In this document: positions 1-64,000 of the stretch, piece by piece
Position numbering within the stretch: the stretch's first letter is position 1
Layout of the letters: each line of letters starts with the position of its first letter
Assembly: GCA_002441305.1 (NCBI GenBank)
Contig: DJVT01000002.1
Coordinates: 16,335 to 80,334 of the forward strand
Source: Candidatus Omnitrophica bacterium UBA6249
GTDB taxonomy: Bacteria > Omnitrophota > Gorgyraeia > Gygaellales > Profunditerraquicolaceae
Reading direction: 5' to 3'
DNA: 64,000 nt
The notes under the pieces: model-generated
What the model was told of the DNA's origin: nothing
Database searches by the model: none
What the model saw: the letters and a program-made list of their open reading frames with translations, nothing else
Position numbers and translations under genes: made by a program

Positions 1-3000
1 TGCTTGCAAGATTGAAAAGCCCCTGCCCCGCAAAAGCCTTTACTTTATCGCTATAATCGGATGCTTGTATATAACGGGTCTCTCCGTTATAACTTACGGC
101 GAGATACCCGGTCGGCATCCATACTACCTGGCCGCCATCGGTAGCGCTGCTAATCCAATTAGGATTATCGAGCAAATACGTATTTATCAACTCGCATTGA
201 CGGCTCGAAAAATCCATATATTTGCTGAAATACGTCAATCCTGTATTCATGGCGGTTTCATTGGCGCGTAAGGCTCCGGCATAGTTGCTGGCCACGCCGC
301 CATAGGCGTTAGTGAAACTGTATAAATCCTGTATCGCAACGGGCATATCTTCTTTCATCTCAAGAGATCCCGTGCTGTCATCGAAATAAGGATTGTTTTC
401 GTAATAATTGTAGTCTGTTTTGGCAACCCGATAAACCGTCCAATTATAATTATCCGTAACTAAGGTAGGAACCAGCTTTGCAAAAGGATGGTCTTCTTTG
501 GCGTTCTCGGAATAGAATTTAGCGAATGCATCTTCCGATCTTGCTTCATAAAAACTGCCGAACATGCGGAAAGCCTTGGCCGGGAAATTTTGATTCGCGT
601 CAAAATTAGCCCATACATTCTTGGCTGTTTCTAAATCTATGCTGATATCTGATAACCCTGCGGAAGCGGCCGCCTGAGCGCCAAAGGTAGGGCCGTCATC
701 GGTGTACCCAATACTGTTAGATCCAGTATAGGTAAGCAATGATTCTGTGAAATTGTTGCCATCCAGAGGCACAAACTGCGTACCGTTATCCGAACCGAGC
801 ATATAAACTTCATGGAAGCTGTCATTTATCCCGTTGCCCACCGCGAAATTCTGGACGCCATATATGCCTTCATCCACCCTGACATCCTTGGTATACAGTA
901 TACTCGCACCGGAAGAATCCAAATCGGTAAAAGAATTGGTAATCCTAAAACGTGGCAGAAGGGCATCAAATGCCTCTCCGGGGATTCCGGTAGAAAAATC
1001 TATAGTCTCCATCTGCACGCTTACGGGATCAAGCTCTCTCTTCTGAGCAAACATGCCATTTACGCTCATCGTGATTTGAGACAAATATAAGCCGCTATAA
1101 TTGCCGGCTCCATAAGCATACTGATTAATAGGCAGCTCTATTCTATTCTCTGTGCCGCTTGCATTGCTCCCCACCCTTGCTACTATATTAAGCCCGGGTA
1201 TCGAACCGCTATCTTCCCCGAAATCCTCCAAAGAAAGGGTGCCCAGTATGGTTTTTCCGTCAGCAGATTTAATATCGGTATTTATGCCGTTCCAGAAAGG
1301 ATTGATGTCTGAAAAAGAATAATTTGTAAAACGCTCTATTGCGTTAGCGGCAAAAATATTATTTTGGTTGTAAAGATAGGAATTCCATCCGTCTGAAGTA
1401 AAGACTTCGCAATCATTGATAAGATCCCGGCTTATCCCCATGAATGAAAAAGACGTGGGGTCGGGTGTAACTAAACTGAATTTCCCTATGCCCATACCGG
1501 TATTCGGGTCCAGCTGCCTTGCCATGCCTATCGATGCATCTCCTGAACCAAACCAGCTCCCCTGAACCAGTTCTAAACCTGAAGAAGGAGATCTGACAAT
1601 AGTCATATAAGCATCGAAATTGGGCTTACCGTAATTCTCGCCATTGATGCCCCCGGCGGTAATGATACGGTCAAACCATGGGATCACTCCACGGGTAACC
1701 GTACCGAGATCCGTGGTAACGGTTGTCGCGTTGGCAAGCGGCATATTGAAATTTACATAAACCGAGGTACCCTTATAGTTATAAATACCCGGCAAAGACA
1801 AAGTGCTAGAAGAAGCCACATTGCGCGAAAAGATTGGAGAGGAAAAAGCCTTATTGCTGAACCCATGATAATAATCTTTATTTTCCAGCAAGGCAAAACT
1901 CATGGCCTTGCCAGCCAGAAAAGCGCCTTTGATAGCTCCATTAGAGGTGCCTATCGTACTGCCCAGATAATTATTTATTACATCTACGCTAAAATCATAC
2001 CCTGTGGCAATAGCATAAACATTGCTGCCAAGCGTTAAATTGGAATTATAACCTAATTCAATCAGATTCGCCGTTAAGATACTTACATCGGAGCTAAGCT
2101 GAACCTTAGAATTATAAGATTTACCTGCGGTTGCGGAATTAACATGTTCAGCCCCTACCAAAACACCGGACTCAACATATACTGCGGCGATCTCCCCTCT
2201 TGTTAACTGTACATAGTTATTTGAAGCTATCCTTACGGCCCGGGGATCAGTCCAGTCCACTCCCAGGCTTCCATAGAAATCTTGCTGGAATTGAGTCCCT
2301 CCCCATAACGCATCCCAATAATAACCCCAATCATCCGAAAATCCCGCATCCTTGGCTGCCTGACGGACATCATTGGCATAACCAAGGCCCGATCCGCTGC
2401 GTTGTATTACTGTATTAACGGTCACCGTGGAAGCTTTCTGGGTAGCCGAATAATCCAGATAATCGGAATTCATAGTATAAGTTTGCGTCGGGGTAGAAAC
2501 AAACTTGGCGGGAGAATAAGCACGAGTAACCGTTCTATTTATTTTCTTAACGGCATTACCCCAAGAGTAATCCTTTGTTCTCCCGGCTCCCAAGATCGTT
2601 TTGCTTTCGGCTGGATTAAGAACGCGCACACCTGCCGGCAAGACGCTTGTCAGGGCATACCCGGTAAACTTGCTTAGAAAGGTATCGATCGGGAAGAACT
2701 CTTCTTTATGGTTGTCTACATAATAAACTCTATCTTTTGATATGCGCGAAACTAAAATATAATGGTCTAAATTTAAATGGGCGATAAAAGGAACCATTGT
2801 CTCAATTACAGAGGAATCTTCTATCTTTACCGGATATAAATCAAGCCCGAAGAATTTAGAGGCCTGAGAAAGCGCATACAGTGAATTTTTGATTATTTTA
2901 GGATTACCTTCTGGCCTAACCACTTCATTAAGAATATCAGTAGTAAGGGCCATTATAGCTACATCTTCTTCAGAGGCCTTAATTCCTGCATAATTTAAAT

Positions 3001-3406
3001 AGTCAAAAATCGCCTTTGAACCACATGGCTTCCCTTTCAGCCACTCAAATAATTCTTCGATTCTTTGATTGGACATTCTTAGTGGTTTGTCCAAAGACAA
3101 GGTCAGATTGGACGAAACCCTAACCGCAGTTACCGGCTTGTTCGCTATTTCTTTTAGAATGTTACGAATTGTTAAAGCAGTATTAATATTGTTGAGGTTA
3201 TTGAAGTGCGCGGGAGCTATGCTACCAACAGTGGGCTTATTCCAAATGACCCGCCAATCATATTCAACGGCTTGAGCAACTTGTTCAGGAAGGAATACCG
3301 CAACCAAGACAAAAGCAACCATGCGGATCCAAGCTTTAAAATTTGACTTGAATTCCTTCTTTGGTTGCTCAAACCTTTTTTCTGTCGGTTGCAGGTTTTT
3401 GGTCAT
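1..3406 (-). CDS. Large membrane-anchored protein with N-terminal peptidase C39-like domain (partial; C-terminus beyond window start, >1135 aa)
   Basis: Absent from the ORF track only because no stop codon lies in the window. My minus-strand translation from ATG 3406..3404 (in-frame TAA directly upstream, AGGT 7 nt upstream) stays open to base 1: MTKNLQPTEKRFEQPKKEFKSNFKAWIRMVAFVLVAVFLPEQ... One TM helix is followed by LKGKPCGSKAIFDYLNYAG and PFIAHLNLDHYILVSRISKDRVYYVDN, which fit the Cys and His motifs of C39-type papain-fold peptidase domains. The remaining ~850 aa are N/S/G/T/Y-rich with no motif I recognise. Other-frame ORFs in 65..3275 are all <=92 aa. Confidence 0.75.
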   Translation of the reverse strand, partial: MTKNLQPTEKRFEQPKKEFKSNFKAWIRMVAFVLVAVFLPEQVAQAVEYDWRVIWNKPTVGSIAPAHFNNLNNINTALTIRNILKEIANKPVTAVRVSSNLTLSLDKPLRMSNQRIEELFEWLKGKPCGSKAIFDYLNYAGIKASEEDVAIMALTTDILNEVVRPEGNPKIIKNSLYALSQASKFFGLDLYPVKIEDSSVIETMVPFIAHLNLDHYILVSRISKDRVYYVDNHKEEFFPIDTFLSKFTGYALTSVLPAGVRVLNPAESKTILGAGRTKDYSWGNAVKKINRTVTRAYSPAKFVSTPTQTYTMNSDYLDYSATQKASTVTVNTVIQRSGSGLGYANDVRQAAKDAGFSDDWGYYWDALWGGTQFQQDFYGSLGVDWTDPRAVRIASNNYVQLTRGEIAAVYVESGVLVGAEHVNSATAGKSYNSKVQLSSDVSILTANLIELGYNSNLTLGSNVYAIATGYDFSVDVINNYLGSTIGTSNGAIKGAFLAGKAMSFALLENKDYYHGFSNKAFSSPIFSRNVASSSTLSLPGIYNYKGTSVYVNFNMPLANATTVTTDLGTVTRGVIPWFDRIITAGGINGENYGKPNFDAYMTIVRSPSSGLELVQGSWFGSGDASIGMARQLDPNTGMGIGKFSLVTPDPTSFSFMGISRDLINDCEVFTSDGWNSYLYNQNNIFAANAIERFTNYSFSDINPFWNGINTDIKSADGKTILGTLSLEDFGEDSGSIPGLNIVARVGSNASGTENRIELPINQYAYGAGNYSGLYLSQITMSVNGMFAQKRELDPVSVQMETIDFSTGIPGEAFDALLPRFRITNSFTDLDSSGASILYTKDVRVDEGIYGVQNFAVGNGINDSFHEVYMLGSDNGTQFVPLDGNNFTESLLTYTGSNSIGYTDDGPTFGAQAAASAGLSDISIDLETAKNVWANFDANQNFPAKAFRMFGSFYEARSEDAFAKFYSENAKEDHPFAKLVPTLVTDNYNWTVYRVAKTDYNYYENNPYFDDSTGSLEMKEDMPVAIQDLYSFTNAYGGVASNYAGALRANETAMNTGLTYFSKYMDFSSRQCELINTYLLDNPNWISSATDGGQVVWMPTGYLAVSYNGETRYIQASDYSDKVKAFAGQGLFNLAS

Positions 3407-3674
3407 TTTTTACCTAATACAAATTAAATAAAAAATAAATTCCCCCCTTACCCCAGAATCATTTTTAATTTTGAAATCTGTTCTTGTCATCATTAATCCG
3501 TTATTATTAAAATCTTTTTAAAATTTTTTATCAAGTACTGTTCAAAAATAGTCTGGTTCTCGTCGATACTGGCAACCCGGCTATCCTTTGAGGCTTTTTT
3601 GATTTGAGGACCCGTGGCTTTGTGTCCCTAGATTTCTCTAGGTTTACCTTTTTCATCATTTCAACTTACACTTA

Positions 3675-3703
3675 AATATAACACTCCAGATCGTCGCTGT
3701 CAA
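3675..3703 (-). promoter_or_regulatory. Candidate sigma70-type promoter for the C39-domain gene
   Basis: Minus strand TTGACA (3703..3698), 17-nt spacer, TATATT (3680..3675). It lies ~270 nt upstream of ATG 3406, implying a long 5' UTR that contains a CCTAGA/TCTAGG hairpin (3627..3642). Confidence 0.4.
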
Positions 3704-3883
3704 GTAAAAAAACGGGCATTTTGGTAGCGCTTTCTTTTAACATTATTCATTTAGAAGCCTGCTAAAAAACACTCTCTAAAAACTGTGTTTTGGTAACCAA
3801 GAATCAATACCGCCATCAGATTATTACTAGAAAACAGTCTTGCCGAGACAGCTTAAAGAACGACAGCGTGATGGGTTTGCTAT

Positions 3884-3946
3884 TAGAATGGACAATAAGA
3901 ATAATAGAATGGACAATATTCTTACTCCTTGTTCAGTCTGGACAAT
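3884..3946. repeat. Triple short direct repeat (core TGGACAAT) in AT-rich intergenic region
   Basis: Identical 14-mers TAGAATGGACAATA at 3884..3897 and 3905..3918 (21-nt register), plus a third TGGACAAT at 3939..3946. Confidence 0.6.
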
Positions 3947-4498
3947 TAATAAGAGCATTTCCTGATGCTTAATTTCATATGGCCGTGTTTATTTTTTACA
4001 ATACTCGACTTATTGCTAATTAAATCTAGCCTAACAAAGAATAACCCAATCAATAAGTCTCAATTATCCATCCTACGGATCCTTAGAATTAAAAGGCAAG
4101 GAAAGTGATTTCGCCCAAAATAAACAGCCTGGTACTAAGATCGTTAAATATTCTGAAAGGGCTGTGCTTAAAACTTGCGATTCTAAAGCATGCAGCATAT
4201 GGCTATAAGGGAAGTAAACATACTTAGCCGGATGTTTATTGCAGCTCTAAATACCGTATTAACGGCACAACAAACCTGCGGCTATTTCTTTAACTGTCAA
4301 CCACATAACGGCAATGGTTTAGTTGTATCGCAAAAGGTCTGCGTAAAAATATCAGGAGGCTCTTTTACAGCATCAAAAAATAAACTGGATGACTGGCATA
4401 AGTTACTGAGAGGCCGGATCGCTGGCAAGATAATCCTGCAATCCAAAAGAAATGAATTGGACCTTAAGGACAGGCATGCATAAAAAGGTTTGCGGGAA

Positions 4499-5356
4499 TT
4501 AGAATCCTCTAATTCCACCCTGCATAAAAGTAAGCAGAATGGGCCCGCCGACAATTATGCCGATTACGGGCATTATAAAGAATATAAGGGGAAGGAGTAT
4601 CTTTATCGGGGCCTGCAAGGCGGTTCTTTCGCCGCGATGGAACCTTTGTTCCCTGGCGTCCTCGGAAAGGACTGTAAATGCTTCGGCAACCGGGGTACCC
4701 ATACGTTCGGCCTGGATGATAGTTTGCACAAAAGAAGTCATCTCCGGAATCTCAAGCCGATGGGACATATCTTTCAAAGCCTGTATGCGAGGTTTACCCC
4801 ATTTTATTTCGTCTACGACAAAAGATAATTCTTCCGTCATTGGGGTGCTCGGGGTGCGTTCAATAACCCATTTTACGGCATTAACGAAATCTAAACCGGC
4901 TTCAATACAAAGACCCAGCAAATCCACCGTCTCGGGAAGCCTGCGCGCAATCATATATTTACGCTGGGTTACCTTCCTTTTTAGATAAAAATCCGGCCCA
5001 ACATATCCAAGAGCAACAGCAATTATCAAAAGCGGGGGTTCAAACTTTCCGACCGCCGCTTGCGCGCAACATGCAAAAATAATGCATAGGAGTACCTTTA
5101 AATTAAAAAAACCCCCTGGAGACATCTGAATTCGTGCGGCATCCAGCGATTTTTTCAAGCTGGCAGCCATGCCGGTACTCTGCAAGAATGCCCCGGTAGG
5201 CAGGATACGGGCAAGGTCAAACGGAGGTTTCTTGAATTGTACGGCCTGCCCCTCTTGAGGCATGTGCAAGAGGGTGCTTGGATGCGAAGAAATCAGCGCC
5301 CAAATAATGAGCCCGGCGGAACCTAGGATAAAAACAAAAATTAATATCTCCATCAC
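4499..5356 (-). CDS. tadC: Tad pilus inner-membrane platform protein, TadC-like (T2SSF domain)
   Basis: 285 aa, polytopic. T2SSF-type region LPETVDLLGLCIEAGLDFVNAV...QAERMGTPVAEAF. Start overlaps the tadB stop (5356/5353). Confidence 0.8.
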   Translation of the reverse strand: MMEILIFVFILGSAGLIIWALISSHPSTLLHMPQEGQAVQFKKPPFDLARILPTGAFLQSTGMAASLKKSLDAARIQMSPGGFFNLKVLLCIIFACCAQAAVGKFEPPLLIIAVALGYVGPDFYLKRKVTQRKYMIARRLPETVDLLGLCIEAGLDFVNAVKWVIERTPSTPMTEELSFVVDEIKWGKPRIQALKDMSHRLEIPEMTSFVQTIIQAERMGTPVAEAFTVLSEDAREQRFHRGERTALQAPIKILLPLIFFIMPVIGIIVGGPILLTFMQGGIRGF

Positions 5357-6198
5357 ACCTTTATCGTACTAAACATCTTTATCAAAACCATCCCCACAAC
5401 TTGCAAAACAACGGCTATAATAATCAGCATTCTGCCTAGATCGCTGTTTAACATAATATCAAAATGGTGTTTATTAACAGAAAGCACCCAGACTACGAAT
5501 ACAATCGGCAAGAAGGACATTATCGCCCCTTGCATACGGCCCTGTAAAGTAAGCGTTTTAATGCTCTCTCTTAATTTACGGTTATCCCTGATTGTAACCG
5601 TTAGCCTGCTGAAGACCTTAGGGAGTTCTCCTCCTGTTTCCCTGGCGACCAAAAGCGCATTTACCACCAGCCCAAGTTCATCGATATTCATCCTCTTTTC
5701 AAGCCGTTTCAAACATTCCTCCAGAGGGATGCCCATTTTATTTTCCCTGACAACCAGCCCCAATTCCTGGTTCATTGGCACAGGCATCTCCTCGACCAAC
5801 ACCTCCAATCCCTGCAAAAGGCTTAAACCGCCTTTTATGCAGCTTGAAAGCATGTTTATTGCGTCTAAAAGCTGATCGTTAAATTTGCTGATCCTGGCTT
5901 TATAACGGGCTTTCAGGATGAAATTGGGTATCGCCACGCCTACAATAACCCCCAAAATCATAAATACCGGAGACTGCATGAGGACGTAACCGGCGCCGCC
6001 GAAGACAAAAGGAAGGACATAATAAAGCATAACGATGCTTTTAGGGCTTTTGTCATAGAACATCTTATCCATTTCTTTAGCGAGAACTGCTTCCTTCTGG
6101 TATTGCCAGGACTGTATTTTCTGCACAAAAAAAGGAAGCAGGCTAAAAGAAATTAAAATAACGGAACATAAAATTAATAAACTTAGCAATATAATCAT
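5353..6198 (-). CDS. tadB: Tad pilus inner-membrane platform protein, TadB-like (T2SSF domain)
   Basis: 281 aa, polytopic. Second T2SSF paralog (NMLSSCIKGGLSLLQGLEVL...VARETGGELPKVF), adjacent to tadC. Confidence 0.8.
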   Translation of the reverse strand: MIILLSLLILCSVILISFSLLPFFVQKIQSWQYQKEAVLAKEMDKMFYDKSPKSIVMLYYVLPFVFGGAGYVLMQSPVFMILGVIVGVAIPNFILKARYKARISKFNDQLLDAINMLSSCIKGGLSLLQGLEVLVEEMPVPMNQELGLVVRENKMGIPLEECLKRLEKRMNIDELGLVVNALLVARETGGELPKVFSRLTVTIRDNRKLRESIKTLTLQGRMQGAIMSFLPIVFVVWVLSVNKHHFDIMLNSDLGRMLIIIAVVLQVVGMVLIKMFSTIKV

Positions 6199-6216
6199 TT
6201 CGCCATTATTGTATTA

Positions 6217-6390
6217 TTATGGAGTATACTGTTCGCCGCCGCCTAAGACATCACCTGTTTGACGGTATTTCCCCTGGAGACTGCGGCGATAATACGCCCC
6301 TGCCGCGATAAAAACTGCGACTACCAAGATAAGTATCCCTAGATATTCTATTATGGATTGCGCTTTATGACCCGGATTTTTTATAGGCAT
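6217..6390 (-). CDS. Small prepilin-like protein (57 aa) of the extended-pilin family
   Basis: Below the track cutoff. My translation: MPIKNPGHKAQSIIEYLGILILVVAVFIAAGAYYRRSLQGKYRQTGDVLGGGEQYTP. GGTGGA sits 5 nt upstream of ATG 6390. It overlaps the 3' end of the upstream ORF by 26 nt. It shows the same Q-S-x-x-E-Y, hydrophobic helix, Y-x-R-[RG]-x-Q-G and QY pattern as the genes at 9800..11497. Confidence 0.55.
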   Translation of the reverse strand: MPIKNPGHKAQSIIEYLGILILVVAVFIAAGAYYRRSLQGKYRQTGDVLGGGEQYTP

Positions 6391-7105
6391 TATAGTCCAC
6401 CGAGATACTTGTTTTTTTCAATGGGATCAAGTCGCTGCCGAACTTGGCATTCAAATTCTCGGAAACCTTTATTTTGCAGTTTTCTTTATTCTCTTTCCTG
6501 CGAAACAGCAAGACGGTATTCTTGGAAATCCCCGTTACCGGATTCCGGGCGGCAAGCTCCCATCCGTATTTCAGCATAGCAGATTCATAGAAAAAAACCA
6601 CATCTTTTACGCTATCATCGGTTTCATATACGAATGAGATTTTACCAAGGAACTTCAAAGAAATGGTCTGGATACTGCCGGGATAAACAGGCATAAAACT
6701 TACCCTATCGGGTTTTTTCTTGCTCATTGACAGAAATTCTTCTTTATCCGGGGTGTTCCCTATGGTTATACTGAATTTACTCTCTTTCTCTGGATTGCCC
6801 GAAGGATAGAATTGAATTGTGGCCAAATGCTTGTCTTTTGAGAATACCCCTTTACCTGCCACGCTCCATCCTGCCTGGGATAGTTTTTCTTCATAAAAAT
6901 CATATATCTCGCCCTCTCCCAAAAAGGTTTTATACATGCTTGTAGACATCTTTACTGGACCAAACTCCGAGCTTCTTTCATTAATTTTAGAAGTTTGGGA
7001 GGGAACCGGCATCCTGAAATTGGCGGCAAATAAAACAGGAGTAGCAACAAAAATAACCAAGAATAAACTCAATAAAAAATTCCCTAATAATCTGTAAATA
7101 CGCAT
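6365..7105 (-). CDS. Secreted/membrane-anchored hypothetical protein with internal duplication
   Basis: The track ORF starts at GTG 7120; ATG 7105 with GGGAG upstream is preferred (246 aa). Signal/anchor LLGNFLLSLFLVIFVATPVLFAANF. Two similar modules (IYDFYEEKLSQAGWSV / VVFFYESAMLKYGWEL). No family recognised. Confidence 0.6.
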   Translation of the reverse strand: MRIYRLLGNFLLSLFLVIFVATPVLFAANFRMPVPSQTSKINERSSEFGPVKMSTSMYKTFLGEGEIYDFYEEKLSQAGWSVAGKGVFSKDKHLATIQFYPSGNPEKESKFSITIGNTPDKEEFLSMSKKKPDRVSFMPVYPGSIQTISLKFLGKISFVYETDDSVKDVVFFYESAMLKYGWELAARNPVTGISKNTVLLFRRKENKENCKIKVSENLNAKFGSDLIPLKKTSISVDYNAYKKSGS

Positions 7106-7159
7106 TAAACTGGCTCCCACGTGTCTTTCGATAAATAAACTGGTTAATCTCCCGGGCTC

Positions 7160-8869
7160 TTAATCAATGCTTACTATCTGGGTTTCGTAGTTATCTTTAA
7201 AATCCTTCAACACCCCCTCGCCATGAAACTCTGCGGTGCTGGTACTTGTAGTAGCTGAATAAGGACTGCAGGTCTCCTCGCGCTCATTATATAAATTCTC
7301 ACAAAACGAGGATACACTGCATTTTGTCTGCCAAGCAGCAGGAGGACCTTCAAATACAGGATCATCGCCTATATTTATAATCATCGGGGTATCTTCATAA
7401 AAACTTGTCAGTTCATTCGAAGCTCCTTCGAAAGCACTATTGGCTTCATCATATCCTGCCTCGCCTTCTTGAAAGCCGCCGAGGGCTTCATCCGCATCGC
7501 TTACCGAACCGGTAAGCGTTTCATAACTGCCGCATATTTCTCCGGAATCAACGAATAAGCCTGCTTCAGTAAGCCATACATTTTTATATGTATCGGCATC
7601 CCTGGAATAAAGAGTCGCAATAGTTAAATCACTGCTCGAGGCATCGGAATTTTTAAGGATAGCATCAAGCGCTGCACATACTGATTCCTGTTTTGTCGTA
7701 AGAGCCTGCTTCCTGTTAGTCGCAGGGTCATAATAGTTAGGGTGGGCGTCGCAGGGGGGGTCTACAGCGTCACAGCATTCTTGAGCATAAACGGTCAATT
7801 GATAAATATCCTGCCCTTCTGTCGCGTTAATCGCTAAATTGTTATAAATACAAACCATGATGACCGTCAATGCCTTATAAGCTATCTGGTTAAAAGGATC
7901 GTCTGAAATAGAGGTTTCTTCGAATTCTATAAGATTTAATACATCACTTGGGATATTAAACGTCTTGTCATCCGGATAAGCCTTGTTTGTATATCTAAGT
8001 TTATAGTCGGTCAATTTCGGCATTTCCAGCGTTACAGTAGCCCCGCAAGTGCTCGTACCGCATTTTGAATCCCAATTCCAATCATAAGTTGAATTACTGG
8101 TAGTATCCTGGAAGGAGGCGTCATCTTTATACTTGCCGGTTCCCATCCAATAGCTAAATTTATCGCTGTTCGGGGACCTGGAAGACGTTCCGCTGTTATT
8201 AAAAGCATACTGCATCCCTACATCTTTGGCCTGTTCAATAGAATCATCCATAAGGTTCCTGGCCTGGCAATAATTTGCCACCTGCGACTGCTTAAAGCTA
8301 TCCGTAATTTGTTGAAGATAATAAGCAAGGACGTAACTGGCATAAAAAAAGTGCGCTGATGTCAACGCAAATGAAGCAGCTCCGATGACATCCTCGCTTT
8401 CGCTAAAGTTTTTTTCTGCCCCTTGTTGTTGATTTACCCAAATAGCACAATACTCTTCTGTAGTATCGATCTTTGCCAATGCCTCATAGGCCTTGTTTTT
8501 TGCTTGCTGAGCGTAAGTTTTGCCCTCATCACTATATCCGGAAAAATCCGCAATTCCTTCGCATTCATGTAAAAAATTATACAGATAATGGTAATTGGCC
8601 AAAGCGTAATCATAGTATTCATCCATATCCCTATTCTCAATGGCCAACTCATTAAAGGCCCCGGCCATAACAGAACCTGCGGCTAAAGAACAGGCGTCTG
8701 CGCCATTGGAAACGTTGGTTTTGCTTATTGCGCTTTTTCCTGCCGAAATGGCAATTTTTGCGCCTACAATCAAAATAACTATAAAAATAAGCAATAACGG
8801 AAATACCTGCCCTGCCGGCTTTCCCGCCGGACAAAAGCCTTTATTCCCGGGCAATCGGTGGATAAACAT
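7160..8869 (-). CDS. TadG-like large pilus-associated protein, Cys-rich (569 aa)
   Basis: The track ORF (609 aa) begins inside the upstream gene. ATG 8869, preceded by GGGGGAAAAGG and 10 nt after the stop of 8880..9116, is preferred. The N-terminus PAGQVFPLLLIFIVILIVGAKIAISAGKSAISKTNVSNGADACSLAAGSVMAG resembles the TadE/G-like N-terminal domain. About 16 Cys by my count; the rest is D/E/N/S/T/Y-rich. Confidence 0.6.
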   Translation of the reverse strand: MFIHRLPGNKGFCPAGKPAGQVFPLLLIFIVILIVGAKIAISAGKSAISKTNVSNGADACSLAAGSVMAGAFNELAIENRDMDEYYDYALANYHYLYNFLHECEGIADFSGYSDEGKTYAQQAKNKAYEALAKIDTTEEYCAIWVNQQQGAEKNFSESEDVIGAASFALTSAHFFYASYVLAYYLQQITDSFKQSQVANYCQARNLMDDSIEQAKDVGMQYAFNNSGTSSRSPNSDKFSYWMGTGKYKDDASFQDTTSNSTYDWNWDSKCGTSTCGATVTLEMPKLTDYKLRYTNKAYPDDKTFNIPSDVLNLIEFEETSISDDPFNQIAYKALTVIMVCIYNNLAINATEGQDIYQLTVYAQECCDAVDPPCDAHPNYYDPATNRKQALTTKQESVCAALDAILKNSDASSSDLTIATLYSRDADTYKNVWLTEAGLFVDSGEICGSYETLTGSVSDADEALGGFQEGEAGYDEANSAFEGASNELTSFYEDTPMIINIGDDPVFEGPPAAWQTKCSVSSFCENLYNEREETCSPYSATTSTSTAEFHGEGVLKDFKDNYETQIVSID

Positions 8870-8879
8870 CCTTTTCCCC

Positions 8880-9116
8880 CTACTTCTTAAGAAAATATAT
8901 CTGGTCATCGGTAATCTCCGATGCGCCATAAGGAACTGCGGGCTCTCCCGCGGAATCCCTTGAACCTGCCTGGACCCTGGTATCTTCATAGCTTCCCTGC
9001 CGGGCCCAAATCTGATCCTTTGACCAAGACCATAAATTCAACAGGCCGGCGATCAAAGCTACCGCTATTATAAAGATTAAAGTAAATTCTAAAGTGGCCT
9101 GGGCCTTTTTCATCAT
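8880..9116 (-). CDS. TadE-like pseudopilin (78 aa)
   Basis: MMKKAQATLEFTLIFIIAVALIAGLL...: short basic leader, then Q-A-T-L-E-F and a hydrophobic helix. Start overlaps the upstream stop (9116/9113). Confidence 0.6.
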   Translation of the reverse strand: MMKKAQATLEFTLIFIIAVALIAGLLNLWSWSKDQIWARQGSYEDTRVQAGSRDSAGEPAVPYGASEITDDQIYFLKK

Positions 9117-9757
9117 TGCATCGTAGTCTGGCGCGACATCGTTCCCCCGCCGGAAGTATATTTACCGCCCTCTCCCAATCCTCCTTCAAGATCTATAGAT
9201 GTCCCTTCTACATCGGAATCCCCTCCCAACGTATCCGTAACTACAAGTGATTTCCGGGTCACTATATTGCCGTTAGCCTCGTCTTTTTGAAAAGTCACAG
9301 TGCTGTAAGATGTACTTGTAAAACCGGAATGGGTGGTTTCGCTGGTATTATAAGGGGCATCACGGGCGGGAATCTCCTGAGGCTCGCCCCTGTTCAACTG
9401 AAACCACGACTTGGACTCAGTATCCGTTTTTACGGTAGCGCCGCTTTCATCGGTAGTCACGTCCTGTTTACCGTCTGACCAAAGGACATTGCTCGAGGCG
9501 CCAAATTGCTGCAACTCTCCCAGCTCCATAGGGCTGGTCACATTGGACATCCTGCGGAAATCGGTTGTCTGCCAAGATGCTGAATTGTTGAGTTTTCTGG
9601 CCTCTTTCAAAGCCGCGCGGAAGGTTTGTTGTATGTAAGACTGCTGCCGGTTGTATATCTCGCTGTGTTTTATGGCAAGAGCAAAAGCCATGAGTATTAT
9701 TGAGCCTAAAATGGCCAATTCTAATACTGCCTGTCCTTTAGATTTCCAGAACATCAT
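9113..9757 (-). CDS. TadE-like pseudopilin (214 aa)
   Basis: MMFWKSKGQAVLELAILGSIILMAFALAI...: a K-G/Q-A-V-L-E-L class-III-like signal plus helix, then an S/T/G/D-rich extracellular part. Confidence 0.6.
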   Translation of the reverse strand: MMFWKSKGQAVLELAILGSIILMAFALAIKHSEIYNRQQSYIQQTFRAALKEARKLNNSASWQTTDFRRMSNVTSPMELGELQQFGASSNVLWSDGKQDVTTDESGATVKTDTESKSWFQLNRGEPQEIPARDAPYNTSETTHSGFTSTSYSTVTFQKDEANGNIVTRKSLVVTDTLGGDSDVEGTSIDLEGGLGEGGKYTSGGGTMSRQTTMQ

Positions 9758-9799
9758 CGGCCCCCTGCAATACTGGATCTAAAACCACCAACCAAGCCT

Positions 9800-10093
9800 C
9801 TATTGGCTATATTGATACGTAGATTCCTCTTTCCCCGTAAGTTTTCTGCCTCCCCCAAGCAGCTCTTGGTTAGTCATGGTTGATTTCAAAGAGGTCGAAC
9901 TTTCGGTATCCGCGGCATCTTCGTCGGGAGCCTGCTGGTCGCTTATGATGTAATCGGTCAAGCTCTTAACTTTCCCCTGCATACCCCTTCTTAGGTAAGC
10001 TTCCATCCCGATAACTACAAGCCCTATGATCCCGATAAGCAAAGCGATCTCGATTACGCTCTGTCCCCTGTCTAAAGAAAACACTGTTTTCAC
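9800..10093 (-). CDS. Extended prepilin-like protein (97 aa), paralog family member
   Basis: MKTVFSLDRGQSVIEIALLIGIIGLVVIGMEAYLRRGMQGKVKSLTDY..., acidic/S/T-rich tail ending YQYSQ. Start overlaps the upstream stop. Confidence 0.6.
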   Translation of the reverse strand: MKTVFSLDRGQSVIEIALLIGIIGLVVIGMEAYLRRGMQGKVKSLTDYIISDQQAPDEDAADTESSTSLKSTMTNQELLGGGRKLTGKEESTYQYSQ

Positions 10094-10821
10094 AGGCCAC
10101 CCAGACTTTCATTTATATTCTTGCTGGTGGATGTTTTGCCGCTTTCGCTGCTATAAGAAGTGGAGGATGAAGAATCTTCGGTTATCTCCCTTGCGTCCCA
10201 GTCCTCCTTCAAAGCATCATATTCATCGCTAAGCTGGCCCAATGTTTCGTATTTGCTATTTAATTCGGTTATATAATTTGCTACTATGCCGCCCTCCGGG
10301 GGACCGGCCCATGTAAGAGCTGTTGCCGGGTCAATCTGGCCGCCTTCCCCGGAAATCGCGAAGGTCTCTTCGAATGCCTTTAAAGCCTCCTCGTCTCCTT
10401 CTATAGCCAGGGCTCCTTCGAATCTAGATTGCATTTCTTCTATTTCTTCATCGGTATATCCACCCTGATTTTTCTCTTGCAGCTCGTCCTCCGTAAACCC
10501 ACCTCTTTCAAAACTGTCTATATCCTCCTGCTGTGTTTGAAGTTCCTCTAATTTATTATCCAAAGCTTCGTTTGGTTCATTCATATTGCCGTAATTTACC
10601 GTGGTGTTCGTCCCGGAAGATTGGGTGGTCTCTATCTTCTTAACCTCGGTATTATGGATGGTGGTATTCCCCGGGTCATACTGTCCTGCCCCCAATTTCT
10701 CAGCATTGCTGCGCACCCCCCCTTGTAACCCGCGATTAACATAAACCAGCATGGCAACTAATGCGGCGGCGAATACCCCGATTAACAAAATATAATCCAA
10801 GGCCGCCTGTCCTTTTTTCAT
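10090..10821 (-). CDS. Extended prepilin-like protein (243 aa) with long acidic tail, paralog family member
   Basis: MKKGQAALDYILLIGVFAAALVAMLVYVNRGLQGGVRSNAEKLGAGQYDPG..., then ~190 aa very rich in E/D/S/T (EDIDSFERGGFTEDELQEKNQGGYTDEEIEEMQ...). Confidence 0.6.
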   Translation of the reverse strand: MKKGQAALDYILLIGVFAAALVAMLVYVNRGLQGGVRSNAEKLGAGQYDPGNTTIHNTEVKKIETTQSSGTNTTVNYGNMNEPNEALDNKLEELQTQQEDIDSFERGGFTEDELQEKNQGGYTDEEIEEMQSRFEGALAIEGDEEALKAFEETFAISGEGGQIDPATALTWAGPPEGGIVANYITELNSKYETLGQLSDEYDALKEDWDAREITEDSSSSTSYSSESGKTSTSKNINESLGGL

Positions 10822-11135
10822 TAGTCCTCCGAGCCAAGATCGCTTATAGTCTCGCTTCCGGTTTTTCTTTGTTCATTTTGAACGATCTCTGTAGTAACCC
10901 TCCCTCCCGATGTCATGTTTTCAACCTGCTCCATGTCAACTGTCGTGGTGTAAGTGGAAGTAGTGTGCCCGGCTGAATACTGCTCTCCTATCTGGTCCGT
11001 CGAACTTCTTAACCTGCCTTGCACGCCCCTTTTCATATACGCCCCCATGGCAATCAGGGCCGCAACGACAAACCCTATCAGGATAACTACTTCAAGAGTG
11101 GTCTGACCTTTTGTTCTGATAAGCGACATATACAC
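10821..11135 (-). CDS. Extended prepilin-like protein (104 aa), paralog family member
   Basis: MYMSLIRTKGQTTLEVVILIGFVVAALIAMGAYMKRGVQGRLRSSTDQIGEQYSAGHTT..., T/S/E-rich tail. Confidence 0.6.
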   Translation of the reverse strand: MYMSLIRTKGQTTLEVVILIGFVVAALIAMGAYMKRGVQGRLRSSTDQIGEQYSAGHTTSTYTTTVDMEQVENMTSGGRVTTEIVQNEQRKTGSETISDLGSED

Positions 11136-11161
11136 CTCCCCGCAAAAGTTATTAAAGCGAT

Positions 11162-11497
11162 TTAATCGTCTACCCCCAAAACGGTACTGGTCCCTGTTCT
11201 TGTGCTGACATCATCTCCCACGATCGATCTGGTTATTCCCCCGCCTTCGGTGGTCGATTCTCTTTCCTGGCTCTTGCGGGTAGAAACCATATCCGAAGTG
11301 GTCTGATAATCAGGTTCATATTGCCCGGTCTGTCCGGTAATATTATCGCTCGCGTCTGTGTAATCCACGGCGTCTTTTATCTTACCCTGAAGCCCGCGCT
11401 TTACATAAACCTGCATAGCTACCGCCGCGGCAATAACTAAACCGATAACAATCGCGTATTCCGCGGTACTTTGCCCTTTGCTTAATCGTCTTAACAT
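11162..11497 (-). CDS. Extended prepilin-like protein (111 aa), paralog family member
   Basis: MLRRLSKGQSTAEYAIVIGLVIAAAVAMQVYVKRGLQGKIKDAVDYTDASDNITGQTGQYEPDY... Strong RBS AAGGAGG upstream of ATG 11497. Confidence 0.65.
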   Translation of the reverse strand: MLRRLSKGQSTAEYAIVIGLVIAAAVAMQVYVKRGLQGKIKDAVDYTDASDNITGQTGQYEPDYQTTSDMVSTRKSQERESTTEGGGITRSIVGDDVSTRTGTSTVLGVDD

Positions 11498-11528
11498 TCC
11501 TGCACCTCCTTGCTTATAAAGACATATT

Positions 11529-11544
11529 CCCGTTTATAAACGGG
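11529..11544 (-). terminator. Weak hairpin after the fourth flp gene (possible partial terminator/attenuator)
   Basis: CCCGTT-TATA-AACGGG, a 6-bp stem immediately after the stop at 11549. The downstream T-tract is poor (AATATGTCTTTAT), so at best it is leaky. Confidence 0.3.
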
Positions 11545-11548
11545 GTCA

Positions 11549-11716
11549 TTAAAAAGAAACCTCCCCCACTTTATCCTGCATCTTATCGGCCAGCTCGCTA
11601 TAAGAAGAGTTTAATTTAGGTTTCAACATACTTCCTACCGCAATTATTGCTCCGACGACCGCAGCTAAAATAATAACGTATTCCAGTGTCCCCTGCCCTT
11701 TTCTGAACTTTTTCAT
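11549..11716 (-). CDS. flp: Flp-family type IVb pilin (55 aa)
   Basis: Below the track cutoff. My translation: MKKFRKGQGTLEYVIILAAVVGAIIAVGSMLKPKLNSSYSELADKMQDKVGEVSF. It has the G/xxxxEY Flp processing motif plus a hydrophobic helix. GGAGGGAGAG precedes ATG 11716. Confidence 0.7.
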   Translation of the reverse strand: MKKFRKGQGTLEYVIILAAVVGAIIAVGSMLKPKLNSSYSELADKMQDKVGEVSF

Positions 11717-11737
11717 CTCTCCCTCCTTATGAAAAAA

Positions 11738-11959
11738 TTATTCCGATCGGTAATAATTAAGCTCCGTCTGCCTCTGTTTAAGACAGGCGTTGGTCGAACG
11801 CATCAGATAAATCGTCATCGCGATCAACGCCGCACTAACAATAATAATAAGCATCGCATATTCTATAAACCCTTGCCCGGATGCTCGTCTATAAAATGCC
11901 ATTTTACCTGGACTCTTTATCCCCCTGTCTTCATCCATCAGCCGTACATAAGCCATCAT
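11738..11959 (-). CDS. flp: Flp-family pilin (73 aa, or 54 aa from internal ATG 11902)
   Basis: ...MAFYRRASGQGFIEYAMLIIIVSAALIAMTIYLMRSTNACLKQRQTELNYYRSE. ATG 11959 overlaps the upstream TGA (ATGATG coupling). The alternative start is 11902. Confidence 0.65.
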   Translation of the reverse strand: MMAYVRLMDEDRGIKSPGKMAFYRRASGQGFIEYAMLIIIVSAALIAMTIYLMRSTNACLKQRQTELNYYRSE

Positions 11960-12114
11960 TGCCCAAGACGTGCATTCATCGCCCTTATCACATAAGTGCT
12001 CATCGCCACTAAGGCCGTGCTTATAACAATAATCAGCATGGTATATTCCAGAAAACTCTGGCCTTGATTTCGTACCATTGCCATCGGCTTTAGAATTGAT
12101 TTTCTTACGGGCAT
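11956..12114 (-). CDS. flp: Flp-family pilin (52 aa)
   Basis: MPVRKSILKPMAMVRNQGQSFLEYTMLIIVISTALVAMSTYVIRAMNARLGQ. ATG 12114 has GAGAGG 6 nt upstream. The track start 12147 would overlap the preceding flp gene. Confidence 0.65.
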   Translation of the reverse strand: MPVRKSILKPMAMVRNQGQSFLEYTMLIIVISTALVAMSTYVIRAMNARLGQ

Positions 12115-12124
12115 ATGAAACCTC

Positions 12125-12280
12125 TCATTGATTGTACACGGTGTCATATATTACAGTCAATTGCGGATTTGCCACTGAGGCAGCCGCGACTATAACACCG
12201 ATAACCACAGCCAAAATTATTACATATTCCAAAGTACTTTGGCCGCACTTACAATATAGAGTACCTCTATTATTAAACAT
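12125..12280 (-). CDS. flp: Flp-family pilin (51 aa)
   Basis: Below the track cutoff. My translation: MFNNRGTLYCKCGQSTLEYVIILAVVIGVIVAAASVANPQLTVIYDTVYNQ. It has the G/QSTLEY motif. No Shine-Dalgarno sequence is present; see the promoter at 12289..12317. Confidence 0.6.
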   Translation of the reverse strand: MFNNRGTLYCKCGQSTLEYVIILAVVIGVIVAAASVANPQLTVIYDTVYNQ

Positions 12281-12288
12281 TCTAACTA

Positions 12289-12317
12289 AATATACCATTT
12301 AAGGATATAACAATCAA
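12289..12317 (-). promoter_or_regulatory. Candidate promoter for the flp/pilin gene string
   Basis: Minus strand TTGATT (12317..12312), 17 nt, TATATT (12294..12289). The -10 ends 8 nt before ATG 12280, so the predicted transcript would be leaderless or nearly so. Confidence 0.35.
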
Positions 12318-12330
12318 GGTTAATCCAGGG

Positions 12331-14235
12331 CTATTTGAAAGCGTTTTCGAACCAGAATATCTTATTCTCGGACGTTTTAACCTTACGCTCATTTAATCTG
12401 TTATTAAAATACCCCAGGTCCTTGAGAAATTGGTAGTCATTGCTCACCAACAACTTAGCGATAAACCTCTCTTTAACAGCACCAAGCTCTGCCAGATTAC
12501 TGTAAAAGAATTTTTCCATATAGGAAAAATCCTTGGCGGAATATTCCGAAGGCAAAAAATGCCAGCGTAAATACTCATCCAGCATCTTAAGGTACAAAGA
12601 GAAAACCTTGGTTAAATCGGCAGGGGCTCCTGTTTTATTCAAATCAAAATTTTCTTTGGGGAAAATCTTGCGCTCGGCCCCGGTATATTTAAAAAGTTCT
12701 ATCTTGCTGTTAAAATCCTGAAACGCTTCTTCAAAATCCGGCCAATGGCTTAAATAAATACCGGCAAGCTTATTTAAATCCTCCGCAAGGGAATTCTCGC
12801 TTGAAAGAATTACTAGGCGGATTTTCTCTCTCAGATCGGTCTTAACCGCGCACCCTTTCAAAGAAAGTTTTCTATTCGGCATACAAAACAAATCGATTTC
12901 AATATCGCCCAAATATAAATCTTGTCCTGTTTCCTCGATATGCCTCAACGAGAAATCGCCGATTTTCTTGACTTTGCGGGTAGAACTGAATTGCCAAGGC
13001 CAAATCCCGAAAACAACGCCAAACTGCGTTTCTTTAACCAAAGAAATCTTTTCTAATTCCTCTAGCTGATCGCCAAACAACACTAAACCTTCCGGATGAT
13101 TATCCGTTCCGGACAGCTTAACGATAAGATCAAAGAACTCAGGTGGAAAAATATCCGAACTGGAAGGAGACAGCAATACCAATGGTTCCCCTTGCATAAA
13201 ATGCTTATCCAGCCTTTTCTTTATTTCATGTATCGTATTGGAAAAATCACAGGGGAAGCGGGTAGCCGGCCAGATTGAATGCAACTGGCCGTCCAAATGA
13301 CTGATACTCCCGTCGGCAAAACTTATTTTCACTCCTTTTGCTTCGGTAAAAAGTTCAGAAACAATCCCGACGCTCTCAGGAACAATATCAGCTATCTGTT
13401 TAATCTGGTCAAAATAATTATTTAATTCTTCACGCGAATACCCGGCACCGACCAAGGCCCCTAAGGCGGGATAATCCTGATCCCTGAACAAAGAGCTGAA
13501 TATCAAAGCCTCCGTAAGTTTCTCTGTGCTTTCTGGCTTGCTCCCAAGCCCCCAGCTTATAACAGAATTAATCTCCTTACTCCCCCCGATCAAACAATCG
13601 ATGGCCTTCAGCATAATCAACCCGGAAGATTTTTTGCTCTTAAGAGATGCTTCGGAATTTAAAGATACACCCTCTGGATGAACAGTTTCTACTTTCTTGT
13701 CCTGCTTAAGTTTTTGCTGTTCCTCTTCCGATATTCTGATCCATCTTTCCTTTTCGGCATTTAATTCGGTTTGGCGGGCCTCCTCCTCTTGTTTCTTCCT
13801 CTCCTCCTCAAGCCTCAAGGCCTCTTCCTGCTTCTTGCTTTCCTCGGCTTCCTGGGCCAGCCTCTTCTCTTCAAGCAGCCTGGCCTCTTCAGCAGCCTTT
13901 GCCTTGGCCATCTCCTCGGCTTCCTGGGCTTCTTTCAGGCGGCGGGCCTCCTCCTCTTGTTTAGTATCAGAAAGCGGTTTTGAGCCGGAAATATCATCTA
14001 TAACCGGTAAAGCAGGCATATTAAATTTCTTCTGCTTTGGCTTTCTTCTCCTGCCAATAGGCATACTCAATTTATTATCTTTAAAAACGTTATTTATACT
14101 GGATTTTGAAACTTTTACATGAAGGTTTTCTAAAAGCAGTGTGGACAAATCGCGGCAGCTTAATGCAGGATTTTCTCGCTTGTTTTCTATGATAAAATTA
14201 ATTATTTCCGGTTTAAGCTTATGAATTACTCCCAT
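12331..14235 (-). CDS. HTH-domain protein with E/K/A-rich coiled coil and large uncharacterised C-terminal domain (634 aa)
   Basis: N-terminus KLKPEIINFIIENKRENPALSCRDLSTLLLENLHVKVSKSSINNVFK (HTH-like), then a basic stretch GRRRKPKQKK. Residues ~90-185 are EEARRLKEAQEAEEMAKAKAAEEARLLEEKRLAQEAEESKKQEEALRLEEERKKQEEEARQ. The remaining ~430 aa belong to no family I recognise. GGAGAG RBS. Confidence 0.7.
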   Translation of the reverse strand: MGVIHKLKPEIINFIIENKRENPALSCRDLSTLLLENLHVKVSKSSINNVFKDNKLSMPIGRRRKPKQKKFNMPALPVIDDISGSKPLSDTKQEEEARRLKEAQEAEEMAKAKAAEEARLLEEKRLAQEAEESKKQEEALRLEEERKKQEEEARQTELNAEKERWIRISEEEQQKLKQDKKVETVHPEGVSLNSEASLKSKKSSGLIMLKAIDCLIGGSKEINSVISWGLGSKPESTEKLTEALIFSSLFRDQDYPALGALVGAGYSREELNNYFDQIKQIADIVPESVGIVSELFTEAKGVKISFADGSISHLDGQLHSIWPATRFPCDFSNTIHEIKKRLDKHFMQGEPLVLLSPSSSDIFPPEFFDLIVKLSGTDNHPEGLVLFGDQLEELEKISLVKETQFGVVFGIWPWQFSSTRKVKKIGDFSLRHIEETGQDLYLGDIEIDLFCMPNRKLSLKGCAVKTDLREKIRLVILSSENSLAEDLNKLAGIYLSHWPDFEEAFQDFNSKIELFKYTGAERKIFPKENFDLNKTGAPADLTKVFSLYLKMLDEYLRWHFLPSEYSAKDFSYMEKFFYSNLAELGAVKERFIAKLLVSNDYQFLKDLGYFNNRLNERKVKTSENKIFWFENAFK

Positions 14236-14263
14236 ACACTCTCCAGATTGGACATTTTTAATT

Positions 14264-14292
14264 ACTATACTGCCTATTCAGCAGGTTGTCAA
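14264..14292 (-). promoter_or_regulatory. Candidate sigma70-type promoter upstream of the HTH/coiled-coil gene
   Basis: Minus strand TTGACA (14292..14287), exactly 17 nt, TATAGT (14269..14264), ~30 nt upstream of ATG 14235. Confidence 0.45.
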
Positions 14293-14338
14293 GAAACCAT
14301 ATCTTCCAGACTAACAAAATTAGATATCTAACAGGCGG

Positions 14339-14683
14339 TTAAGATGAAAAAGAAAGGTTGTCGCCTTTTTGAGTGCATGTCAAGCTAATGGTTCCGGAAG
14401 GCAATTCAATCACTTTGGAAGAATTCCAGTATACGGGACTGAGTTTATTCGGGGATAGTTTATGGATAATATCTATTACTCGAAAAGCTTTATCTGCAAA
14501 AATTACATCTATCGGGAAACGCATAAAGAAAGTATGCACAGAAATACAGGGTTCCAGAATAAGCGCTTGCCCGGAAGAAAAAGTATTTTTCCCCAACAAC
14601 CCTTTAACTCTTTTTAAGAAAGTATCGGCTAAAATTACATCATCGGATAAAACGGTATTTTTTGTCCGGTTTATCAAACGCAT
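14339..14683 (-). CDS. DUF192 domain protein
   Basis: 114 aa. ADTFLKRVKGLLGK...GQALILEPCISVHTFFMRFPIDVIFADKAFRVIDI...VIELPSG matches the DUF192/COG1430 pattern. Confidence 0.7.
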   Translation of the reverse strand: MRLINRTKNTVLSDDVILADTFLKRVKGLLGKNTFSSGQALILEPCISVHTFFMRFPIDVIFADKAFRVIDIIHKLSPNKLSPVYWNSSKVIELPSGTISLTCTQKGDNLSFSS

Positions 14684-14693
14684 GGATATTCCC

Positions 14694-16853
14694 TTACGAT
14701 TTGACGGGTTTGAATATATCGTCGGAGATGGCTATTCCGCGGACGCGAATCTCATTAACAAAAGTAGGCTTGTACCCTGTAGGAGTAAAATACCCCAACA
14801 CTTTTCCCTGCGCATCAACACCTGTTTGTTTAAAAATAAAAATGTCGTTCAGGTTTATATGCATTTCGTCCTGCATCCCGGCCACTTCGGATACGCAAAG
14901 CACTTTCCTTGATCCGTCGGAGAGCCGGGCAGTATGCACAATTATATCCACGGCGGAAGAGACCATTTCGCGAATAGCCCTTGCCGGTAGCTCTATGCCG
15001 GACATCAGAATCATCGAATCCAGACGCGATAAAACATCTGCCGTAGAATTAGCGTGAATCGTGGTCATGGAACCGTCATGCCCGGTATTCATCGCCTGAA
15101 GCATATCCAAAGATTCGGTCCCGCGGCATTCTCCTACGATAATCCTGTCGGGACGCATACGCAAAGTGTTCCTAAAAAGGTCACGAATGGTCAACCCGCC
15201 TTTACCTTCTATGTTCGGCGGACGTGACTCCAGCCTCACCCAATGCCTTTGGTTCAACTTGAGCTCCGCGGCATCCTCAAGCGTAACAATCCTTTCCCCT
15301 TCCGGGATATACTCGGAAAGGGCATTTAAAACCGTAGTCTTGCCTGAACCCGTACCTCCCGACACAATCATATTCTTGCGGCACAACACGCAAGCCCTGA
15401 TAAAATCAGCCATGCCCTGGGTAAGCGCACCGAAATTAATCAAATCGCTTGTCTTGTATCTTTCCTTGCGGAATTTCCTGATAGTCAAGGTGGGCCCGGT
15501 AAGAGACAAGGGGGGGATAATTGCGTTTACGCGCGAACCGTCATTCAAACGGGCGTCCACCATGGGAACAGACTCATCGATACGCCGGCCTATGGGGGCA
15601 ATAATGCGCTCGATTATAGTCCTTACCTGTTCGTTGGAAATAAATTTTTTGCTGGTAAGCTCCAGTTTTCCGAAACGCTCCACATATACTTCATCCTTAT
15701 TATTGACCATTATATCCGTAACATCAGGATCGGCCAAAAGGTCCTCTATCGCCCCCAGCCCCAATGCCTCGTCGAGGATCTCTTTGATTAACTTCCTCCG
15801 CACCTCCTGAGAGGGGATAAAACTGCCTGCTTCTTCAAGCAGGAGGTTACTTACCACTACCTCCGCTTTTTTCTTAAGTTCTTCTCCCTTTTTATGGTCG
15901 CTAAAAACTTTCAGGTCTATCTTCTTTATATTCATACTCTCGAGAAGACGGCTGTGTATTCTTCGCTTGAGTATCAATATTTCATCCTTGTCTTCATTGA
16001 CATCCGGGTCAAGTACGGTCTCTCCTAACCCCTGCCCCTCCCAAAACTGAGCCGCCTTGCTGTCGGGTTCCTTCTTCAGCTTCAATTGATCTATATTCCT
16101 GCGTTCCACGAATACGGATTTATTCGAAATAAGAGTATTGGTTAAACCGGAAAAAGCCGAGGCGATCCTGGAGCGCGGAGAATCTATTACTACCGGAATC
16201 CCCTGATTAACCGCCTGGTTTACCAGCCTGCCTTCGGAAGGAATTTTTTCGATAATCTCGACCGGTAAATGCACGCGGATCTCCTGCCAGCTGATACTGG
16301 ACAGGGATTCCGCCCTATTCAATAGGAGTTGGATCATATTCAGGGGAAAATGCAAAAACTGCAAAGTATCCAAAGCCCATTTTGTCTGGTATATGGATAA
16401 GGCATCCGGGGTTACAATAAGCAGGATAAGGTTTGCCTGGTTGAGCACAGCGAGAAACAAATCACTGAAACTTTTCCCGGCGTCGACGATTATATAGTCG
16501 TAATCTTTATCCAACAAAGAAAATACCTCTGGTATCTTCTCCGGGTACAAATACCCCGATTGCTGAGGCTTAAGCACGCCCGCGATAAAATCGACTCCGT
16601 TAAATTTTGATTTGACGATAAAATTCTGTTTCTTGGTTAACTGAGGTTGTTTTTTCAAAAAGCTCATCAGATCCGCCATGCATACTTGCGGATCCACGCC
16701 AAGTATATGCGACATATCCCCTACAACCTGCGTATCCAGGTCAATGGCGCAAACGCGCTTTCCTTCTTTGGCCAAGGAAGCAGCCAGGTTAGCGGCGATT
16801 AAAGTCTTGCCTACTCCGCCTTTAGTGCTGAATATGACTATTACTTTTGCCAT
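14694..16853 (-). CDS. cpaF: Fusion of ParA/MinD-like ATPase (TadZ/CpaE-type) with CpaF/TadA secretion ATPase (719 aa)
   Basis: Residues 1-~255: MAKVIVIFSTKGGVGKTLIAANLAASLAKEGKRVCAIDLD (deviant Walker A). Residues ~330-719: T2SSE ATPase with Walker A SGGTGSGKTT, plus RPDRIIVGECRG and MNTGHDGSMTTIHAN. Confidence 0.85.
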   Translation of the reverse strand: MAKVIVIFSTKGGVGKTLIAANLAASLAKEGKRVCAIDLDTQVVGDMSHILGVDPQVCMADLMSFLKKQPQLTKKQNFIVKSKFNGVDFIAGVLKPQQSGYLYPEKIPEVFSLLDKDYDYIIVDAGKSFSDLFLAVLNQANLILLIVTPDALSIYQTKWALDTLQFLHFPLNMIQLLLNRAESLSSISWQEIRVHLPVEIIEKIPSEGRLVNQAVNQGIPVVIDSPRSRIASAFSGLTNTLISNKSVFVERRNIDQLKLKKEPDSKAAQFWEGQGLGETVLDPDVNEDKDEILILKRRIHSRLLESMNIKKIDLKVFSDHKKGEELKKKAEVVVSNLLLEEAGSFIPSQEVRRKLIKEILDEALGLGAIEDLLADPDVTDIMVNNKDEVYVERFGKLELTSKKFISNEQVRTIIERIIAPIGRRIDESVPMVDARLNDGSRVNAIIPPLSLTGPTLTIRKFRKERYKTSDLINFGALTQGMADFIRACVLCRKNMIVSGGTGSGKTTVLNALSEYIPEGERIVTLEDAAELKLNQRHWVRLESRPPNIEGKGGLTIRDLFRNTLRMRPDRIIVGECRGTESLDMLQAMNTGHDGSMTTIHANSTADVLSRLDSMILMSGIELPARAIREMVSSAVDIIVHTARLSDGSRKVLCVSEVAGMQDEMHINLNDIFIFKQTGVDAQGKVLGYFTPTGYKPTFVNEIRVRGIAISDDIFKPVKS

Positions 16854-16855
16854 TT

Positions 16856-18451
16856 TTATTCAAGTTGATAAATTATCGGGATATCCACCCACATCTCTTT
16901 CTTATTGACCTCCGGGGGGAACGGAGGATACGGCGAAATCTTCTGCGCCGCGCTTACCGCGTTATCGTCAAGCAAACGGTAATTGGAGGGTTCTTTAACT
17001 TTCAAATCCAACAGGTCTCCCTGGGCGGAAAGTTTAAGACTTAATTTTACCTTGCCTTGAAAACCGGCTTCTTTTGCTGCTTCCGGATAAGCAAGATTTT
17101 CCAAGACTTTACGCTGAATAATTTTGGCATACCTGGTAACCGGATCCTTGGCATCTTCTTCAGTAAAAACAGGAGTGCCGGATATAACAGGCTTTGTCTC
17201 CTGGAGCGCTTTATTCTGATCCATCACGTGAGGAGTCAAGGTAATAAAAAGTTCCGTATCGTCGGCCTTGGCAAGATCCGAATTCCACCCTTGAGATGAT
17301 GTCTTTTGCCTGAAAAACAAACCTAAAACAGGAATATCGGAAAGCCAGGGAACCCTCTTTAATTCTTCGGTAGACTTTTTCTTAATCAGCCCGCCGATCG
17401 CCATAGTCTGCCCGTCGTCGAGAAAAAGTTCGGTCGTCGCAGTACGCTTGGTCATTTTGTACGCAAGGGCATACGTAGTACTTACCACATCCCCCAGCTC
17501 GCTTACGGTAACGTCAAGATTAAGATGTACACGCCCGGAATCATTGATCAGGGGCCTGACGTTCAGAATAATCCCGTACTCTTTGTACTCAACAGAACCG
17601 TTGCTTGTCGCGCCTACAGAAGTAGAACCGCTTGTCCCGGGAGTAACCGTACCGCTCAAAACAGGGACCTCCCCTCCAACCACCAGCTTGGCCTCTTTTC
17701 CGCTCTGGCAGGAAACCCTGGGGCGGGAAAGAATACGCGCCTTGCCGTCTTTTATCAAGGCATCCAGTTTGAGGGTAAAAGCATCCCTGGTAACATTGAC
17801 CACATGAAACAGCTTACCCCAAGTGGTCCCGGCTTCGGAAATTCCAGGAGAGCCTACTTCGGTCAAATTCAGAGAGCTCGGCCAGGTAAACCCAAGGGTA
17901 TCCTGAGAGCCCCTGTTAAGCTCGATTACCTGGACATCTATCTCTATAACAGCTTCTTCCTCTTTAAGTTTTATCAAGTCTATAGTCTTATCCTTAAGAG
18001 CACCTAAAACGGTAGCGATACGCTCTCTGTCCGCGGCATTCTTGACAAAACCCAAGAGCACCACTTTTCCTCCGTCTTCGTCCGCGCTTGAATAGACATC
18101 CGGCAGATTTAATTTCTGTAAAGCTTTATCTATGCGCTCTTTTACTTCTAGCATATTTTCAGTGAATACTTTAAGGCGGTATGACTGCTCGCCAAAATCA
18201 TCCCAGATAACAAGCGTAGTTGTCCCTGCGGATTTGGGATTAACTGTCAAATCGTTTTTTGTAATATTGACCACGTCGGCAACCGAAGGATTTCCAATCG
18301 CTATTCTTTTTGGTGAATTTATGGCAATCACTTGCGGTTCGCCTAAATAGAGTTTCATCTCCTCATCAACGTCATCCGCTGCGCGCCCGCCCAGAGGAAA
18401 AAGGGATACAAAAGCACAAAATAATAACAGATTAAAAAATAACTTTCTCAT
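16856..18451 (-). CDS. cpaC: CpaC/RcpA-type secretin with C-terminal TonB-C-like domain (531 aa)
   Basis: Signal peptide, then pilus-N domain (LYLGEPQVIAINSPKRIAIGNPSVADVV...TTLVIWD), then secretin core (ILSRPRVSCQSGKEAKLVVGGEVP...VPWLSDIPVLGLFFR...ELFITLTPHV). The last ~85 aa, YPEAAKEAGFQGKVKLSLKLSAQGDLLDLKVKEPSNYRLLDDNAVSAAQKISPYPPFP, fit the TonB C-terminal domain pattern. Confidence 0.8.
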   Translation of the reverse strand: MRKLFFNLLLFCAFVSLFPLGGRAADDVDEEMKLYLGEPQVIAINSPKRIAIGNPSVADVVNITKNDLTVNPKSAGTTTLVIWDDFGEQSYRLKVFTENMLEVKERIDKALQKLNLPDVYSSADEDGGKVVLLGFVKNAADRERIATVLGALKDKTIDLIKLKEEEAVIEIDVQVIELNRGSQDTLGFTWPSSLNLTEVGSPGISEAGTTWGKLFHVVNVTRDAFTLKLDALIKDGKARILSRPRVSCQSGKEAKLVVGGEVPVLSGTVTPGTSGSTSVGATSNGSVEYKEYGIILNVRPLINDSGRVHLNLDVTVSELGDVVSTTYALAYKMTKRTATTELFLDDGQTMAIGGLIKKKSTEELKRVPWLSDIPVLGLFFRQKTSSQGWNSDLAKADDTELFITLTPHVMDQNKALQETKPVISGTPVFTEEDAKDPVTRYAKIIQRKVLENLAYPEAAKEAGFQGKVKLSLKLSAQGDLLDLKVKEPSNYRLLDDNAVSAAQKISPYPPFPPEVNKKEMWVDIPIIYQLE

Positions 18452-18512
18452 TTTTCTCCTTTTATCCGTTTATCCCGCGCAGAACCCTCACGCAGACAAA
18501 AGTGTCATATGC

Positions 18513-19433
18513 CTATTTAGGCAAAGATACCTGCTCCTTTTTCAAACCGCGCAGTACTTCCACATACTCCGTCGGCTCCGCGGGTACGGTCTCTATCGGT
18601 TTTTCTACCGCTTTTTCTGCATCCTGCTTCTGCGGCATAATATATTGGAATAAAGCCTCCCAGCTTGCGGGGGTAAGCGGTTCAATTTTGGCATCGGCGG
18701 GGGAACGCATAGTCAAACGCACCTTTCCCTGCTCCTGGACAAAAGCTATAAGGCTTGCCTCCTGTGGAGTAAGTGCTAAGGTAATCAAATTGCTTGTTCC
18801 CTTGGGAGCCTCTCCTTGCTTATCATACCTCCCGGAGGAAAGCTCAGGACCGCCTATATTTTGTCCTACGGCCAGAATTAAAACGTTTTGAAACAAAGGA
18901 ATAACCGCTACCTGACTTAACATTTTCCCATCCGGTCCTGGGACTGGAATTTGTATCGTGGCAAGTACATCAACATAATCCCCGGGCCTAACCATATGGG
19001 CCAAAGAAGACAGGTTATCTACAACAATAGATATAGCCCTTTTGCCCGCAGGAGTAACTCCGGATAAATTCCCTCCCCCGGACTGCCTTATACGCGTAAG
19101 CTTCGAGAGGCTTATCTGCTCTCCCTTGGAAATAGGCGCGACAGTAACCATCCCGGAAATCCTGTCCAAAGACGTAACCGCCTGCGGCTGAACGAATTTA
19201 TTCGGGACGATCGAGGTATCAAACATCTCCGGTTCAATAGCTGCCCCCTGGGGAATATCCTGTTTAGCCACCAGCACAGCGGTTTGGCTGGATCTCATAT
19301 TGGCAATCGCCGCCTTGGCTTTAACCTGCATAGCTTGCTGCTGCTGGTCAAGGTACATCTTGGTCATGGCAATAGCCATAACGCCTAACACTATGCCGCT
19401 GAGCAATATAAGCTTCTGCTTTTCGATTGCCAT
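18513..19433 (-). CDS. cpaB: Flp pilus assembly protein CpaB/RcpC
   Basis: 306 aa. N-terminal anchor LILLSGIVLGVMAIAMTKMYL, then SAF-like and RcpC-like regions. ATG shares one base with the upstream stop (TAATG). Confidence 0.8.
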   Translation of the reverse strand: MAIEKQKLILLSGIVLGVMAIAMTKMYLDQQQQAMQVKAKAAIANMRSSQTAVLVAKQDIPQGAAIEPEMFDTSIVPNKFVQPQAVTSLDRISGMVTVAPISKGEQISLSKLTRIRQSGGGNLSGVTPAGKRAISIVVDNLSSLAHMVRPGDYVDVLATIQIPVPGPDGKMLSQVAVIPLFQNVLILAVGQNIGGPELSSGRYDKQGEAPKGTSNLITLALTPQEASLIAFVQEQGKVRLTMRSPADAKIEPLTPASWEALFQYIMPQKQDAEKAVEKPIETVPAEPTEYVEVLRGLKKEQVSLPK

Positions 19434-20347
19434 TATTTTATCTCCCCTTCGAATACTTCGATCTTTGCGTCACGGGAAAGCTTTCCAATCAGTTCTTCGA
19501 TCGCCTGCTGTTGCTTAAGAAAAACAAGTCCCCTGTTAATATCGTCCCACATTTCCGACAAGGGCCTTTGCTTGCCTCCGCGTTTTGCCTCAAGCCTAAT
19601 GATCGCATACCCTTCTGGAACCTTGAATATATTGCTTACCTTGCCTATATCCAAAGAGTCAGAGAAGGCAACAGCATCGAACTGGGCAGATTTTTGCCCT
19701 TTTTTGATAAACCCGATATTCCCTCCGTCTTTAGCGCTGCCAGACCTGGAGCTGCTTCTTGCCAATGCGGCAAAATCCGCCCCCTGAAGAAGCTGTATTA
19801 ATACATCTCTGGCGTCCTGTTCACTGCCAACGATAATCTCGGAAACCTGCCTCTCTTCCGGCTCTTTGAATTGATCTTTATAAGTATTGTAGTAATCCTC
19901 CACTTCCTTAGAAGTAACATTGATATCTTTGGCTATTTCTTTGATATCCTGCAGAACCATGAGATCGCGTTTATTTTTTTCCACCGCCTGCCTAACTTCT
20001 TCGTCACGGTCAAGCCCATTATCAAGGGCATGTTGATAAAGCAAGGCCCTGCGCACCATTTCATTCTTTAAATAATTGACCTTTTGTTCTTTGGTGGTTA
20101 TTTTTAACTCTGAGCGGTCCTCCGGGACATTTGCGTTATAAACAGTAATCTCGGCATTCAAATCATCCAATCCTATAGAAATATTGTTTACCTTGGCGAC
20201 TACCGGCCCCTTAGCTTCTACAACCGCTGGCTGAACTTCGATTTTAACCTCGGGCTTGCTTTTTACCGCCGGTTTAAATTTGTCACACCCCAAAACCCCG
20301 CCGCATAATAAGACAAGTGCAGAAAAAAGAATAATATTATTTCTCAT
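19433..20347 (-). CDS. Parvulin-type peptidyl-prolyl isomerase lipoprotein (PrsA/SurA-like)
   Basis: 304 aa. Lipobox LLCGGVLGC. Rotamase region SEIIVGSEQDARDVLIQLLQGADFAALARSSS...GGNIGFIKKGQ...FKVPEGYAIIRLE. Confidence 0.75.
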   Translation of the reverse strand: MRNNIILFSALVLLCGGVLGCDKFKPAVKSKPEVKIEVQPAVVEAKGPVVAKVNNISIGLDDLNAEITVYNANVPEDRSELKITTKEQKVNYLKNEMVRRALLYQHALDNGLDRDEEVRQAVEKNKRDLMVLQDIKEIAKDINVTSKEVEDYYNTYKDQFKEPEERQVSEIIVGSEQDARDVLIQLLQGADFAALARSSSRSGSAKDGGNIGFIKKGQKSAQFDAVAFSDSLDIGKVSNIFKVPEGYAIIRLEAKRGGKQRPLSEMWDDINRGLVFLKQQQAIEELIGKLSRDAKIEVFEGEIK

Positions 20348-20549
20348 TTTATTGCCTCCGTATTAGTCTATAATCTACCTTTTGTTGCCAAAAACAAAAA
20401 ATCCAGGCAATGACTTTACCCACTGCACTGGAAGATTTTATGAAACCGAGATGTTTTATTCATCCGCCCCCCGTTATTCCATTAATCTTATAACGCTCTC
20501 GAAAAAAATGCAAGAAAAATCTTGTGCCTTTCGGCGTCGACGCAAAATT

Positions 20550-20627
20550 TGGTAGCCCCAACCGGATTTGAACCGGTGTTTACAGGCTGAGAACCTGACG
20601 TCCTGGACCGGGCTAGACGATGGGGCC
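20550..20627 (-). tRNA. tRNA-Glu (anticodon CUC), CCA encoded
   Basis: Minus strand GGCCCCATCGTCTAGCCCGGTCCAGGACGTCAGGTTCTCAGCCTGTAAACACCGGTTCAAATCCGGTTGGGGCTACCA. It folds as a cloverleaf with acceptor GGCCCCA/TGGGGCT, anticodon loop TTCTCAG and T-loop TTCAAAT, and closely parallels bacterial tRNA-Glu. Confidence 0.85.
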
Positions 20628-20690
20628 AAATATTAGATGTATTTTACTATAATTGCCTTTTTAGTCAACAACTTAATAAATACAATTTTA

Positions 20691-20719
20691 TTGACCCTCC
20701 ATAATTTACATTATATACT
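20691..20719 (+). promoter_or_regulatory. Candidate promoter of the FIST-kinase-GGDEF operon
   Basis: TTGACC (20691..20696), 17 nt, TATACT (20714..20719). The -10 ends 7 nt before ATG 20727 and there is no SD sequence, which is leaderless geometry. Confidence 0.4.
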
Positions 20720-20726
20720 GGTTGGC

Positions 20727-21911
20727 ATGAACATAAGTCTCGGGTTCAGCGACAATAAAGACCACATTCAGGCCACTAATGAGGCAATCGGCCAGGCGAT
20801 AATAGGCCTGGGGAAAAAACGCAGAGACCTGGCTATAATATTCACCACCATAGAGTTCGCTCATCCGTTAGTATTAAAGATCACCAACAACCTTTTGGGC
20901 GAAATCCCCATATTAGGCTGCAGCAGCCTGGGGATAATGACAAACAAGGGCATACACAAACACGGGTTTGCCGTGCTTTTAATCAGCCTGGGAGAGCAGG
21001 TCTTTTTAAACTTCGCCGCCGTCAAGGATGTAAACAAAATGACCCCCGTTGCCGCAGGAAGAGACCTGGGGAAAAAGCTGCTCTACGGATGCAAAGATGT
21101 GCGCAGGAATCTCAGCCTCATCTTCTCGGACGGCCTGATCACCGACGGAACAAGCCTGATAAACGGCCTGCAGGAAAATCTGGGAAAAAGCTTCCCTCTG
21201 ATCGGAGTTTCGGCTTCAGATAACTTCGCTTTTACAAAAACCTTCCAGTATTTCAATAAAGAGGCTCTCTCCGATTCCTGCTGCGGACTTCTTTTCGGGG
21301 GGAAAATGCATTTTGGTTTCGGGATCAAACATGGATGGAAACCCTTGGGGAAAATCCATCATGTCACCAAATCAGAGGGGAACATCATCAAAGAGATTGA
21401 CGGAGAACCTGCGATAAAACTATACGAGAACTATTTTGCCAAAGACGCCCTTGAACTTGCCAAAGAACTGCGCAGAATCTCCATATTCTATCCCATAGGA
21501 GTTTACCTGGAGGGGGAAAAAGAATATCTTTTACGCAATATTATCTCAATTAAAGACGATGGGTCTCTGGTAACCCAAGGAGATATCCTCCAGGACAGCC
21601 CGATACGCCTGATGATCGGGACCAAGGATTCCTGTCTTTCCGCTGCCGCGGCTTCCTGCGAAGAGGCAAAAAAAGACCTCGGCGCGCAGGCAAAATTCAT
21701 CATGGTATTCGACTCGGCGGCAAGATTCACGCTTCTCGGCAGGCAATATACAAAAGAACTCGATATAATCAAAGCCGCATTCGGTGAGGATGTCCCTTTG
21801 ATAGGGATCTATTCCTACGGAGAGCAGGCCCCCCTGAAATCCATAAGTTATCTTGGCCGGGCTTATTTCCATAATCAAAGCATGAACATCCTGGCATTCG
21901 GAGGCCAATAA
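20727..21911 (+). CDS. FIST (N+C) domain signal-sensing protein
   Basis: The track ORF begins at 20637, but the conserved part starts at MNISLGFSDNK (ATG 20727). It has FIST_N/FIST_C-like regions (GCSSLGIM...LIFSDGLITDG...GFGIKHGWKPLG...FYPIG...MVFDSAARFTLLG...IGIYSYGEQAP). Confidence 0.75.
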   Translation: MNISLGFSDNKDHIQATNEAIGQAIIGLGKKRRDLAIIFTTIEFAHPLVLKITNNLLGEIPILGCSSLGIMTNKGIHKHGFAVLLISLGEQVFLNFAAVKDVNKMTPVAAGRDLGKKLLYGCKDVRRNLSLIFSDGLITDGTSLINGLQENLGKSFPLIGVSASDNFAFTKTFQYFNKEALSDSCCGLLFGGKMHFGFGIKHGWKPLGKIHHVTKSEGNIIKEIDGEPAIKLYENYFAKDALELAKELRRISIFYPIGVYLEGEKEYLLRNIISIKDDGSLVTQGDILQDSPIRLMIGTKDSCLSAAAASCEEAKKDLGAQAKFIMVFDSAARFTLLGRQYTKELDIIKAAFGEDVPLIGIYSYGEQAPLKSISYLGRAYFHNQSMNILAFGGQ

Positions 21912-21912
21912 A

Positions 21913-23388
21913 ATGTTCAATCTCGTCCTATTCGCTATTTTTCTGGTAACTTTCGGTTTGGCGGTATTTTCCTTATCGAAGATGCAGCAGATCAAAAATA
22001 AAGAGGCTAAGATATCCGAGCTAAAAAGGTCCCTGGAGGAAATGGACGAGCAGGCAAAATTGATTATGCGCACGGATATGGAGCTTAATAAGACCCAGGA
22101 AGAGTTGGACAAAAAAATCGCCGGGCTCGATACTCTGCAGCGCCTTTCCAGGGATATAAGCACCACTCTCGAGGAAAAACAGATCTTTAAAAAAATACGC
22201 AACGACCATTTGGAGGAACTTGGTTTTGAAAAATGTACCGCCTTTTTATGGAATGATCTGAAGAGAGAATTTTACCTATGCCTGAACCTGGGGTACGGAA
22301 ACGATGAATCCGAACAAATAGGCAGAGCGGTAAATGCGGAAAAGGAGGCGTTTCTCGAATTAATCCGCAGCGGTAAAAATGCCTCTTCCGTATTTATCCC
22401 CGCGGATTTTCTTGCTAAAGACAAAATCTGCGGCATATTTATGACCCATTCATTTATCATCTGTCCTATACTCGCCCAGGAGGGAGACCAGGGGTTCATC
22501 TCCGTGGGGACAGAAAATATCGAAACTTGCATAACCGAAGGAGAACAGGAACTTATTACAATTCTTGCCAACCAAATCGGGCAGACCCTGGATAACGCCA
22601 GGCTCTTCGAAAAAACCTGGAGATCCCAGCAAGAGCTTGAAATAAAGGTCACCGAAAGAACGCGCCAGCTTACCCAGGCCCTGGAAGAAGTGGGTAAAGT
22701 CAGCAAACGCAAAAGCGATTTCATCTCGAGCGTATCCCACGAACTCAGAACCCCCCTTACTTCGATAAAAGGCTATGCGGCTATACTCCTCGCCGGGAAG
22801 TTAGGCGCCGTCCCGGAAGAGATAAAAGCCAGGCTCGCGAAAATAAACCGTCATAGCGACGAATTGGTGCACATGATAAACGACCTTCTGGATATCTCGC
22901 GTATCGAATCCGGAAAAGTAAATATGAAAATAGAAAATATAGAACTGAAGTACGTTGTGGATAAGGTGGCGGATCTTCTCGGCGTGCAGATGAAAGGCAA
23001 AGATATCGCTTTCGAAAGCAGCATACCCGAAGATTGCCAAAGAGTTATGGCGGATCGCAGTCAGATAGAAAGGATTTTTATAAACCTGGTCGGAAACGCA
23101 ATTAAATTCACTCCGGAAAAAGGGACAATCAGCGTAAACGCGCACTGCTCGAGCAGGGTCATCCAGGTAGACGTAAAAGATACGGGATTCGGGATACCCG
23201 AAGATGCCCAGGAGAAAATATTCGAGGAGTTCTACCGCGTAGAAAATACCATAAATCAGGAGGTAAAAGGCACGGGCCTGGGGCTCGCCTTGGTCAAACA
23301 TATCATCGAGGCTCACCAGGGACGTATTTGGGTAAAAAGCAAGGTTGGAGAAGGCTCCACCTTCAGCTTCACTCTTAACGCCGCTTAA
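21913..23388 (+). CDS. Sensor histidine kinase (TM, coiled coil, GAF-like, HisKA, HATPase_c)
   Basis: 491 aa. H-box SHELRTPLTSIKGYA. ATP-binding boxes NLVGNAIKFT, DTGFGIP, GTGLGLALV. Starts 2 nt after the FIST gene stop. Confidence 0.85.
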   Translation: MFNLVLFAIFLVTFGLAVFSLSKMQQIKNKEAKISELKRSLEEMDEQAKLIMRTDMELNKTQEELDKKIAGLDTLQRLSRDISTTLEEKQIFKKIRNDHLEELGFEKCTAFLWNDLKREFYLCLNLGYGNDESEQIGRAVNAEKEAFLELIRSGKNASSVFIPADFLAKDKICGIFMTHSFIICPILAQEGDQGFISVGTENIETCITEGEQELITILANQIGQTLDNARLFEKTWRSQQELEIKVTERTRQLTQALEEVGKVSKRKSDFISSVSHELRTPLTSIKGYAAILLAGKLGAVPEEIKARLAKINRHSDELVHMINDLLDISRIESGKVNMKIENIELKYVVDKVADLLGVQMKGKDIAFESSIPEDCQRVMADRSQIERIFINLVGNAIKFTPEKGTISVNAHCSSRVIQVDVKDTGFGIPEDAQEKIFEEFYRVENTINQEVKGTGLGLALVKHIIEAHQGRIWVKSKVGEGSTFSFTLNAA

Positions 23389-23396
23389 AAACTACT

Positions 23397-24332
23397 ATGG
23401 GAATAAAAATACTTATCGCAGACGACGACCCGGATATAAGAGATGTCCTTAAACTGACGCTTGAAGAAGAAAACTATGAAATTACCGAAGCGCGTGACGG
23501 CGAGGAGGCATTAAAGATCATCCGCGCCAAGCCTTTGGACCTGGTATTGCTGGACTACAAAATGCCCCACATGGATGGCAGACAGGTATGTAATTTGATC
23601 AAAAAGGACCTTTTACTGCAGCATCTGCCGACAATAATGGTCACCGGAAAAGGGGAAATCAGCGATAAGATAGACGGAATCGACGCCGGAGCCGACGACT
23701 ACATAGTAAAGCCTTTCGAACCGAAAGAGCTGCTGGCGAGGATACGCATGGTCTTAAGGCGCACCCAAAGGGATCTGGAGGCAAACCCGCTTACCCGCCT
23801 GCCGGGGAATGTTTCTATCTTAAAAGACCTTTCCGTCCGCATAGATAAGAAATCCCCTTACGCCGTCTGTTACGTAGACTTGGATAAATTTAAGGCATAC
23901 AACGACAAATACGGGTTCGAGCATGGAGATGAAGTTATCCGGGAAACCGCACGCATATTGATCGGGGCGGCAAAAGAATATGGAAACCCCGGTGACTTTG
24001 TCGGACATATCGGCGGGGATGACTTTGTGGTAGTAACCACTCCGGATCTGTCCGATAAAATATGCGACAAAATAATCCGGGATTTCGACAAGATCTCTCC
24101 CTCTTTCTACAGCCAGGAAGACAGGGATAATGGCTTTATCATCGGCTGCGATCGCCAAAGCAATGTCCATAAAATCCCTTTGATTTCGGTCTCCATAGGG
24201 GTGGTAACCAACGAATTGCGGGAGATTACTCATGTAGCGCAAATCGGGGAGATCGGTGCGGAACTAAAAAAACTGGCAAAAAGCGTGGGCAAAAGCAATT
24301 ACGTAAAAGACAAAAGGCAGGGCAATGCTTGA
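23397..24332 (+). CDS. Response regulator with GGDEF-type (diguanylate cyclase) output domain, motif variant GGDDF
   Basis: 311 aa. Receiver domain (ILIADDDPD...LLDYKMP...KPF) plus GGDEF domain (RLPGN, YVDLDKFKAYNDKYGFEHGDEV, HIGGDDFVVV; motif codons 24012..24026). No RxxD I-site upstream of the motif. Confidence 0.85.
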   Translation: MGIKILIADDDPDIRDVLKLTLEEENYEITEARDGEEALKIIRAKPLDLVLLDYKMPHMDGRQVCNLIKKDLLLQHLPTIMVTGKGEISDKIDGIDAGADDYIVKPFEPKELLARIRMVLRRTQRDLEANPLTRLPGNVSILKDLSVRIDKKSPYAVCYVDLDKFKAYNDKYGFEHGDEVIRETARILIGAAKEYGNPGDFVGHIGGDDFVVVTTPDLSDKICDKIIRDFDKISPSFYSQEDRDNGFIIGCDRQSNVHKIPLISVSIGVVTNELREITHVAQIGEIGAELKKLAKSVGKSNYVKDKRQGNA

Positions 24333-24338
24333 AATTAA

Positions 24339-24419
24339 TGCGCGGGGGGGGAGTTGAACCCCCAAGCCTTTCGGCACAAGCCCCTCATGCTTGCGTGTCT
24401 GCCATTTCACCACCCGCGC
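24339..24419 (-). tRNA. tRNA-Leu (anticodon GAG), long variable arm, CCA not encoded
   Basis: Minus strand GCGCGGGTGGTGAAATGGCAGACACGCAAGCATGAGGGGCTTGTGCCGAAAGGCTTGGGGGTTCAACTCCCCCCCCGCGCA. Acceptor GCGCGGG/CCCGCGC, anticodon stem CAAGC/GCTTG with loop ATGAGGG, 13-nt variable arm. Confidence 0.85.
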
Positions 24420-24433
24420 GTAAACTGCATTCT

Positions 24434-24461
24434 ATTTTAAAGCATAACGCGAAATTGTCAA
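24434..24461 (-). promoter_or_regulatory. Candidate promoter of tRNA-Leu
   Basis: Minus strand TTGACA (24461..24456), 16 nt, TAAAAT (24439..24434), ~14 nt upstream of the mature 5' end. Confidence 0.4.
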
Positions 24462-24494
24462 AATCTTTCTTGCGGCACGCAGCCTATAAATTGC

Positions 24495-24523
24495 TTGTGA
24501 AAAACAGACACGCAGAATATAAT
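24495..24523 (+). promoter_or_regulatory. Candidate promoter of the MoxR-DUF58 operon
   Basis: TTGTGA (24495..24500), 17 nt, TATAAT (24518..24523), followed by RBS AAGGAGG and ATG 24558. Confidence 0.45.
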
Positions 24524-24557
24524 GCTTTCAGATCTATATAAATAAGGAGGCTGGCAA

Positions 24558-25484
24558 ATGGGTAACGAAGCTATCTATAAGCTTATCGCAAACATCGAGA
24601 AAGTTATCATCGGAAAGACAGAAACAATTAAAATGCTGATCATCGGCTTATTGACCAACGGGCATATTCTGGTAGAGGATATCCCGGGGATGGGAAAAAC
24701 CATGCTCGCCCTGACTTTAGCCAAATCGGTAAGCGGGGATTTTAAAAGAATCCAAGCCACCCCCGACCTGCTGCCTACAGATATCACCGGGGGCTTTGTT
24801 TACAGCCCCAAAACCGGAGAATTCGACTTTAAAAAAGGCCCTGTCTTCGCGCATATCCTTCTTGTGGACGAAATCAACAGGACTACGCCTCGTACGCAAT
24901 CAGCCCTGCTCGAATGCATGCAGGAATACAAAGTCACCGTGGAAGGCCTTACCTACCAGCTTCCCACCCCATTTATGACTATCGCCACGCAAAACCCTAT
25001 CGAATACCAGGGGACATACGTGCTTCCCGAAGCGCAGATAGACAGATTTTTGATGAAAATCAATGTAGGATACCCCTCTCTGAACGAAGAAATCAAGGTC
25101 ATTTCCGAACAAAAAATCAAACACCCCGTAGAAAGCGTTATGCCGGTCATGAATCTGGATGATGTTATAAAACTTCAGGAACAGGTTAAAAAAGTACAGG
25201 TTTCCCCTGAAGTCCTCGAATATATAGTCAAACTGGTCTCTTCCACGAGAAAATCCGATGCGGTCAAACAGGGGGCGAGTCCGCGCGCTTCAATTGCCAT
25301 CATGAAAGCCAGCTGCGCCTGGGCTTTTATCGAAGGCAGAGATTATGTTATCCCCGATGACGTCATCAAGCTTCTCCCCCGCGTATTGAAACATAGGATC
25401 ATTTTGCATCCGAAAGCGATAATTTCCGGAATTACGCCCGAATCCGTTATCGATAACATATTGAAACAAATCCCGATTTCTTAA
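24558..25484 (+). CDS. MoxR-family AAA+ ATPase
   Basis: 308 aa. Walker A EDIPGMGKT, Walker B LLVDEINR, and typical MoxR/AAA_3 regions (ATQNPIEYQGTYVLPEAQIDRF). Confidence 0.9.
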   Translation: MGNEAIYKLIANIEKVIIGKTETIKMLIIGLLTNGHILVEDIPGMGKTMLALTLAKSVSGDFKRIQATPDLLPTDITGGFVYSPKTGEFDFKKGPVFAHILLVDEINRTTPRTQSALLECMQEYKVTVEGLTYQLPTPFMTIATQNPIEYQGTYVLPEAQIDRFLMKINVGYPSLNEEIKVISEQKIKHPVESVMPVMNLDDVIKLQEQVKKVQVSPEVLEYIVKLVSSTRKSDAVKQGASPRASIAIMKASCAWAFIEGRDYVIPDDVIKLLPRVLKHRIILHPKAIISGITPESVIDNILKQIPIS

Positions 25485-25494
25485 CCTTAATAAT

Positions 25495-26727
25495 ATGCGT
25501 AAGAAGTTCCTGGGAAAATGGCTTCTTTTTCTCCTCCTTCTCGGGTTCAGTCTGTTTATGAGCCTGAAGACGCCGTTCATAATCTTCTGCCTGCTCTTCT
25601 GGATATTCCTTTCCGTATTCACCATCAGCTTCTCGTGGCTGGCGGTCGTGTTCTTGTGTGAAAGGGTACAGCTGGAAAGAAAAACAACGCTCAGGGTAGA
25701 AGAAGACGATACCCTAAAAATATCCCTGGACATAAAAAACGGCGGGCTGCTGCCGGTATTCGATATTATCCTAAAAGACTCCTTAACCTGCGCCAGCAGT
25801 CCGGAAAAAGATGTATTCATGGTACCGGAAGTGCTCATGCCCGGGGCAACCTGCAGGCTTGAATACGGCTGCCTATGTCCCCAAAGAGGCAGATACAATA
25901 TCGGCCCCATAACCGCCTATTTCTTCGACCCCCTGGGAATGTTCTATTTTAAGAAAGTGTACCGCCTGTATTCTGAAGTATACGTTTACCCCAGGACGTT
26001 CCGTATCCGTAAATTCCCGTCTCTGAACAAAGGCACCTCCCCCCTGCTCGGAGTAGAAACTTCGCGCGTCAGCGGGGACGACGATGAATTTTACGGAGTA
26101 CGCGAATACAAACGGGGAGACCCCTTAAAAAAAATACACTGGATGGTATCGGCGCGTAAAAATCAGCTCATCGTAAAAGAATTTCAGCGTCAAAGCTTCT
26201 TCAGGGCAACCATAATGTTCAACCTGAACAAAGAAGAAAACCTCGGGGAAGGAAAAGAATCGGTTGCCGAGTATATCGTAAAAATAGTCGCCTCGATCGC
26301 AAAATACCTTACCGACCTGGGCGTATCCATTGAAATCATATCCCACGCAGGCGAAGTCGTATGCATCCCCTTCAACAAAGGACAGGAACACCTGGAGGAT
26401 ATAATGAAATTCCTTACTATCGCCCAGGCGGAAAGCAGGATCAGCTTATTTGAGCTTTTTACCACCTTCCAACGCAATATCCTGGAAGATTCAAGCTTGA
26501 TTGTGGTGATGTCCGACAAAAATAAAGCCTTTTTATCGACCATGCTGTCTTTAGGGGTGCAGAACGTATCGCTCATACCTGTACTTATCAAATCTTCGAC
26601 ATTTGTTAAGGGAGCCGGCGCGCAAATCCCCGGGAAAGAGCATGAAACCGGGATGCCGGAAAATATAAACCTTAAACCTATTTATATAGCACGTAAGGAT
26701 AACTTGGCGGAAAAGTTCCAAACATAG
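25495..26727 (+). CDS. DUF58 domain protein (MoxR partner)
   Basis: 410 aa. Two N-terminal TM helices. DUF58 signature GDDDEFYGVREYKRGDPLKKIHW. Confidence 0.85.
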   Translation: MRKKFLGKWLLFLLLLGFSLFMSLKTPFIIFCLLFWIFLSVFTISFSWLAVVFLCERVQLERKTTLRVEEDDTLKISLDIKNGGLLPVFDIILKDSLTCASSPEKDVFMVPEVLMPGATCRLEYGCLCPQRGRYNIGPITAYFFDPLGMFYFKKVYRLYSEVYVYPRTFRIRKFPSLNKGTSPLLGVETSRVSGDDDEFYGVREYKRGDPLKKIHWMVSARKNQLIVKEFQRQSFFRATIMFNLNKEENLGEGKESVAEYIVKIVASIAKYLTDLGVSIEIISHAGEVVCIPFNKGQEHLEDIMKFLTIAQAESRISLFELFTTFQRNILEDSSLIVVMSDKNKAFLSTMLSLGVQNVSLIPVLIKSSTFVKGAGAQIPGKEHETGMPENINLKPIYIARKDNLAEKFQT

Positions 26728-26730
26728 GAC

Positions 26731-29424
26731 ATGGAAAGAAAAGAACATTTCTCTTATCTGGAGCACCTGCTCACCTTCCTGCTTTTTATCCCGCTCCCCT
26801 TTTTATTCCCCGCGGAAGTGCTGCCTTTGCGCCTTTTCCTGTGCGGGGGGGTAATCATTGGGGCAATAACCGCTTACATAAGCAGGGAAAAGTTCTGCAC
26901 TTTCAGAAAATTCGCCACTTTAACCGTAAACCTGGCGATCCTCTCCGGAACCCTGTATTACGTGCTAAACTCATCATTTTTATACAGAGAAGTTATCATA
27001 ATATGCATCAAAAGCCTGTCTCTGCTTATTGTCGCAAGCAGCTTCAGCTCTTTCCAGCAAAGCTATCTTAACTCCATGCAGGTCTTCTGCATTCTTCTCT
27101 TCCTCTGCATATGTGCCCTGGCGAAAAACTATAGCGGGTTATTTCTCGGGCTCTCTTCCGGGTTCGCCCTGACCTTGCTGGCGGTAACCAGGGCTAAATT
27201 CCATGCCCTTTTCGCAAATCCGCAAAAAATAAAAAACAAATACCAGGGGATAAACGCGCTCTTCGTAATCATTCTTATCCTATCGGCACTGCTGGCATGG
27301 ACGCTATTCTTTAGATTCCCTCTTGGCAAAATAAGCACTCTCGAAGCCCTGAAGGAAGAAGACCTCACCGCGACAGAAGAATGGGAAAAAGAAGACGGAG
27401 AGTCTTTGCCGGAAGAACAACTCCAGAAAGAGCTTACTGAACTGACCTTCAAGCTCTCCTCTACCGACGAAATGCATAAACTCCTGGCCGGAATACAGGA
27501 TTTGATAGCGAAAAGAGAACAATTCGCCTGCGAGGTAAACGCGGCTAAAAAAGAGATCCTGGACATACTTGAGAAATTGATCATTGCCGAAGACGCAAAG
27601 AAAGCAAAAGAACTGTATAAAGCAGTGAAGCTATATACGGATAAAAAGACAACGGATAATCTTTCCGGAATCAAGAATCAAATTAAGGAAACAACCGAGG
27701 CCAACCGCGCCAGCCTGGGGCAAAAATTTGCCATATTGAACGCGGTAAACCGGCTCGACTACAGCGATTCCGCTTCGAAGCTGGACGCAAACGACCAAAG
27801 ATCTCGGGACGCGATCAACCGCAGCTTCCTGAATGAACAGGCAAAAAGACAATTGAGGCAACTCGAAAAACAGTTCAAAGAATGGAAAGCATACCAGCTG
27901 TATTCTCAAAAACTCTCTTCCCTGCAGAAAAAAATAGCCGCCATGGACCAAAATGAATCATACGGCCTTTCGGACTTAATAAACCGTATCGATGATTTTA
28001 AAACGGATTCCGGATACGGAATGATAAACGACCTCATTAAAAAAGAGGCTGCGGAAATACCCCCGGAACGGAAAAAGGCGCTGGATGAAATGCGGCAATT
28101 GATCGGGTTAAAAAAGATCCTCCTCTCTTCCAAGGAAATGGGACAGCTGCGCAAGAAACTCGAAGAATCCGGACAACAAATAGACCGACCCCCGGAACTC
28201 GAAGAAGCGCTTGATGCCATAGAAGAATCCCGCAACCCCGGGGAAATCCTTGAGAAAATCAACAAACTCGTAGAACGCATACAGAAAGAACGCTATTTTC
28301 AAATCTCCGGGGAGACAAAAGAAATAATCAAAGGGCAGCTCGAGGATCTAATCAAAGAATCAATAAATAATTTAAAAACCGAAATAAAACAGGATGGGCT
28401 GGCCGATTCCGGAGAAGACCTGCTTAAGGAAATTAACAAGATGAATACGGCCCGCTCAGAAGAAGAACTGTCCTCCCCTGCTTCTGAAATCAAAAAGCTG
28501 CTAAAAGAGCTGGGGGCCCAGGGAAGAATCGACGAAGCAACAGAAAAAAGGCTCACAAGGATGGCGGAAGAAACAGGACAGCTTATTGCCGCTCGTATCA
28601 AAATGGAAAATATGGACAACGGGCAGGAAGAACGGGATAACGAAAAGACGCTGGACTACAAGAAAGAGACGGATAATTTAATAGACAAGACGCGCCTGGA
28701 AAAAGCCCAGAAAGAACAAATAAACAAACTTATGGAAAAATTAAGGGGCGCTCAGACAATAAATCAGGTTAAAAATATAGTTGAAGCGATTAATAAAGAA
28801 CTGGAATTATCCGGGGAAAAAAGCGGGGAGATGGATAAATTCAGGGACCTTTTGAATAAAGAAGCGGAGACAAAGAAAATGCTCATCATGGAACAAGAAG
28901 GCCGTAACCTGCGGGAAGAAATAGAGGCTTTAAAAGAACTGTCCCCACAGCAAGCAGCTGTGCTGGAGGATAAGCTGGATACCCTGAAAGAAAGTAAAAA
29001 CGAAAAAGATGTGCTTATGAATGCAGATGAGCTTAAGAATGTTTCGGAGTCTGACCAGCTCAAAAAAGACATCATGTCTTCTGAATCGGCGGACATTCCA
29101 AAGGACGATAAACAACAAGGGGAGCTAAGGATAGAAATACTGCCTGCCTACGCTATCCTGCCTATCGACGGCAGCATCGGGTTAAATAATGTGGCGATTT
29201 ATGATAATTTCATCAAAGAAATTTCCCCTGAATTGGAGTGGTCCTCTTCGCGCCCTAACGTAGTCTTTGTAAGCCAATCCGGTATTGCTTACGCCAAGGG
29301 CGCCGGAGAGGCGGAAATAACCTGCAGGTATAAAGACACGATAAGCACCAAATGCAAGATTACGGTAGTCGGGTCTATCCCGGAAGAAGAATTCAGCATC
29401 ATTAGGAAAGAGGCGGCAAAATAA
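26731..29424 (+). CDS. Polytopic membrane protein with ~600-aa K/E-rich coiled coil and C-terminal Big_2-like domain (897 aa)
   Basis: The first ~200 aa carry several TM helices. They are followed by a long heptad-like E/K/L/Q region. The C-terminus SPELEWSSSRPNVVFVSQSGIAYAKGAGEAEITCRYKDTISTKCKITVVG resembles a bacterial Ig-like group 2 domain. Confidence 0.7.
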   Translation: MERKEHFSYLEHLLTFLLFIPLPFLFPAEVLPLRLFLCGGVIIGAITAYISREKFCTFRKFATLTVNLAILSGTLYYVLNSSFLYREVIIICIKSLSLLIVASSFSSFQQSYLNSMQVFCILLFLCICALAKNYSGLFLGLSSGFALTLLAVTRAKFHALFANPQKIKNKYQGINALFVIILILSALLAWTLFFRFPLGKISTLEALKEEDLTATEEWEKEDGESLPEEQLQKELTELTFKLSSTDEMHKLLAGIQDLIAKREQFACEVNAAKKEILDILEKLIIAEDAKKAKELYKAVKLYTDKKTTDNLSGIKNQIKETTEANRASLGQKFAILNAVNRLDYSDSASKLDANDQRSRDAINRSFLNEQAKRQLRQLEKQFKEWKAYQLYSQKLSSLQKKIAAMDQNESYGLSDLINRIDDFKTDSGYGMINDLIKKEAAEIPPERKKALDEMRQLIGLKKILLSSKEMGQLRKKLEESGQQIDRPPELEEALDAIEESRNPGEILEKINKLVERIQKERYFQISGETKEIIKGQLEDLIKESINNLKTEIKQDGLADSGEDLLKEINKMNTARSEEELSSPASEIKKLLKELGAQGRIDEATEKRLTRMAEETGQLIAARIKMENMDNGQEERDNEKTLDYKKETDNLIDKTRLEKAQKEQINKLMEKLRGAQTINQVKNIVEAINKELELSGEKSGEMDKFRDLLNKEAETKKMLIMEQEGRNLREEIEALKELSPQQAAVLEDKLDTLKESKNEKDVLMNADELKNVSESDQLKKDIMSSESADIPKDDKQQGELRIEILPAYAILPIDGSIGLNNVAIYDNFIKEISPELEWSSSRPNVVFVSQSGIAYAKGAGEAEITCRYKDTISTKCKITVVGSIPEEEFSIIRKEAAK

Positions 29425-29433
29425 AACTGTAAA

Positions 29434-31581
29434 ATGATAAGAAAAATCCCTGTTTTTATACTGTTTATATCCCTGTTCTGCCTGGGGCGGCTTTACGCAA
29501 AACAACCTGTCAGGGAAAAGATAATCCCGCAGGGGAGGATTATTTCCGGGTTGAGCGAAGAAGAGGCCGTCGAAAAATACGGCATCCCTTCTTATGTTAA
29601 AGAAAGGCTATGGCTTTACGACGGAAAAGAAAAATTATATATATACTTTGAAGATACCCCTAAAATATACCTTTACCCGCGCTTTGTCCAAGGCTATATC
29701 GGGTCTCCTTTAGAATTCAAAACGTTATACGATTCCGGAACGGTCACGGACGTAACTTCTCAGTCGGAATTGATTTTAGACAAACCAAAATATTTCGATG
29801 CCAATGGCACAGGAGTCTTAACCCCCAAGAAAACAGGAGAATACCAGGTCATTGCGGAATATAAAGGTCAATATAGCAACGCCGGTTTTATTTCTATATC
29901 CGAAAGCCCGCAGGACAATTCCTCGGAAGAGCGGCTTTTAAACATAGATATTTTCCCCGCTAAGCCATACGCGAATGTAAATACAGTTGTATATTTTTAT
30001 GCTTTCGGGACCTTCACCCTCAAAGGCCATTATTCGGTCAGGGAAATAACCCGGCAGGTAGACTGGTTCGGAGAACAGGACGGAAGGACTTATAAATTGA
30101 AGGAATCGAAGGTCTTTTTATCGTCTTATGGAAAATATAGAGTATTTTGTAAATACAGAGGGCTGCGGAGCGCTTCCCGGGAAATAAGCATTAGTACAAA
30201 ACCTGCACGGATGAACAAAACCTTAAAACAAATCGACGCCCTCCCCTCAAATGTATATATTGCGCGTCAAACCAGCGTGCCTTTCCGCGCTATTGCCAGT
30301 TATGAAGACAACAGCGTGGAAGAAGTAACCGATAAAGTACGTTGGGCGATAAAGGACAAATTGCTCCTGGAAAGGGCTTCGGATAATGTCTTTGCCGCAA
30401 AGGGTATAGGGATAACCGAACTTCAGGCGGTTATGGGCGGACTGCGCAGCCTTCCCGTTAAAGTGGTAATATCCGGTTCCCAGATTAAGAAAAAGCGCTC
30501 CAATAAAATACGGCCTCAAAAGAAAGAAAAGGAAGAACTGCTCGAGGGAATAAAAGAAGATGTCCGCATGCTGCATAAAAAGGTCACTGAAAGCAACAGT
30601 TTCAAATATATAAAAATTGCCCCTTCCTATTGCTCCCTGCCGGCAGGGTCACGGGAACAACTTTTAGCCTTCGGCGTACGCAGGGATAACAGCGAAGAGG
30701 ATATAACTATCCTTGGAGAATGGCATGTCTCAGATCCCGAAGTAGCCTCCGTGGAAAACGGAACGATCAAAGCCATCGTTCCCGGGGAAACAAAAATCCG
30801 TTTTAAATATAAAAATATGGAAAGCGCATATATCCCCGTTATCGTGGGAGAAGCAAGGTTAGTCTCAATTAACATCTCTCCCCGCCAGTTGACATTGACA
30901 AAAAACGAATCCCCGTTGCTGCAGGCAGAAGGTTATTTCGGGGATTCATCCCATAAAGACATTACCTCCCTGGCGGCATGGACAAGCGAGAATCCCCGTA
31001 CGGCAAAGATGGAAAGAAACCGCATACGCCCTGCAAGAATAGGAAAAACCAGGATTTTCGCTGAATACTCGGGGGTAAAAAGCATCCCCGCCGATGCGGA
31101 AATAGTGAAAGAAAAATACTGGCTCCTTAAACTCCTCCTGAAAATAGCAATTGTCATACTTTCAATTATGGCGGCGTTATTTTTATACTCCTGCCTGATG
31201 ATCGAAAACGCAAAAATGGAGATACTAAAGCTTTATGCCGATCCCCGTAAACTAATCATAGCCCTTTATAAAAACCTGCAGGCAATAACCGCCGTATTCG
31301 GGTTCAAACAACAATCATGCACCCCTCCCCTGCTTCTGGCCGCTTCCATAGACGATAAATACTTTCCGGGCGAGAACCTGTTCTTGGACTTCACCCGGAA
31401 ATACGAAGAGGCTAAATACAGCTTACACGAAATTACTGCGGAAGGATCTGCTGCGGCGCTCGATGAATACAACCGCATCGTAAAGTCTCTTTTGGGCAAA
31501 CAAAAAGCGGGCGTGCTGTTCTATGCTTATTTAAAATCCTATGCGGGGAAAATCCCGTTTTTTATAATAAAAAACGGCTAA
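29434..31581 (+). CDS. Secreted/anchored protein with ~5 Big_2-like repeats, a TM segment and DUF4129-like C-terminus (715 aa)
   Basis: Signal sequence MIRKIPVFILFISLFCLG. Repeated modules end in ...GxxxIxAxYxGxxS (for example TGEYQVIAEYKGQYS, GKYRVFCKYRGLRS, GITELQAVMGGLRS, GETKIRFKYKNMES, GKTRIFAEYSGVKS). TM helix LLLKIAIVILSIMAALFLYSCLMI. Tail ...DFTRKYEEAKYSLHEITAEG is DUF4129-like. Confidence 0.7.
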   Translation: MIRKIPVFILFISLFCLGRLYAKQPVREKIIPQGRIISGLSEEEAVEKYGIPSYVKERLWLYDGKEKLYIYFEDTPKIYLYPRFVQGYIGSPLEFKTLYDSGTVTDVTSQSELILDKPKYFDANGTGVLTPKKTGEYQVIAEYKGQYSNAGFISISESPQDNSSEERLLNIDIFPAKPYANVNTVVYFYAFGTFTLKGHYSVREITRQVDWFGEQDGRTYKLKESKVFLSSYGKYRVFCKYRGLRSASREISISTKPARMNKTLKQIDALPSNVYIARQTSVPFRAIASYEDNSVEEVTDKVRWAIKDKLLLERASDNVFAAKGIGITELQAVMGGLRSLPVKVVISGSQIKKKRSNKIRPQKKEKEELLEGIKEDVRMLHKKVTESNSFKYIKIAPSYCSLPAGSREQLLAFGVRRDNSEEDITILGEWHVSDPEVASVENGTIKAIVPGETKIRFKYKNMESAYIPVIVGEARLVSINISPRQLTLTKNESPLLQAEGYFGDSSHKDITSLAAWTSENPRTAKMERNRIRPARIGKTRIFAEYSGVKSIPADAEIVKEKYWLLKLLLKIAIVILSIMAALFLYSCLMIENAKMEILKLYADPRKLIIALYKNLQAITAVFGFKQQSCTPPLLLAASIDDKYFPGENLFLDFTRKYEEAKYSLHEITAEGSAAALDEYNRIVKSLLGKQKAGVLFYAYLKSYAGKIPFFIIKNG

Positions 31582-31588
31582 AAACATC

Positions 31589-33316
31589 CTAATGTATAAG
31601 CAGATTGAGCGAGGCACCGGTTACCAGGGCGACAATAAACATAATCAAGAAAGCCTTGAGTAAATCCTTTAAACCGAGCTCTTTCAGGAATACGAAAAAC
31701 GTCGCTACGCAGGGAAACGATACTGCTAAAAGTACGGCGGCAATAAATAACTGTTTAACATTAAGGGAAAGCGGAATAAGCATTCCCGCTGCCACATCTT
31801 TTCTAAACAACCCCATCACTAAAGCTACCGCCGCCTCTTTGGGCAGGCCAAATACACCCGTTATCAACGGAGAAAAAATACCTGTAACCAGGTCAAAAAG
31901 CTTAAAATACAAGAGCAGATTGATTATCAACACCCCCAGCAGTACCAGTGGGGCGGCTTCAAACAGAAATCCTTTGATGCGCAAAAAAAGTTTTTTCCAT
32001 AGAGTAGAGAATGAGGGCAGTCTATAGGGGGGAATTTCCACCAAAAGCTCCGGGCTGTAACCTTTGACCGTATGGTTCAATATCACCCCCAGCACAACCC
32101 AGATAACAAGCAACACCAAATATACCCCCGAAACATAAAAACCCGAAAACCTGCCTAAAAGTCCGAAAATCATAGCCTGTAACGCCACGCAGGGCACGCC
32201 GATGGAGATTAAAGTGGCGGCGATAAAACGTTCGCGTCGTGATTCCAGGTTACGCGTAGCAAGTATCCCGGGGACATTGCATCCCAACCCCAGCAAAACC
32301 GGTATAATCGCAAAACCATGCAGCCCGATATGGTGCAAAATGTTATCAAAAAGCATCGCCAGGCGGGGCAGAATCCCGACGTCCTCGAGTATGCCCAAAA
32401 CAAGATAAAAAGAAATGATATACGGCAGAACCATGGCAAACTCGATATAAGGAGCGGTAGTCAAAAGCCCGAGAGACTGTTCGAAATCGATTTGCCCTCC
32501 GATAAAATCCCCGATAAGCAAATGATGTAAGAAACTTCCCTGCCCGAGGAAGGAACTGAGCTTATCCAATAAAGGCTGGTAAAAATTGACAAAAAAGGGG
32601 TCCGCTATCCTCCCGATCAGGATTTCCCCGATGAACCGCACAACTTGGAAAGCGACAAATATCGTCCCGGCAGCTATCAGCGAACCGCTGAAAGGCCTTA
32701 CCGAAGCATCTTCCAGTATCTCGCGTAAGTTATGATGCCGGTGGGAAAGACGCTGCACCTGCTCAACGATTAAACCGATTGCCTGCCAACGCTCCTGATG
32801 CCCCGATTTAACCCTGCCGCAAGCCTTGACATTCTCTAGCTTGTCAATCAGCGTTTTTATCCCCAGGCCGGTTACCGCGCAGGTCGGGACTACGGGAACC
32901 CCGAGAAGCTCCTCCAATTTGGCTACCTCGATGCTTACGCCATGATGTTTAGCCTCATCGCACATATTCAAACAAACCATTACCGGCAGGGACTCTTCAA
33001 GCAATTGCAGGGTAAGATAAAGATTGCGTTCCAGGTTTGTCGAATCGACTATATTGATAACCGCCGTGGTGCCTCTATCCGATTCGTTAAGCAGGGAAAT
33101 TACCGCTTCTTCGGCTTTTGATCCCGGTTCGAGGGAATATGTCCCAGGCAAGTCAATAACCTCTATCTCTCTTCCTCCGGACCTTAAAAACCCGCGCATT
33201 ATTTCTACGGTAGTGCCGGCATAATTGGAAGAAATCACCTGGACCCCGGTAAGCCGGGAAAAAACCACGCTTTTGCCCACATTAGGGTTACCGACCAAGA
33301 AAATCTTCTTAATCAT
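31589..33316 (-). CDS. feoB: Ferrous iron transporter FeoB
   Basis: G-domain MIKKIFLVGNPNVGKS, DLPGTYS, with a polytopic C-terminal part. ATG 33316 overlaps the feoA stop; the track start 33331 is a TTG. Confidence 0.9.
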   Translation of the reverse strand: MIKKIFLVGNPNVGKSVVFSRLTGVQVISSNYAGTTVEIMRGFLRSGGREIEVIDLPGTYSLEPGSKAEEAVISLLNESDRGTTAVINIVDSTNLERNLYLTLQLLEESLPVMVCLNMCDEAKHHGVSIEVAKLEELLGVPVVPTCAVTGLGIKTLIDKLENVKACGRVKSGHQERWQAIGLIVEQVQRLSHRHHNLREILEDASVRPFSGSLIAAGTIFVAFQVVRFIGEILIGRIADPFFVNFYQPLLDKLSSFLGQGSFLHHLLIGDFIGGQIDFEQSLGLLTTAPYIEFAMVLPYIISFYLVLGILEDVGILPRLAMLFDNILHHIGLHGFAIIPVLLGLGCNVPGILATRNLESRRERFIAATLISIGVPCVALQAMIFGLLGRFSGFYVSGVYLVLLVIWVVLGVILNHTVKGYSPELLVEIPPYRLPSFSTLWKKLFLRIKGFLFEAAPLVLLGVLIINLLLYFKLFDLVTGIFSPLITGVFGLPKEAAVALVMGLFRKDVAAGMLIPLSLNVKQLFIAAVLLAVSFPCVATFFVFLKELGLKDLLKAFLIMFIVALVTGASLNLLIH

Positions 33317-33545
33317 GTATTTCCACGGCAACCTTGTTGGCTACTCCGTGCCCCAGAACCAATACGCTCCTGCCTACTTTTATCGCCACAGGCCCGCTTA
33401 AACCGATATGGCTGACCTTGGTGATTTCCCTGCCTATATAAACCCCCATGCTCATAAGCTTGTTTTTCAAACCCGCACCTGCGTTGATCTCAAAGACAAC
33501 GCCTTTCTGTCGCGCCTTCATTTGAATCAAACTTGCTTTTTTCAT
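33309..33545 (-). CDS. feoA: FeoA domain protein
   Basis: 78 aa. SH3-like FeoA pattern (GVVFEINAGAGLKNKLMSMGVYIGREI...), directly upstream of feoB. Confidence 0.8.
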   Translation of the reverse strand: MKKASLIQMKARQKGVVFEINAGAGLKNKLMSMGVYIGREITKVSHIGLSGPVAIKVGRSVLVLGHGVANKVAVEIHD

Positions 33546-33546
33546 T

Positions 33547-34155
33547 TTATTTTATATGTCTCGATATGGCATTGAATACCCGGCCGGCTATAACTTTATA
33601 ACCGCGGGCGTTCGGATGAAAAAAATCGCTTTTCATCGATGGGTTGGTAATAATCTTATTAAGCACGACAGGAATGAATACGGCTTGTTTTTTCTCTGCC
33701 AGCCTTTTAAAGGCCTTTCTGTATTGTTTAAAGAACATCCCCGCGCTTATGTCCATTAAGGCGACCATTGCCCCGCGTTCCTGGATAAGGTCGATAATCC
33801 GGTCCAGGTTTTCTATGGTCGTTTCCTCGGGGATATTTTTCAGAAAGTCGTTCCCGCAGAATTCGACAATAACCAGCCTGGGATTCTTAGAAAGCACATC
33901 CTGCTCTAAACGTTCCAGGGCGGCAAAAGAAGTATCTCCGTCAACGCCCGCGTTAATTACCGGAGCTTTGAGCATCTTCTCCAGGACAGAAGGATAATCA
34001 TCCCCCCGGTTTACCCCGTATCCGAAAGTAATACTGTCTCCGAAACAAATAATATTGCCGTCTTTTTTCCCTGCGTTCCTGATTTCCTGCCTGGTGCACC
34101 CGGCCAAAATGAAGGCTGCGGCAACCAGCACAATCGTTTTATTAATTATTTTCAT
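33547..34155 (-). CDS. SGNH/GDSL-family hydrolase lipoprotein (TesA/arylesterase-like)
   Basis: 202 aa. Lipobox FILAGC. Block I ICFGDSITFGYG, block III EFCGND, block V FHPNARG. Confidence 0.8.
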   Translation of the reverse strand: MKIINKTIVLVAAAFILAGCTRQEIRNAGKKDGNIICFGDSITFGYGVNRGDDYPSVLEKMLKAPVINAGVDGDTSFAALERLEQDVLSKNPRLVIVEFCGNDFLKNIPEETTIENLDRIIDLIQERGAMVALMDISAGMFFKQYRKAFKRLAEKKQAVFIPVVLNKIITNPSMKSDFFHPNARGYKVIAGRVFNAISRHIK

Positions 34156-35224
34156 GTCTCAGCCTCAACTGTCCGCATGCGGCGTCGATATCGGCCCCTC
34201 TCCTTTTCCTCAAAGTAACATTGACCCCGGACTTTGCCAGGCATTCCTTAAAACATAACGCCTGCGCGGCTGAAGGAGGAATGATTTTCTTTCCGCTTAC
34301 GGGGTTTGCCGGAATCAGGTTGACCTTAGCCAGTCTCAGTCCGGACAACAGGATAGCCAGCTTCCGGGCGCAAGACAAATCCGAATTGAGCCCCTTGATC
34401 AAAATGTACTCGAAAGTTATCTGCCGGTTGGTGGCCTCGATATACTCATTGCAGCAAGGGATCAATTCCCCAAGCGGGTATTTACGGTTCACCGGCATAA
34501 TCTCCGTGCGCAACTTATCATCCGCAGCATGCAAAGAAACGGATAACTCCACCTGCAAATCCTCCTCTTTCAACTTATTGATCCCCGGAATAATCCCGCA
34601 AGTGGAAATAGTAATATGCCTGGCACCTATATTGAAGGCATCCGGAGAATTGATCATCCTGACAGCCTGTAATACATTGGCATAATTATCCAGCGGTTCT
34701 CCCGTGCCCATAAATACGACATTGTTCAGCCTTGCTTTATGCAGCTGGCTTTTCAATAACAGTATTTCATCCAGAATTTCACCGCATTTTAAATTACGCC
34801 TGAGACCTTTAACCCCGCTGGCGCAAAATCCGCAGGAAAACTTACATCCGGCCTGAGAGGAGATACAGGCGGTAACCCCGGAATAAGATCCGGCACAGGA
34901 CCTGCCAGAATCGCCCGGCAGACGCAAGGCCATAGGAATATTCACTCCTTCGACTAAGTTGCCGTCGTAAAGCTCAAAAAGCAATTTTTCGGTCCCGTCC
35001 GAAGACCTGCTCCCTGCGGATTTCTTGAGCCCCAAGATATAAAAATTACTATTAAGCTTCTCTCTAAGCGGCAGGGGAATATCGCTCATCTGGCTGAAAC
35101 TTAATGCCCCTTTTTGAAAAATCCAGGTAAATATCTGCTTGGCGCGGTATCCGGGCACTCCCCAAGACGCCAGCCTGTCTTTCAAGCCGCTTAAGCCGAT
35201 ATCCTTAACGTCCTCCATAATCAA
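34142..35224 (-). CDS. rlmN: 23S rRNA/tRNA (adenine-C2)-methyltransferase RlmN (radical SAM)
   Basis: 360 aa. N-terminus YRAKQIFTWIF, radical SAM cluster CKFSCGFCASG, GTGEPLDN, and a C-terminal ...DIDAACGQL motif. Confidence 0.85.
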   Translation of the reverse strand: MIMEDVKDIGLSGLKDRLASWGVPGYRAKQIFTWIFQKGALSFSQMSDIPLPLREKLNSNFYILGLKKSAGSRSSDGTEKLLFELYDGNLVEGVNIPMALRLPGDSGRSCAGSYSGVTACISSQAGCKFSCGFCASGVKGLRRNLKCGEILDEILLLKSQLHKARLNNVVFMGTGEPLDNYANVLQAVRMINSPDAFNIGARHITISTCGIIPGINKLKEEDLQVELSVSLHAADDKLRTEIMPVNRKYPLGELIPCCNEYIEATNRQITFEYILIKGLNSDLSCARKLAILLSGLRLAKVNLIPANPVSGKKIIPPSAAQALCFKECLAKSGVNVTLRKRRGADIDAACGQLRLRHENN

Positions 35225-36729
35225 ACACCGCTTCTTAGCTTCTCTTTATCCACCTTGCCGGATCGGTTCTTGGGAAGTTCTGCGCGAAAATCAAAGCAAT
35301 GGGGTATCTTAAAATGAGCCAGGTGCTGGCGCAGAAAATAACGCAAATCTTCTTCCAAAAGATCGCTTCCTTCCCTGCGCACCAGGAAGGCTTTAGGCAC
35401 TTCTCCTCTCAATTTATCCAGTACCCCTACCACGGCGGCCTCGGCGATATCCGGATGCTTCAGCAAAACCGACTCCACCTCCGGTTCGAAAACAATCTCC
35501 CCGCCCACCTTAATCATCTCTTTCTTTCTCCCTACGATATAAAGAAATCCTTCATCGTCGAATCTGCCGAGGTCTCCGGTATAAAACCACCCGTCGCGGA
35601 CAGTTTCACGGGTGAGCTCTTCATCCTTAAGATAGCCATCGGTTACTACCCAGCTCTTCACTGCCACTTCTCCAATCTGTCCATTCTCCAGTTTTTGCTG
35701 GCCTTCGCCAAAAATCCCTACGTCAATCCAGGGAGCGGGCCGGCCTACGCTCTCTATTTTATCCGACCCCATAGGCAAGACTACGGTAGGAGCGTTTGTT
35801 TCGGTAAGCCCCCAGCCGTTCAAAAGATAGGCCTTGGGGCAAAATTTATGGAATCTGCGCAAAGCATCGGGCGAGCTTGAAGCGCCAAAAGTCACTATCC
35901 ATCGCAAGCTGGATAAATCGAAGGTTTCAAATTCCTTCAGCTGCAGCAACGCATAATACATAGAAGGGACGATCCAAAAGAAATTTACCTTATGGCCTTG
36001 AACGTTTCTCAGGAAATCCAAAGGCATGAACCTCTCCATCAACACCATGGTCAGGCCAAAAGTAATCGTATTCTGGATATAAATCAACCCACCCAGATGG
36101 GAGAAGGGTAAGGCGCATAAAGTAACATCCCGAGAAGAAATGTCCTTATTCACGAAAAAGGCCATCGATTTCGGAGGAGCATTCAATTGCTTGTAGCTAA
36201 TCAGTACCCCTTTGGGCTTTCCCGTAGTACCGGAAGTATAAAAGACGATGGCATAATCATTTTCTTTGAGCGGGAGTCCGGAAAAATCCTGCCGGGAGCA
36301 AGAAAGCAGGTCTTCGAAATTTAAAGCACCCTCTTCCCTGCGGCGGCAGGAAATAATATGTTTCAATAAAGGCAGGTTTTCCTTAAGGCGGGAAATCGAA
36401 ACATTGGCCTTATGCTTGGTGACAAGAACCTTTGCCTCGCAATGGCTTAAACAGGAAATTATTTCATCCTCGGTAAGCATAAAATCCAAAGGGACCGCGC
36501 ATGCCCCAATCGACCAAATTGCCAAATAACTGTAAATGTATTCCGGCCAGCTGGGCAAATATATGGCCACCTTGTCTCCGGGGCTTATACCCAGATTTAT
36601 CATGTTTTGGGCCAGGGCGAAAACTTTACGCTTAAGTTCAAGAAAAGAAATTGCTTCCTGGCCAAAAAGTACAGCGGTTTTCCCGCCGTAATCCGCAGCA
36701 CATTTTTTTAGAATATTCACAACATCCAT
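35221..36729 (-). CDS. AMP-dependent acyl-CoA synthetase/ligase
   Basis: 502 aa. AMP-binding motif YTSGTTGKPKGV, plus YTGDLGRFDDEGFLYIVGRKKEMIKVGG. Confidence 0.85.
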   Translation of the reverse strand: MDVVNILKKCAADYGGKTAVLFGQEAISFLELKRKVFALAQNMINLGISPGDKVAIYLPSWPEYIYSYLAIWSIGACAVPLDFMLTEDEIISCLSHCEAKVLVTKHKANVSISRLKENLPLLKHIISCRRREEGALNFEDLLSCSRQDFSGLPLKENDYAIVFYTSGTTGKPKGVLISYKQLNAPPKSMAFFVNKDISSRDVTLCALPFSHLGGLIYIQNTITFGLTMVLMERFMPLDFLRNVQGHKVNFFWIVPSMYYALLQLKEFETFDLSSLRWIVTFGASSSPDALRRFHKFCPKAYLLNGWGLTETNAPTVVLPMGSDKIESVGRPAPWIDVGIFGEGQQKLENGQIGEVAVKSWVVTDGYLKDEELTRETVRDGWFYTGDLGRFDDEGFLYIVGRKKEMIKVGGEIVFEPEVESVLLKHPDIAEAAVVGVLDKLRGEVPKAFLVRREGSDLLEEDLRYFLRQHLAHFKIPHCFDFRAELPKNRSGKVDKEKLRSGV

Positions 36730-38216
36730 TATAATCCGTACCAGAAATTGACCAGTGGTTTGCCTTCCGGCGAAAGATCCAGGACCGTATTCTTGAGCCT
36801 GGTGTACTCAAGGAATCCTGACTGCCCCATCTCTTTTCCAAAACCGCTCTGCTTAAAACCTCCATAAGGCAGCTGGTTGTAAAACATCCCGTATGTATTC
36901 ACCCATATGGTACCGGCGTTTATCTGCCTGGATACTTCCCGGGCTAAAGATAAATCTTTGCTCCAAACACATGCGGCCAGGCCAAAATCCGCATCGTTGG
37001 CAAGTTTTACGGCTTCGTCTGGTCCGGAAAATTTGTTTATCAATACTACCGGTCCGAAAACCTCTTCCCTGAATATGCGTGAATGCGTATTCACGTCCGC
37101 CAAAACTGCCGGTTCCAGGAAATACCCGTTCTTCAATTCAGGATCTTCGGGTATCCTGCCGCCGCAGACAAGCCTCGAGCCTTCCGCCTTCGCCTTATCT
37201 ATGTAAGCCATGACTTTCTTACGCTGGGCATCGTTAATCAACGGGCCCATCTGGGTCTGAAAATCTTCCGCAATCCCCAATTTTATACGCCTTGCCTTAT
37301 TTGTAAAATCCGCAAGGAACCTGTCGTATATGCTTTCCTGGACCAGTATCCTGGACATGGCGGTACACATTTCCCCCTGGTTAAGGAATATGGATGTAAG
37401 CGAGCTGTTGACTGCCACCTCCGGATCAACGTCATCGAATATTATGCTGGCTGATTTTCCCCCTAATTCCATAGTCATCTTTTTCACGCTCTTTGAGGAA
37501 TACTGCAATATCTGCCTGCCTGTTTCGTTGCTTCCCGTGAACGAGATCATATCCAGGCGCCTGTCTGCGCAAAGCTCCTCGCCTATCAGGGATCCGCTTC
37601 CGTTTACGACATTTACCACCCCGGGGGGCAACCCGGACTTCCTTATAATCTTTGCCAGTTCAAAAGCCGTAAGGGGAGTCAAACTGGAAGGCTTCAAAAC
37701 AACAGTATTGCCTGCTGCCAAAGCGGAAGCCAGTTTCCAACAGGCGATCAAAAGCGGGTAATTCCAAGGTATGACCAGAAGAGCAACCCCCAAAGGCTCG
37801 CGGGAAAGGCAGGCTTTAGCTTCCCCGGAAACGGATATCTCTTCATCGCGCAAATAATCCATGAAATTGTTTGCTGCAAAATCGAAAGCCCTGGCGCTGG
37901 AAGGAACATCCATAAATGTCGTTTCTTTTATCGGTTTTCCTGTATTCTGTGTTTCCAGCTGCGCAAGAACTGCAGCCTCATCTAGAATTCCCTGGGCAAT
38001 CTTTAAAATAAAATCCTTGCGCTCCGCCAAAGAGAACGCTGTCCACGGCCCAGAATCAAAAGCGCTCCTTGCGGCGGACAAAGCCAAATCCACTTCCTTA
38101 AAAGAAGCCATCGAGGCTTCCGCAATTACCCTGCCGGTAGAAGGGTTAATAATGTTTTGTCTATTCGGAGTATCGATAAATTCTCCGTTTATAAAAAGCG
38201 GGCATTTCGAATCCAT
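36729..38216 (-). CDS. NAD(P)-dependent aldehyde dehydrogenase
   Basis: 495 aa. ELGGKSA, catalytic-Cys region FLNQGEMCTA, EEVFGPV. Confidence 0.9.
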   Translation of the reverse strand: MDSKCPLFINGEFIDTPNRQNIINPSTGRVIAEASMASFKEVDLALSAARSAFDSGPWTAFSLAERKDFILKIAQGILDEAAVLAQLETQNTGKPIKETTFMDVPSSARAFDFAANNFMDYLRDEEISVSGEAKACLSREPLGVALLVIPWNYPLLIACWKLASALAAGNTVVLKPSSLTPLTAFELAKIIRKSGLPPGVVNVVNGSGSLIGEELCADRRLDMISFTGSNETGRQILQYSSKSVKKMTMELGGKSASIIFDDVDPEVAVNSSLTSIFLNQGEMCTAMSRILVQESIYDRFLADFTNKARRIKLGIAEDFQTQMGPLINDAQRKKVMAYIDKAKAEGSRLVCGGRIPEDPELKNGYFLEPAVLADVNTHSRIFREEVFGPVVLINKFSGPDEAVKLANDADFGLAACVWSKDLSLAREVSRQINAGTIWVNTYGMFYNQLPYGGFKQSGFGKEMGQSGFLEYTRLKNTVLDLSPEGKPLVNFWYGL

Positions 38217-39230
38217 TTAGACCTCTTTCGCGCAAGTTCTAATTTTTACCTCTTTAAACAAAGCAAATAACCTGGTAAAAGGCACATACCATTTAGAAAG
38301 CTGCCCCAATTGGCCGCTCAATTTCATCTTGCCCTGCGTAACCGCCACAAAACAATCCAATCTGCCCAAGAAAACCTGCTCCCAGACATCCGCAGGCGCC
38401 GATATCACAAACGGAGCCTGCGCGTCAAAATCAAGCTTGATGATTTTGCCTTTTTCAAAATTGAACTTATACGCTTGTTCGCATCCGTCCATCTTTACAG
38501 CGAGGCTAACCGTTAAATCCAGCTCTCTCCCCTTCTCCCCAATAAAAGAATCTTTATTAACCAGATCCACGATCGCCTCAATATGCTCCCGGCTGAACAT
38601 GGCATAAGAAACCTGGCTCTTCTTCAAATCGTCCCTTAAAGCTGTATCCAATCCGTCTAAAATATTCTTATCGAACAAGCGCGCCAATGCCGCGCTCTTT
38701 ACCGCCTCTTCCAGCGCCTCGGTAACATCAAGCGCATCAACAAACTTGTCTGCGATCGCTATTACTCCATGATTCCTCAATACGACCAGATTACTGCTTT
38801 TCAAAGCTGCAATCACCGGGCCCGGAACGGTTACCGTAGGAGTATCCTGGTCTATTACCGGGATATCCCCCAAATAGAATTTAGTCTCAAAGCTCATCGC
38901 CTTGAGTGTCTTGACAACGGCAAAATATCCATTAATCAACGGAGGGTGGCAATGCAGGATAACCTTAGAAGGGAAATTTCTGTAGATCAGGCTATGCAAA
39001 GGCAACTCGGAACTGGGTTTTATATCCGGCATAAGGCTGTCTGCGGAAAGATCAACCTTGATTACGTCTTTTTCCGTCAACCTGCCTAATGACGAACCGC
39101 TGGAGGTAATCAGTATATGTTTTTCGCTCACCCTAACACTTAAATTTCCTGACTTGGCTACCGCCAACCCCGCTAAATGCAATTGCTTGCCTGTTTCTAT
39201 AATCTCTCTGACCGCTTCTTGTTCCAGCAC
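38217..39230 (-). CDS. Class II aldolase/adducin-family domain fused to C-terminal SCP2-like domain
   Basis: 337 aa. N-terminal ~200 aa are aldolase_II-like (AKSGNLSVRV, ILHCHPP, LRNHGVIA). The C-terminal ~110 aa, ...FVISAPADVWEQVFLGRLDCFVAVTQGKMKLSGQLGQLSKW..., fit an SCP2 sterol-carrier fold pattern. Confidence 0.7.
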   Translation of the reverse strand: MLEQEAVREIIETGKQLHLAGLAVAKSGNLSVRVSEKHILITSSGSSLGRLTEKDVIKVDLSADSLMPDIKPSSELPLHSLIYRNFPSKVILHCHPPLINGYFAVVKTLKAMSFETKFYLGDIPVIDQDTPTVTVPGPVIAALKSSNLVVLRNHGVIAIADKFVDALDVTEALEEAVKSAALARLFDKNILDGLDTALRDDLKKSQVSYAMFSREHIEAIVDLVNKDSFIGEKGRELDLTVSLAVKMDGCEQAYKFNFEKGKIIKLDFDAQAPFVISAPADVWEQVFLGRLDCFVAVTQGKMKLSGQLGQLSKWYVPFTRLFALFKEVKIRTCAKEV

Positions 39231-39231
39231 T

Positions 39232-40155
39232 CTACACCTCCAAATGAATATGTTTTGTTATCAGGCGGGCGGGAGTAACATCAAAAGCCGGATAATAAGC
39301 CTTGACCTCCCTGGGAGCAAGCAATATCCCCCGGTAAAACTTAAGTTCATTTTCAGGGCGGATTTCGATTTTTATTTCCTTGCCGCTCTTCAGTCTTGAA
39401 GGAGGCGGGCATAATACATAAAAAGGTATTTTAAAATACCTGGCAACAACGGCAATCTGGTAAGTGCCGATCTTATTCGCGATATCCCCGTTTTTAGCCA
39501 AGTGATCCGCCCCTACAATCACCTTGGTTACCTTGCCCAAAGACAGAAGATATGCCACCATGTTATCCGTGATAACAGTAACGGGGTATCCGGCCTTCAT
39601 AAGCTCCCAGGCAGTCAAACGCGACCCCTGGAGATACGGGCGCGTTTCCGTGACATAAAAACTGATTTTTTTGGCATCTTTCCTGGCAAATTCCGCTATC
39701 AAAGGCAACAAACCGCTGACGTTGCAATGCGTAAGAATAACATCGCCGTCCTTAAGTAATCCGGCCGCCTGAAACGCCTGTTTCATCCGGCTCCTCTTGA
39801 GCCTCTCCAGGAAATCCGGAATGCTTTTTTCCAGCGGGATCCCGCGCTTTTCCCAATCAAGCACCATATCGGTCAAAACCTTGAACGAAAGCGTGGGACG
39901 GGTGGAATTAATCGCCTTGGCTACCTTAGCCAAATTGACCTTCTGCATCCTGCTTAAAAGAAAAGTATACATAACCAAGAGCACCTGCCCAACCGCGCGC
40001 GTTTTCATGTCCTTGATTGCCGCGCAGGACTGGCGGTAACCCCTGGATTTTATATAAACCTCTCTCTGGGGGAGCCTTGTTTCATCTAATATATAAATAA
40101 CCTTCCCCTTCATGCGCACCGGCCAAAATAAAGGAGAAAGACCCCCCGTTTTCAT
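39232..40155 (-). CDS. mtnA: eIF-2B/MtnA-family sugar-1-phosphate isomerase (methylthioribose-1-P isomerase-like)
   Basis: 307 aa. IVGADHLAKNGDIANKIGTYQIAVVARYFKIPFYVLCP is the family hallmark. It is shorter than typical MtnA. Confidence 0.6.
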   Translation of the reverse strand: MKTGGLSPLFWPVRMKGKVIYILDETRLPQREVYIKSRGYRQSCAAIKDMKTRAVGQVLLVMYTFLLSRMQKVNLAKVAKAINSTRPTLSFKVLTDMVLDWEKRGIPLEKSIPDFLERLKRSRMKQAFQAAGLLKDGDVILTHCNVSGLLPLIAEFARKDAKKISFYVTETRPYLQGSRLTAWELMKAGYPVTVITDNMVAYLLSLGKVTKVIVGADHLAKNGDIANKIGTYQIAVVARYFKIPFYVLCPPPSRLKSGKEIKIEIRPENELKFYRGILLAPREVKAYYPAFDVTPARLITKHIHLEV

Positions 40156-40901
40156 CTGCCCTCCATCCTCTTGACCAATTCCAACGATATATTGATCAAA
40201 TTGCTTTCCGCCATGTAATAAAGAGGATTCATGAACCCCATCTCTCCGGTAATCACATTATCGCTGACCGCCAGGATAGAGCCAGCTTTGATATTGTATG
40301 TCTGGCAAATCGTCAAAATAGTAGAAGACACCATATCTACCGCTTTCGCCCCCTCGGCACGCTTAGCTTCGATAATATCCCGGGTCTCGCGCAGCAATGC
40401 GTCAGTAGTCCAGGCCTTGCCGCGGTGCACACTCAACCCCATTCCCTTGGCTATTTCGAATAATAAATCGGATATCCCCTTATCTGCGGCAGTCTTGAAG
40501 TCATCCTTGACATAATAAGGAGTCACTCCGTCTCCCCGGATAACCTCATCAACAACGAATAAATCCCCGACCTTCATAGAATCGTCGAGCGCCCCGCAGG
40601 TGCCTATGCGGATTATATTCTGTATGCCCGCATTGCACATTACTTCCGTAGTAATTGACGTATCGGTGGAAAACCTCCCCCCGTTTATAGCGGTGACCTT
40701 GATTCCGTCGAAGGCCCCGGTATACATAGTATATTCCATAAAAGAAAAATTGCGCACCGGATTTTCGATTTTCTTCATCAATACGTCCAGCCTGTCACGC
40801 GGTCCGGGAACGATTGCGTACTTCCCTACATCCTGGGGCCTGAGCTGAACCATTTGTGTCAAATCCTTGCCTGTCAAGTGTACATCTTTTTTCATCTGCA
40901 T
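40152..40901 (-). CDS. PNP_UDP_1-family nucleoside phosphorylase
   Basis: 249 aa. ...IIRIGTCGALD..., ...DMVSSTILTI..., ...SDNVITGE... fit purine/uridine/MTA phosphorylase family 1. It is the first gene of the operon. Confidence 0.75.
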   Translation of the reverse strand: MQMKKDVHLTGKDLTQMVQLRPQDVGKYAIVPGPRDRLDVLMKKIENPVRNFSFMEYTMYTGAFDGIKVTAINGGRFSTDTSITTEVMCNAGIQNIIRIGTCGALDDSMKVGDLFVVDEVIRGDGVTPYYVKDDFKTAADKGISDLLFEIAKGMGLSVHRGKAWTTDALLRETRDIIEAKRAEGAKAVDMVSSTILTICQTYNIKAGSILAVSDNVITGEMGFMNPLYYMAESNLINISLELVKRMEGR

Positions 40902-40925
40902 AACAAAGTTCTCCTCTCGTTTATC

Positions 40926-41255
40926 CTAAGCACGATACATAATTACACTGGCCTTCTCAAGGGTAACCAGGCCTTCTTTGACCATTGCGTCCAAATGGGG
41001 TATAAACTTGCCTATTTTGTCCTCACTGTCCACAATCTCGACAACGACAGGCAAGTCCTCAGACAATCTTAACAGTTTGGCAGTATGCATATGGCTCTTG
41101 CGCCCGAACCCCATAAACCCCTTCCATGCCGTAGCTCCTGCCAAACCCATCCTTTTTGCCAAGATTACTATTTCTTCATAAAGCGGCTTACCGTTCCACT
41201 TATCCGTTTCTCCGATAAAAATCCTTAAAAGCTTGCCGTCTTCGGGAATTTTCAT
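40926..41255 (-). CDS. DUF190 domain protein (CrcB-associated)
   Basis: 109 aa. LLRIFIGETDKWNGKPLYEEIVILAKRMGLAGATAWKGFMGFG is the DUF190 pattern. Overlaps the crcB stop. Confidence 0.75.
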   Translation of the reverse strand: MKIPEDGKLLRIFIGETDKWNGKPLYEEIVILAKRMGLAGATAWKGFMGFGRKSHMHTAKLLRLSEDLPVVVEIVDSEDKIGKFIPHLDAMVKEGLVTLEKASVIMYRA

Positions 41256-41626
41256 ATTATTTCTCCTAAATAAGATCCTGCTCTGAATAAGATCAGTCCA
41301 AAAACCAGGCTGGCAAAAAGATTCAGGGAAGCGCGCATAATCTGGCCGCTTCTTAGCAGGGTGTCGGTCTCGAATATAAATGTGGAAAAAGTGGTAAAGG
41401 CGCCGCAGAAGCCGATCATTAAAAGCATTCTCGCATCGGGGCTGAGCACGAACTTCTTCTCAGATAAAGAAGCAAGTAACCCCAGGATAAAACACCCGCA
41501 AACATTAACAGCCATTGTCCCATAAGGAAAAGAGGTCCCGGCAACTCTATAAACAAACCCCGACAATAAATATCTGGCTGCCGTTCCCGCTGCGCCACCA
41601 ATGACTAAATTGATGAATTTTGTCAT
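41252..41626 (-). CDS. crcB: Fluoride ion channel CrcB/FluC
   Basis: 124 aa, four TM helices. GGAAGTAARY...GFCGAFTTFSTF is typical of CrcB. Confidence 0.9.
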   Translation of the reverse strand: MTKFINLVIGGAAGTAARYLLSGFVYRVAGTSFPYGTMAVNVCGCFILGLLASLSEKKFVLSPDARMLLMIGFCGAFTTFSTFIFETDTLLRSGQIMRASLNLFASLVFGLILFRAGSYLGEII

Positions 41627-41634
41627 AAGAATAG

Positions 41635-42546
41635 TTAGAGACCGAAGATTTCTCTCAAATTCCCGCCCAATATGCCGCTTTTATCTTCCTCGGACAGGTC
41701 TAAATCCTTTACCGCTTTTAACCCAGGTTGAATATCTTGTTTGGCCGGCCAGTCGCTTCCCCATAAAATACGCTTCGGCCCCATAAGTTCAAGCGCTAAG
41801 GAAAAATTTGCCGTGCTGGCGTCCCCGCTGGTATCCACATAAATATTCCTGAGGTACTCGGAAGGCAGCCCCTGCAGGTCTTTAACAAAATTAATCCCGC
41901 GCAGCATCCGGTAGGTGGCGTCAAAACGCTGTTTTAAGTAACATACCGCTCCGCCGAAATAAGGGAAAACGAATTTTACCTTCGCATAGCGCCTTAATAT
42001 ATCCGACATCAGCAATTTTCCGGCGGAGATCGTGGTGTCGAACACGTATTCCACTACTGGCGTAAGCAGGGGATCCTTCACGCGTTCGAAACCTATTGGA
42101 TTTACAATCTGCGGGTGCACAAAAATGGGGATGGAATGCTCGGCGCAATATTCATATACGGGAAGAAACATCCTGTCGTCAAGATATATCCCGTTGTAGC
42201 TTGAAGCCAGGGAAACAGCTCTAAACCCCAACTCTTCGCTTGCCCGCTTCAATTCCCCAAGCATATCGATGGAGTTATCCACCGGCATCACTGCCGCCCC
42301 GATAAACCTCCCGGGGAAACGCTTGAGTATCAAAGAAACATTGTCGTTATATATATGCGCGACTTGGCTGATACTGCCTAATTTCAAATGGGCATCGGAC
42401 GTAGGATAGCTCAATACGGCTGCATCTATGCCTTCCCTGTCCATGGACTTAACCTGTGATTCGATATCCCCCCACCCTTTATGGAAAAAATGGGCATTGG
42501 AGATAATTTCCTCCGGCAACCAGTGGCTATGCGCGTCAATCAACAT
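41635..42546 (-). CDS. Amidohydrolase-2 family metal-dependent hydrolase
   Basis: 303 aa. MLIDAHSHWLPEE...; the TIM-barrel amidohydrolase_2 pattern runs to ...LWGSDWP. Confidence 0.8.
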   Translation of the reverse strand: MLIDAHSHWLPEEIISNAHFFHKGWGDIESQVKSMDREGIDAAVLSYPTSDAHLKLGSISQVAHIYNDNVSLILKRFPGRFIGAAVMPVDNSIDMLGELKRASEELGFRAVSLASSYNGIYLDDRMFLPVYEYCAEHSIPIFVHPQIVNPIGFERVKDPLLTPVVEYVFDTTISAGKLLMSDILRRYAKVKFVFPYFGGAVCYLKQRFDATYRMLRGINFVKDLQGLPSEYLRNIYVDTSGDASTANFSLALELMGPKRILWGSDWPAKQDIQPGLKAVKDLDLSEEDKSGILGGNLREIFGL

Positions 42547-42959
42547 CAGTGTTCAGTGCTCCTTAATATGCGTCCGGACATCTCTTCTTCATAGAGATCC
42601 CTAATCCTCTCCAGGCCTCGCCTGCCAAGCTCTTTTACTATAAGTTTTTCTACCGCATTAAGTTTAAAATCAAGAAAAATAAACTCGGGGTTGATTTTTT
42701 TGCCGCGGTATTTCAGTTCCAAGCAAGCCTTTTCTTTATCCGAAATATACTGGCGGTATTGATTAATGAATTTTTCTAATGCGGTTTTGTCGTGCGGCAG
42801 ATAAGCGCCAAGCAGCTGATTTTCTATCTCGGAAAGCAGATCTTTGTCTATGTCTATCTGGGTAAACTTGCGCTCATATTTATCGAATGCTTCTTTAGTC
42901 GTCTTATACAGCCATAGGAGATAACGCCTTCTTAAGTTTTTTATGTCCTGATTATTCAT
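42546..42959 (-). CDS. Hypothetical protein (137 aa, helical, K/E-rich)
   Basis: ORF only; coupled to the downstream amidohydrolase (stop/start share base 42546). No recognisable motif. Confidence 0.5.
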   Translation of the reverse strand: MNNQDIKNLRRRYLLWLYKTTKEAFDKYERKFTQIDIDKDLLSEIENQLLGAYLPHDKTALEKFINQYRQYISDKEKACLELKYRGKKINPEFIFLDFKLNAVEKLIVKELGRRGLERIRDLYEEEMSGRILRSTEH

Positions 42960-43018
42960 TGCTGTTCTCCTTTCGGGACTGTGCCGCAGAAAGCGTTCCG
43001 GTTATGATGTTTAACGGC

Positions 43019-43636
43019 CTATTCTTTTACCAGTTCAACCGTATCGAAGTACAACGTTCCGCTGGAGCCGGCGAGCGGCTCGAATTGAAACACCTTTATG
43101 GGAAAATCCAGCTTCCAGTTCTGCTCGGCATTCTCCGGCTGCCAATCGTCGCGCAGCACAAACTTGTCGAAACTGCAGACTACCCGCTTCCACCCTTTAA
43201 AGTCGTCTTGTGCGATAAAACGCCAGATCTCTCCGCCGTTATCTTTGATATCAAAAGCGATTTTTTCTTTCGAATCGGTACCATAGACATAAAAAGAAAT
43301 TGCGTTATACTCCTGCCATTTTATATCGGAAGGGCTAACCTGCCAATCAGCGTTCTTCGCATCCAGCCCGCTGCCTTTAGCCACATAAATATACCCCCCT
43401 TCCACGGCATCATAAACCACCTTGAGAGAACTTTCTCCGCTGTTTTTTATATCGGTATCCCTGGTAACCGTGACTGCAGACCCGTTCCCGGCTCCAAAAT
43501 CAACCGTACCCTCCGGCCCGGAAGTCACGGAAACCTCAAAGTCATCGATTAATGTCCCATTATCGGCAAAACAGGCAACGGAAATCCCCAGAAATATTGC
43601 TGCCATGAAAAATATTTTTTTCATCGATACCTCCAT
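43019..43636 (-). CDS. Secreted protein with carbohydrate-binding-module/CIA30-like beta-sandwich pattern
   Basis: 205 aa. Signal peptide MKKIFFMAAIFLGISVACFA. DDFE...SLKVVY...W..YNAISFYVYG...FKGWKRVVCSFDKF...LYFDTVELV resembles CBM11/CIA30-type domains (pattern-level call). Confidence 0.5.
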   Translation of the reverse strand: MEVSMKKIFFMAAIFLGISVACFADNGTLIDDFEVSVTSGPEGTVDFGAGNGSAVTVTRDTDIKNSGESSLKVVYDAVEGGYIYVAKGSGLDAKNADWQVSPSDIKWQEYNAISFYVYGTDSKEKIAFDIKDNGGEIWRFIAQDDFKGWKRVVCSFDKFVLRDDWQPENAEQNWKLDFPIKVFQFEPLAGSSGTLYFDTVELVKE

Positions 43637-43666
43637 TTTATATTCCTTTTAACAAGCGCGGCGAAT

Positions 43667-44443
43667 TCATTTGCCGGGATGTTGCTGCTTAAAGGGGATT
43701 ACCGGAGCCGTCCACGGAGTCCTTTGGTTAATTACCGAAATCTCCAGAGGGCAAACGTTTGCCGGTACGGTTAAAGCAAAACGCACCGCATCCTCGATAG
43801 CCTGCGTGCTCATAAGGCGGGAGGTGTCGTTGCTGATCTCTTTGAGTTTGCCGGTCAGGTCTGTATCGGTTACCCCGGGCATAATGGAAGTTACTTTAAT
43901 CCCGTGGTCGCGCAGTTCCCAGAATAGCCCTTTGGAAAAAGCCTTAAGCCCCACCTTAAGAGAGCTGTAGACTATGAAATTCCTGGGAAGAGGGTCGCAC
44001 AATGTCGACCCTGAAACCATGTTTATGATTGCCCCGCTTTTATCTTTAATCATATCTCCGATCACCAGCCGGATAAGCCTGACATACCCGAGATAATTCG
44101 TATAAGCGAGCCTTTCGATATCCTCCAACGGTTGATCCTGAAAAGGATACTGGCTTGATACTCCGGCATTATTGATCAATACGTCTATCTTGGTAAATTC
44201 TTTCTTGGCTGACGCCACCAGGTTCTCCAAGTCGCTTAATTTGGTAACGTCGCAAACAACCGGAAGCACCCGCACATTGAACCGCTCTGCCAATTCCTTT
44301 GCGGTTTCCTCAAGGGGGCCCTTCGTACGTGCCCCGATAACCAGATTCATCCCTAAAGCTGCCGCGGTGGATGCAAGCGCCTTGCCTATTCCCCGGCTGG
44401 CTCCGGTAACAACCGCAGTCCTGCCCTTCAATTCCAACCCCAT
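43667..44443 (-). CDS. Short-chain dehydrogenase/reductase (possible polyketide ketoreductase)
   Basis: 258 aa. TGASRGIGKA, NNAG, catalytic YSSLK. Confidence 0.85.
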   Translation of the reverse strand: MGLELKGRTAVVTGASRGIGKALASTAAALGMNLVIGARTKGPLEETAKELAERFNVRVLPVVCDVTKLSDLENLVASAKKEFTKIDVLINNAGVSSQYPFQDQPLEDIERLAYTNYLGYVRLIRLVIGDMIKDKSGAIINMVSGSTLCDPLPRNFIVYSSLKVGLKAFSKGLFWELRDHGIKVTSIMPGVTDTDLTGKLKEISNDTSRLMSTQAIEDAVRFALTVPANVCPLEISVINQRTPWTAPVIPFKQQHPGK

Positions 44444-44452
44444 AATCCCTCC

Positions 44453-45574
44453 TTATTTTTGACTAAGCAAAAACCTTCCTGTAAACAAAATAGCAAGCAG
44501 CATGAAACCAAAACAGAGAAACGCCATAGAAAAACTTTTATGCATAAGAAAACCGCCCAAACCTGCGCCTACCCCCCCGGAGATAAAACGCACGCCGCTG
44601 TTTAACCCCGCGGCCTCATTCAAAAATCCCTCGGGTAAATCCGTGAGCAGGGTCGCCAGGGCGGCATGGTTGAAGGTCCAGCTTAGCCCCCAAAAAACCA
44701 TCACAATAGCCAAAGGCCCCAGTGACATCCTTGCTAAAAACAAACAAGCGCAGGCAATCATTCCAACCGCCCCCAAACAAGCCACCTTCCCCCGTCCTAT
44801 CTTATCCGATAGGCGGCCTCCCCAGAGTTCTCCAAATACCCCGCTGAAACTGGTCAGGGTAATCAAAATACTTATATAAAACTGCTCCAGGAAAAGCTGG
44901 GTGGAAAAATATACGCCAAGCCATTGCTGTATCCCGTGGTAAACCAGGCTTATAGAAAATATATATATGAACAACCCGATTGCCTTCCTGCTCCTGAACA
45001 ACAAGGGATATCCAAAACGGATCTTTTGTTCCCCCGCTTCAATATCCGGCATATAAAAATACATAAAAACCCAAAGAGCAAAACCAAAACAGGCGGGAAT
45101 TACGAATATTGCACGCCACGGGATTACCCCGCTCAAAAGCAGCCCCGCCAGGGAAGAAACAAAAGAAGAGGCGAAAAAGACGCCTATGTGCCCGCCGCGC
45201 GCATCCTTACGCGCGTATCTGGATATAAGTATAATCCCAAGCGGGATTACTGAAGCCCCAAAAATTCCCATCAGGAACCGGGCGATAAAGAGCATCCGGA
45301 TATGCCCGGCGAACCCAGCCATAAGGTTCGACAGAGAAAATAAGAAAATACAGGTCAGCTCTATTTTTCTGGCGTTGAATAACCTTACCAGCGGTCCATA
45401 GAAAAGGGCGGCCAAACCATAGGGGATCATATACAACCAGATTATGTTCCCGGTCACGAACTGAGAAAGAGCGAAAGAGGAAGCGATCGAAGGAACTAAT
45501 GCGGAAGAAGCGGCAACATTGAAAGAAAGAACCGCCCCTTCCAGGCAGAGAATAAAAAACAAAATCCTTTTCAC
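44453..45574 (-). CDS. MFS transporter
   Basis: 373 aa, ~11-12 TM helices. MFS loop motif-like ...GRLSDKIGRGK.... Confidence 0.85.
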   Translation of the reverse strand: MKRILFFILCLEGAVLSFNVAASSALVPSIASSFALSQFVTGNIIWLYMIPYGLAALFYGPLVRLFNARKIELTCIFLFSLSNLMAGFAGHIRMLFIARFLMGIFGASVIPLGIILISRYARKDARGGHIGVFFASSFVSSLAGLLLSGVIPWRAIFVIPACFGFALWVFMYFYMPDIEAGEQKIRFGYPLLFRSRKAIGLFIYIFSISLVYHGIQQWLGVYFSTQLFLEQFYISILITLTSFSGVFGELWGGRLSDKIGRGKVACLGAVGMIACACLFLARMSLGPLAIVMVFWGLSWTFNHAALATLLTDLPEGFLNEAAGLNSGVRFISGGVGAGLGGFLMHKSFSMAFLCFGFMLLAILFTGRFLLSQK

Positions 45575-46011
45575 CTTCTGACTTCTTTTTCGATTACTTC
45601 TTTAAATATTTTCAGGTTGTGTTGTGAACCCTCGTTGATAAAACCCTCTATTTGCTTATCGTCGAATTTAGCCTTTTTATCCATGTGAAAATGCTGTATC
45701 CATGTCAATTCCACCCCGTCTTCCCGGAGAGTATAAAGCCAGATAATTTTCATGTATTCAAAAGGAAACTTTGGATCCTGACGCTCGGCGTAAGTAAAGC
45801 ACCTGTCTTTAAAAAGAAGCCGCCATGAAACCCAGCTTTTACCGTCTTCGTCCGTAAGACGAAAAGTTATCTTATTGGAGTTGCGTTCAAGCAATTCGGC
45901 ATTTTTATATTCCTGGCCGAATAATTCCGTCCATCTGGGGATATCATTGGATATATCAAACACCAGATCGTAAGGGGCGTTAATCAATATCGAATTGCAG
46001 GTATGTCCCAT
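45571..46011 (-). CDS. SRPBCC-fold polyketide cyclase/aromatase-like protein
   Basis: 146 aa. ...INAPYDLVFDISNDIPRWTELF...; the size and pattern match monodomain ARO/CYC (Polyketide_cyc) proteins. Start overlaps the MFS gene. Confidence 0.65.
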   Translation of the reverse strand: MGHTCNSILINAPYDLVFDISNDIPRWTELFGQEYKNAELLERNSNKITFRLTDEDGKSWVSWRLLFKDRCFTYAERQDPKFPFEYMKIIWLYTLREDGVELTWIQHFHMDKKAKFDDKQIEGFINEGSQHNLKIFKEVIEKEVRR

Positions 46012-46044
46012 CTTGCCTCCCGGTTTTCATTTAACAGAGCATGG

Positions 46045-46848
46045 CTATTGCTCAAAAAGGGCAACTACCCTGGACCAGGCCGCCCCGGTTCCCTTTATCC
46101 TCACAGGAAAACAAATAATCTTGAATCCGGAACCGGGAAGCTTATCCAAATTTGCCAGCCTCTCTATATGGATAAACTCCCTTTTCCGTCCATAGAAATG
46201 TGCGGGATAAAAATTCTTGGGGTCTTTTGTCTTCAAAAATTCTCCTAACATGAATTTATACGGCCGGTCGATCCCCATGGTATCGACGCCAAATACTTTT
46301 ACTCCGGAGTTAAGCAAGAAATCTATGGCGGAAGTCGCAACTCCGGGGTAGTCGGAAAAATACTTTGGCCCGCCGTATAATTTGTCCGCCCCCGTACGGA
46401 ACAAAACAATATCCAGCGGCTTGATCTGGTATCCTATCTTTCCAAGCGCGGATTTGACATCATAGACATTGATCGTCTCATCCGGCTTCTTATGTGTCAT
46501 ATCAAGACATACCCCGTCATGATAACAATACTCCAGAGGGATCTCATCCGCAGTCTTCGAAGAACGGTTTTCCGTCCTTGAACCGTAATGAAAAGAGTAA
46601 TCCAGATGGGTGCCTATATGCACGGGAGAATGCACAATCTCCAAGGAAAGAAACTCCTCATCGGGAAGCTGTTCTTTTTTTATTATGCGCATACCCAGGG
46701 CGTATTTGACCTTTCCTAAAAGGGTCTTGCCCATAATCACACGGTTAAACTTGGATACCCCCTCTTTATGCCCGACACGTTCGATATCAACCTTATGTAC
46801 TTCAAAAGCTTTCTCGTCGATGGGCAAACTTAAATCGATAATCTTCAT
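46045..46848 (-). CDS. Cyclase-family protein (PF04199-type, kynurenine-formamidase fold)
   Basis: HSPVHIGTHLDYSFHYG fits HxGTHxDxxxH. ATG 46848 overlaps the ACP stop (ATGA); the track start 46863 is the alternative. Confidence 0.75.
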   Translation of the reverse strand: MKIIDLSLPIDEKAFEVHKVDIERVGHKEGVSKFNRVIMGKTLLGKVKYALGMRIIKKEQLPDEEFLSLEIVHSPVHIGTHLDYSFHYGSRTENRSSKTADEIPLEYCYHDGVCLDMTHKKPDETINVYDVKSALGKIGYQIKPLDIVLFRTGADKLYGGPKYFSDYPGVATSAIDFLLNSGVKVFGVDTMGIDRPYKFMLGEFLKTKDPKNFYPAHFYGRKREFIHIERLANLDKLPGSGFKIICFPVRIKGTGAAWSRVVALFEQ

Positions 46849-47081
46849 TTTGTCATCTTGCATTGAATGCTGCTGGCGATTTCTTCTATTGTCGAATTCT
46901 TAGTGACCTCTTTTACGTCTAACTTTACCCCAAACTCCTTTTCCAGGGCAATCACCGATTCCACCATTTCGGTCGAATCCACCCCTATACTGGAGGATAA
47001 GGATTCTCCGTCCTTTAATTCTTCGATTTTTATTTTTAGCAGACTTGCCAGCGTTTCCTTCACTTTTGTCTTTATATCCAT
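46845..47081 (-). CDS. Acyl carrier protein
   Basis: 78 aa from ATG 47081 (RBS GGAGGGGG). MDIKTKVKETLASLLKIKIEELKDGESLSSSIGVDSTEMVESVIALEKEFG, with the phosphopantetheine-Ser motif DS. Confidence 0.75.
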   Translation of the reverse strand: MDIKTKVKETLASLLKIKIEELKDGESLSSSIGVDSTEMVESVIALEKEFGVKLDVKEVTKNSTIEEIASSIQCKMTK

Positions 47082-47127
47082 ACCCCCTCCAGCCCCTTTG
47101 CTTAGGCGTTTATGCTTTATTGTTCGA

Positions 47128-48591
47128 CTATATCTGTACTTCCCCCCCTGCTGCAGCTGCCTCCCATTTGCCAACCCCGTCCATTACGTCCTTGAAACAA
47201 AGTTTGGCGAGCGGGTCGAAATTGCTTTCCATTATACGGTTTATCCTGCCGGGCTTGGAAAAGAACTCGCGCATACACCATGAACCAAGCCTGCCCAAAT
47301 CCTCTGTGGTCAGATAATCGGTAGGTATTACCGGATGCAGGAAATCCCACGTACTGAAATCAACCTTCTTGGGATCGACCCAGTTCTTCTTGAGGGATAT
47401 CCTCCACATCGGGGAGTTCGGCGCCGGGGTAACATAACCTATCCACAACACATCCGGGTCAGCCTGGTCGGCAAATTCAAACCTCTGTTTTATGATTTCT
47501 TCGGTGTCGTAATCAAACCCCATCATAATGTCAGCTACGACTGCGATATCGTTCTTGCGCAGGATCTCAATCGTCTTTTTGATCTGCTCTATAGTCGTGC
47601 CCTTGGCTATCTTTTTCAACTCTGCCTGAGTGGTAACCTCTATGCCGAATACCCCCATGATCAAACCGACTTCTTTCATCAAAGGAACCACCGATTCGCA
47701 ATTTACCCAATCCACCGCTCTGCCCAAAGAAAACCATTTGGTCGGAATCCCTTTTTCTTTCTTAAGCTCGCAGAATCTCTTTACGCGTTCCGGATCAACG
47801 TTAAAATTGTCATCTTGTATGCCTACGACTTGTACGCCATATTTCTTGTGCAAAAGCTCCAGCTCCTCAATAACGCGTTCGGGGGATTTAGCGCGCCACT
47901 TCAAGAAATCCGAAGGGTGGCGCGGATCAAATTGGTCCCATTCGTAACAAAATGTGCAGGCTGAAGGACAGCCGCGCGAAGTGACCATGTCCACAAAAGG
48001 CTTCCAGTAAGTATGCCCGACATATTTATCCATGGGAAACAGGTCGTAAGCGGGCAAAGGAAGTTTATCCAGATCGGTCATTAACGGCTTATGCGGCCCC
48101 ATGACAATCTCCCCGTCTACGCGGACAGTCACCCCTCCGATATCTTTCAGGTTCTTCTTCTTATCTATCGCCTCAATCAGGTCGGCAAATGATTCCTCTT
48201 CGCCCATAACTACAAAATCCACCGCGGGATTCTCTTCGAGAGTCGGTACGGGCATAGCTGAATACCATAAGCCGCCCAGAATTATTTTTACCGAAGGAAG
48301 CTCTTTCTTGATTCTCTGGGAAGCCTCACGGAAATGACGCAATACCCCATACCCTCCGTAACCGTGTATCTGTTCTCCCATAACTACTATATCCGGATTC
48401 TTGGCTTTCACCTGTTCGACAAGCTGATCCATAGGGATCTCCAGGGCCCTCCCGTCTATGACTGAAACGTCCGAATATCCTCGTTCGCGTATATAGGCTG
48501 CCCAATGCGCATATAGCTGGTTCGGCGATCTATGTATACCGTGAGTTGCCCAGGCTCCTACCTTAGGCATTACGAATAATATCTTCATCAC
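47128..48591 (-). CDS. B12-binding-domain radical SAM enzyme (class B radical SAM)
   Basis: 487 aa. N-terminal cobalamin-binding-like Rossmann region (KILFVMP...DIVVMGEQ...KIILGG) plus radical SAM cluster SRGCPSACTFC (CX3CX2C). Confidence 0.85.
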   Translation of the reverse strand: MMKILFVMPKVGAWATHGIHRSPNQLYAHWAAYIRERGYSDVSVIDGRALEIPMDQLVEQVKAKNPDIVVMGEQIHGYGGYGVLRHFREASQRIKKELPSVKIILGGLWYSAMPVPTLEENPAVDFVVMGEEESFADLIEAIDKKKNLKDIGGVTVRVDGEIVMGPHKPLMTDLDKLPLPAYDLFPMDKYVGHTYWKPFVDMVTSRGCPSACTFCYEWDQFDPRHPSDFLKWRAKSPERVIEELELLHKKYGVQVVGIQDDNFNVDPERVKRFCELKKEKGIPTKWFSLGRAVDWVNCESVVPLMKEVGLIMGVFGIEVTTQAELKKIAKGTTIEQIKKTIEILRKNDIAVVADIMMGFDYDTEEIIKQRFEFADQADPDVLWIGYVTPAPNSPMWRISLKKNWVDPKKVDFSTWDFLHPVIPTDYLTTEDLGRLGSWCMREFFSKPGRINRIMESNFDPLAKLCFKDVMDGVGKWEAAAAGGEVQI

Positions 48592-48618
48592 TCCCTCCCT
48601 TTTTATCTATTTCTCCGT

Positions 48619-49848
48619 TTAAGCTTTTTCAACTACAAGCGCCGCGTTGATTCCTCCCCGGCCGCGCGAGATAACCAGGCATTTATTTATTTTACGCTCC
48701 CGCGCCTGCTGAGAAACATAGTCGATTCCCCCCGCAACCGGATCTTCGAGATTTAAGGTCGGGGGAACCAATCCATGCTCCATAGACAAAATTGCAATAA
48801 TCATATCCAAAGCCCCCGATGCCCCCAGCAGATTACCAAACATGCTCTTCGGACAACTGGCGGGGATACCCGGTAAAGCATCCCCAAAAACTATCTTGAG
48901 CGCATTGATCTCGGAATCATCCCATATATCGACGGCTAAACCATCCAGGCTGATATAATCTATATCCCGTGGATTCACCTTAGCATCTTCAAGTGCAGTA
49001 TTTATCGCCCTGGCGAGCTCTTTCCCGTCCGAAGAAGGATTTATCCTGTCCACTCCGTCACAAGATGTCCCGTATCCGCTTATATAACCCAGGATATTCG
49101 CCCCGCGCTGCCTGGCCCTTTGCACGCCCTCCATAACTACTATTCCCGCCCCTTCGCCAATAACGAAACCACTGCGCTGCCTATCAAACGGCCGGTATAC
49201 AGCTTCAGGGTTCTGGTTGTTTACCGACAGCGCCCCATAGGTATTGCAGCACAATAATGCATACGGGGAAACCGGGGCTTCCATGCCTCCGCCTAAAATC
49301 ATATTCAGCTTGTTTTTGCATAATACTTTCCTGGCGTAGCCCAAAGCCATCAGAGATCCCGCCCGGTCCGCAACTACCGTTTTGCTGAAACCTTTGATCC
49401 CGTAATAAATCGACACCTGCCCCTGAGGAGCCGCGGGAAACCAGGCAGAGGCCATATAAGGAGAGACCCCTTCCCTGCCTTCCAGGTACAAATCCCTTAA
49501 TTCAGTCTCCGCATAAAGCCATCCCCCGATCGCATTCCCCAGAAAAATCCCCATAAGATTGGGATCCTCGTTTTTTATATCTATGCCTGCATCCTGCAAT
49601 GCCAGCTCCGAAGCAACCAGGGCCATATGTGAAAAAGCGTCTATTTTCTTAAGCAGCCTTTCGGATATGTGGCTGTATTTTTCCAGATCGTCTATCTGCC
49701 CGGCAATGCGCGAAGGGTATCTTAAGGCGTCAAAACGGCTTATCTCCTTTATGAAAGAACGCCCGCTTTTGATGTTCGCCCAAAACTGGCGTTTGCCTAT
49801 CCCCGAAGGGCTGACTACCCCTATGCCTGTAACCGCTATCTTTTCCAT
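48619..49848 (-). CDS. Type II PKS chain-length factor (KS-beta), active-site position = Arg
   Basis: 409 aa. AWFPAAPQGQVSIYYGIKGFSKTVVADRAGSLMALGYARKVL aligns with the CLF signature AWF.AA..GQ.SI..G..G....VAEQAGGLDAL. There is no catalytic Cys (R162, codon 49365..49363). The His boxes are degenerate (SLDGLAVD, MFGNLLGASG). ATG overlaps the KS-alpha stop. Confidence 0.8.
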   Translation of the reverse strand: MEKIAVTGIGVVSPSGIGKRQFWANIKSGRSFIKEISRFDALRYPSRIAGQIDDLEKYSHISERLLKKIDAFSHMALVASELALQDAGIDIKNEDPNLMGIFLGNAIGGWLYAETELRDLYLEGREGVSPYMASAWFPAAPQGQVSIYYGIKGFSKTVVADRAGSLMALGYARKVLCKNKLNMILGGGMEAPVSPYALLCCNTYGALSVNNQNPEAVYRPFDRQRSGFVIGEGAGIVVMEGVQRARQRGANILGYISGYGTSCDGVDRINPSSDGKELARAINTALEDAKVNPRDIDYISLDGLAVDIWDDSEINALKIVFGDALPGIPASCPKSMFGNLLGASGALDMIIAILSMEHGLVPPTLNLEDPVAGGIDYVSQQARERKINKCLVISRGRGGINAALVVEKA

Positions 49849-51110
49849 TATTCACCGAACCTTTTAAATACGATGGATGAATGTATGCCGGAAAAACCAC
49901 TGCTGGTCTTAAGAATCAAATTTACCTCCTTGGCAACCGCCTGATTGGGCACATAAAAGAGATCGCATTGCGGATCCTTTTCTTCCTGGTTGATAGTAGG
50001 AGGCAGGATATTCTTTTCGAAAATCATACTTGTCATGGTCATTTCAATGGCGTTTGCGGCGGCCAAAGGATGCCCGATCATGGATTTAAAAGAGCTTATC
50101 GGAAGCTTATAAGCGTAATCCCCGAAAACCGCCTTGTAAGCGCTCGTCTCAAAAATATCGTTCATACGCGTGCTTGAACCGTGCGCGTTGATATAATCTA
50201 TATCTTCGGGTTTTACGGAAGAATCTTTCAAGGCTAAAGTAATGCAATTTTCCATAGCCCGGCCGTCGGACGGCAAATCGGTCATATGGAAAGCGTTGCA
50301 GCTGGTGCCAAAACCCAACACTTCGCAATAAATCCGGGCTTTACGACGCAAGGCGTGTTCCAGTTCCTCCAATATCAGGATGCCTGCCCCTTCGCCAAGC
50401 ACAAACCCGTCGCGCTTATTGTCAAACGGGCGCGATGCCTTTTGCGGTTCGTCATTATGTACCGAAAGCACATTTACTACGTCAAAGGCTCCGAAAGTTA
50501 TCGGGGTAAGCGGCGCTTCCGCGGCCCCGCATACCATAATATCCTGCTCTCCGTCCTGGATTGATTCAAGCCCAAAACCCAAAGAATCAGTACCTGCGGT
50601 GCACCCCGTGGATATAGTATTGCAGATACCTCTCAGGCCAAAACGAGAGCTTATCTCTATTGAAGGGGTATTGAACATAGCCGCATCATACAGGTCCGGG
50701 CGCACCAAAGCGGGATTGATCGGTTTTTTGCCGTCCTCGGTCACCAGGGCAAACTCTTCTTCCATGTATTTTGTCCCGCAAATGGCATTGGCGAGGCAAA
50801 CGCCTGCCCTCCGGGGGTCTTCTTTGGAAAAAACCAAACCGCTGTCTTCGATCGCCATCATGCCGGCCGCCAGACCGAATTGCACGTAACGGTCCATGCG
50901 CATGACCTCTTCGTGTTTAAGGCCTAATTTAAAAGGATCAAAATCCCTTACCTGGGCTGCAATTTTTGTATGAAAAACAGAGACATCGAAACCGTCCACC
51001 AGGCTTATTCCGGACTTCCCTTTTGAAAACGCATCCCAGGCGTTAATCTTCCCTATCCCGTTGGGGGATATAACTCCTATACCAGTTATAACAACGCGCC
51101 TTTTATCCAT
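49848..51110 (-). CDS. Type II PKS ketosynthase alpha (KS-alpha)
   Basis: 420 aa. Active-site Cys in ISTGCTAGTDSLG (C170). His boxes INAHGSSTRMND and SMIGHPLAAA. Closest in pattern to type II PKS KS-alpha (STGCTSGLDSVG). Confidence 0.85.
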   Translation of the reverse strand: MDKRRVVITGIGVISPNGIGKINAWDAFSKGKSGISLVDGFDVSVFHTKIAAQVRDFDPFKLGLKHEEVMRMDRYVQFGLAAGMMAIEDSGLVFSKEDPRRAGVCLANAICGTKYMEEEFALVTEDGKKPINPALVRPDLYDAAMFNTPSIEISSRFGLRGICNTISTGCTAGTDSLGFGLESIQDGEQDIMVCGAAEAPLTPITFGAFDVVNVLSVHNDEPQKASRPFDNKRDGFVLGEGAGILILEELEHALRRKARIYCEVLGFGTSCNAFHMTDLPSDGRAMENCITLALKDSSVKPEDIDYINAHGSSTRMNDIFETSAYKAVFGDYAYKLPISSFKSMIGHPLAAANAIEMTMTSMIFEKNILPPTINQEEKDPQCDLFYVPNQAVAKEVNLILKTSSGFSGIHSSIVFKRFGE

Positions 51111-51139
51111 TTTACGTAATACTCCGCATTATAAACACC

Positions 51140-51751
51140 TTAACCCTTAACCTTATCATCTACACGGCTGACCTTGAATATCACATTTCCCCCGTCCGGA
51201 CAGGTAACCGTATCTATCGAATCCGGATTATCCATAAAAAAGAACTTCGCCCCGAAATTCAAGGCAAATAGCGCCGGAAATGCCGTATGGAACGCCGCTC
51301 CGCAAAACCCGGGGATGCATTTTAACCCCTGGGTCTCCCATTTATCCCCCACTTTATAGCCAAAGCTGCATTTCCCTTTTGCCTTGACAACCTCTATTAC
51401 CATTTTTTTGGGATTTGGACCTTTGTGGTTTGGGTCGCGGGGGATAACCTGCAGGTTTCCTTCTTTATCCAGGATCTCCGCTTTAAACTCCAGTTTTCCG
51501 CCGTCGGGACAGGTGACCGAAAGCGAACGCTGGTTATCGCGAAAGCCGAACCGGGCTCCAAAACTCAAGGCGTATATGGTCGGGAAAAGCGCATGCGCAA
51601 GCCCCAGGCAAAAATGTTCAGGGGGATGCGTAAAATCCTCCAGATAAATTTCGTCTCCTATTTTGTACCCATGGTAACAAGTTCCGAAAACCCCGGTTAC
51701 CGTCAATTTCAGTTTCGGAAAAGGCGTCTTTACTTTCTTCTCTCCGCTCAT
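51140..51751 (-). CDS. Tandem-duplicated TIGR04076-like Cys-motif protein
   Basis: Two ~90-aa modules. Module 1: CYHGYKIGDEIYLEDFTHPPEHFCLGLAHALFPTIYALSFGARF...VTCPDGGKLEFK. Module 2: CSFGYKVGDKWETQGLKCIPGFCGAAFHTAFPALFALNFGAKF...VTCPDGGNVIFK. The family assignment is from memory. ATG 51751 overlaps the upstream stop; the track start is 51766. Confidence 0.55.
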   Translation of the reverse strand: MSGEKKVKTPFPKLKLTVTGVFGTCYHGYKIGDEIYLEDFTHPPEHFCLGLAHALFPTIYALSFGARFGFRDNQRSLSVTCPDGGKLEFKAEILDKEGNLQVIPRDPNHKGPNPKKMVIEVVKAKGKCSFGYKVGDKWETQGLKCIPGFCGAAFHTAFPALFALNFGAKFFFMDNPDSIDTVTCPDGGNVIFKVSRVDDKVKG

Positions 51752-52761
51752 TTTATCTCTCCGCATCCTCCCACTTTACCCATAAGTTCCTCTTTGCTAA
51801 AAAATCTCTTGGTGTCCTCAACCTGGTGCACCAACCCCACCAATATCCTGTTCAGGGGAGCATCAACACCGTTCTTTTCGGCAATACGCAGGAATTCCCC
51901 GTTTATATAATCAATCTCCGATTTCCGGCCGCGCATAATACTCTGCAGTATGGAACCGTAAAGCGGCTCGCTGCTTAAATTCTTCATGGTCTGGGATAAG
52001 ATTGCGGAGGCCTGAGGAACGGGCAGGGAAGCCAGCCCGGTGATCTTTTCCAGCGGGAAACCCGGCAAAGAAACAAGTTTTAATCCCGATTTAGCGATAA
52101 CTTCAAGACCTTCCTTCCATATAGCCACACTTATACAACTGATCTCAGGATCGCTAAAAACCTCCTGCATGCTCTTCCCTAATATCGCCGGCAGGCAATT
52201 ATTGGCATTGGCGAATATTTTTAATAATTTCATCCCCTTGATACTTTCCGATACAACAACGGGGAAGGACCCGCTCAATATCTCAGTTATGCGGGACAAT
52301 TCTTCCGGCACCTTCTCTTCAAAAGAATAACCGAGGACCCATGGGCCTTCAAAATTATGTACCAGCCTGGCTTCCCCCAGATAGGTGGAACCAAACATAA
52401 CCACGCTGGAAAACACATTCTCCTTAGACAGGCATCCGGCAGCGATCTGATCCGCCTGCACGCCATTTTGCACGGTAAGCACCAGAGAGCCGCGGATATA
52501 ATTTATATTATCGCTGATAGCGTATTGTAAATCCTGGGTCTTGGTAGTTAAAATAACCAGATCCGGGGAATAAGGCAGTTTCTCGTAAACATCCAGCTCC
52601 ACCCTGAAATCACCCCGTACTCCGGATATACAAAGGCCGTTTTTCTTTATCGCGGACACGGAACTCCCGTGTCCGGCGACAACCACATTTTTACCCTTTA
52701 ACTTCAGGTATGCCGCCGTAAGGCAGCCGATGGCCCCGGCACCTATGATCCCTATGCGCAT
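51748..52761 (-). CDS. Ketopantoate-reductase (ApbA/PanE) family oxidoreductase
   Basis: 337 aa. MRIGIIGAGAIGCLTAAYL Rossmann N-terminus and a family-typical C-terminal helical domain. Confidence 0.75.
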   Translation of the reverse strand: MRIGIIGAGAIGCLTAAYLKLKGKNVVVAGHGSSVSAIKKNGLCISGVRGDFRVELDVYEKLPYSPDLVILTTKTQDLQYAISDNINYIRGSLVLTVQNGVQADQIAAGCLSKENVFSSVVMFGSTYLGEARLVHNFEGPWVLGYSFEEKVPEELSRITEILSGSFPVVVSESIKGMKLLKIFANANNCLPAILGKSMQEVFSDPEISCISVAIWKEGLEVIAKSGLKLVSLPGFPLEKITGLASLPVPQASAILSQTMKNLSSEPLYGSILQSIMRGRKSEIDYINGEFLRIAEKNGVDAPLNRILVGLVHQVEDTKRFFSKEELMGKVGGCGEIK

Positions 52762-52763
52762 AA

Positions 52764-53042
52764 TCAGGCCTGCCCCTTTGGAAATCCGTACTTCTTATAG
52801 TCGAAACCGTTTTGCTCCAGGAGCCTGACCATCATGCTGTAAAAAGGCGAAGGGACATCAGAGAAGAATGCGGAAATCACGTCTTCCTCTTCCACGCGCA
52901 AAGACTTGCGGGCGGCCGCATTGGCCTGCGCCTGTTTCCTTACCACCGACTCGGTGATCCTGCGATGGAACACCGGGATCCTTGAAATTAAAACATTAAA
53001 TTTTTCTTCGGTCTTTACATCCCAATCCATTGCTTGCCCCAT
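52764..53042 (-). CDS. PCP_red-like small protein (protochlorophyllide-reductase C-terminal-type domain)
   Basis: 92 aa. WDVKTEEKFNVLISRIPVFHRRITESVVRKQAQANAAARKSLRVEEEDV fits the W..eAe..l..iP.f.R......e..A pattern of PF08369. Confidence 0.55.
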   Translation of the reverse strand: MGQAMDWDVKTEEKFNVLISRIPVFHRRITESVVRKQAQANAAARKSLRVEEEDVISAFFSDVPSPFYSMMVRLLEQNGFDYKKYGFPKGQA

Positions 53043-53079
53043 GCGCCTAAAACCGGGAAGGACCCGGATTATTAAATAT

Positions 53080-53097
53080 ATAGTAAAATTTTACTAT
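53080..53097. promoter_or_regulatory. Perfect 18-bp palindrome, candidate (PadR?) operator
   Basis: ATAGTAAAATTTTACTAT is self-complementary. It lies ~17-34 nt downstream of the -10 at 53119..53114 and ~40 nt upstream of ATG 53042. Confidence 0.5.
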
Positions 53098-53113
53098 TGT
53101 ATTTTATGGTCTT

Positions 53114-53142
53114 ATTTTATTATCTATGCGCCCCATTGTCAA
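53114..53142 (-). promoter_or_regulatory. Strong candidate sigma70-type promoter of the PKS operon
   Basis: Minus strand TTGACA (53142..53137), exactly 17 nt, TAAAAT (53119..53114), in the 115-nt gap after padR. Confidence 0.5.
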
Positions 53143-53157
53143 GGAGTAATATCAGGA

Positions 53158-53673
53158 TCAAAGTTCTTTTAACAGTTTGTTCAAGAAATCCCCTTCCGCC
53201 TGAAGCAGGCACAGGTTATGCCGCAATATGCGGGATAAAGAAGTCGATTTCCTGATTTTCCCGGAGTTCAGTGATTTTTGTATACTGGAAGAAATCTTGT
53301 TCAATATGGTCAGTCTGGCAGCCAGCCTGCGGCGGCTTAAGGCAGGTTTAAGATAATCCAGAAAATATAAACTTAGGTCAAGGGTGAACTGGGGGCGCTT
53401 GAAATCAAGAAGGCTTTTATTCAGCAGCTCTTCGAAACGCTCCCTGCCCTTATGGGTCAGGCAATAGACAAGTTTCTCCGGCCTGTTGCCTTTTTTATCA
53501 ATATGCTTATCAAGCAGGCCCTTGCTTTCCAGCACTCTTAAAGGATAGTATATGGATTTTAGATCTACCCCGGCGAACAAGGAAAGGATTTGTTTTATTT
53601 TAACCTTAATCTCGTAACCGTGCTTGGGGCTTTGACGCAATAAACCTAATAATATGAATTCCTGTTCGATCAT
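53158..53673 (-). CDS. PadR-family transcriptional regulator
   Basis: 171 aa. LLGLLRQSPKHGYEIKVKIKQILSLFAGVDLKSIYYPLRVLESKGLL is a PadR winged-helix pattern. ATG overlaps the accA stop. Confidence 0.85.
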   Translation of the reverse strand: MIEQEFILLGLLRQSPKHGYEIKVKIKQILSLFAGVDLKSIYYPLRVLESKGLLDKHIDKKGNRPEKLVYCLTHKGRERFEELLNKSLLDFKRPQFTLDLSLYFLDYLKPALSRRRLAARLTILNKISSSIQKSLNSGKIRKSTSLSRILRHNLCLLQAEGDFLNKLLKEL

Positions 53674-54617
53674 CCGGTAGCGCCTATGGCCCTGAATTTC
53701 TTATACCTTAAATCGAGCAACTCTTCTTTAGAAAAAGACTCCAATTCCTTGAAATTCCTCAAGAGGGTATCTTTCACATTCTGGGCCACTTTCCCGGGAT
53801 CCCTGTGCGCCCCCCCTAAAGGCTCGGGAACAACCTCATCGATGATCCCCATCTTTAAAAGATCCGGCCCGGTAAGCTTCAACACCTCCGCCGCACGGGA
53901 AGCCTTTGTCCCGTCTTTCCAAAGGATCGCTGCGCATCCTTCCGGGGAGATTACCGAATAATACGCATTTTCCAATACTGCCACGCGGTCTGCCACTCCT
54001 ACCCCCAAAGCCCCCCCTGACCCGCCTTCTCCGATTACTACCGCCACAACCGGAACCTTGATACGCATCATTTCCCTAAGATTAAGCGCGATCGCATGAG
54101 ACTGTCCGCGCTCCTCCGCCCCGATGCCGGGGTAGGCCCCGGGAGTGTCTATAAAGACGGATATGGGGAGATTGAACTCTTCGGCCAGCTGCATAACGCG
54201 CAACGCCTTACGGTAACCCTCCGGGTGAGCGCACCCAAAGTTACGTTTCAGGTTCTCTTTCGTATCCCTGCCTTTTTGGTGCCCCATAACCACAACTTTT
54301 TTCTTGTTAAGTTTTGCAACCCCGCAAACCATAGCTTTATCGTCGCTAAAAAGCCTGTCTCCGTGCAATTCCACAAAATCCGTCATAATCATATTTATGT
54401 AATCCAGGGTGTACGGTCTCATGGGATGACGGGCCAATTGCACCTTTTGCCAGGGCGTAAGATTGGCATAGACATCCTTTCTCAACTGCTCGAGTTTTTC
54501 CTCGAGCTTCTTTACCTCGGAAGATAAATCAATCTTCTTCTCGGAGATAAAGGACCTGAGATCCTGTATTTTTTTCTCTAATTCAATAATGGGTTTTTCG
54601 AAATCCAGTCCTGCCAT
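53670..54617 (-). CDS. accA: Acetyl-CoA carboxylase carboxyltransferase subunit alpha
   Basis: 315 aa. ...RHPMRPYTLDYI..., VVIGEGGSGGALG, SVISPEGCAAILW. Confidence 0.9.
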   Translation of the reverse strand: MAGLDFEKPIIELEKKIQDLRSFISEKKIDLSSEVKKLEEKLEQLRKDVYANLTPWQKVQLARHPMRPYTLDYINMIMTDFVELHGDRLFSDDKAMVCGVAKLNKKKVVVMGHQKGRDTKENLKRNFGCAHPEGYRKALRVMQLAEEFNLPISVFIDTPGAYPGIGAEERGQSHAIALNLREMMRIKVPVVAVVIGEGGSGGALGVGVADRVAVLENAYYSVISPEGCAAILWKDGTKASRAAEVLKLTGPDLLKMGIIDEVVPEPLGGAHRDPGKVAQNVKDTLLRNFKELESFSKEELLDLRYKKFRAIGATG

Positions 54618-54623
54618 AATATC

Positions 54624-55460
54624 CTACTCTACTACGGTAACCTCTGTCCCTGTGGGGACGATATCGTAGAGCTCCTCTACATCGGAATTACTCATGCGCA
54701 CACACCCCTGCGTTACTTGTTTGCCCAACTCCTGCGGCTCGGTAGTACCGTGTATTCCGTAACCGGAAAGGTTAAATCCCATCCAGCGGGTTCCTAAAAC
54801 ATTGTCCAGGCTCCCCGCAGGAACCACAGTACCTGCTTTGAACCATGTCGGATTTGCAAGTTTATTGACTATTTTAAAAACCCCGGCCGGGGTGCAGTTA
54901 TCTTTACCGGTAGAAACGATGTAAGTTTTTACCAGCTCTTCGTCGCTCTTAAGCAGCATGATGTTCTGTGACTTGTCCACCAATATGCTGAAAGGCGCAT
55001 TCCAGACTTTTATTTTACGGCCAGGGATTATAAGTGAATCGTTGATGTCGTTGCTTTTCATAATAAGTTCGGTGGTGGTTTTATACTCGCGGGCTATCTT
55101 ATTAAGCGTATCCCCGGGTTTAATCTGATAAATTATACTATGCGGAGTTATTGCCGGAGAAAATAACAATTTAATGTTGATTTCCTCGGTCTTCTTTTGC
55201 CAGTTAACCACATCCGGAGACTGAAAGAAATCATTAACCAGCTTCTGGTAAACAGCTTTTGCCTCAAGAAGATCCCCCTTCGTTTCCAATTTTCTGGCTT
55301 CATTAAGCAGGCTGTGAATAGATGAACGGCTTTCTGCAGTTCTAATGGCTTTAACCGATTTTTTTACCCCCACAAAGGCAAGGAACACCGCTGCTGCCGC
55401 TACTGCCAAAACCGTAAAAATTACTTTCTTATTCACAAAACCTCCGATCTGCCCCGTCAA
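54624..55460 (-). CDS. LysM-domain L,D-transpeptidase (YkuD family)
   Basis: 278 aa. TM anchor, LysM region YQIKPGDTLNKIAREYKTT, and catalytic IHGT...GCVRMSN. Confidence 0.85.
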   Translation of the reverse strand: MTGQIGGFVNKKVIFTVLAVAAAAVFLAFVGVKKSVKAIRTAESRSSIHSLLNEARKLETKGDLLEAKAVYQKLVNDFFQSPDVVNWQKKTEEINIKLLFSPAITPHSIIYQIKPGDTLNKIAREYKTTTELIMKSNDINDSLIIPGRKIKVWNAPFSILVDKSQNIMLLKSDEELVKTYIVSTGKDNCTPAGVFKIVNKLANPTWFKAGTVVPAGSLDNVLGTRWMGFNLSGYGIHGTTEPQELGKQVTQGCVRMSNSDVEELYDIVPTGTEVTVVE

Positions 55461-55906
55461 ATACGGGACAATAAAGCTATGGCGATCCCGAGCAGCAGCC
55501 CCATAATAACTTCTATCGGGGTATGCCCGATAAGCTCCCGCAGGCGGGTCTCCTGCATTTTACCCTGCCAGTATATATCATCCATGATCTTATTCAGAAT
55601 GACCGCTTGTTTACCAGTAGCCCGGCGTACACCCTGGGCATCAAACATAACCACGATCGCAAAAGCAAAAGCGAGGGCAAAATATACACTGTCAAAACCG
55701 CAATCCAGGCCAACGCTCATTGCCAAGCAGGAAGCCCCGGAAGCGTGGGAAGAAGGCATCCCCCCGCTTCCAATAAACAAGCGAAAATCGAACTTCTTCT
55801 TGCGAAACACGCCTATACCCACTTTTATCGCTTGAGCGATAAGCCAAGCGGAAATAGTCGTCATTAGAATCTTGTTGCTGTAAATCGCTATAAAAAAGCT
55901 CTTCAT
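55457..55906 (-). CDS. Divergent PAP2-family membrane protein (DUF212)
   Basis: 149 aa, polytopic. GGMPSSHAS and MFDAQGVRR motifs of PF02681. Confidence 0.75.
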   Translation of the reverse strand: MKSFFIAIYSNKILMTTISAWLIAQAIKVGIGVFRKKKFDFRLFIGSGGMPSSHASGASCLAMSVGLDCGFDSVYFALAFAFAIVVMFDAQGVRRATGKQAVILNKIMDDIYWQGKMQETRLRELIGHTPIEVIMGLLLGIAIALLSRI

Positions 55907-55913
55907 CTGGCGG

Positions 55914-55942
55914 AAAAAGGGCAGTTTCTCAAACTAGCCCTT
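55914..55942 (-). terminator. Intrinsic-terminator-like hairpin inside a 5' leader (attenuator candidate)
   Basis: Minus strand AAGGGC-T-AGTTT-GAG-AAACT-GCCCTT followed by TTTCC, an ~11-bp interrupted stem plus a U-tract. It ends 7 nt before ATG 55906. Confidence 0.45.
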
Positions 55943-56073
55943 TCTTTAGCTTTCGCAATAAGTTTCGTTCCTGTTTAACCGATCTACGTGTCCGGAACTT
56001 GAAAAACAAGATTCCCGCAAGCCGAAAAATACCCGTTAATTCCGTAACCGGCCTGCCCTATTTATGAAGTTAT

Positions 56074-56102
56074 ATTATAGTGACCCGCCAGGCAAAAAGC
56101 AA
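56074..56102 (-). promoter_or_regulatory. Candidate sigma70-type promoter driving the leader of the DUF212 / L,D-transpeptidase / accA string
   Basis: Minus strand TTGCTT (56102..56097), 17 nt, TATAAT (56079..56074). The predicted TSS is ~160 nt upstream of ATG 55906. Confidence 0.45.
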
Positions 56103-56173
56103 GATATTTTATCCTTGAAATAGTTAGATTTGCCTTGTTTGCCCGTCTATTACCGTAAACAAAAGGAGGGGCC

Positions 56174-57703
56174 ATGATATCAAGAGTAACCAGCTTTGGA
56201 CTGCTGGGGTTAGACGCATACCCGGTAGAAATAGAAGTCGATGTAACAAAAGGGCTGCCGGCGGTCAGCCTGGTAGGGATGACCGATACAGCTGTGAAAG
56301 AAAGCAAGGAAAGGGTCCGTTCGGCAATCAAAAACTCCGGATTCAAATGGCCGGCGGGTAGAATAACCATAAATCTTGCTCCTTCCGATATCAAAAAGGA
56401 AGGGGCGTGTTTCGACCTCCCCATAGCCCTCGGGATACTTATTTCAAGCGGGCAGATCAATCCCGAGCGTATTCACGAATACGTCTTCTTGGGAGAGCTA
56501 TCCCTGGATGGCAGGATCAAGCCAATACACGGCATTCTGGCCATAGGGATGGGAATGACAAGCCGGCGCTTCAACAATCTTGTCTTGCCGGAGGAAAACG
56601 CGAATGAATCCGGGATAATCCCGGATCTCGACACATGGCCACAAAGGACCTTGAAGGATGTGATACAATTCCTGAGCGAAAGCCCTGCAAAAGAACCATA
56701 CCGTTTCACCCCGGGAGCGACAACCGCAAAAAGAAAAAACTATGATATGGATTTCTCCGAAGTAAAAGGTCAATATTTCGCAAAAAGGGCTCTTGAGGTG
56801 GCAGTTGCCGGGGGACATAATATAGCCATGATCGGCCCTCCCGGAAGCGGAAAAACAATGCTTGCAAAAAGAATACCCACAATCATGCCGGATCTTTCTC
56901 TCGACGAGATACTCGAGATAACCAGAATCCATTCTGTGGCCGGAACGATGATAAACAAAACCGGACTTCTGGACACAAGGCCTTTCCGCTCACCACACCA
57001 CAGTATTTCCCATACCGCCCTTACCGGAGGAGGATCTATTCCTAAACCCGGAGAGATAAGCCTGGCGCACTACGGGGTGCTCTTTCTGGATGAACTGCCG
57101 GAATTCAACCGCAACACGCTTGAAGCGCTAAGGCAGCCGTTGGAAGACAATTTTATTTGCATAGGCCGTATCAAACATACGGTGGTCTTTCCTTGCTGCT
57201 TTATTTTAGTGGCCGCCCTTAATCCCTGCCCCTGCGGAAATTATTTTACTCCCGGTAAAATTTGCCACTGCAGCCCCACCAAAATAAAGAATTACCTGGG
57301 GAAGATATCCGGTCCGCTGCTCGATAGGATAGATATACATATAGAAGTGCCGCAGTTAAAATACCGCGAAATGTCGGAAAACAGGGAAGAGGAATCCTCC
57401 GAAAAGATCAGGGGCCGCGTAGAAAAGGCGCGGGAGCTGCAAAAGAAGAGGTTCAGGAGTTATCCAAAGGTACTGCATAACGCCCAAATGAACGGAAAAA
57501 TAATCAAGGAGTGCTGTCTGCTGGACGAAGAAGCCTGGAGGATACTACGTATGGCTATCGCGGAGCTGGGGCTTTCAGCGAGGGCTCATGATAAAATATT
57601 AAAAATAAGCAGGACTGTCGCTGACTTATCCGGCTCAGAACAGATACTCGCTGAACATATTTCCGAAGCGGCGCAATACCGGAACATGGACAGGTTCTTT
57701 TAG
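56174..57703 (+). CDS. comM: YifB/ComM-family Mg-chelatase-like ATPase
   Basis: 509 aa. Lon-like N-terminal domain, Walker A GPPGSGKT, GVLFLDELPEF, and C-terminal ...ARAHDKILKISRTVADL. RBS AAAAGGAGGGG. Confidence 0.9.
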   Translation: MISRVTSFGLLGLDAYPVEIEVDVTKGLPAVSLVGMTDTAVKESKERVRSAIKNSGFKWPAGRITINLAPSDIKKEGACFDLPIALGILISSGQINPERIHEYVFLGELSLDGRIKPIHGILAIGMGMTSRRFNNLVLPEENANESGIIPDLDTWPQRTLKDVIQFLSESPAKEPYRFTPGATTAKRKNYDMDFSEVKGQYFAKRALEVAVAGGHNIAMIGPPGSGKTMLAKRIPTIMPDLSLDEILEITRIHSVAGTMINKTGLLDTRPFRSPHHSISHTALTGGGSIPKPGEISLAHYGVLFLDELPEFNRNTLEALRQPLEDNFICIGRIKHTVVFPCCFILVAALNPCPCGNYFTPGKICHCSPTKIKNYLGKISGPLLDRIDIHIEVPQLKYREMSENREEESSEKIRGRVEKARELQKKRFRSYPKVLHNAQMNGKIIKECCLLDEEAWRILRMAIAELGLSARAHDKILKISRTVADLSGSEQILAEHISEAAQYRNMDRFF

Positions 57704-57712
57704 GGGTTGCAT

Positions 57713-58657
57713 TTACTCTCCTACAACCTCGATATCGACGGTTGCGCTTGCTTTTCCCCCTTTATCATCCTTTACCGTTAACTTGGCGGTAAAAAAACGC
57801 GAGCCGTAAGTAGTGCTCCAATAGGTATTGGAAGGATTCTTGCCCGAAGAAACATCCCCGTCTCCAAAATCCCAAGAATAAGAAACTATCTTGCCGGAGG
57901 AAGAATAGGACTTTGCGCCGTTAAAATTCACCTGCAAGGGAGAAGCCCCTTTCGTGGGCCTGGCGGTAATTACGGCAACCGGAGATTCCAATCTTTCCTC
58001 CTCCTGAGGGATAAGACTGCGGTTATCTTTAGGGGAGGATTCTTCTGCTATGACCCCGCTCACCGCTCCGGCATCGAGAGCCACGGGATCCCGAGGGGCG
58101 ACTTCCGGGGTTTCTTTACGGATAGGCGCAACTTCCGGCGAGACTTGCACGGCAACAGATCCCTGCTCCAAAGGCTTCTCCGCAGCCAGATCCTCTTCTA
58201 CGTAAATCATCAGCCTTGCCTTCAGATTTTCCGCTTGAGTCTTCTCCAGCTCGTCCTTCTTCTCATCCATAAAATCAACTGTTTTCCTGTATTCCGGATC
58301 ACGGTTATATTTATAGTCATCGAAGGCGATAAACGGCCAGCGCAATATCCCCCCCAGAAAATCCAGCATCATGAGGGGAGGATCCAGGAAAATCGATTTG
58401 AACCGCCCCTCTATTAACCCCAGCTTCTTATAGTAATACTCGACGGTAGCGCGCCTCCTGAGGAAGCGCTCTTTTGCCAGAGAAAGATCCGGGACGGAAT
58501 TATCTTTTCCAAGCGTATATTCGGGGATAGCCTTCCCATCATAACAGACGACATATCCATTTTCATAAGGAGCGTCCCCCTTCTGGAATTTATAAGTGGC
58601 GCATCCTGATAAAAATAATAAAGCCAGCAGCAAAAATATTTTTCTCAATTTAGTCAC
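57713..58657 (-). CDS. Lipoprotein with C-terminal PKD domain
   Basis: 314 aa. Lipobox LLFLSGC. C-terminus [29 protein letters not shown]...[11 protein letters not shown] is a PKD domain pattern. Confidence 0.7.
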
Positions 58658-59213
58658 CTTTTTTCATCAAGGCCAGCGCCTCGGAGCGGGTTTTCTGGTT
58701 TTCCTTAAAGATTCCGCGCACCGCGCTGGTTACCGTCATTACTCCCGGTTTCTTGACGCCGCGCATGGACATACAGAGGTGTTCGGCCTCGATCACAACC
58801 ATAACCCCCAAAGGATCCAGCTTGTGCATGATGATATCCGCAATCTGAGTGGTCAAACGTTCCTGCACCTGCGGACGCCGGCTGAATATATCCACCACCC
58901 GGGCAAGCTTGCTTAATCCAGTCACCCTCCCGTTCTTGGGGATATAAGCTATATTCGCCTTGCCGGTGAAAGGCAGGAGGTGGTGTTCGCAAACCGAATA
59001 AAGAGGTATCCCGCGCAACAAAACAATCTCATGATGCTTCTGCTCCAGGACGACTTCCAGCTCTTTTTCGGGATCCTGGTTTATCCCTGAAAAAATCTCT
59101 TCATACATATCGGCGACCCTCCGCGGAGTTTCCAGCAAATCCTCTCTCCCGGGATCATCTCCGATCGCCTCCAATATCTGGAAAACAGCTTTTTCAATCT
59201 TATTTTTATCCAT
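58650..59213 (-). CDS. folE: GTP cyclohydrolase I
   Basis: 187 aa. ...[20 protein letters not shown]..., ...ERLTTQIA..., HLCMSMRGV. Confidence 0.9.
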
Positions 59214-59255
59214 ATGGTTTTATTATCTAACGAAAAAAGCCTTTCTGCAATAAGT

Positions 59256-60641
59256 TTATTTCCCGATGCAGAAATCCGAGAATATCCTGTCCAGGACGGA
59301 AGCGGAAGAATCCCTGCCCAGTATTCTGTCCAGGCAGGACACCGCGTCTTTCAAATCCTGCGCCAGGAGCTCCGCAGACAATCTTTCGGATAATCCGGAA
59401 GAAGCCGCCGCAATAAATCCTTGCGCCTTTCTCAATTCCTCTACATGCCTCATGCTGGTAACCAGCACGGATTCCGAATCGGCACTTTTACCCTGGTAAA
59501 CAAAATCATAAATGGCCTCTTCAAGAAAGCCGATATTTTTCATCTTCCGGGCAGAGATTTCCACCACCCTGGGAAAAGCTTTCCTGATCGCCCCGCCGTC
59601 AATCTGCTGCCTGAGATCTATCTTGTTGATTACGGCAATGACATTATCCTTCATGCGTAATCTGCGCATAATAAGACGGTCCTCTTTCGTAAGCCTTCTG
59701 CCTGCGTCAAATAAAACGATGACTAAATCGGCCGAACGTATGTGGGCCCGGGTTCTGGATACGGCCTTCTTCTCGATCAAATCGCGGGGTTCAAGTATGC
59801 CTGCGGTATCCATAATTTTTACCGGGATGCCCTTTATATCTACTACTTCTTCTATGGAATCACGCGTAGTACCCGCTACAGAAGTAACAATAGCCCTTTC
59901 TTTTTTAAGCAAAGCGTTCAAGAGGGACGATTTGCCTACGTTAGGCCTCCCGCAAATTACCGCGCTCACTCCCTCGCGCAGCATCAAACCGGCGCCGGCC
60001 CCCTCCAATAATTTATTTATTCCGAAAAGGGCGGAACTTAATTCTTTGTCTATATTTGGCCTATCCCGGGAACCGGTATCCTCCTCGGGAAAATCTATTT
60101 GCGCTTCGAGAACCACAAGGCAATCCGTAAGAAAACGGCTGATTCTGCCCAATTCTTTTGACAATCCCCCTTTTAACTGGCTTAAGCTGATCTTGAGCGC
60201 GGATTCGGTTTTTGCCTCAATCACGCCTGCCACCGCTTCAGCCTGGGCAAGATCTATCCGCCCGTTTAAAAATGCCCTTCTGGTAAATTCTCCCGGGGAG
60301 GCCATGCGGCACCCGCTGGCTAAAACTGCATCGAGGACATTTTTTAACGGCAACAGCCCTCCATGGCAGTTTATCTCGACTACATCCTCTCTGGTATAAG
60401 AAAAGGGTGCGCGCATAACCGAAACGAGCACTTCATCAAGGGTGCGCGCGTCATAAACTATGCTTCCATAATGAAAAGTGTAGGTTTTAAATGCGGAAGG
60501 CTTTATGCCTTTCTTGCTCACGAATATTTTATCGACTATGCTCAGCGCCTGCGGCCCGCTCAAACGCACAATACCTACCGGGCTTTTTCCTGAACCCGTG
60601 GTTACCGCGGCAATCGTATCACGAATATTTTCTATAAACAT
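59256..60641 (-). CDS. mnmE: tRNA modification GTPase MnmE
   Basis: Start moved to ATG 60641 (MFIENIRDTIAAV...); the track start 60686 lies inside folC. G-domain GRPNVGKSSLLNAL, DTAG. C-terminus FCIGK. Confidence 0.9.
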   Translation of the reverse strand: MFIENIRDTIAAVTTGSGKSPVGIVRLSGPQALSIVDKIFVSKKGIKPSAFKTYTFHYGSIVYDARTLDEVLVSVMRAPFSYTREDVVEINCHGGLLPLKNVLDAVLASGCRMASPGEFTRRAFLNGRIDLAQAEAVAGVIEAKTESALKISLSQLKGGLSKELGRISRFLTDCLVVLEAQIDFPEEDTGSRDRPNIDKELSSALFGINKLLEGAGAGLMLREGVSAVICGRPNVGKSSLLNALLKKERAIVTSVAGTTRDSIEEVVDIKGIPVKIMDTAGILEPRDLIEKKAVSRTRAHIRSADLVIVLFDAGRRLTKEDRLIMRRLRMKDNVIAVINKIDLRQQIDGGAIRKAFPRVVEISARKMKNIGFLEEAIYDFVYQGKSADSESVLVTSMRHVEELRKAQGFIAAASSGLSERLSAELLAQDLKDAVSCLDRILGRDSSASVLDRIFSDFCIGK

Positions 60642-61950
60642 CCCTGAACTCCCCCACAACAAACAATGACCCCGTAACCAGCACAAGATCCTCTGCGCGG
60701 GCTTTATGCAAAGCTGTGAAAAATGCCTCTTTCACGCTTCTTGTCACATCCACTGCATTTTTCCCTTTAGATGCAAAATACCCCTTAAGCTGAACAGGTT
60801 CGGCCGCCCTGGGCGTATCCGCGCAGGTCAAAACAATATCTGCCCCCAAAGAAGAAAGCTCTCTTGCCATACCCTTGATATCCTTATCCTGCGAAGAACC
60901 AAACACCAGTATGATTCTTTTATATTTGAAATTGTCCCGCAATGCTGTTTTCAATGCTGAGACAGAGGCTGCATTTTGCGCACCGTCTAATACAATATAC
61001 GGATTGCGGCGGAGCACTTCTATCCTGCCCGGCCAAAGTGTATTATAAAGCCCTTTCTTTAAGCAATCGACGCTGACCTCAAAACCATGCTCCCCCAAGG
61101 CCTCCACTATCCCGACGGCCTGGCATGCATTCGATATCTGGTGGCTGCCTAAAAGCTTTATCTTCAAGCCCGGGTAATACCCCCTTGCCCCCTGTACGGA
61201 AAAACGATCTCCCCGCGCAAAACACTTTATCTCCCTGCCCACGGTAAAAAGCCTGGCCCGCATAATGGCGCATTTCCTCCGGATAACCCTTGCCGCCTCT
61301 TCAGGCTGCCGGGCGGATATTACAAGCGCGTGTTTTTTTATTATGCCGGATTTCTCCCGGGCGATCATGGCAAGGGTATTCCCTAAATAACGGGTATGTT
61401 CGTAACTTAGAGGGGTTATGCCGCACACCAGGCTTGCGGCCGCATTGGTAGCATCAAGTCTTCCGCCCATCCCTGTTTCCATCACCGCGAAATCTACACC
61501 CTTGCTCCTGAAATGCAGGAATGCTAAAGCCGTGTATACCTCAAAAAAGGAAAGCTGTCCGAATTTTTCGATTGCCGGTTTTAGGAAAGCTGTCAAACGC
61601 GCCAGGCTATCCCTGGAAATAGCCCCTTCAAAAGGCAAACCGGTGTTTGCCGAAAAAGGTCTTAGGATGCGGATACGTTCCCTGAAATCCGAGAGGTGGG
61701 GTGAGGTGTACAGTCCGACGGAAAACCCGGCCTGCCTCAATACATACGCGGTAAAGGCACATACCGAGCCTTTTCCTTTAGATCCTGCTACATGAATGAT
61801 CTTTAAGCCTTCCTGGGGATTACCGATAATCCTCAGGAAATCTTTCATCCTGTTCAGGCTAAAGGCTTTCTTATAAGGATACCGGTTAACCCTTTCGTAG
61901 TTAACGAAAGATCCCAGGTATTCTACGGCCTTGCGGTAACCGGACATCAA
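60619..61950 (-). CDS. folC: Folylpolyglutamate synthase/dihydrofolate synthase
   Basis: 443 aa. Mur-ligase P-loop VAGSKGKGSV and family-typical layout. Confidence 0.85.
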   Translation of the reverse strand: MMSGYRKAVEYLGSFVNYERVNRYPYKKAFSLNRMKDFLRIIGNPQEGLKIIHVAGSKGKGSVCAFTAYVLRQAGFSVGLYTSPHLSDFRERIRILRPFSANTGLPFEGAISRDSLARLTAFLKPAIEKFGQLSFFEVYTALAFLHFRSKGVDFAVMETGMGGRLDATNAAASLVCGITPLSYEHTRYLGNTLAMIAREKSGIIKKHALVISARQPEEAARVIRRKCAIMRARLFTVGREIKCFARGDRFSVQGARGYYPGLKIKLLGSHQISNACQAVGIVEALGEHGFEVSVDCLKKGLYNTLWPGRIEVLRRNPYIVLDGAQNAASVSALKTALRDNFKYKRIILVFGSSQDKDIKGMARELSSLGADIVLTCADTPRAAEPVQLKGYFASKGKNAVDVTRSVKEAFFTALHKARAEDLVLVTGSLFVVGEFRDVYRKYS

Positions 61951-63500
61951 TGTCTAAAGTGTCTTATCCCCGTGGTGACCATGGCGATTTTATACCTGTC
62001 GCATGCCGCGATTATTTTTGGGTCGGCGATCGAGCCCCCGGGTTGAATTATCGCCTTAACCCCCGCTTTATGCGCCCAGGAGATTGCGTCTTCTTTTGGG
62101 AAAAAAGCGTCCGACGCCATACAACAACCGCTGTTCAAACCCGCGGATTTCTTTTTGGCAATCATCACGGAATCTACACGGGACATCTGCCCGGCGCCTA
62201 TCCCTACCGTCTTCGTCCCCCGGGTAAATACAATCGCGTTGGACTTAACGTGCTTAGCAACCTTCCATCCGAAAATCAGGCTTTTCATCTGTTGCGGAGT
62301 CGGCCTTTTCCGGGTAACCACCTTTATGGCCTTCGGGTCAAGGACAAGCGCGTCCTTTTCTTGCAAAAGCATCCCGCCGCTGACACGTTTGAATTCCGGC
62401 TCGATAACAGCGGATAGCTTGCCCGCTTCAATCAGACGGAGGTTCTTCCGGCCTGCAAACAATTCCGGCACGCCCCTCTCGTAAGAAGGGGCCACAACAC
62501 ACTCCAGAAACCCGCTTTTTAAGATCTTCTTGGCGGTAGGCAAATCCATTCTTCTGTTCAAGGCGACAATCCCTCCAAAAGCAGAAAGTTTATCGCATTT
62601 CCAGGCATTGAAATAAGCCCTGTCTAAAGACGTATCCTCCGCGGCCCCGCAGGGATTGTTGTGCTTAACGACGACTGCCGCAGGATTGTCAAATTCCTTT
62701 ACCAGCTCCAAGGCAGCGTTGAGATCCAGGATGTTGTTAAAAGAAAGCTCCTTGCCCTGTATCTGACTGATATTAATCAGCCCCCCGCTCTTCCCGTTTT
62801 CTTTATAAAAAGCTGCTTTCTGGTGGGGGTTTTCCCCATAGCGCAAGGATTGGATTTTTTCGAAGGAAAGCTCGAAAGTTTCGGGAAACTGCTTTTCCGC
62901 GCCGGACTTAAAATACCCGCTTAAATAACCGTATATCGCCGCGTCATACCTGCTTGTACGAAGATAGGTTTCGATGCCCAGCCGGCGGGACAGGTTCTCG
63001 GACAAGGCCCCATTGTTCTTCTTTAAATCATCGATGACCGCGGGATAGTATTTCGGGTCGCAAACTACCGCTACAGAACGGTAATTCTTTGCCCCTGAAC
63101 GCAACATAGACGGCCCGCCGATATCGATATTTTCGATAACTTCATCTATGCCCACCCCTGGCCTGCGGATGACCTTCTCAAAAGGATACAGGTTTACCAC
63201 GACCAAATCTATCGGGCCTATTCCCTGTTCTCCAAGCACGCGCATATGCTCCGGCTTATCGCGCAAAGCCAGTAATCCGCCGTGTATCTTAGGATGCAAG
63301 GTCTTGACTCTCCCATCCAGCATTTCGGGAAAACCGGTATAATCGGAGACTTCGCATACCTGGATATTGTTTTCACGCAACAATTTTGCGGTCCCGCCGG
63401 TAGAGAGAATTTCCACTCCGTATTTCTTAAGCTCCACCGCTAAATCCAAAATGCCTGTCTTATCCGATAAGCTTATAAGTGCGCGCTTCACAGCAATCAT
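61947..63500 (-). CDS. purH: Bifunctional AICAR transformylase/IMP cyclohydrolase
   Basis: Start at ATG 63500 (MIAVKRALISLSDKTG...); the track start 63584 overlaps ychF. MGS-like and AICARFT_IMPCHas regions run to ...GIRHFRH. Confidence 0.9.
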   Translation of the reverse strand: MIAVKRALISLSDKTGILDLAVELKKYGVEILSTGGTAKLLRENNIQVCEVSDYTGFPEMLDGRVKTLHPKIHGGLLALRDKPEHMRVLGEQGIGPIDLVVVNLYPFEKVIRRPGVGIDEVIENIDIGGPSMLRSGAKNYRSVAVVCDPKYYPAVIDDLKKNNGALSENLSRRLGIETYLRTSRYDAAIYGYLSGYFKSGAEKQFPETFELSFEKIQSLRYGENPHQKAAFYKENGKSGGLINISQIQGKELSFNNILDLNAALELVKEFDNPAAVVVKHNNPCGAAEDTSLDRAYFNAWKCDKLSAFGGIVALNRRMDLPTAKKILKSGFLECVVAPSYERGVPELFAGRKNLRLIEAGKLSAVIEPEFKRVSGGMLLQEKDALVLDPKAIKVVTRKRPTPQQMKSLIFGWKVAKHVKSNAIVFTRGTKTVGIGAGQMSRVDSVMIAKKKSAGLNSGCCMASDAFFPKEDAISWAHKAGVKAIIQPGGSIADPKIIAACDRYKIAMVTTGIRHFRH

Positions 63501-63522
63501 TTTCTTCTCCGCTGAAAATATG

Positions 63523-64000
63523 TCACTTGTTAAAACGGAAATTGACCAGGTCGGCGTCTTGCATAACATAATCTTTCTGCTCAAGCCTCATCTTCCCGGC
63601 CTGCTTGGCCTGTGTTTCCCCCTGGGCCTGCGTAAAATCAGAAAAACTGATTATTTCCGCGCGGATAAATCCCTTCTGTATGTCCGTATGTATCGCTCCT
63701 GCCGCTTCCCAGGCGGTTGTTCCTTTCTTGATCAGCCAGGCGCGGTTTTCTTTGTCCCCCACGGTGAGAAAGCATATAAACCCGCTTTCCGCCAGGACCT
63801 GCGCCAATAATGCCCCTGCATCCGCCGCCTCATCCTTATTGACAACGACTACGGGCTTAAGTGTCAGGAACCCATACCCCGAAACAATTTCCTTGTCTTC
63901 GGAAGATAGCTCCAGGGAAGAAATGAATTCCTCCCTCTCAAGCGCCTCTTTCATCCTTATCAATAAGGCTTTTTCTTTATCTTCGGGAGACCTCGCCAGG
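63523..64000 (-). CDS. ychF: Ribosome-binding ATPase YchF (C-terminal part; N-terminus beyond window end)
   Basis: The frame is open from base 64000 (LARSPEDKEKALLIRMKEAL...). The C-terminus ...AAGAIHTDIQKGFIRAEIISF...DLVNFRFNK is typical of YchF. The track M at 63963 is a TTG. Confidence 0.85.
   Translation of the reverse strand, partial: LARSPEDKEKALLIRMKEALEREEFISSLELSSEDKEIVSGYGFLTLKPVVVVNKDEAADAGALLAQVLAESGFICFLTVGDKENRAWLIKKGTTAWEAAGAIHTDIQKGFIRAEIISFSDFTQAQGETQAKQAGKMRLEQKDYVMQDADLVNFRFNK

Follow-up and report, generated by a model that had tools for sequence, protein, structure and literature searches.

A predicted c-di-GMP-I-type riboswitch and a C39 peptidase head with a candidate cleavage site of its own at the start of an Omnitrophota giant gene

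Introduction

A 64,000-nucleotide stretch of DNA from an uncultured Omnitrophota bacterium (the window) begins with a long minus-strand frame that runs off its edge, next to a pilus-like locus. Which gene does this frame belong to, and what is the peptidase-like domain near its N-terminus likely to act on?

Omnitrophota giant genes that encode an N-terminal C39 domain beside a signal peptide have been described (West-Roberts et al. 2023, bioRxiv 10.1101/2023.11.21.568195). According to that work, a conserved locus with gspD/E/F, rcpC, Rotamase_2 and class III signal peptide genes lies upstream of them, their products combine numerous transmembrane regions with a divergent SecA-DEAD domain, and pilZ genes follow downstream. 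The authors raise two roles for the C39 domain, cutting the giant protein into pieces or cleaving other substrates, and also mention an HlyB-like chaperone or tether role. A PF03412 architecture cluster has been reported among giant proteins (bioRxiv 10.64898/2026.06.07.730766). The length bars in use are at least 7,000 aa (Seymour et al.) and, for 'giant', more than 30,000 aa (West-Roberts et al.).

Window positions 1-3406 (minus strand) are the 5' end of a giant gene of this published class. The head of the encoded protein is no unknown oddity. A riboswitch in front of the gene and a peptidase head with an apparent cleavage site of its own look to be unreported features of these genes.

Results

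The frame is open in three assemblies

Translation of the minus strand from nt 3406 to nt 1 gives 1,135 codons with zero stops. The preceding in-frame codons read TAA AAA ATG, so the ATG at 3406 is the earliest possible start, and residues are numbered from it (M1 at nt 3406). None of the other five frames across this 3.4 kb has an ORF longer than 92 aa; the 1,135-codon frame is therefore not a product of chance. It is absent from the ORF list because the listing omits ORFs that run off the source.

The same gene is found in two further assemblies. An independent MAG contig (L001, GCA_028716205.1) is 99.5% identical at the DNA level and extends the frame to 1,326 aa. The protein it encodes is identical: 5 nucleotides differ over 3,075 nt, every one a synonymous change in the third position, which points to a real gene kept under selection. 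The gene is also present on a JGI metagenome contig (L082), where the protein differs at 1 of 1,135 aa and the frame comprises at least 4,659 codons, still open at the fetched end, 725 nt before the end of the contig. The three independent assemblies agree on the open frame, and the stop or frameshift named earlier as a possible refutation is absent from L001 and L082.

The 40 protein homologs are all partial and almost all from Omnitrophota MAGs; the identical protein (P0001) also comes from an Omnitrophota MAG. GTDB genomes contain 108 relatives, and nearly all of the 80 loci fetched are labelled Omnitrophota; the placement of the window in this phylum is taken from these matches. The frame runs off the stretch in 76 of these 80, reaching ~3,600 aa wherever the stretch spans 10 kb, and three of the four apparent 'stops' are frame changes at N-gaps. 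Some MAGs carry 2-3 such loci, as in one that holds the paralogs L037, L057 and L062.

The conserved head carries a signal peptide-like segment

The first ~274 aa form a head that retains 47-75% identity among over 100 Omnitrophota loci. It is composed of the following features:

3269-3406, minus strand: start codon and N-terminal targeting segment, aa 1-46 (conservation, hydropathy, predicted helix)
3047-3268, minus strand: region between signal peptide and peptidase core, aa 47-120 (conservation)
2630-3046, minus strand: C39 cysteine peptidase domain, aa ~121-259 (PF03412, AF2, Foldseek, conservation)
3023-3025, 2762-2764 and 2714-2716, minus strand: catalytic-type residues Cys128, His215 and Asp231, respectively
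2585-2620, minus strand: double-glycine-leader-like motif L263-N-P-A-E267-S-K-T-I271-L-G273-A274 (conservation, AF2)

A single hydrophobic segment at ~aa 21-47, the sole window above Kyte-Doolittle 1.6 within the first 1,326 aa, corresponds to the N-terminal TM anchor of the initial annotation. The targeting segment has a Lys/Arg-rich start, a hydrophobic core of 11-12 residues (aa 29-39), Pro40 and the sequence A44-Q45-A46. Residues F38, P40, Q42, A44, Q45 and A46 are invariant in 40 sequences, and AF2 places a helix at aa 23-45. The assignment can thus be refined: the segment appears to have the form of a Sec signal peptide, and could serve as a cleaved signal or as an uncleaved signal-anchor. 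The following region, aa 47-120, is conserved and includes the motif VEYDWRVxW; it matches no known family and is partly ordered in the AF2 model (pLDDT 41-86).

The head contains a C39-family peptidase domain

The Pfam profile PF03412 matches with 30.3 bits against a cutoff of 22, aligning aa 175-253 with profile positions 46-127 of 133, a match that excludes the N-terminal third of the profile, where the Cys sits. The AF2 model is confident over aa 120-275 (pLDDT 85-97) and shows a helix at 130-139 after C128. The best Foldseek matches are LahT150 (6mpz), PCAT1 (7n87 and 6v9z), ComA (5xe8 and 3k8u) and 3b79, with target TM-scores of 0.65-0.73; the C39-like domains of HlyB and of Vibrio (3zua, 3b79, 7sgr) reach similar scores. 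Membership of the domain in the C39 family, as first proposed, is well supported.

The motifs that suggested this assignment, CG and H-x-I-L-V...Y-V-D-N, are located at C128-G129, H215-Y-I-L-V and Y229-V-D231-N. Cys128 and His215 are present in 40 of 40 sequences; Asp231 is found in 32 of 40, with Glu in 5 more, and the Cys motif is kept in 80 of 80 relatives. Every homolog covering the region keeps the catalytic Cys and His, and the lack of conservation named earlier as a possible refutation is not seen. Asp231 lies at His+16, the same spacing as between His101 and Asp117 in the LahT150 catalytic set Cys27/His101/Asp117. The retention of Cys128, His215 and an Asp/Glu at His+16 in more than 80 diverged sequences argues for retained catalysis. 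The Gln six residues before the catalytic Cys, a proposed oxyanion-hole residue, is replaced by Trp122 in 40 of 40 sequences. In the LahT150 structure that Gln is 4.3 Å from the oxyanion, and a His has been suggested for the role; as the structure questions the function of the Gln, this residue may be dispensable.

No ABC transmembrane or ATPase domains were found by Pfam or NCBIfam (TIGR03796 gives only 15.5 bits against 853). The domain follows the signal peptide and is therefore predicted to reside outside the cytoplasm. Known C39 peptidases act in the cytoplasm, within ABC exporters, and we know of no tested precedent for an extracytoplasmic C39 domain that could be cited.

A double-glycine-like motif marks the end of conservation

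Directly after the C39 domain, all 80 relatives that reach this position contain the motif L-S/T-x-x-E-x-x-x-I/V-x-G-A. Gly at -2 is invariant, -1 is Ala, Ser or Gly, -4 is Ile or Val, -8 is Glu (or Gln), and -12 is Leu, Ile or Val. The motif fits the published consensus of double-glycine leaders (Leu-12, Glu-8, -4 hydrophobic, then Gly-Gly/Ala/Ser), save at -7, where Ala or Ser stands instead of the Leu of the ComA consensus. AF2 models aa 261-270 against the C39 domain with a pLDDT of 97. Similarity to almost every relative ends exactly at Gly273-Ala274, falling from 64-75% identity to none (E 1e-150 before, best E 0.07 after).

Beyond this point the motif shows no enrichment: across ~154,000 residues downstream in the relatives it matches 32 times, with 32.7 expected. 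No small ORF with a double-glycine leader is present within the window. From this pattern we infer a predicted scissile bond after A274 and a single self-cleavage after Gly273-Ala274. The conserved site lends specific support to the earlier idea that the C39 domain may process the protein itself. The motif could also simply be the last structural helix of the domain.

The body is a mosaic with few relatives

2-2584, minus strand: start of the variable body (861 aa, aa 275-1135), which extends past the window edge to at least aa 4,659

After Ala274 the chain continues for no fewer than 4,385 residues. The tract described at the outset as N/S/G/T/Y-rich is confirmed: these residues account for 41% of aa 291-1135, compared to 26% in aa 1-290. 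The body is a mosaic: it has no similarity to the first ~3,600 aa of the 80 relatives (best E 0.07), and only two relatives (P0041 and P0042) were found among 1.84 billion representatives. Up to aa 4,659 there is no Pfam match, and modelling of the body yielded no confident structure. Beyond aa 1,326, two more strongly hydrophobic segments occur at aa 1332-1369 and 4013-4046. Of the proposed very large surface protein, adhesin or toxin-like, the size and the N-terminal membrane-targeting segment stand; the adhesin or toxin label is unproven, the body being without a Pfam match.

A c-di-GMP-I-type aptamer precedes the gene

3675-3703, minus strand: sigma-70-type promoter-like site, TTGACA, 17 nt, TG-n-TATATT (consensus match only)
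3567-3657, minus strand: c-di-GMP-I-type riboswitch aptamer, Rfam RF03167, c-di-GMP-I-GGC variant (Rfam)
3541-3581, minus strand: expression platform remnant (alignment to 11 closest relatives, hairpin prediction)
3442-3454, minus strand: purine-rich motif GGGGTAAGGGG(GG), ~40 nt upstream of the ATG (conservation)

The aptamer matches the full-length Rfam model at 69 bits (gathering score 59, E 3e-14), and its 3' end lies 160 nt before the ATG, in the same orientation as the gene. Just 5' of it lies the promoter-like site, which is the best in the 1.1 kb gap, with 11 of 12 consensus matches and an extended -10 TG. The aptamer also precedes the genes of the relatives, in 18 of 20 cases with the Rfam model and in 69 of 80 with a custom covariance model. 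In the aptamer alignment 97.4% of cells are paired and 11 pairs show compensatory changes, compared to at most 51% pairing in slid controls. Most copies in the family score best as the GGC binding-pocket variant; both models, RF01051 and RF03167, belong to the Rfam clan CL00126. Together, this points to a c-di-GMP-I-type riboswitch, with c-di-GMP the presumed ligand of the GGC variant.

A terminator overlaps the 3' strand of the aptamer in at least 36 of 70 leaders and in all 11 closest relatives, an arrangement that suggests ON-switch logic in the family. In the window, a T-run comes after the aptamer 3' strand GCCGGGTTGCC, and 10 nt of the terminator 3' arm, which reads ATTGACAACT in the relatives, are absent. 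The arm is kept in 11 of 11 closest relatives, and the predicted hairpin has -3.5 kcal/mol in the window compared to -23.9 in the L003 type. Since the same deletion of 10 nt is also seen in the independent assembly L001, it is found in two assemblies. With it, transcription here probably reads through whatever the ligand level, and regulation in this organism is therefore uncertain. The purine-rich motif GGGGTAAGGGG(GG) occurs in 11 of 12 aligned leaders, the window's included; similar motifs are found in the more distant leaders L047, L048 and L059, and a looser form in L031.

The riboswitch and the cis site are mentioned for these genes neither in bioRxiv 10.1101/2023.11.21.568195 nor in bioRxiv 10.64898/2026.06.07.730766, nor in the wider literature searched; the two preprints likewise do not mention the double-glycine character of the site or the sharp conservation boundary.

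The neighbouring loci match the published class

4499-20347, minus strand: Tad/T2SS-like locus upstream of the giant gene (Pfam)
20637-24332, plus strand: divergent operon with FIST sensor, histidine kinase and REC-GGDEF response regulator (Pfam)

The Tad/T2SS-like locus encodes a PPIase (Rotamase_2), RcpC, a secretin-TonB_C fusion, a ParA-like/T2SSE fusion ATPase, DUF192, two T2SSF proteins, ~10 Flp-like pilins and a weak, below-cutoff TadE/G-like match. It matches the published upstream locus gene for gene, and among the 54 relatives with at least 4 kb of upstream sequence, 43 have T2SSF upstream in the same orientation. The pilin-like genes have short Flp-type KGQxxxEY leaders without the double-glycine pattern at -4/-8/-12. 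The initial annotation remarked on a missing A24 peptidase; the scan of the major ORFs across the window gave no Peptidase_A24 hit, nor was a GxGDxK motif found. The products of the divergent operon match FIST and FIST_C, HisKA and HATPase_c, and Response_reg and GGDEF; the operon may be a local source of c-di-GMP, and its functional link to the riboswitch is inferred.

Discussion

Proposed mechanism and alternatives

Taken as a whole, the data are best explained by a riboswitch-led giant gene whose C39 head cleaves its own chain at a double-glycine-like site, a reading that we consider probable, if by no means certain. Sec would export the N-terminus, so that the C39 domain folds outside the cytoplasm. 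The downstream 'leader' helix would dock in the substrate groove of its own C39 domain, which would then cleave the polypeptide a single time after Ala274, either in cis or between adjacent copies. The cut would part the conserved head from the variable body, with the anchor staying on the head unless the signal has been removed; the body might then be displayed or handed over to the adjacent secretin/pilus machinery. In the family, binding of c-di-GMP would keep the strand GCCGGGUUGCC in the aptamer and prevent the terminator that uses the same strand, as in an ON switch. Tentatively, these elements may form a three-part 'launch module' common to the family, with a c-di-GMP ON riboswitch, a Sec signal and an extracytoplasmic C39 domain with a cis leader, in which a single cut releases a fast-diverging mosaic body; this generalisation is possible, though we would not yet bet on it. 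If true, this would be, as far as found, the first demonstration of a C39 peptidase acting on the chain that contains it and extracytoplasmically; bacterial giant proteins would also gain their first regulatory element and their first defined processing site.

The same domain could be an active peptidase that works in trans, on other sites within giant proteins, partner secreted proteins or surface proteins of prey, with the motif an uncut structural or autoinhibitory pseudo-substrate. The off-consensus -7 position, the missing Gln at Cys-6 and the 2-3 paralogous loci of some MAGs, which could cross-process, would suit such a role, and West-Roberts et al. raise the cleavage of other substrates as well. 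We nevertheless regard it as unlikely, given the lack of motif enrichment in the downstream residues of relatives, the lack of a small double-glycine-leader ORF in the window, and the one invariant, perfectly placed candidate site in cis. A non-catalytic C39-like chaperone or tether, which as in HlyB holds the unfolded chain or docks it to secretion machinery, is a role also mentioned by West-Roberts et al.; it would agree with the Foldseek scores of the HlyB and Vibrio domains and with the unconserved oxyanion Gln position. The catalytic-type residues, kept across more than 80 diverged sequences, make it a rather improbable reading. C39-like domains are defined by the loss of the catalytic Cys.

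Prepilin cleavage occurs on the cytoplasmic face of the membrane. This bears on the suggestion that the C39 domain takes the place of an absent A24 prepilin peptidase by trimming the G/Q leaders of the adjacent Flp-like pilins, to which the absence of A24 from the scanned ORFs and the synteny with the pilus locus lend some appeal. The C39 domain, behind its signal peptide, would be on the outer side; the leaders of the pilins are short and differently patterned, an A24 gene could sit elsewhere in the genome, and the site in cis suits the domain better. The proposed link is thus not supported, and we regard it as highly improbable. A pseudogene, an assembly chimera or non-coding sequence might be suspected from a body without Pfam domain or confident structure and from database relatives that are almost all 'partial'. 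This is effectively refuted by the agreement of three assemblies, by at least 4,659 open codons, by differences that are synonymous only, by the conserved arrangement of promoter, riboswitch and start, and by the short ORFs of the other frames.

Comparison with known systems

With c-di-GMP-I (GEMM-I) riboswitches at pilus, adhesin and motility genes, the leader of the giant gene shares a score above the Rfam gathering threshold, covariation, a position 5' of a surface-related gene and, in many relatives, a terminator overlapping the aptamer 3' strand. It differs in that the GGC variant prevails, a giant gene is controlled and the terminator arm is deleted in this organism. The Omnitrophota giant proteins ('Archaeovorin'-type) have in common with the window gene the phylum, the signal peptide-adjacent C39 domain, a largely unannotatable body, the upstream locus and contigs that break inside the gene. 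The window gene is readable to 4,659 aa only, and the SecA-DEAD and glycosyl-hydrolase domains of the class are not seen within this readable part.

The peptidase domains of LahT150, PCAT1 and ComA share the fold, the Cys/His/Asp triad, the His-Asp spacing and the substrate pattern (G-G/A/S, hydrophobic -4 and -12, Glu -8). In contrast to these, the domain described here has no ABC domains, follows a signal peptide with a predicted extracytoplasmic location, and carries Trp instead of Gln at Cys-6 and Ala/Ser at -7. The candidate substrate sits in cis on the same chain, and what would be the 'cargo' comprises thousands of residues rather than a peptide. The HlyB-type C39-like domain of RTX type I secretion is likewise tied to a very large secreted protein, but it lacks the catalytic Cys and is a cytoplasmic part of the transporter, whereas here Cys128 is invariant and the domain is within the cargo.

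In Pseudomonas, the giant adhesin LapA is cut once near its N-terminus by the periplasmic cysteine protease LapG under the control of c-di-GMP. LapG is a stand-alone enzyme with a di-alanine target site, LapA is exported by type I secretion, and c-di-GMP acts via the receptor LapD. The proposed system would share with LapA/LapG/LapD a giant surface protein, a single cut on the N-terminal side by a cysteine protease and control by c-di-GMP. It would differ in having the protease, of another fold than LapG, built into the protein itself, and a riboswitch in place of the LapD receptor protein.

Extent of the giant gene and its relatives

In the translation of the window, 1,135 codons without a stop run on the minus strand from the ATG at 3406 to the window edge. 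The in-frame codons leading into the start are TAA AAA ATG, which makes this ATG the first possible start of the giant gene, and the alignment of homologs begins at the same Met. The longest ORF in the remaining five frames of the stretch is 92 aa. The gene is absent from the ORF list only because frames extending past the end of the source are not listed.

Two other assemblies carry the gene. An Omnitrophota MAG contig (L001, GCA_028716205.1) is 99.5% identical in DNA sequence and encodes an identical protein that is 191 aa longer; the ORF differs at 5 nucleotides, each a synonymous third-position change. A JGI metagenome contig (L082) also has the gene, differing by 1 aa; at least 4,659 codons are open there, and the frame is still open at the end of the fetched sequence, 725 nt short of the contig end. 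An exact-protein look-up of the neighbouring T2SSF, aimed at extending the contig, found no record. The stop-free minus-strand frame described in the initial annotation (1-3406) is borne out by translation and by both assemblies, which also carry it beyond the window edge.

The NCBI record of the identical protein from the L001 MAG (P0001) starts at Met111 (L001 position 10001), 110 codons too late. The protein so annotated lacks the signal peptide and the conserved region at the N-terminus, and what seems to be a gap of 1.1 kb opens up, containing a doubtful opposite-strand ORF. The ORF (4190-4483, plus strand; 97 aa, or 94 aa in the public annotation) is conserved in no relative and is probably spurious. 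Contig ends routinely cut such genes short, ORF callers that discard edge-running frames miss them, and they can receive late start codons in annotation.

Among 5.8 billion proteins searched, 40 homologs were found, all of them partial and nearly all from Omnitrophota MAGs. Except for P0001, they match no more than the first 22-28% of the query. In GTDB genomes, a scan identified 108 related loci; sequence was fetched for 80 of these. In 76/80 the frame runs off the fetched stretch, reaching ~3,600 aa where 10 kb was available. Apparent stops occur in four relatives, three of them due to scaffold N-gaps that shift the frame. In the locus L020, codon 408 is an in-frame TAG (position 11222), and 2,384 further open codons follow soon after in the same frame; the in-frame stops of L020 could be sequencing error, a pseudogene or read-through. 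Two or three separate loci with the same conserved head (aa 1-274) are present in some single MAGs (L037, L057 and L062 in JAQUSM01; L061 and L063; L020 and L066; L028 and L055), and the family can be multi-copy in one genome.

The head contains a C39 domain predicted to be secreted

The N-terminus combines a Lys/Arg-rich start and a hydrophobic core with Pro40 and an almost invariant Ala-Gln-Ala, in the manner of a Sec signal peptide or, at the least, an N-in signal-anchor. Either would place the C39 domain outside the cytoplasm. By predicted topology the domain is therefore extracytoplasmic, unlike the C39 domains of ABC exporters, which are located in the cytoplasm. Domain profile searches found no ABC transporter domains in the protein.

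The motifs named initially (C128-G129, H215-Y-I-L-V, Y-V-D231-N and one hydrophobic segment near aa 21-47) are all present, and the domain is a real C39 domain. Pfam matches PF03412 to aa 175-253 with 30.3 bits (cutoff 22). AF2, given 40 sequences, models aa 120-275 with pLDDT values of 85-97, and the top fold matches of this model in the PDB are the double-glycine peptidase LahT150 (6mpz, E 9e-6), PCAT1 and ComA; the C39-like domains of HlyB and of a Vibrio transporter are also among the best. Fold comparison was needed for this structural match, since a PDB profile search with the full alignment gave no match and single-sequence phmmer against the PDB reached 6mpz only at E 0.11.

Catalytic residues, whose conservation had been left to be checked, are retained: C128, G129 and H215 are invariant in the 40 sequences, and position 231 is Asp in 32/40 and Glu in 5/40. 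D231 lies 16 residues past His215, the same spacing as His101/Asp117 of LahT150. The retained Cys sets the domain apart from C39-like domains of the HlyB type. Six residues before Cys128 an invariant Trp takes the place of the usual Gln, a residue whose role has been doubted from the LahT150 structure.

The head model also weakly matches 4g54 (rank 15, E 4e-3, TM-score 0.27-0.36), the periplasmic domain of the EpsAB protein from the type II secretion system of Vibrio, possibly a hint that C39-like folds and secretin-associated proteins are linked.

A candidate cleavage site at the head/body boundary

Directly after the C39 domain lies the 12-mer L263-N-P-A-E267-S-K-T-I271-L-G273-A274, with the family consensus L-S/T-D-x-E-A-K-x-I/V-L-G-A. 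The double-glycine-like motif is found in all 80 genomic relatives that reach its position. In the published recognition pattern of C39 peptidases, the leader ends in Gly-Gly, Gly-Ala or Gly-Ser and carries Leu-12, Glu-8 and Leu-7. The 12-mer fits this pattern well, save for position -7, which is Ala/Ser. In the AF2 model, a short strand and helix formed by aa 261-270 pack against the C39 domain (pLDDT 97).

Conservation of the 12-mer, counted position by position in the 40-sequence alignment.
Position -12: L/I/V, 40/40
Position -8: Glu 34/40, Gln 5/40
Position -4: I/V, 40/40
Position -2: Gly, 40/40
Position -1: Ala 36, Ser 3, Gly 1 of 40

The Gly-Ala coincides, in sequence comparisons, with the conservation boundary between head and body. 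In most loci, the similarity of the relative to the query breaks off at residues 274-285. With aa 1-274 as BLASTP query, the 15 best relatives are 64-75% identical (E down to 1e-150), and the family as a whole 47-75%; the best E of aa 275-1135 against the first ~3,600 aa of the 80 relatives is 0.07.

If the giant protein were cut into many pieces, loose motif matches should recur downstream; 32 are found in ~154,000 residues against 32.7 expected, and this reading is rejected for the first ~3,600 aa. Action in trans would call for substrates, and no small ORFs with a double-glycine leader are present in the window. The initial annotation had called a link of the domain to the processing of pilin leaders, given a missing A24 peptidase, tempting but unsupported. 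The locus contains a set of pilin genes:

8880-12298, minus strand: ~ten small paralogous Flp-type genes, N-termini K/R-G-Q-x-x-x-E-Y followed by a hydrophobic helix

Prepilin peptidase (Peptidase_A24) was found neither by Pfam nor by motif among the major ORFs scanned across the 64-kb window; a role of the C39 domain in pilin processing is not supported. Together, the conserved motif, its position at the boundary, the lack of downstream enrichment and the lack of small leader ORFs point to a single predicted self-cleavage after Ala274. The earlier picture of a very large surface protein with a self-processing C39 domain is partly right: it stands as far as a giant secreted or surface protein and the peptidase domain are concerned, and self-action is probable. 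The literature searched contained nothing relevant on C39 self-cleavage.

The body is compositionally biased and has few relatives

The body (aa 275 onward) is rich in N, S, G, T and Y, as first noted: these residues make up 41% of it, compared to 26% of the head. Among 1.84 billion representative proteins, aa 275-1135 have two relatives only, P0041 and P0042, with 46-48% identity over aa 721-1135. P0041 is collinear with the L082-extended protein from aa 399 to 2218 (49% identity). A few close genomic relatives share blocks of 29-42% identity at aa ~1,400-2,450 and 3,995-4,127; their shifted positions indicate that the body is mosaic. Pfam gave no match in the body up to aa 4,659 (aa 1136-4659 scanned via L082), only TPR repeats in the partial relative P0041, and in P0042, likewise partial, only DnaJ, just under the gathering cutoff. 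The AF2 model of aa 721-1135, made from 3 sequences, is unusable (pLDDT 30.6).

The first strongly hydrophobic stretch past the signal segment is at aa 1332-1369, so that ~1,280 residues after the signal segment are predicted to be extracytoplasmic. The transition from a conserved head to a body almost free of relatives marks the part of the protein under diversifying pressure, as expected for a part that meets prey or the environment.

A predicted c-di-GMP-I-type riboswitch precedes the giant gene

A gap of 1.1 kb separates the end of T2SSF (4499) from the giant-gene ATG. Its first ~800 nt, between T2SSF and the promoter, show no conservation. The 5' leader contains two features:

3703..3675, minus strand: promoter-like TTGACA-17-TATATT with a TG extension, just upstream of the aptamer
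3657..3567, minus strand: full-length c-di-GMP-I-GGC aptamer (Rfam, 69 bits; gathering threshold 59)

The aptamer is also present in L001 (9420-9510) and L082 (7422-7512), the latter the same as that of the window. In 18/20 loci, namely 17 relatives and L001, the second assembly of the window organism, Rfam detects an element of the same clan (canonical c-di-GMP-I or its GGC variant) ahead of the gene. A covariance model built from these matches places the aptamer, mostly of the GGC variant, in 69/80 relatives, with its 3' end 127-315 nt (median 198) from the gene; 3 of the 11 negative loci have no upstream sequence to search. The predicted structure is well supported by comparative analysis: 97.4% of cells are paired, compared to at most 51% in slid controls, and 11 pairs are changed on both sides.

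In many relatives the 3' strand of the aptamer, GCCGGGUUGCC, doubles as the 5' arm of a stable hairpin with a U-run behind it. This overlapping arrangement is found in at least 36/70 leaders and in all 11 closest relatives. Since GCCGGGUUGCC is shared, the ligand-bound aptamer and the terminator would be mutually exclusive, which suggests ON-switch logic in the leaders of the relatives. Unlike in the 11 closest relatives, 10 nt (ATTGACAACT) of the terminator 3' arm are absent in the window (3541-3581, minus strand). The predicted hairpin has -3.5 kcal/mol in the window organism and -23.9 in the type represented by the related locus L003. The independent assembly L001 carries the same deletion. 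Termination control has probably been lost in the window organism, a lineage-specific event.

A purine-rich motif, GGGGTAAGGGG, is located ~40 nt upstream of the ATG (3442-3454, minus strand), too distant from the start for an ordinary ribosome-binding site. It is present in 11/12 aligned leaders, counting that of the window, and in several distant ones.

Beside the pilus locus, a divergent operon (20637-24332, plus strand) encodes a FIST sensor, a histidine kinase and a REC-GGDEF response regulator and could supply the riboswitch with c-di-GMP locally.

Comparison with known systems

Upstream of the giant gene are genes for a Rotamase_2 PPIase, RcpC, DUF192, two T2SSF proteins, the Flp-type pilins, a protein whose TadE/G-like match is weak and stays below the cutoff, a secretin and a fusion ATPase:

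14694-16853, minus strand: 719-aa single protein joining a ParA/MinD-type ATPase (TadZ-like) and a T2SSE secretion ATPase (TadA-like)
16856-18451, minus strand: secretin with C-terminal TonB_C domain (PF03544, 61.7 bits)
20553-20627, minus strand: tRNA gene between the pilus locus and the divergent FIST operon

In classical Tad loci, the TadZ-like and TadA-like ATPases are separate genes. The fusion of a secretin to TonB_C is, to our knowledge, unusual. The giant proteins of Omnitrophota came to notice only recently, and we know of nothing on their regulation, export or processing. The locus makes two such questions testable: self-cleavage of the head, and c-di-GMP binding and antitermination by the 91-nt leader RNA.

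In 43 of the 54 relatives for which the upstream sequence suffices, T2SSF precedes the gene in the same orientation. West-Roberts et al. (bioRxiv 10.1101/2023.11.21.568195) described such a locus upstream of Omnitrophota giant genes, as well as downstream pilZ genes and GGDEF domains within the giant genes. Long Omnitrophota proteins in a 2026 preprint include a PF03412 architecture cluster of 24 proteins. With the published upstream locus and the T2SSF synteny, the giant gene described here is a new member of this already published class.

Neither preprint on these giant genes mentions a riboswitch or a double-glycine site, and searches for an Omnitrophota or Omnitrophica riboswitch gave only papers on other topics. 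To the published description we add two elements not found in the literature searched: a conserved candidate cis double-glycine site at the head/body boundary, and a predicted c-di-GMP-I-type riboswitch preceding giant genes across the family. A third addition is the lineage-specific loss of the terminator in the window organism.

Follow-up and report, generated by a model that had tools for sequence, protein, structure and literature searches.

A probable Tad pilus motor ATPase with a receiver-less TadZ fused to TadA/CpaF in Omnitrophota

We find that the product of the gene we call tadZA is most likely a Tad (type IVc, Flp) pilus motor ATPase in which a TadZ without its receiver domain is fused N-terminally to TadA/CpaF. 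The gene is a single ORF at 14694-16853 on the minus strand of the window (the whole 64-kb stretch of DNA analysed), with its ATG at 16853 and its TAA at 14694-14696. Its 719-aa translation has three parts: a ParA/MinD-type P-loop domain (aa 1-250), a linker (aa 251-289) and a CpaF/TadA motor (aa 290-719). In a Pfam scan, aa 2-241 match CbiA/AAA_31/ParA (E 1e-15 to 1e-17) and aa 365-644 match T2SSE (E 6e-63; 213 bits, the cutoff being 24.9). The protein is 42% identical to, and colinear over 702 aa with, P0307, a TadZA-type protein of Bdellovibrio bacteriovorus. A first-pass annotation of this DNA had described a 719-aa ORF at the same position that opens with a ParA/MinD deviant Walker A and carries T2SSE motifs, and had proposed annotating both domains by profile search; its coordinates are right (the strand being minus), every motif it quoted is found in the translation, and both families are matched. 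Its core reading, a TadZ/CpaE-type ParA-like ATPase and a complete TadA/CpaF motor in one polypeptide inside a tad locus, is supported. To our knowledge, TadZ is the least understood conserved component of the Tad pilus, and Omnitrophota is a phylum without isolates. Most of its members are proposed to live as predators or parasites.

The fusion lies in a tad locus, on the minus strand throughout, with the order CpaB, secretin, fusion, DUF192, about 11 Flp-like pilins, TadG-like, TadB and TadC. The CpaB/RcpC gene (18513-19433) encodes Pfam RcpC and SAF domains and scores 157.8 bits with TIGR03177 (pilus_cpaB), above the cutoff of 71. Directly 5′ of tadZA is an RcpA/CpaC-type secretin (16856-18451; Pfam T2SS-T3SS_pil_N, Secretin and TonB_C), whose C-terminal TonB_C domain reaches 59.6 bits with NCBIfam tonB_Cterm (cutoff 27.1). 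The order CpaB, secretin, TadZ(A) is kept across the 15 loci compared. Directly 3′ of tadZA is a gene for a Pfam DUF192 protein (14339-14683); of the 15 further tad loci in the comparison, five have it too (L001, L002, L007, L016 and L054). Next come about 11 small ORFs whose products have Flp-type prepilin leaders (6217-12298), recognized in translation by the pattern G/A-Q-x-x-L/I-E-Y/F and a subsequent hydrophobic helix, with a weak match to Pfam Class_IIIsignal. Within this span are a 609-aa TadG-like protein (7160-8989; weak Tad, or TadE/G-like, match) and an ORF for a 251-aa protein (6365-7120). Two platform proteins matching Pfam T2SSF, TadB (5353-6198) and TadC (4499-5356), complete the locus. 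The 634-, 609-, 251- and 214-aa operon proteins have no significant match to a Pfam or NCBIfam family. Elements of c-di-GMP signalling flank the locus.

The motor part of the protein can be compared closely with CpaF of Caulobacter, for which domain definitions and the roles of catalytic residues have been described (PMC11300603). Caulobacter CpaF structures (PDB 8rkd, 8rjf and 9e24) align to aa 285-707 (E 3e-117), and the domain order NTD1-NTD2-CTD is that of CpaF, as seen in the 9e24 alignment, which starts at CpaF aa 75, and in agreement with AlphaFold secondary structure. NTD1, a three-helix motif, spans aa 290-364 (15762-15986), aligns with Caulobacter CpaF aa 75-149 and is modelled with helices at 291-306, 320-345 and 349-363. 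NTD2, placed by alignment to 8rkd and 9e24, spans aa 365-465 (15459-15761) and bears the arginine fingers R435 and R441, which correspond to CpaF R217 and R223. The C-terminal ATPase domain (aa 466-719; 14697-15458, by alignment to Caulobacter CpaF) contains a Walker A GGTGSGKTT (aa 499-507; 15333-15359), an Asp box (15261-15284), a Walker B RIIVGECR (aa 570-577; 15123-15146) and a His box TGHDGSMTTIHANS (aa 590-603; 15045-15086). K505, E530, E575, H600, R565 and R649 align with CpaF K287, E312, E357, H382, R347 and R431, and these residues, like the two arginine fingers, are invariant in 84 fusions. All three CpaF domains and every named catalytic and arginine-finger residue are therefore kept. 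The best NCBIfam motor model is TIGR03819, a TadA family associated with conjugal transfer, at 336.7 bits (cutoff 373); no CpaF-specific model is found among the 25 of 53 NCBIfam families listed. The two proteins differ at their N-termini: Caulobacter CpaF begins with a 79-aa disordered NTD0, whereas the window protein has a folded 250-aa ATPase domain and a 38-aa linker.

That ATPase domain, a TadZ-like P-loop domain of the ParA/MinD type (16104-16853), is supported by the Pfam match, AlphaFold, Foldseek and its unfused relatives. Modelled alone, it has a pLDDT of 90.9 and a pTM of 0.90, and its best Foldseek matches are MinD, ParA and FleN, with TM scores of about 0.8. Its motifs are a deviant Walker A STKGGVGKT (aa 9-17; 16803-16829) with signature lysine K11 and P-loop lysine K16, a Walker A′/switch I AIDLD (aa 36-40; 16734-16748) and a Walker B YIIVDAG (aa 120-126; 16476-16496). 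Across 84 Omnitrophota and Bdellovibrio fusions, K11, G12, G13, G15, D38, D124 and G126 are invariant, and K16 and D40 are conserved in at least 90%. The receiver domain is absent, as the ParA domain begins at residue 2. An N-terminal extension is impossible, as the secretin gene ends only 2 nt before the tadZA ATG; just two codons separate the ATG from the nearest in-frame stop 5′ of it. The canonical neighbours do carry Response_reg, and the earlier observation that the fusion lacks the receiver-like N-domain of TadZ thus holds. With both halves of the protein as phmmer queries against all six-frame ORFs of 80 aa or more, only the query itself was returned, and hence no second ParA-like gene or separate tadZ is found in the 64-kb window.

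By two lines of evidence, nearest relatives and synteny, and not by structure, a TadZ-derived N-domain is supported. When 1.84 billion representative proteins were searched, which gives a ranking of relatives and not a rooted superfamily tree, all matches of at least 146 bits have the ParA domain at the extreme N-terminus, followed by the CpaF part where sequence length allows. The next tier, at 110-139 bits, is made up mostly of proteins some 380-430 aa long, in which the ParA domain occupies about aa 140-385. In about 50 genomes, a Response_reg+ParA gene immediately 5′ of cpaF matches query aa 2-250. The fused N-domain also fills the tadZ slot, between the secretin gene and the tadA part, as does tadZ in the split loci L007, L016 and L028. 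Canonical TadZ/CpaE proteins (A. actinomycetemcomitans TadZ, C. crescentus CpaE and E. rectale TadZ) share with it the ATPase domain of the ParA/MinD superfamily and the gene position between rcpA/cpaC and tadA/cpaF, and are its closest unfused relatives by sequence; they differ in having the receiver-like N-domain that is missing here. According to PMC6668835, the Walker A of TadZ is furthermore atypical and its ATPase activity low, whereas the Walker A of the window protein is canonical.

This canonical KGGxGK[ST] motif is one of three observations that fit another origin, in which MinD, FlhG or another ParA-family ATPase was put onto CpaF independently and acts outside Tad positioning. Another is that, among NCBIfam models, the MinD models TIGR01968 (99.9-101 bits) and TIGR01969 (95-99 bits) score best, against 32 bits for an actinobacterial CpaE-like model. 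The third is that the top solved structures, by sequence and by fold, are archaeal MinD, Chlorobium ParA (3ea0) and FleN/FlhG, the fold being the same (TM about 0.8) and the deviant Walker A with its signature lysine being shared. We take 3FKQ to be the solved TadZ structure; it is not among the PDB sequence matches of the N-domain at E<=1e-5, nor among its top 50 fold matches, and this route gave no structural proof of the TadZ type, as Foldseek and phmmer against the PDB give MinD, ParA and FleN first. However, both MinD scores fall well under their cutoffs (212.9 and 201.75, respectively), and the best unfused relatives, at 110-139 bits, have TadZ/CpaE architecture, compared with about 60 bits for MinD structures. 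Most of these relatives also have KGGxGK[ST], and they lie directly 5′ of cpaF. Unlike MinD, the N-domain runs into a linker and CpaF, leaving no free C-terminal amphipathic membrane-targeting helix, and, unlike MinD or FlhG, it sits within a tad locus, whose tadZ slot it occupies. Among the window ORFs scanned with Pfam there are no minC/minE or flagellar genes. Since TadZ has been reported as related to archaeal MinD-like proteins (PMC6668835), MinD-like matches are expected of a TadZ. A MinD identity is ruled out by the sub-cutoff family scores and the tad genomic context, and we consider an independently recruited ATPase of any such kind very unlikely.

The linker (aa 251-289; 15987-16103) is predicted to be disordered, with AlphaFold pLDDT below 50 for aa 252-289. 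The first-pass annotation had counted about 70 linker residues; the real linker has about 38, and residues 290-364 belong to the ordinary three-helix NTD1. In Caulobacter CpaF, the same position is held by NTD0 (aa 285 of the window protein aligns with CpaF aa 75), which spans aa 1-79, is disordered and is dispensable for phage infection, a proxy for pilus extension (PMC11300603). Within the linker is a conserved motif, AQFWEGQGLGETVLDP (aa 268-283; 16005-16052; family consensus GQFWxxQxLxExVxEPD), of which F270, W271, Q274 and L276 never vary among 45 Omnitrophota sequences. Such conservation argues for selection on the linker as coding sequence. An internal start yielding a separate TadA was considered and rejected: the sole Met in aa 250-310 is M306, which lies within NTD1 helix 1 and is not conserved, no residue reaching 50% in that column of the 84-sequence consensus.

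Adjacent genes can be joined by error, and the first pass had suggested looking for a frameshift at the junction. As tadZ and tadA are adjacent in canonical loci, and in the top-ranked genomes are very often in the same frame with one stop between them, a single base error in sequencing or assembly would be enough to merge them. Yet 118 of the 120 best clusters, drawn from NCBI, JGI, ENA and Logan assemblies, show the same uninterrupted architecture (706-723 aa, query coverage 96-100%, identity 72-90%), and the identical protein is called on a second assembly, the Logan assembly of SRR5323233. The fusion is also present in complete genomes of cultured Bdellovibrio, where full-length tagged TadZA-msfGFP is reported to accumulate (bioRxiv 10.64898/2026.07.08.737194), and a motif is conserved inside the linker itself. 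Conservation across independent assemblies and the identical protein in the second one thus rule out a frameshift or merge short of inspecting reads, and the chance that an error made this ORF is negligible. The single-ORF fusion is real, and is conserved in length and architecture.

The premise that TadZ/CpaE and TadA/CpaF are always separate proteins is outdated. A preprint of July 2026 describes a TadZA fusion that has no receiver domain (ARD) in tad locus 1 of B. bacteriovorus, where it is reported to be essential (deletion attempts failed) and where silencing tadZA-tadB stops prey invasion (bioRxiv 10.64898/2026.07.08.737194). [quoted passage not shown] The proteins are alike in beginning with an ARD-less TadZ, which a flexible linker joins to a TadA motor, in the position of the gene right after that of the secretin, in the Walker A KGGVGK[ST] and in the catalytic residues of both halves. 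The window protein is therefore a further example, from another phylum, of a known architecture, and not a new kind of protein; new here are the taxonomic range and the Omnitrophota-specific linker motif GQFWxxQxL. The N-domains of Bdellovibrio are about 25-30% identical to those of Omnitrophota, and the linkers are unrelated in sequence, those of Bdellovibrio starting LQRLKTLxRPKP, being Ala/Pro/Ser-rich and lacking GQFWxxQxL. In the window, DUF192 comes next after tadZA and tadB/tadC lie about 8-9 kb on, past the pilin array, whereas in Bdellovibrio tadB is directly next and tadC is elsewhere. With N-domains and linkers so diverged, the Bdellovibrio mechanism may not transfer to Omnitrophota; the RomR interaction is known from Bdellovibrio only. 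The binding of RomR by TadZ and linker in Bdellovibrio is in line with the earlier suggestion that the window fusion may have different polar targeting or regulation.

Canonical TadZ/CpaE is known as a localization factor, and a role in localizing the Tad machine has been reported for A. actinomycetemcomitans, Caulobacter and Bdellovibrio (PMC6668835; bioRxiv 10.64898/2026.07.08.737194). We propose a model in which the C-terminal part would form a hexameric motor that drives assembly, and probably retraction, of Flp pilins via TadB/TadC, with an ATP-binding TadZ module tethered to each protomer. Neighbouring modules in the hexamer could conceivably dimerize in the manner of MinD/ParA. The TadZ module and linker would dock the motor to either a landmark in the cell or the envelope complex, so that positioning unit and motor arrive in a 1:1 ratio. 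Tad loci have been described as a symbiosis/predation trait of Omnitrophota (PMC10066038); in this presumably ultra-small and host-dependent organism, the probable role of the pilus is to attach to host or prey cells.

The tethered module might instead chiefly regulate the motor, with ATP-dependent dimerization or partner binding gating hexamer assembly or the switch between extension and retraction. All its ATP-binding and dimerization residues are conserved, and CpaF has been reported as a single bifunctional motor with a C2-symmetric hexamer (PMC11300603), which makes paired N-terminal modules geometrically conceivable. The fast pole-to-pole movement of Bdellovibrio TadZA (bioRxiv 10.64898/2026.07.08.737194) and the c-di-GMP signalling elements beside the locus also fit regulation. 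However, canonical TadZ/CpaE is known for localization, and Caulobacter can dispense with NTD0 (PMC11300603), in whose place the module and linker stand here. A chiefly regulatory role thus seems unlikely, and it is compatible with, not exclusive of, positioning by a TadZ-TadA fusion, the explanation we prefer.

The spread of this fusion, which the first pass had suggested surveying, extends over Omnitrophota, Bdellovibrio, Elusimicrobia, WOR-3 and Oligoflexia, with single-ORF fusions in genomes of the last three. By term search, the papers on Omnitrophota Tad loci (PMC10066038; a 2026 complete-genome preprint) and the TFF-superfamily survey PMC6668835 do not mention it. Neighbour-joining bootstrap support for separating fused from separate loci is 90% for the motor domain, 98% for the concatenated domains and 6% for the N-domain; as to a single fusion event shared with Bdellovibrio, these values are suggestive for the motor domain and uninformative for the N-domain. 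With all 80 motors included, the fused motors do not make up a clade of their own and group with CpaFs without an adjacent TadZ at 73%. The fusion most likely arose by loss of the tadZ stop codon: many genomes have tadZ and tadA in frame with one stop between them, and their short tails sum to about the linker length. The high proportion of split loci with tadZ-stop-tadA in frame (about 44 of 50) was itself discounted as ranking bias, since tblastn favours loci where one alignment spans the stop. It is possible, though we hold it only tentatively, that the TadZ-TadA fusion is the mark of a separate lineage of Tad motors, which bacteria that are predatory, parasitic or ultra-small (Omnitrophota, Bdellovibrionota/Oligoflexia, Elusimicrobiota and WOR-3) share through descent or through transfer. 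The motors of this lineage would have lost the TadZ receiver domain and have in its place linker motifs particular to each group (in Omnitrophota, GQFWxxQxL), by which they would dock onto differing host-contact or polarity factors.

With TadZ and TadA covalently joined in nature, their stoichiometry is set at 1:1, and the fusion shows that some lineages can dispense with the TadZ receiver domain. Structural study should be easier, as a single construct holds the whole TadZ-motor complex. A feature reported so far for Bdellovibrio alone is now seen to be wider, being conserved in Omnitrophota and present in Elusimicrobia and WOR-3, and the fusion with its linker motif provides a sequence marker with which to look for the partner that places the attachment pilus in these cells. 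Such fusion proteins currently bear the names 'MinD' or 'CpaF/T2SS ATPase', neither of which fits.

The first-pass annotation had described a single polypeptide in which a TadZ/CpaE-type ParA ATPase without the receiver N-domain is joined to a CpaF/TadA motor. We confirmed this ORF at 14694-16853 on the minus strand, with an ATG at 16853, a TAA at 14694-14696 and a length of 719 aa. As the secretin gene (16856-18451) stops 2 nt before the ATG, and just two stop-free codons precede it in frame, the N-terminus of the fusion is fixed. The motifs initially reported are present in both the N-terminal domain (STKGGVGKT, aa 9-17; AIDLD, 36-40; YIIVDAG, 120-126) and the motor (GGTGSGKTT, 499-507; RIIVGECR, 570-577; TGHDGSMTTIHANS, 590-603). 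Pfam domains CbiA, AAA_31 and ParA fall at aa 2-241 and T2SSE at aa 365-644, and NCBIfam returned MinD-type models for the N-terminal half and TadA-type, VirB11 and TrbB models for the C-terminal half. Among 5.8 billion clustered proteins, the best 120 clusters show 72-90% identity to the fusion, and 118 of them are 706-723 aa long, at 96-100% coverage. These 120 clusters derive from NCBI, JGI, ENA and Logan assemblies, and those with labels are nearly all Candidatus Omnitrophota/Omnitrophica. An identical protein with the same neighbor genes is found on the Logan assembly of run SRR5323233. This uninterrupted architecture across independent assemblies, together with the SRR5323233 copy, effectively rules out the frameshift that might have merged two ORFs, and shows the ORF to be real. 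The best clusters and the SRR5323233 protein carry the same architecture, which places the window in an Omnitrophota bacterium and makes the fusion a conserved trait of that phylum.

The Caulobacter CpaF structures 9e24 and 8rkd align to aa 285-707 of the fusion (E 3e-117), with residue 285 as the counterpart of CpaF residue 75. K505, E530, E575, H600, R435, R441, R565 and R649 correspond to CpaF K287, E312, E357, H382, R217, R223, R347 and R431, and this set, which comprises every catalytic residue named for CpaF, is invariant across 84 fused homologues. By its catalytic residues, domain order and tad locus, the fusion belongs to the TadA/CpaF family. In Caulobacter CpaF, residues 1-79 (NTD0) are disordered and dispensable for phage infection, the proxy there for pilus extension, and a three-helix motif, NTD1, spans residues 80-149, with NTD2 and the CTD after it (PMC11300603). 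An AlphaFold model of the whole fusion (mean pLDDT 72.5, pTM 0.42) is confident over the N-domain (aa 1-250, pLDDT 82-94), falls below pLDDT 50 at aa 252-289, and then shows three helices (aa 291-363) followed by two ATPase domains. Since aa 252-289 are of low confidence, and the CpaF alignment and the three helices begin at about aa 285-291, the linker spans about 38 residues and not the ~70 originally proposed. Thus, where Caulobacter CpaF has NTD0, the fusion has a folded 250-aa domain and a linker.

What is the N-domain? Its best sequence matches among solved structures are archaeal MinD (1g3q, 1ion) and Chlorobium ParA 3ea0, at ~60 bits, and a model of the N-domain alone (pLDDT 90.9) matches the fold of MinD, 3ea0, FleN and FlhG (TM ~0.8). 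NCBIfam MinD models, however, score it at 95-100 bits against cutoffs of ~200-213, too far below them for the domain to be identified as MinD. A relationship between TadZ and MinD-like components of archaeal pili has been reported (PMC6668835), and this accounts for the MinD-like structural matches. The decisive search covered 1.84 billion representative proteins. All hits of at least 146 bits carry the ParA domain at the extreme N-terminus, with the CpaF part next where length allows, and the 110-139-bit tier consists mostly of ~380-430-aa proteins with the ParA domain at ~aa 140-385. Across 185,579 species genomes scanned, about 50 of the best 80 loci have a 390-440-aa ORF directly upstream of cpaF whose C-terminal part matches query aa 2-250; their phyla include Firmicutes, Actinomycetota, Chloroflexota, Acidobacteriota, Proteobacteria, Nitrospirota and Planctomycetota. 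When six of these ORFs were scanned, five showed a Response_reg match in their N-terminal part (above the Pfam cutoff in two), and this is the architecture of TadZ/CpaE. The three split loci compared for gene order share the window's order of CpaB, secretin, TadZ, TadA, TadB and TadC, the fused gene filling the TadZ and TadA slots, and there is no second ParA-like or T2SSE gene in the window. Relatives and locus position thus bear out the first reading: the N-domain is, as judged from these comparisons, TadZ-derived, and is without the receiver domain that is a defining TadZ feature.

Across the 84 fused homologues, the signature lysine K11, G12, G13, G15, D38, D124 and G126 of the N-domain are invariant, and K16 and D40 are conserved in at least 90%, so that the domain looks competent for ATP binding. 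MinD/ParA proteins typically form an ATP-sandwich dimer, and from this family knowledge we infer that the N-domain could do the same.

The premise of the first-pass annotation, that TadZ and TadA are always separate, is outdated by a preprint on Bdellovibrio bacteriovorus TadZA, whose TadZ region also has no atypical receiver domain (bioRxiv 10.64898/2026.07.08.737194). The ~738-aa B. bacteriovorus proteins share the architecture of the window protein, and P0307 among them is colinear with it over 702 residues at 42% identity. With this match in architecture and sequence, the interpretation of a positioning ATPase hard-wired to its motor was right in substance, and the window protein fits the TadZA architecture. 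In B. bacteriovorus, the TadZA gene could not be deleted, silencing of tadZA-tadB stops prey invasion, the polar hub RomR is bound by TadZ together with the linker, which are both necessary and sufficient for this, and TadZA shows dynamic pole-to-pole movement that depends on RomR (bioRxiv 10.64898/2026.07.08.737194). For the terms searched, this preprint, two Omnitrophota genome papers and a TFF-superfamily survey make no mention of the fusion outside Bdellovibrio.

Among the tad loci of the genome scan, single-ORF fusions occur in Omnitrophota (L001, L002 and, grouping with them, L003, binned as Planctomycetales), Bdellovibrionota/Oligoflexia (L005, L006, L009, L012, L013 and L010, a complete Bdellovibrio genome), Elusimicrobia (L035, L077), WOR-3 (L045) and two unclassified MAGs (L004, L054). 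The Walker A motif is canonical in the window, L002 and the Bdellovibrio-type fusions, and reads KGGVGRT in L001, KEGVGK[ST] in Elusimicrobia, KGGIGTT in WOR-3 and GKPGEGKS in L004. In NJ bootstraps of the 61 loci carrying both domains, fused and split loci separated at 90% for the motor domain, 98% for the concatenated domains and 6% for the N-domain. In trees of all 80 motors, an exclusive clade of fused motors never appeared; they split off from canonical TadZ-adjacent motors at 73% together with motors that have no TadZ next to them (Myxococcota and others). As these trees part the fused and TadZ-less motors from canonical TadZ-adjacent ones, we conclude that the fused motors likely represent a distinct CpaF sub-lineage. 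The TadZ-less motors that group with them rather than with the canonical ones (L030, L038, L059, L061, L066, L071 and others; Myxococcota, Acidithiobacillus and further taxa) carry ~120-280 aa of stop-free sequence at their N-termini, none of it ParA-like.

In many split loci one stop codon is all that separates tadZ from an in-frame tadA, and the TadZ tail (~20-27 aa) and CpaF N-terminal tail (~14-50 aa) add up to roughly the linker; the route to fusion was therefore probably simple. About 44 of 50 split loci (L007-L079) share a frame, often with one stop between two stop-free segments, but ranking by tblastn E-value favors such junctions and inflates this excess, which may not be real and on which we do not rely.

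As TadZA is already known in kind, what is new is the wider taxonomic range and the Omnitrophota linker motif. The finding is real, and its value lies in the conservation of the fusion in a second phylum, which is uncultured and probably host-dependent, and in a few others, and further in this lineage-specific motif. The Omnitrophota linker is no low-complexity spacer: it carries GQFWxxQxLxExVxEPD, with F270, W271, Q274 and L276 invariant in 45 sequences, whereas in the Bdellovibrio linker a conserved LQRLKTLxRPKP precedes a stretch rich in Ala, Pro and Ser. Because the Bdellovibrio linker is part of the RomR-binding determinant (bioRxiv 10.64898/2026.07.08.737194), the Omnitrophota motif is a candidate for the site where another partner docks.

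The tad locus lies on the minus strand and begins with a PPIase (19433-20347) and CpaB (18513-19433). The secretin has T2SS-T3SS_pil_N, Secretin and TonB_C domains, a set that the identical gene of the Logan assembly shares; its C-terminal TonB_C domain (aa 452-530) scores 61.7 bits in Pfam and exceeds the NCBIfam tonB_Cterm cutoff. The Bdellovibrio secretin is a weak match. Directly after tadZA comes a DUF192 (COG1430) gene (14339-14683). DUF192 is also found in tad loci L001, L002, L007, L016 and L054 (Omnitrophota, Firmicutes, Anaerolineales and an unclassified MAG), which include two of the three split loci compared for gene order; outside the window it usually comes after tadC, and we know of no described role for it in Tad pili. 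A 634-aa protein (12331-14235) without a Pfam or NCBIfam family, for which no counterpart was detected in L001 or L002 of the Omnitrophota, has faint N-terminal HTH-like matches, an E/K/A-rich stretch resembling a coiled coil at ~aa 90-180, and then ~400 aa of no recognized fold. The region at 6217-12298 encodes a 609-aa TadG-like protein, a 251-aa protein and an unusually large array of ~11 prepilin-like ORFs (55-243 aa) with Flp-type leaders (G/A-Q-x-x-L-E-Y, e.g. KGQSTLEY), several with long Ser/Thr/Glu-rich C-terminal extensions. TadB (5353-6198) and TadC (4499-5356) follow; the ORFs scanned in the window included no recognizable prepilin peptidase.

Directly downstream of tadC, a long ORF (2-3409, minus strand) runs past the left window edge and encodes at least 1136 aa, with a weak Peptidase_C39-like match at aa 176-254. 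As a c-di-GMP-I-GGC riboswitch (3567-3657, minus strand; Rfam RF03167, 69 bits, gathering score 59) is located ~160 nt upstream of it, c-di-GMP may control this large protein encoded beside the pilus locus. Divergent from the tad operon (20637-24332, plus strand) is a putative sensory module of a FIST protein (20637-21911), a GAF-HisKA-HATPase histidine kinase (21913-23388) and a receiver-GGDEF protein (23397-24332), so that c-di-GMP-related elements bracket the locus. A tRNA gene (20553-20627, minus strand; Rfam RF00005, 54 bits) sits between the first gene of the tad operon and the FIST operon. Farther along, a MoxR-type AAA_3 ATPase and a DUF58 protein (24558-26727, plus strand), followed by an 897-aa protein that matches no family in Pfam and one of 715 aa with a weak Big_2 match, may constitute a MoxR/DUF58/vWA-like (BatA-type) operon.

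Follow-up and report, generated by a model that had tools for sequence, protein, structure and literature searches.

The fluoroacetate and 4-fluorothreonine pathway of Streptomyces cattleya employs the fluorinase FlA, the FlB phosphorylase, an isomerase, an aldolase and a fluoroacetaldehyde dehydrogenase. The salinosporamide chloroethylmalonyl-CoA route begins with the SalL chlorinase and the SalT phosphorylase, and its later steps lead to a PKS extender unit. In the futalosine system (MqnE/B/C/D), an adenosyl adduct loses the C3 unit dihydroxyacetone through MqnE/MqnB/MqnD but keeps two carbons of the ribose, while HpnH and HpnG make ribosylhopane. The DHAP shunt, or 5-deoxyribose disposal, proceeds through MtnP or MtnN plus MtnK, MtnA/DrdI and Ald2/DrdA (Beaudoin 2018, PMC6079011; North/Tabita laboratory, PMC10986504, PMC12632272). 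A variant started by a phosphorylase is known in Clostridium phytofermentans, and the analogy between the phosphorylase-isomerase-aldolase chain and the fluoroacetate route of Streptomyces cattleya has been noted (PMC6079011). Non-actinobacterial KS/CLF clusters, including the anammox 'ladderane' Cluster I, have also been described, and such clusters receive the antiSMASH label 'ladderane' in Omnitrophota (bioRxiv 10.64898/2026.05.19.726425; PMC2649909; PMC10132072; PMC9902471).

We analyzed a window of 64,000 nucleotides from Candidatus Omnitrophica bacterium UBA6249, in which an earlier note had described a seven-gene operon for an extended DHAP shunt linked to rlmN. The seven minus-strand ORFs of 33547-40901 were all recovered at exactly the coordinates and with the overlaps and abutments given there (junctions of -4, +1, 0, -1, -4 and -14 nt, from the phosphorylase to the SGNH hydrolase). 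Profile matches also bore out the family assignments (PNP_UDP_1, IF-2B/MtnA-like, Aldolase_II plus SCP2, Aldedh, AMP-binding, RlmN and SGNH/GDSL). The seven-gene unit itself was not confirmed. The tight packing goes on at both sides: feoA begins 2 nt past the SGNH stop, 24 nt separate the phosphorylase from DUF190/crcB upstream of it, and altogether 29 minus-strand genes lie in a row (31589-55906) with no gap longer than 115 nt. Since short spacing runs throughout this array, tight junctions are ordinary here and do not set an operon apart. A scan for promoters and terminators returned a number of sites not above that of shuffled sequence. The seven ORFs are part of a 29-gene co-directional array rather than a bounded operon. 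AccA is encoded at the edge of this array.

Five of the seven genes form the core module, which opens with a predicted purine-type family-1 nucleoside phosphorylase (40152..40901; PF01048). The enzyme scores under all NCBIfam equivalog cut-offs, HpnG included (51 bits, cut-off 187), and reaches 26 bits with the futalosine hydrolase model. It is not an MtnP (TIGR01694, 20 bits versus a cut-off of 275); the protein is instead of the hexameric DeoD/Udp-like type, with the Udp specificity insert missing. The phosphate ligands Gly20, Arg24, Arg87 and Ser/Thr90 are retained together with Asp204. In contrast, Glu181, the ribose-diol ligand, is replaced by Val in 11/11 orthologs (orthologs share 60-89% identity), and the substrate may therefore not be an ordinary ribonucleoside. 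His4, the 5'-OH ligand, is apparently replaced by Met, in an N-terminal region where the alignment is uncertain.

The second enzyme is an MtnA/eIF-2B-type aldose-ketose 1-phosphate isomerase (39232..40155; PF01008), which passes TIGR00524 (200 versus a cut-off of 185.85) and stays below the mtnA equivalog (215 versus 279). When aligned to 1T9K it displays the catalytic hallmarks of the family, namely the Cys of 'THCN', the Asp of 'GADH' and two phosphate-binding Arg within the RxxG/TRPT phosphate motifs. Its gene lies immediately upstream of the aldolase gene in 61/63 loci. The aldolase (38217..39230; PF00596) joins a class II metal aldolase domain (aa 1-190), which matches the FucA/DrdA fold at a TMt of about 0.8, to a lipid-binding domain of the SCP2 family (aa 206-337). 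Its GNxS, Glu, HxH and H-G residues are unchanged across 26 aldolase-SCP2 fusions. Although the SCP2 domain is weak by sequence alone (E 0.0015), a profile search and a fold match to 2CX7 (TM 0.80/0.82, rmsd 1.9 A) confirm that the C-terminal domain has the SCP2 lipid-binding fold. SCP2 is fused to the aldolase wherever the full cluster occurs, and the aldolase lacks it in four Omnitrophota loci that are reduced and have neither KS nor IF2B (L013, L014, L096 and L097). Methionine salvage, which the earlier note had set against its own reading, is not apparent here: the aldolase falls under the MtnB cut-offs, and no mtnB/C/D/K/W/X gene was found in the window.

The module continues with a non-acylating NAD(P)+ aldehyde dehydrogenase (ALDH; 36729..38216; PF00171, 543 bits), whose nearest structures are betaine-aldehyde dehydrogenase and ALDH2-type enzymes. 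It ends with a FadD/4CL-type acyl-CoA (AMP-forming) ligase (35221..36729; PF00501 and PF13193), for which the nearest PDB entries are FadD5, feruloyl-CoA synthetase and 4CL. The gate position in the A5 motif WG(L/M)TE of the ligase is Gly in 50/50 orthologs, and the acyl pocket is predicted to be open and not acetate-specific. These two enzymes had been proposed as a new extension of the shunt. Both are conserved partners of the phosphorylase-isomerase-aldolase triad, but the ALDH step is not unprecedented, as it has a counterpart in the Streptomyces cattleya fluoroacetate route.

Rather than standing free as a disposal operon, the module sits inside a cluster of some 20 kb headed by PadR (window positions ~35221-53673), together with a KS/CLF pair, an ACP, a B12-binding radical SAM enzyme (B12-rSAM), an ApbA-type reductase, cyclase-like proteins and a transporter, all encoded on the minus strand. 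The head of the cluster (51140..53673) contains a TIGR04076-family protein, the ApbA/PanE-type reductase, hyp92 and the PadR regulator. The KS/CLF-type ketosynthase pair (48619..51110) is confirmed at the level of its residues: both proteins are FabF-like, KS2 (49848-51110) has Cys169, His310 and His347, and KS1 (48619-49848) has lost all three. A PF04199 cyclase, the ACP and the B12-rSAM follow (46045..48591). The B12-rSAM had been correctly recognized at 47128; its nearest models are BchE (213 bits) and HpnJ (145 bits), both under cut-off. The accessory genes at 41635..46011 (Amidohydro_2, hyp137, CBM11-like, SDR (FabG-like), MFS and SRPBCC/polyketide-cyclase-like) are syntenic in L001-L009. 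The fluoride-export pair crcB and DUF190 (40926..41626) is a lineage-specific insertion, shared only with the closest relatives (L006-L009), whereas L001-L005 and L010-L012 lack it; no fluoride riboswitch was found at crcB/DUF190.

We compared 97 related loci. Among the 28 well-flanked ones, defined as loci that have the fused aldolase and 8 kb or more of sequence on each flank, the isomerase and the ALDH are always present (28/28 each), the B12-rSAM occurs in 27/28, the phosphorylase and the ligase in 26/28 each, and KS/CLF in 23-24/28. The conserved unit thus consists of ligase, phosphorylase, MtnA-type isomerase, aldolase-SCP2 and ALDH, and the linkage of the phosphorylase to it in most relatives is in keeping with the earlier reading. 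Despite shuffled gene order, the unit keeps PadR, B12-rSAM, ApbA, KS/CLF, ACP and cyclase as partners. In a second clade, where aldolase identity is only 38-41%, all loci (21/21) share the order PadR-ligase-PNP-IF2B-fragment-aldolase-ALDH-B12rSAM-hyp92-ApbA-KS-CLF-ACP-cyclase, so that the module starts with the ligase and PadR, hyp92 and ApbA accompany it. In the window, by contrast, the module lies at the opposite end of the cluster with the ligase last, and the linkage has therefore outlived rearrangement. Genes for MMPL/DUF1329/DUF1302 lipid export adjoin variant islands. Two variants (L004 and L011) have the isomerase-aldolase-ALDH core without phosphorylase or ligase. In place of these they carry a DeoC-type aldolase, a Zn-ADH and Amidohydro_2, the last directly adjoining IF2B, so that the pathway has no fixed way in or out. 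Conservation of the cluster extends throughout the phylum Omnitrophota, and since all loci come from this one phylum, part of the synteny may be inherited and not selected.

Homology supports DHAP-shunt-type chemistry for the module. It shares the three-step logic of the DHAP shunt, its adjacent genes encode proteins of the same three superfamilies, and it retains the Zn/Mn ligands as well as the catalytic Cys and Asp. The shunt proposed by the earlier note survives in part: its triad has the required catalytic hallmarks and a B12-rSAM close by, whereas the self-contained disposal operon with rlmN is not supported. The module differs from the described shunt in its DeoD/Udp-like phosphorylase with Glu181 replaced by Val in place of MtnP, in the SCP2 domain of its aldolase, in the dedicated ALDH and FadD-type ligase that follow, and in its location within a KS/CLF-ACP-B12-rSAM cluster, whereas shunt clusters stand alone. 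From the observed gene content, catalytic motifs, folds and linkage, we infer a chain of reactions in which the phosphorylase would convert a 5'-deoxy-type purine nucleoside and phosphate to the base and a 5-deoxypentose-1-phosphate, the isomerase would form the ketose-1-phosphate, and the aldolase would split this into DHAP and R-CH2-CHO. The ALDH would then yield R-CH2-COOH and the ligase the acyl-AMP or thioester. The nucleoside, 5'-dAdo itself or a relative with a substituent at 5', would come from the radical SAM enzyme of the cluster. The module would clear it and give back DHAP and base, and the leftover fragment could be passed as activated acid to the KS/CLF-ACP line, unless the module is merely co-regulated with that line.

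Most likely, the module uses a SAM-derived 5'-deoxynucleoside to form an acyl unit linked with the KS/CLF-ACP pathway. The full reading, in which 35221-40901 is a conserved five-enzyme module performing DHAP-shunt-type chemistry as a sub-module of the cluster, and feeding or co-regulated with the KS/CLF-ACP line, is the one we tentatively prefer, with confidence slightly short of even. The SCP2 domain, the FadD5/feruloyl/4CL-type ligase with its gate Gly and the lipid-export genes beside variant islands all point away from simple acetaldehyde disposal. Related systems offer partial parallels. Like the Streptomyces cattleya pathway, where they act on a SAM-derived 5'-substituted 5'-deoxyadenosine, the cluster has a phosphorylase, an MtnA-like isomerase, a class II aldolase and an ALDH, but it has no fluorinase or chlorinase match, its crcB neighbor is a recent insertion, and it includes a ligase and a KS/CLF system as well. 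The salinosporamide route also phosphorolyses a SAM-derived 5'-deoxynucleoside and converts sugar carbons into a CoA-activated polyketide synthase building block, though through a phosphatase, dehydrogenase, dehydratase, decarboxylase and CCR instead of isomerase, aldolase, ALDH and ligase. Anammox Cluster I and other non-actinobacterial KS/CLF clusters have the FabF-derived KS, triad-less CLF, dedicated ACP and B12-radical-SAM enzyme, whereas anammox clusters lack the phosphorylase, isomerase, aldolase and ALDH, and the PF04199 and SRPBCC cyclase-like proteins, ApbA and PadR are extra in Omnitrophota.

Housekeeping salvage is a less probable explanation, which we nevertheless take seriously. 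Here the module would only detoxify plain 5'-dAdo, perhaps also MTA, from the B12-rSAM and other radical SAM enzymes, through DHAP and acetaldehyde to acetate and acetyl-CoA, and would be clustered only for co-expression with an enzyme that makes much 5'-dAdo; this is the idea of the earlier note minus RlmN. Co-location with a B12-rSAM, adjacent or close in 27/28 loci, suits pure by-product removal equally well, and phosphorylase-isomerase-aldolase clusters that dispose of 5'-dAdo are already established (PMC6079011). With AccA at the array edge, acetyl-CoA could re-enter chain synthesis, and the DeoC-type aldolase and Zn-ADH of the phosphorylase-less variants are acetaldehyde-type enzymes. 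However, an SCP2 lipid-binding domain has no role on a C5 sugar phosphate, and acetate or acetyl-CoA as end product fits poorly both with this domain and with a ligase that is FadD/4CL-like, with an open pocket, rather than ACS-like. Moreover, making acetyl-CoA through a non-acylating ALDH and then an AMP-forming ligase is costly, and the DHAP-shunt clusters described so far are three-gene and free-standing.

The SCP2 domain, the remodeled sugar/base pocket of the phosphorylase (with His4 apparently Met), the ligase pocket suited to larger acids and the tight KS/CLF-ACP linkage would all agree with processing of an adenosyl adduct, as in the futalosine and hopanoid systems, where a family-1 phosphorylase or nucleosidase takes the base off a radical-SAM adenosyl adduct. 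A 5'-deoxyadenosyl radical would be added to a hydrophobic olefin, adenine removed, C1'-C3' cut off as DHAP, and the -CH2-CHO-extended intermediate oxidized and activated for KS/CLF. We regard this as improbable, since no adenosylating enzyme resembling MqnE or HpnH was found in the cluster, the sole radical SAM enzyme conserved there binds B12 and is nearest to BchE and HpnJ, and the N-terminal alignment of the phosphorylase is uncertain.

Quite improbable is a module running in the synthetic direction, in which the aldolase would condense an SCP2-held chain aldehyde with DHAP, the isomerase would turn the product into the aldose-1-phosphate, this would be coupled by the phosphorylase to a purine to give a long-chain sugar or nucleoside lipid, and the ligase would activate the starter acid. 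Nucleoside phosphorylases are reversible, SCP2 could present a lipid aldehyde, and exporters of the MFS or MMPL type are encoded within the clusters or next to them. The aldol equilibrium favors condensation (PMC6079011), and flux could therefore run this way. Nonetheless, an aldehyde-consuming ALDH comes straight after the aldolase in 28/28 loci, so the catabolic direction fits better, and no aldehyde-forming reductase was found in the cluster.

We give very little credence to ordinary nucleoside or halonucleoside metabolism, that is, ribose-1-P to ribulose-1-P to DHAP and glycolaldehyde and on to glycolate (pentose-bisphosphate-like), or fluoro- or chloro-deoxyadenosine to haloacetate. There is a weak NCBIfam match to the haloarchaeal ribulose-1-phosphate aldolase (74 bits), the PNP-isomerase-aldolase-ALDH order is that of the fluoroacetate pathway, and crcB/DUF190 lie immediately upstream of the phosphorylase. 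Yet the pocket of the phosphorylase departs from what a normal ribonucleoside enzyme has, the ORFs scanned in the window and in the conserved cluster included no SAM halogenase (SAM_HAT), and crcB/DUF190 are confined to the closest relatives and lack a fluoride riboswitch.

The remaining two ORFs encode RlmN, a housekeeping rRNA/tRNA methyl synthase (34142..35224; TIGR00048, 362 bits versus a cut-off of 290), and its paired SGNH/GDSL hydrolase (33547..34155; PF13472). Both are housekeeping genes flanking a variable island in the lineage of the window, and lie outside the module. RlmN produces 5'-dAdo, the genes overlap or abut, and the seven remain together in close relatives despite insertions at both sides (L006), but a seven-gene functional operon in which RlmN and SGNH work with an extended DHAP shunt is the least credible reading and is contradicted by the comparative data: near the module RlmN occurs in 4/28 and SGNH in 3/28 well-flanked loci, both are missing from 21/21 second-clade clusters, RlmN and SGNH stay paired on the same chromosomal backbone in L013, L096 and L097, which lack the module, RlmN passes its housekeeping equivalog model, and spacing is equally tight throughout the 29 genes. 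Conservation of the RlmN-SGNH pair by itself is seen in L013 and L097, and in L004 RlmN adjoins RsmB/F.

The nucleoside-cleaving genes of the window belong to a phylum-wide biosynthetic cluster (35221-53673), to which they contribute a module of five genes on the minus strand (35221-40901). The earlier note had placed them in a seven-gene operon. All seven open reading frames and their junctions (-4, +1, 0, -1, -4 and -14 nt) were recovered as it described, and its family calls are correct: a PNP_UDP_1 phosphorylase, an IF-2B/MtnA-like isomerase, a class II aldolase, an aldehyde dehydrogenase (ALDH), an AMP-forming ligase, RlmN and an SGNH/GDSL hydrolase. The observation is therefore partly confirmed, in that the genes were right and the unit was wrong. 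The tight spacing is equally present outside the seven genes: feoA starts 2 nt past the SGNH stop, the DUF190/crcB genes end 24 nt ahead of the phosphorylase, and 29 co-directional minus-strand genes stand in a row between 31589 and 55906 with every gap at or below 115 nt. Promoter and terminator consensus matches in the window showed no excess over the expectation from shuffled sequences. As the case of RlmN and SGNH shows, tight spacing is an unsafe proxy for functional linkage in compact genomes.

The boundaries of the module emerged from the comparison of related loci. Homologs of the fused aldolase at 70-76% identity are all annotated as Candidatus Omnitrophota or Omnitrophica, and an exhaustive representative search returned about 25 more full-length fusion clusters at 31-40% identity. 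Neither this search nor two profile searches, built from the fusions and from the nearest unfused aldolases, gave any relative outside Omnitrophota among the named matches, and the nearest stand-alone aldolases likewise come from this phylum. Since the named matches are confined to it, the fusion of the aldolase with an SCP2 domain is a hallmark of Omnitrophota. An exact-pattern scan of a genome collection with the aldolase was narrow and gave 5 loci only. A scan of metagenomes recovered 80 loci of a second clade, whose aldolase is only 38-41% identical to that of the window, and gene order was read in the 21 that retain 8 kb or more on either flank.

Close relatives retain synteny over more than 20 kb, which by itself says little, and the divergent loci are the informative ones. 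In the window, the order is PadR-hyp92-ApbA-TIGR04076-KS-CLF-B12rSAM-ACP-cyclase-SRPBCC-MFS-SDR-CBM11-hyp137-Amidohydro_2-[crcB-DUF190], followed by the module as phosphorylase-isomerase-aldolase-ALDH-ligase. All 21 well-flanked loci of the second clade instead read PadR-ligase-phosphorylase-isomerase-(IF-2B fragment)-aldolase/SCP2-ALDH-B12-rSAM-hyp92-ApbA-KS-CLF-ACP-cyclase-SRPBCC-MFS, so that the module lies at the opposite end of the cluster and the ligase comes first rather than last. Across the 28 fused-aldolase loci with at least 8 kb on both flanks, the isomerase is found in 28, the B12-dependent radical SAM enzyme (B12-rSAM) in 27, the phosphorylase in 26 and the KS/CLF pair in 23-24. 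ALDH (28 of 28) and ligase (26 of 28) are equally constant, which bears out the earlier proposal that they are partners of the phosphorylase-isomerase-aldolase triad. The linkage thus outlives rearrangement at great depth, and the sequence comparison provides strong evidence that the five-gene module is functionally coupled to the KS/CLF-ACP-B12-rSAM genes. A short additional ORF of 141-162 residues, whose partial IF-2B domain covers Pfam positions ~128-213, lies between isomerase and aldolase in 23 of the 28 loci (for example L010:9583-10008, L012:9523-10011 and L011:9543-10019); L011 has it as well as the second clade, and it was lost from the clade of the window.

RlmN itself is well assigned (362 bits against the TIGR00048 equivalog cut-off of 290); its proposed membership in the module fails. 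It is near the module in 4 of the 28 loci and SGNH in 3, and both are absent from all 21 well-flanked loci of the second clade. A radical SAM gene upstream of PadR in locus L012 was ruled out as RlmN, having no homology to it. Three loci (L013, L096 and L097) keep the backbone of the window, with DUF212-YkuD-AccA-(PadR) on one side and RlmN-SGNH-AP endonuclease-LeuRS on the other, and between these flanks carry a reduced island in which the aldolase is unfused and phosphorylase, isomerase, ALDH and KS are missing. This island also holds an MFS transporter in L013, and the ligase with MMPL/DUF1329/DUF1302 export genes in L096 and L097. Because RlmN and SGNH are retained beside the reduced islands, we assign them to a backbone on either side of a variable island. 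What this island holds varies from the full cluster of ~20 kb down to aldolase, ligase and MMPL only. The genes for RlmN and SGNH/GDSL overlap, and the pair is conserved by itself across Omnitrophota (window 33547-35224; L013:11937-13629; L097:17984-19356), and in L004 RlmN adjoins an RsmB/F rRNA methyltransferase. MMPL-DUF1329-DUF1302 export sets adjoin variant islands at L011:14912-19667, L096:12144-16786 and L097:11290-15416, which hints at an island product that is hydrophobic and exported to the envelope.

The crcB/DUF190 genes (40926-41626) lie between Amidohydro_2 and the phosphorylase, 8 nt past the preceding gene, an unusual setting for a fluoride channel. They are confined to the closest relatives and no fluoride riboswitch was found at them, and hence we consider them a recent insertion. 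The scanned ORFs of cluster and window gave no match to SAM_HAT/DUF62, the family of the SAM-dependent fluorinase that distinguishes the fluoroacetate pathway. With no SAM halogenase among these ORFs, no fluoride riboswitch and crcB/DUF190 restricted to the closest relatives, the idea of a fluorometabolite, which the position of crcB/DUF190 beside the phosphorylase had suggested, was rejected.

The phosphorylase (40152-40901) is nearest to hexameric Udp/DeoD enzymes and scores far under every equivalog cut-off, including that of MtnP/MTAP (TIGR01694, 20 bits against 274.85). Uridine phosphorylase was ruled out by its score (TIGR01718, 107 bits against 280), by the missing 14-residue insert that confers uracil specificity on E. 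coli Udp (Gln166/Arg168 region) and by an Asp204 'SDN' motif in its place. DeoD-type purine nucleoside phosphorylase was likewise rejected (NF004489, 80 bits against 230), with Val at Glu181 and Met at His4. These residues were read from an alignment of 11 orthologs to E. coli DeoD, whose sequence was validated against the PDB. All 11 retain Gly20, Arg24, Arg87, Ser/Thr90, Met180 and Ser203-Asp204, the acid that acts on purine N7; in all 11, Val takes the place of Glu181, which binds the ribose 2',3'-diol. Phe159/Tyr160 have become Leu/Leu. The 5'-OH ligand His4 aligns to Met, in a less secure region of the alignment. The E-M-E motif for ribose binding, otherwise near-universal, reads D-M-V in every ortholog and a conserved 'TDALLRET' segment takes the place of the DeoD 'SADLFYSPDGE' region, two features not shared by any known family-1 phosphorylase compared. 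The enzyme would thus be a phosphorylase of purine type whose sugar pocket has been remodelled, which suits a 5'-deoxy or 5'-substituted nucleoside.

Aligned to 1T9K and 2YVK-type structures, the isomerase retains the catalytic residues of M1Pi, Cys ('THCN') and Asp ('GADH'), together with its two Arg motifs for phosphate binding; it passes TIGR00524 and not the mtnA equivalog, and adjoins the aldolase in 61 of 63 loci. The aldolase domain has the FucA/DrdA fold (matches to 2FK5 and 6BTG at TMt ~0.8), with GNxS, Glu, HxH and H-G invariant in 26 of 26 fusions and scores below the MtnB, FucA and Ru1P-aldolase cut-offs. An identity as MtnB dehydratase was rejected (72-80 bits against cut-offs of 137-226), and no mtnC/D/W/X/K partner was found among the scanned ORFs of the 64-kb window. 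On these two results, canonical methionine salvage was rejected for the genes of the window.

The C-terminal extension of the aldolase matches Pfam SCP2 at E = 0.0015 and by profile at E 1.5e-4, and SCP2 structures rank first for its family profile. A fold search with the full-length fusion saw the aldolase domain only, and we therefore modelled the C-terminal domain separately. The model (residues 206-337, pLDDT 89.7) superposes on the Thermus SCP2 structure 2CX7 with TM scores of 0.80/0.82 and an rmsd of 1.9 A, and its top 44 matches are all SCP2-type lipid-binding domains. According to the model, the domain is an SCP2 alpha/beta fold, predicted to bind lipids. Every full cluster has SCP2 fused to its aldolase, and the aldolase is unfused in four reduced Omnitrophota islands. 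A further unfused homolog (L015:3649-10570) lies on an unrelated contig with a radical SAM gene containing an intein and an HNH domain, and with many small ORFs without family match; this contig, uninformative about the module, could be viral or a mobile element.

The ALDH is a generic non-acylating class 1/2 enzyme. The ligase is nearest to FadD5, feruloyl-CoA synthetase and 4-coumarate ligase, and its A5 motif, WG(L/M)TE, has Gly at the gate position in 50 of 50 orthologs. Acetate-specific ACS has Trp at this position, and acetate is therefore an unlikely substrate. The KS/CLF-type pair (48619-51110) derives from FabF: KS2 has Cys169/His310/His347 and KS1 lacks all three. An ACP is present at 46845-47174, and the ~90-residue TIGR04076 family matches twice within a 208-residue protein at 51140-51766; in some lineages this type of protein is conserved beside ApbA and KS (59% identity in L012). 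The B12-rSAM, nearest to BchE and HpnJ and under both cut-offs, is the sole conserved radical SAM enzyme. Loci L004 and L011 represent a variant without phosphorylase and ligase, ordered B12-rSAM-Amidohydro_2-(aminotransferase IV)-isomerase-aldolase/SCP2-ALDH-DeoC-type aldolase-Zn-ADH.

Homology gives good support to DHAP-shunt-type chemistry in the module, and the interpretation in the earlier note, an extended DHAP shunt, is partly upheld: the triad and the two added enzymes stand, while RlmN, the seven genes and the free-standing pathway do not. Known DHAP-shunt clusters share the MtnA/DrdI-type isomerase adjoining an aldolase of FucA/DrdA fold. They serve a free-standing salvage whose aldehyde passes into general metabolism, whereas here the module is embedded in a PadR-KS/CLF-ACP-B12rSAM cluster with dedicated ALDH and ligase. 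The 5-deoxypentose-1-phosphate, made in those clusters by an MtnP-type phosphorylase or by a nucleosidase plus a kinase, may here come from the family-1 enzyme with phosphate ligands and Asp204 and without Glu181. A 5'-deoxyadenosine-type nucleoside would most obviously be supplied by the radical SAM enzyme of the cluster. Because of the SCP2 domain, the open acyl pocket of the ligase and the lipid-export genes beside variant islands, we argue that the module passes on a fragment exceeding acetaldehyde in size or hydrophobicity, and that it supplies the chain-building enzymes or is linked to them in mechanism.

Disposal of 5'-deoxyadenosine by phosphorylase, isomerase and aldolase is established, also with an analogy in the fluoroacetaldehyde route (PMC6079011), and a pure, co-regulated salvage of plain 5'-deoxyadenosine is our second choice, tenable although rather unlikely. 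We hold it quite improbable that an adenosyl adduct is formed as in futalosine biosynthesis. Futalosine and hopanoid logic relies on an adenosylating enzyme of MqnE/HpnH type, for which the B12-rSAM, nearest to BchE/HpnJ, would be the one candidate among the conserved genes. A flux through the module in the synthetic direction is very unlikely. None of these three readings accounts for the phosphorylase-less variants and the replacement of Glu181 by Val.

A tie to chain building, the reading we prefer, could take a specific form, which we propose as speculative and unlikely as it stands: a new lipid or polyketide route from S-adenosylmethionine, in which C4'-C5' of the 5'-deoxyadenosyl group and its attachments become the acyl starter of the KS/CLF-ACP system and DHAP is recycled. 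Free 5'-deoxyadenosine, or an adduct made by the B12-rSAM on a hydrophobic intermediate, would enter the module and undergo phosphorolysis, isomerisation and then aldol cleavage on the SCP2-tethered aldolase. If true, the route would amount to a futalosine-like 'adenosyl C2 homologation' serving chain initiation, and the hallmark metabolite pathway of an entire uncultivated phylum.

Omnitrophota are abundant, nearly all uncultivated and partly host-dependent nanobacteria, and the cluster is among the few multi-enzyme systems conserved over their deep branches. Its product is for this reason probably central to their biology; an envelope lipid would be one example, a metabolite for signalling or defence another. 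The interest of the module comes mainly from its position in the cluster and the breadth of its conservation. Omnitrophica KS-CLF pairs have been catalogued and not studied (PMC10132072), and antiSMASH labels such clusters 'ladderane', with function unknown (PMC9902471). The anammox ladderane clusters do share a KS/CLF-like FabF pair, the recently characterised amxFabF2/amxFabFmut heterodimer being comparable to that of the window, and the anammox papers describe no nucleoside module of this sort. The KS/CLF-B12-rSAM part is mislabelled by genome miners at present, and its nucleoside-cleaving partner offers a testable handle on the chemistry. Our literature searches turned up no account of the module, the aldolase-SCP2 fusion or the linkage between them. 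The fusion, the Glu181Val phosphorylase and a shunt-like route to an activated acid would widen the small family of systems that use 5'-deoxynucleoside carbon derived from SAM.

Elsewhere in the window, a c-di-GMP-I-GGC riboswitch (3567-3657, minus strand; 69 bits against a gathering score of 59) lies beside a gene set for a Tad/type II secretion-like pilus (4499-19433), and a GGDEF response regulator is encoded at 23397-24332.
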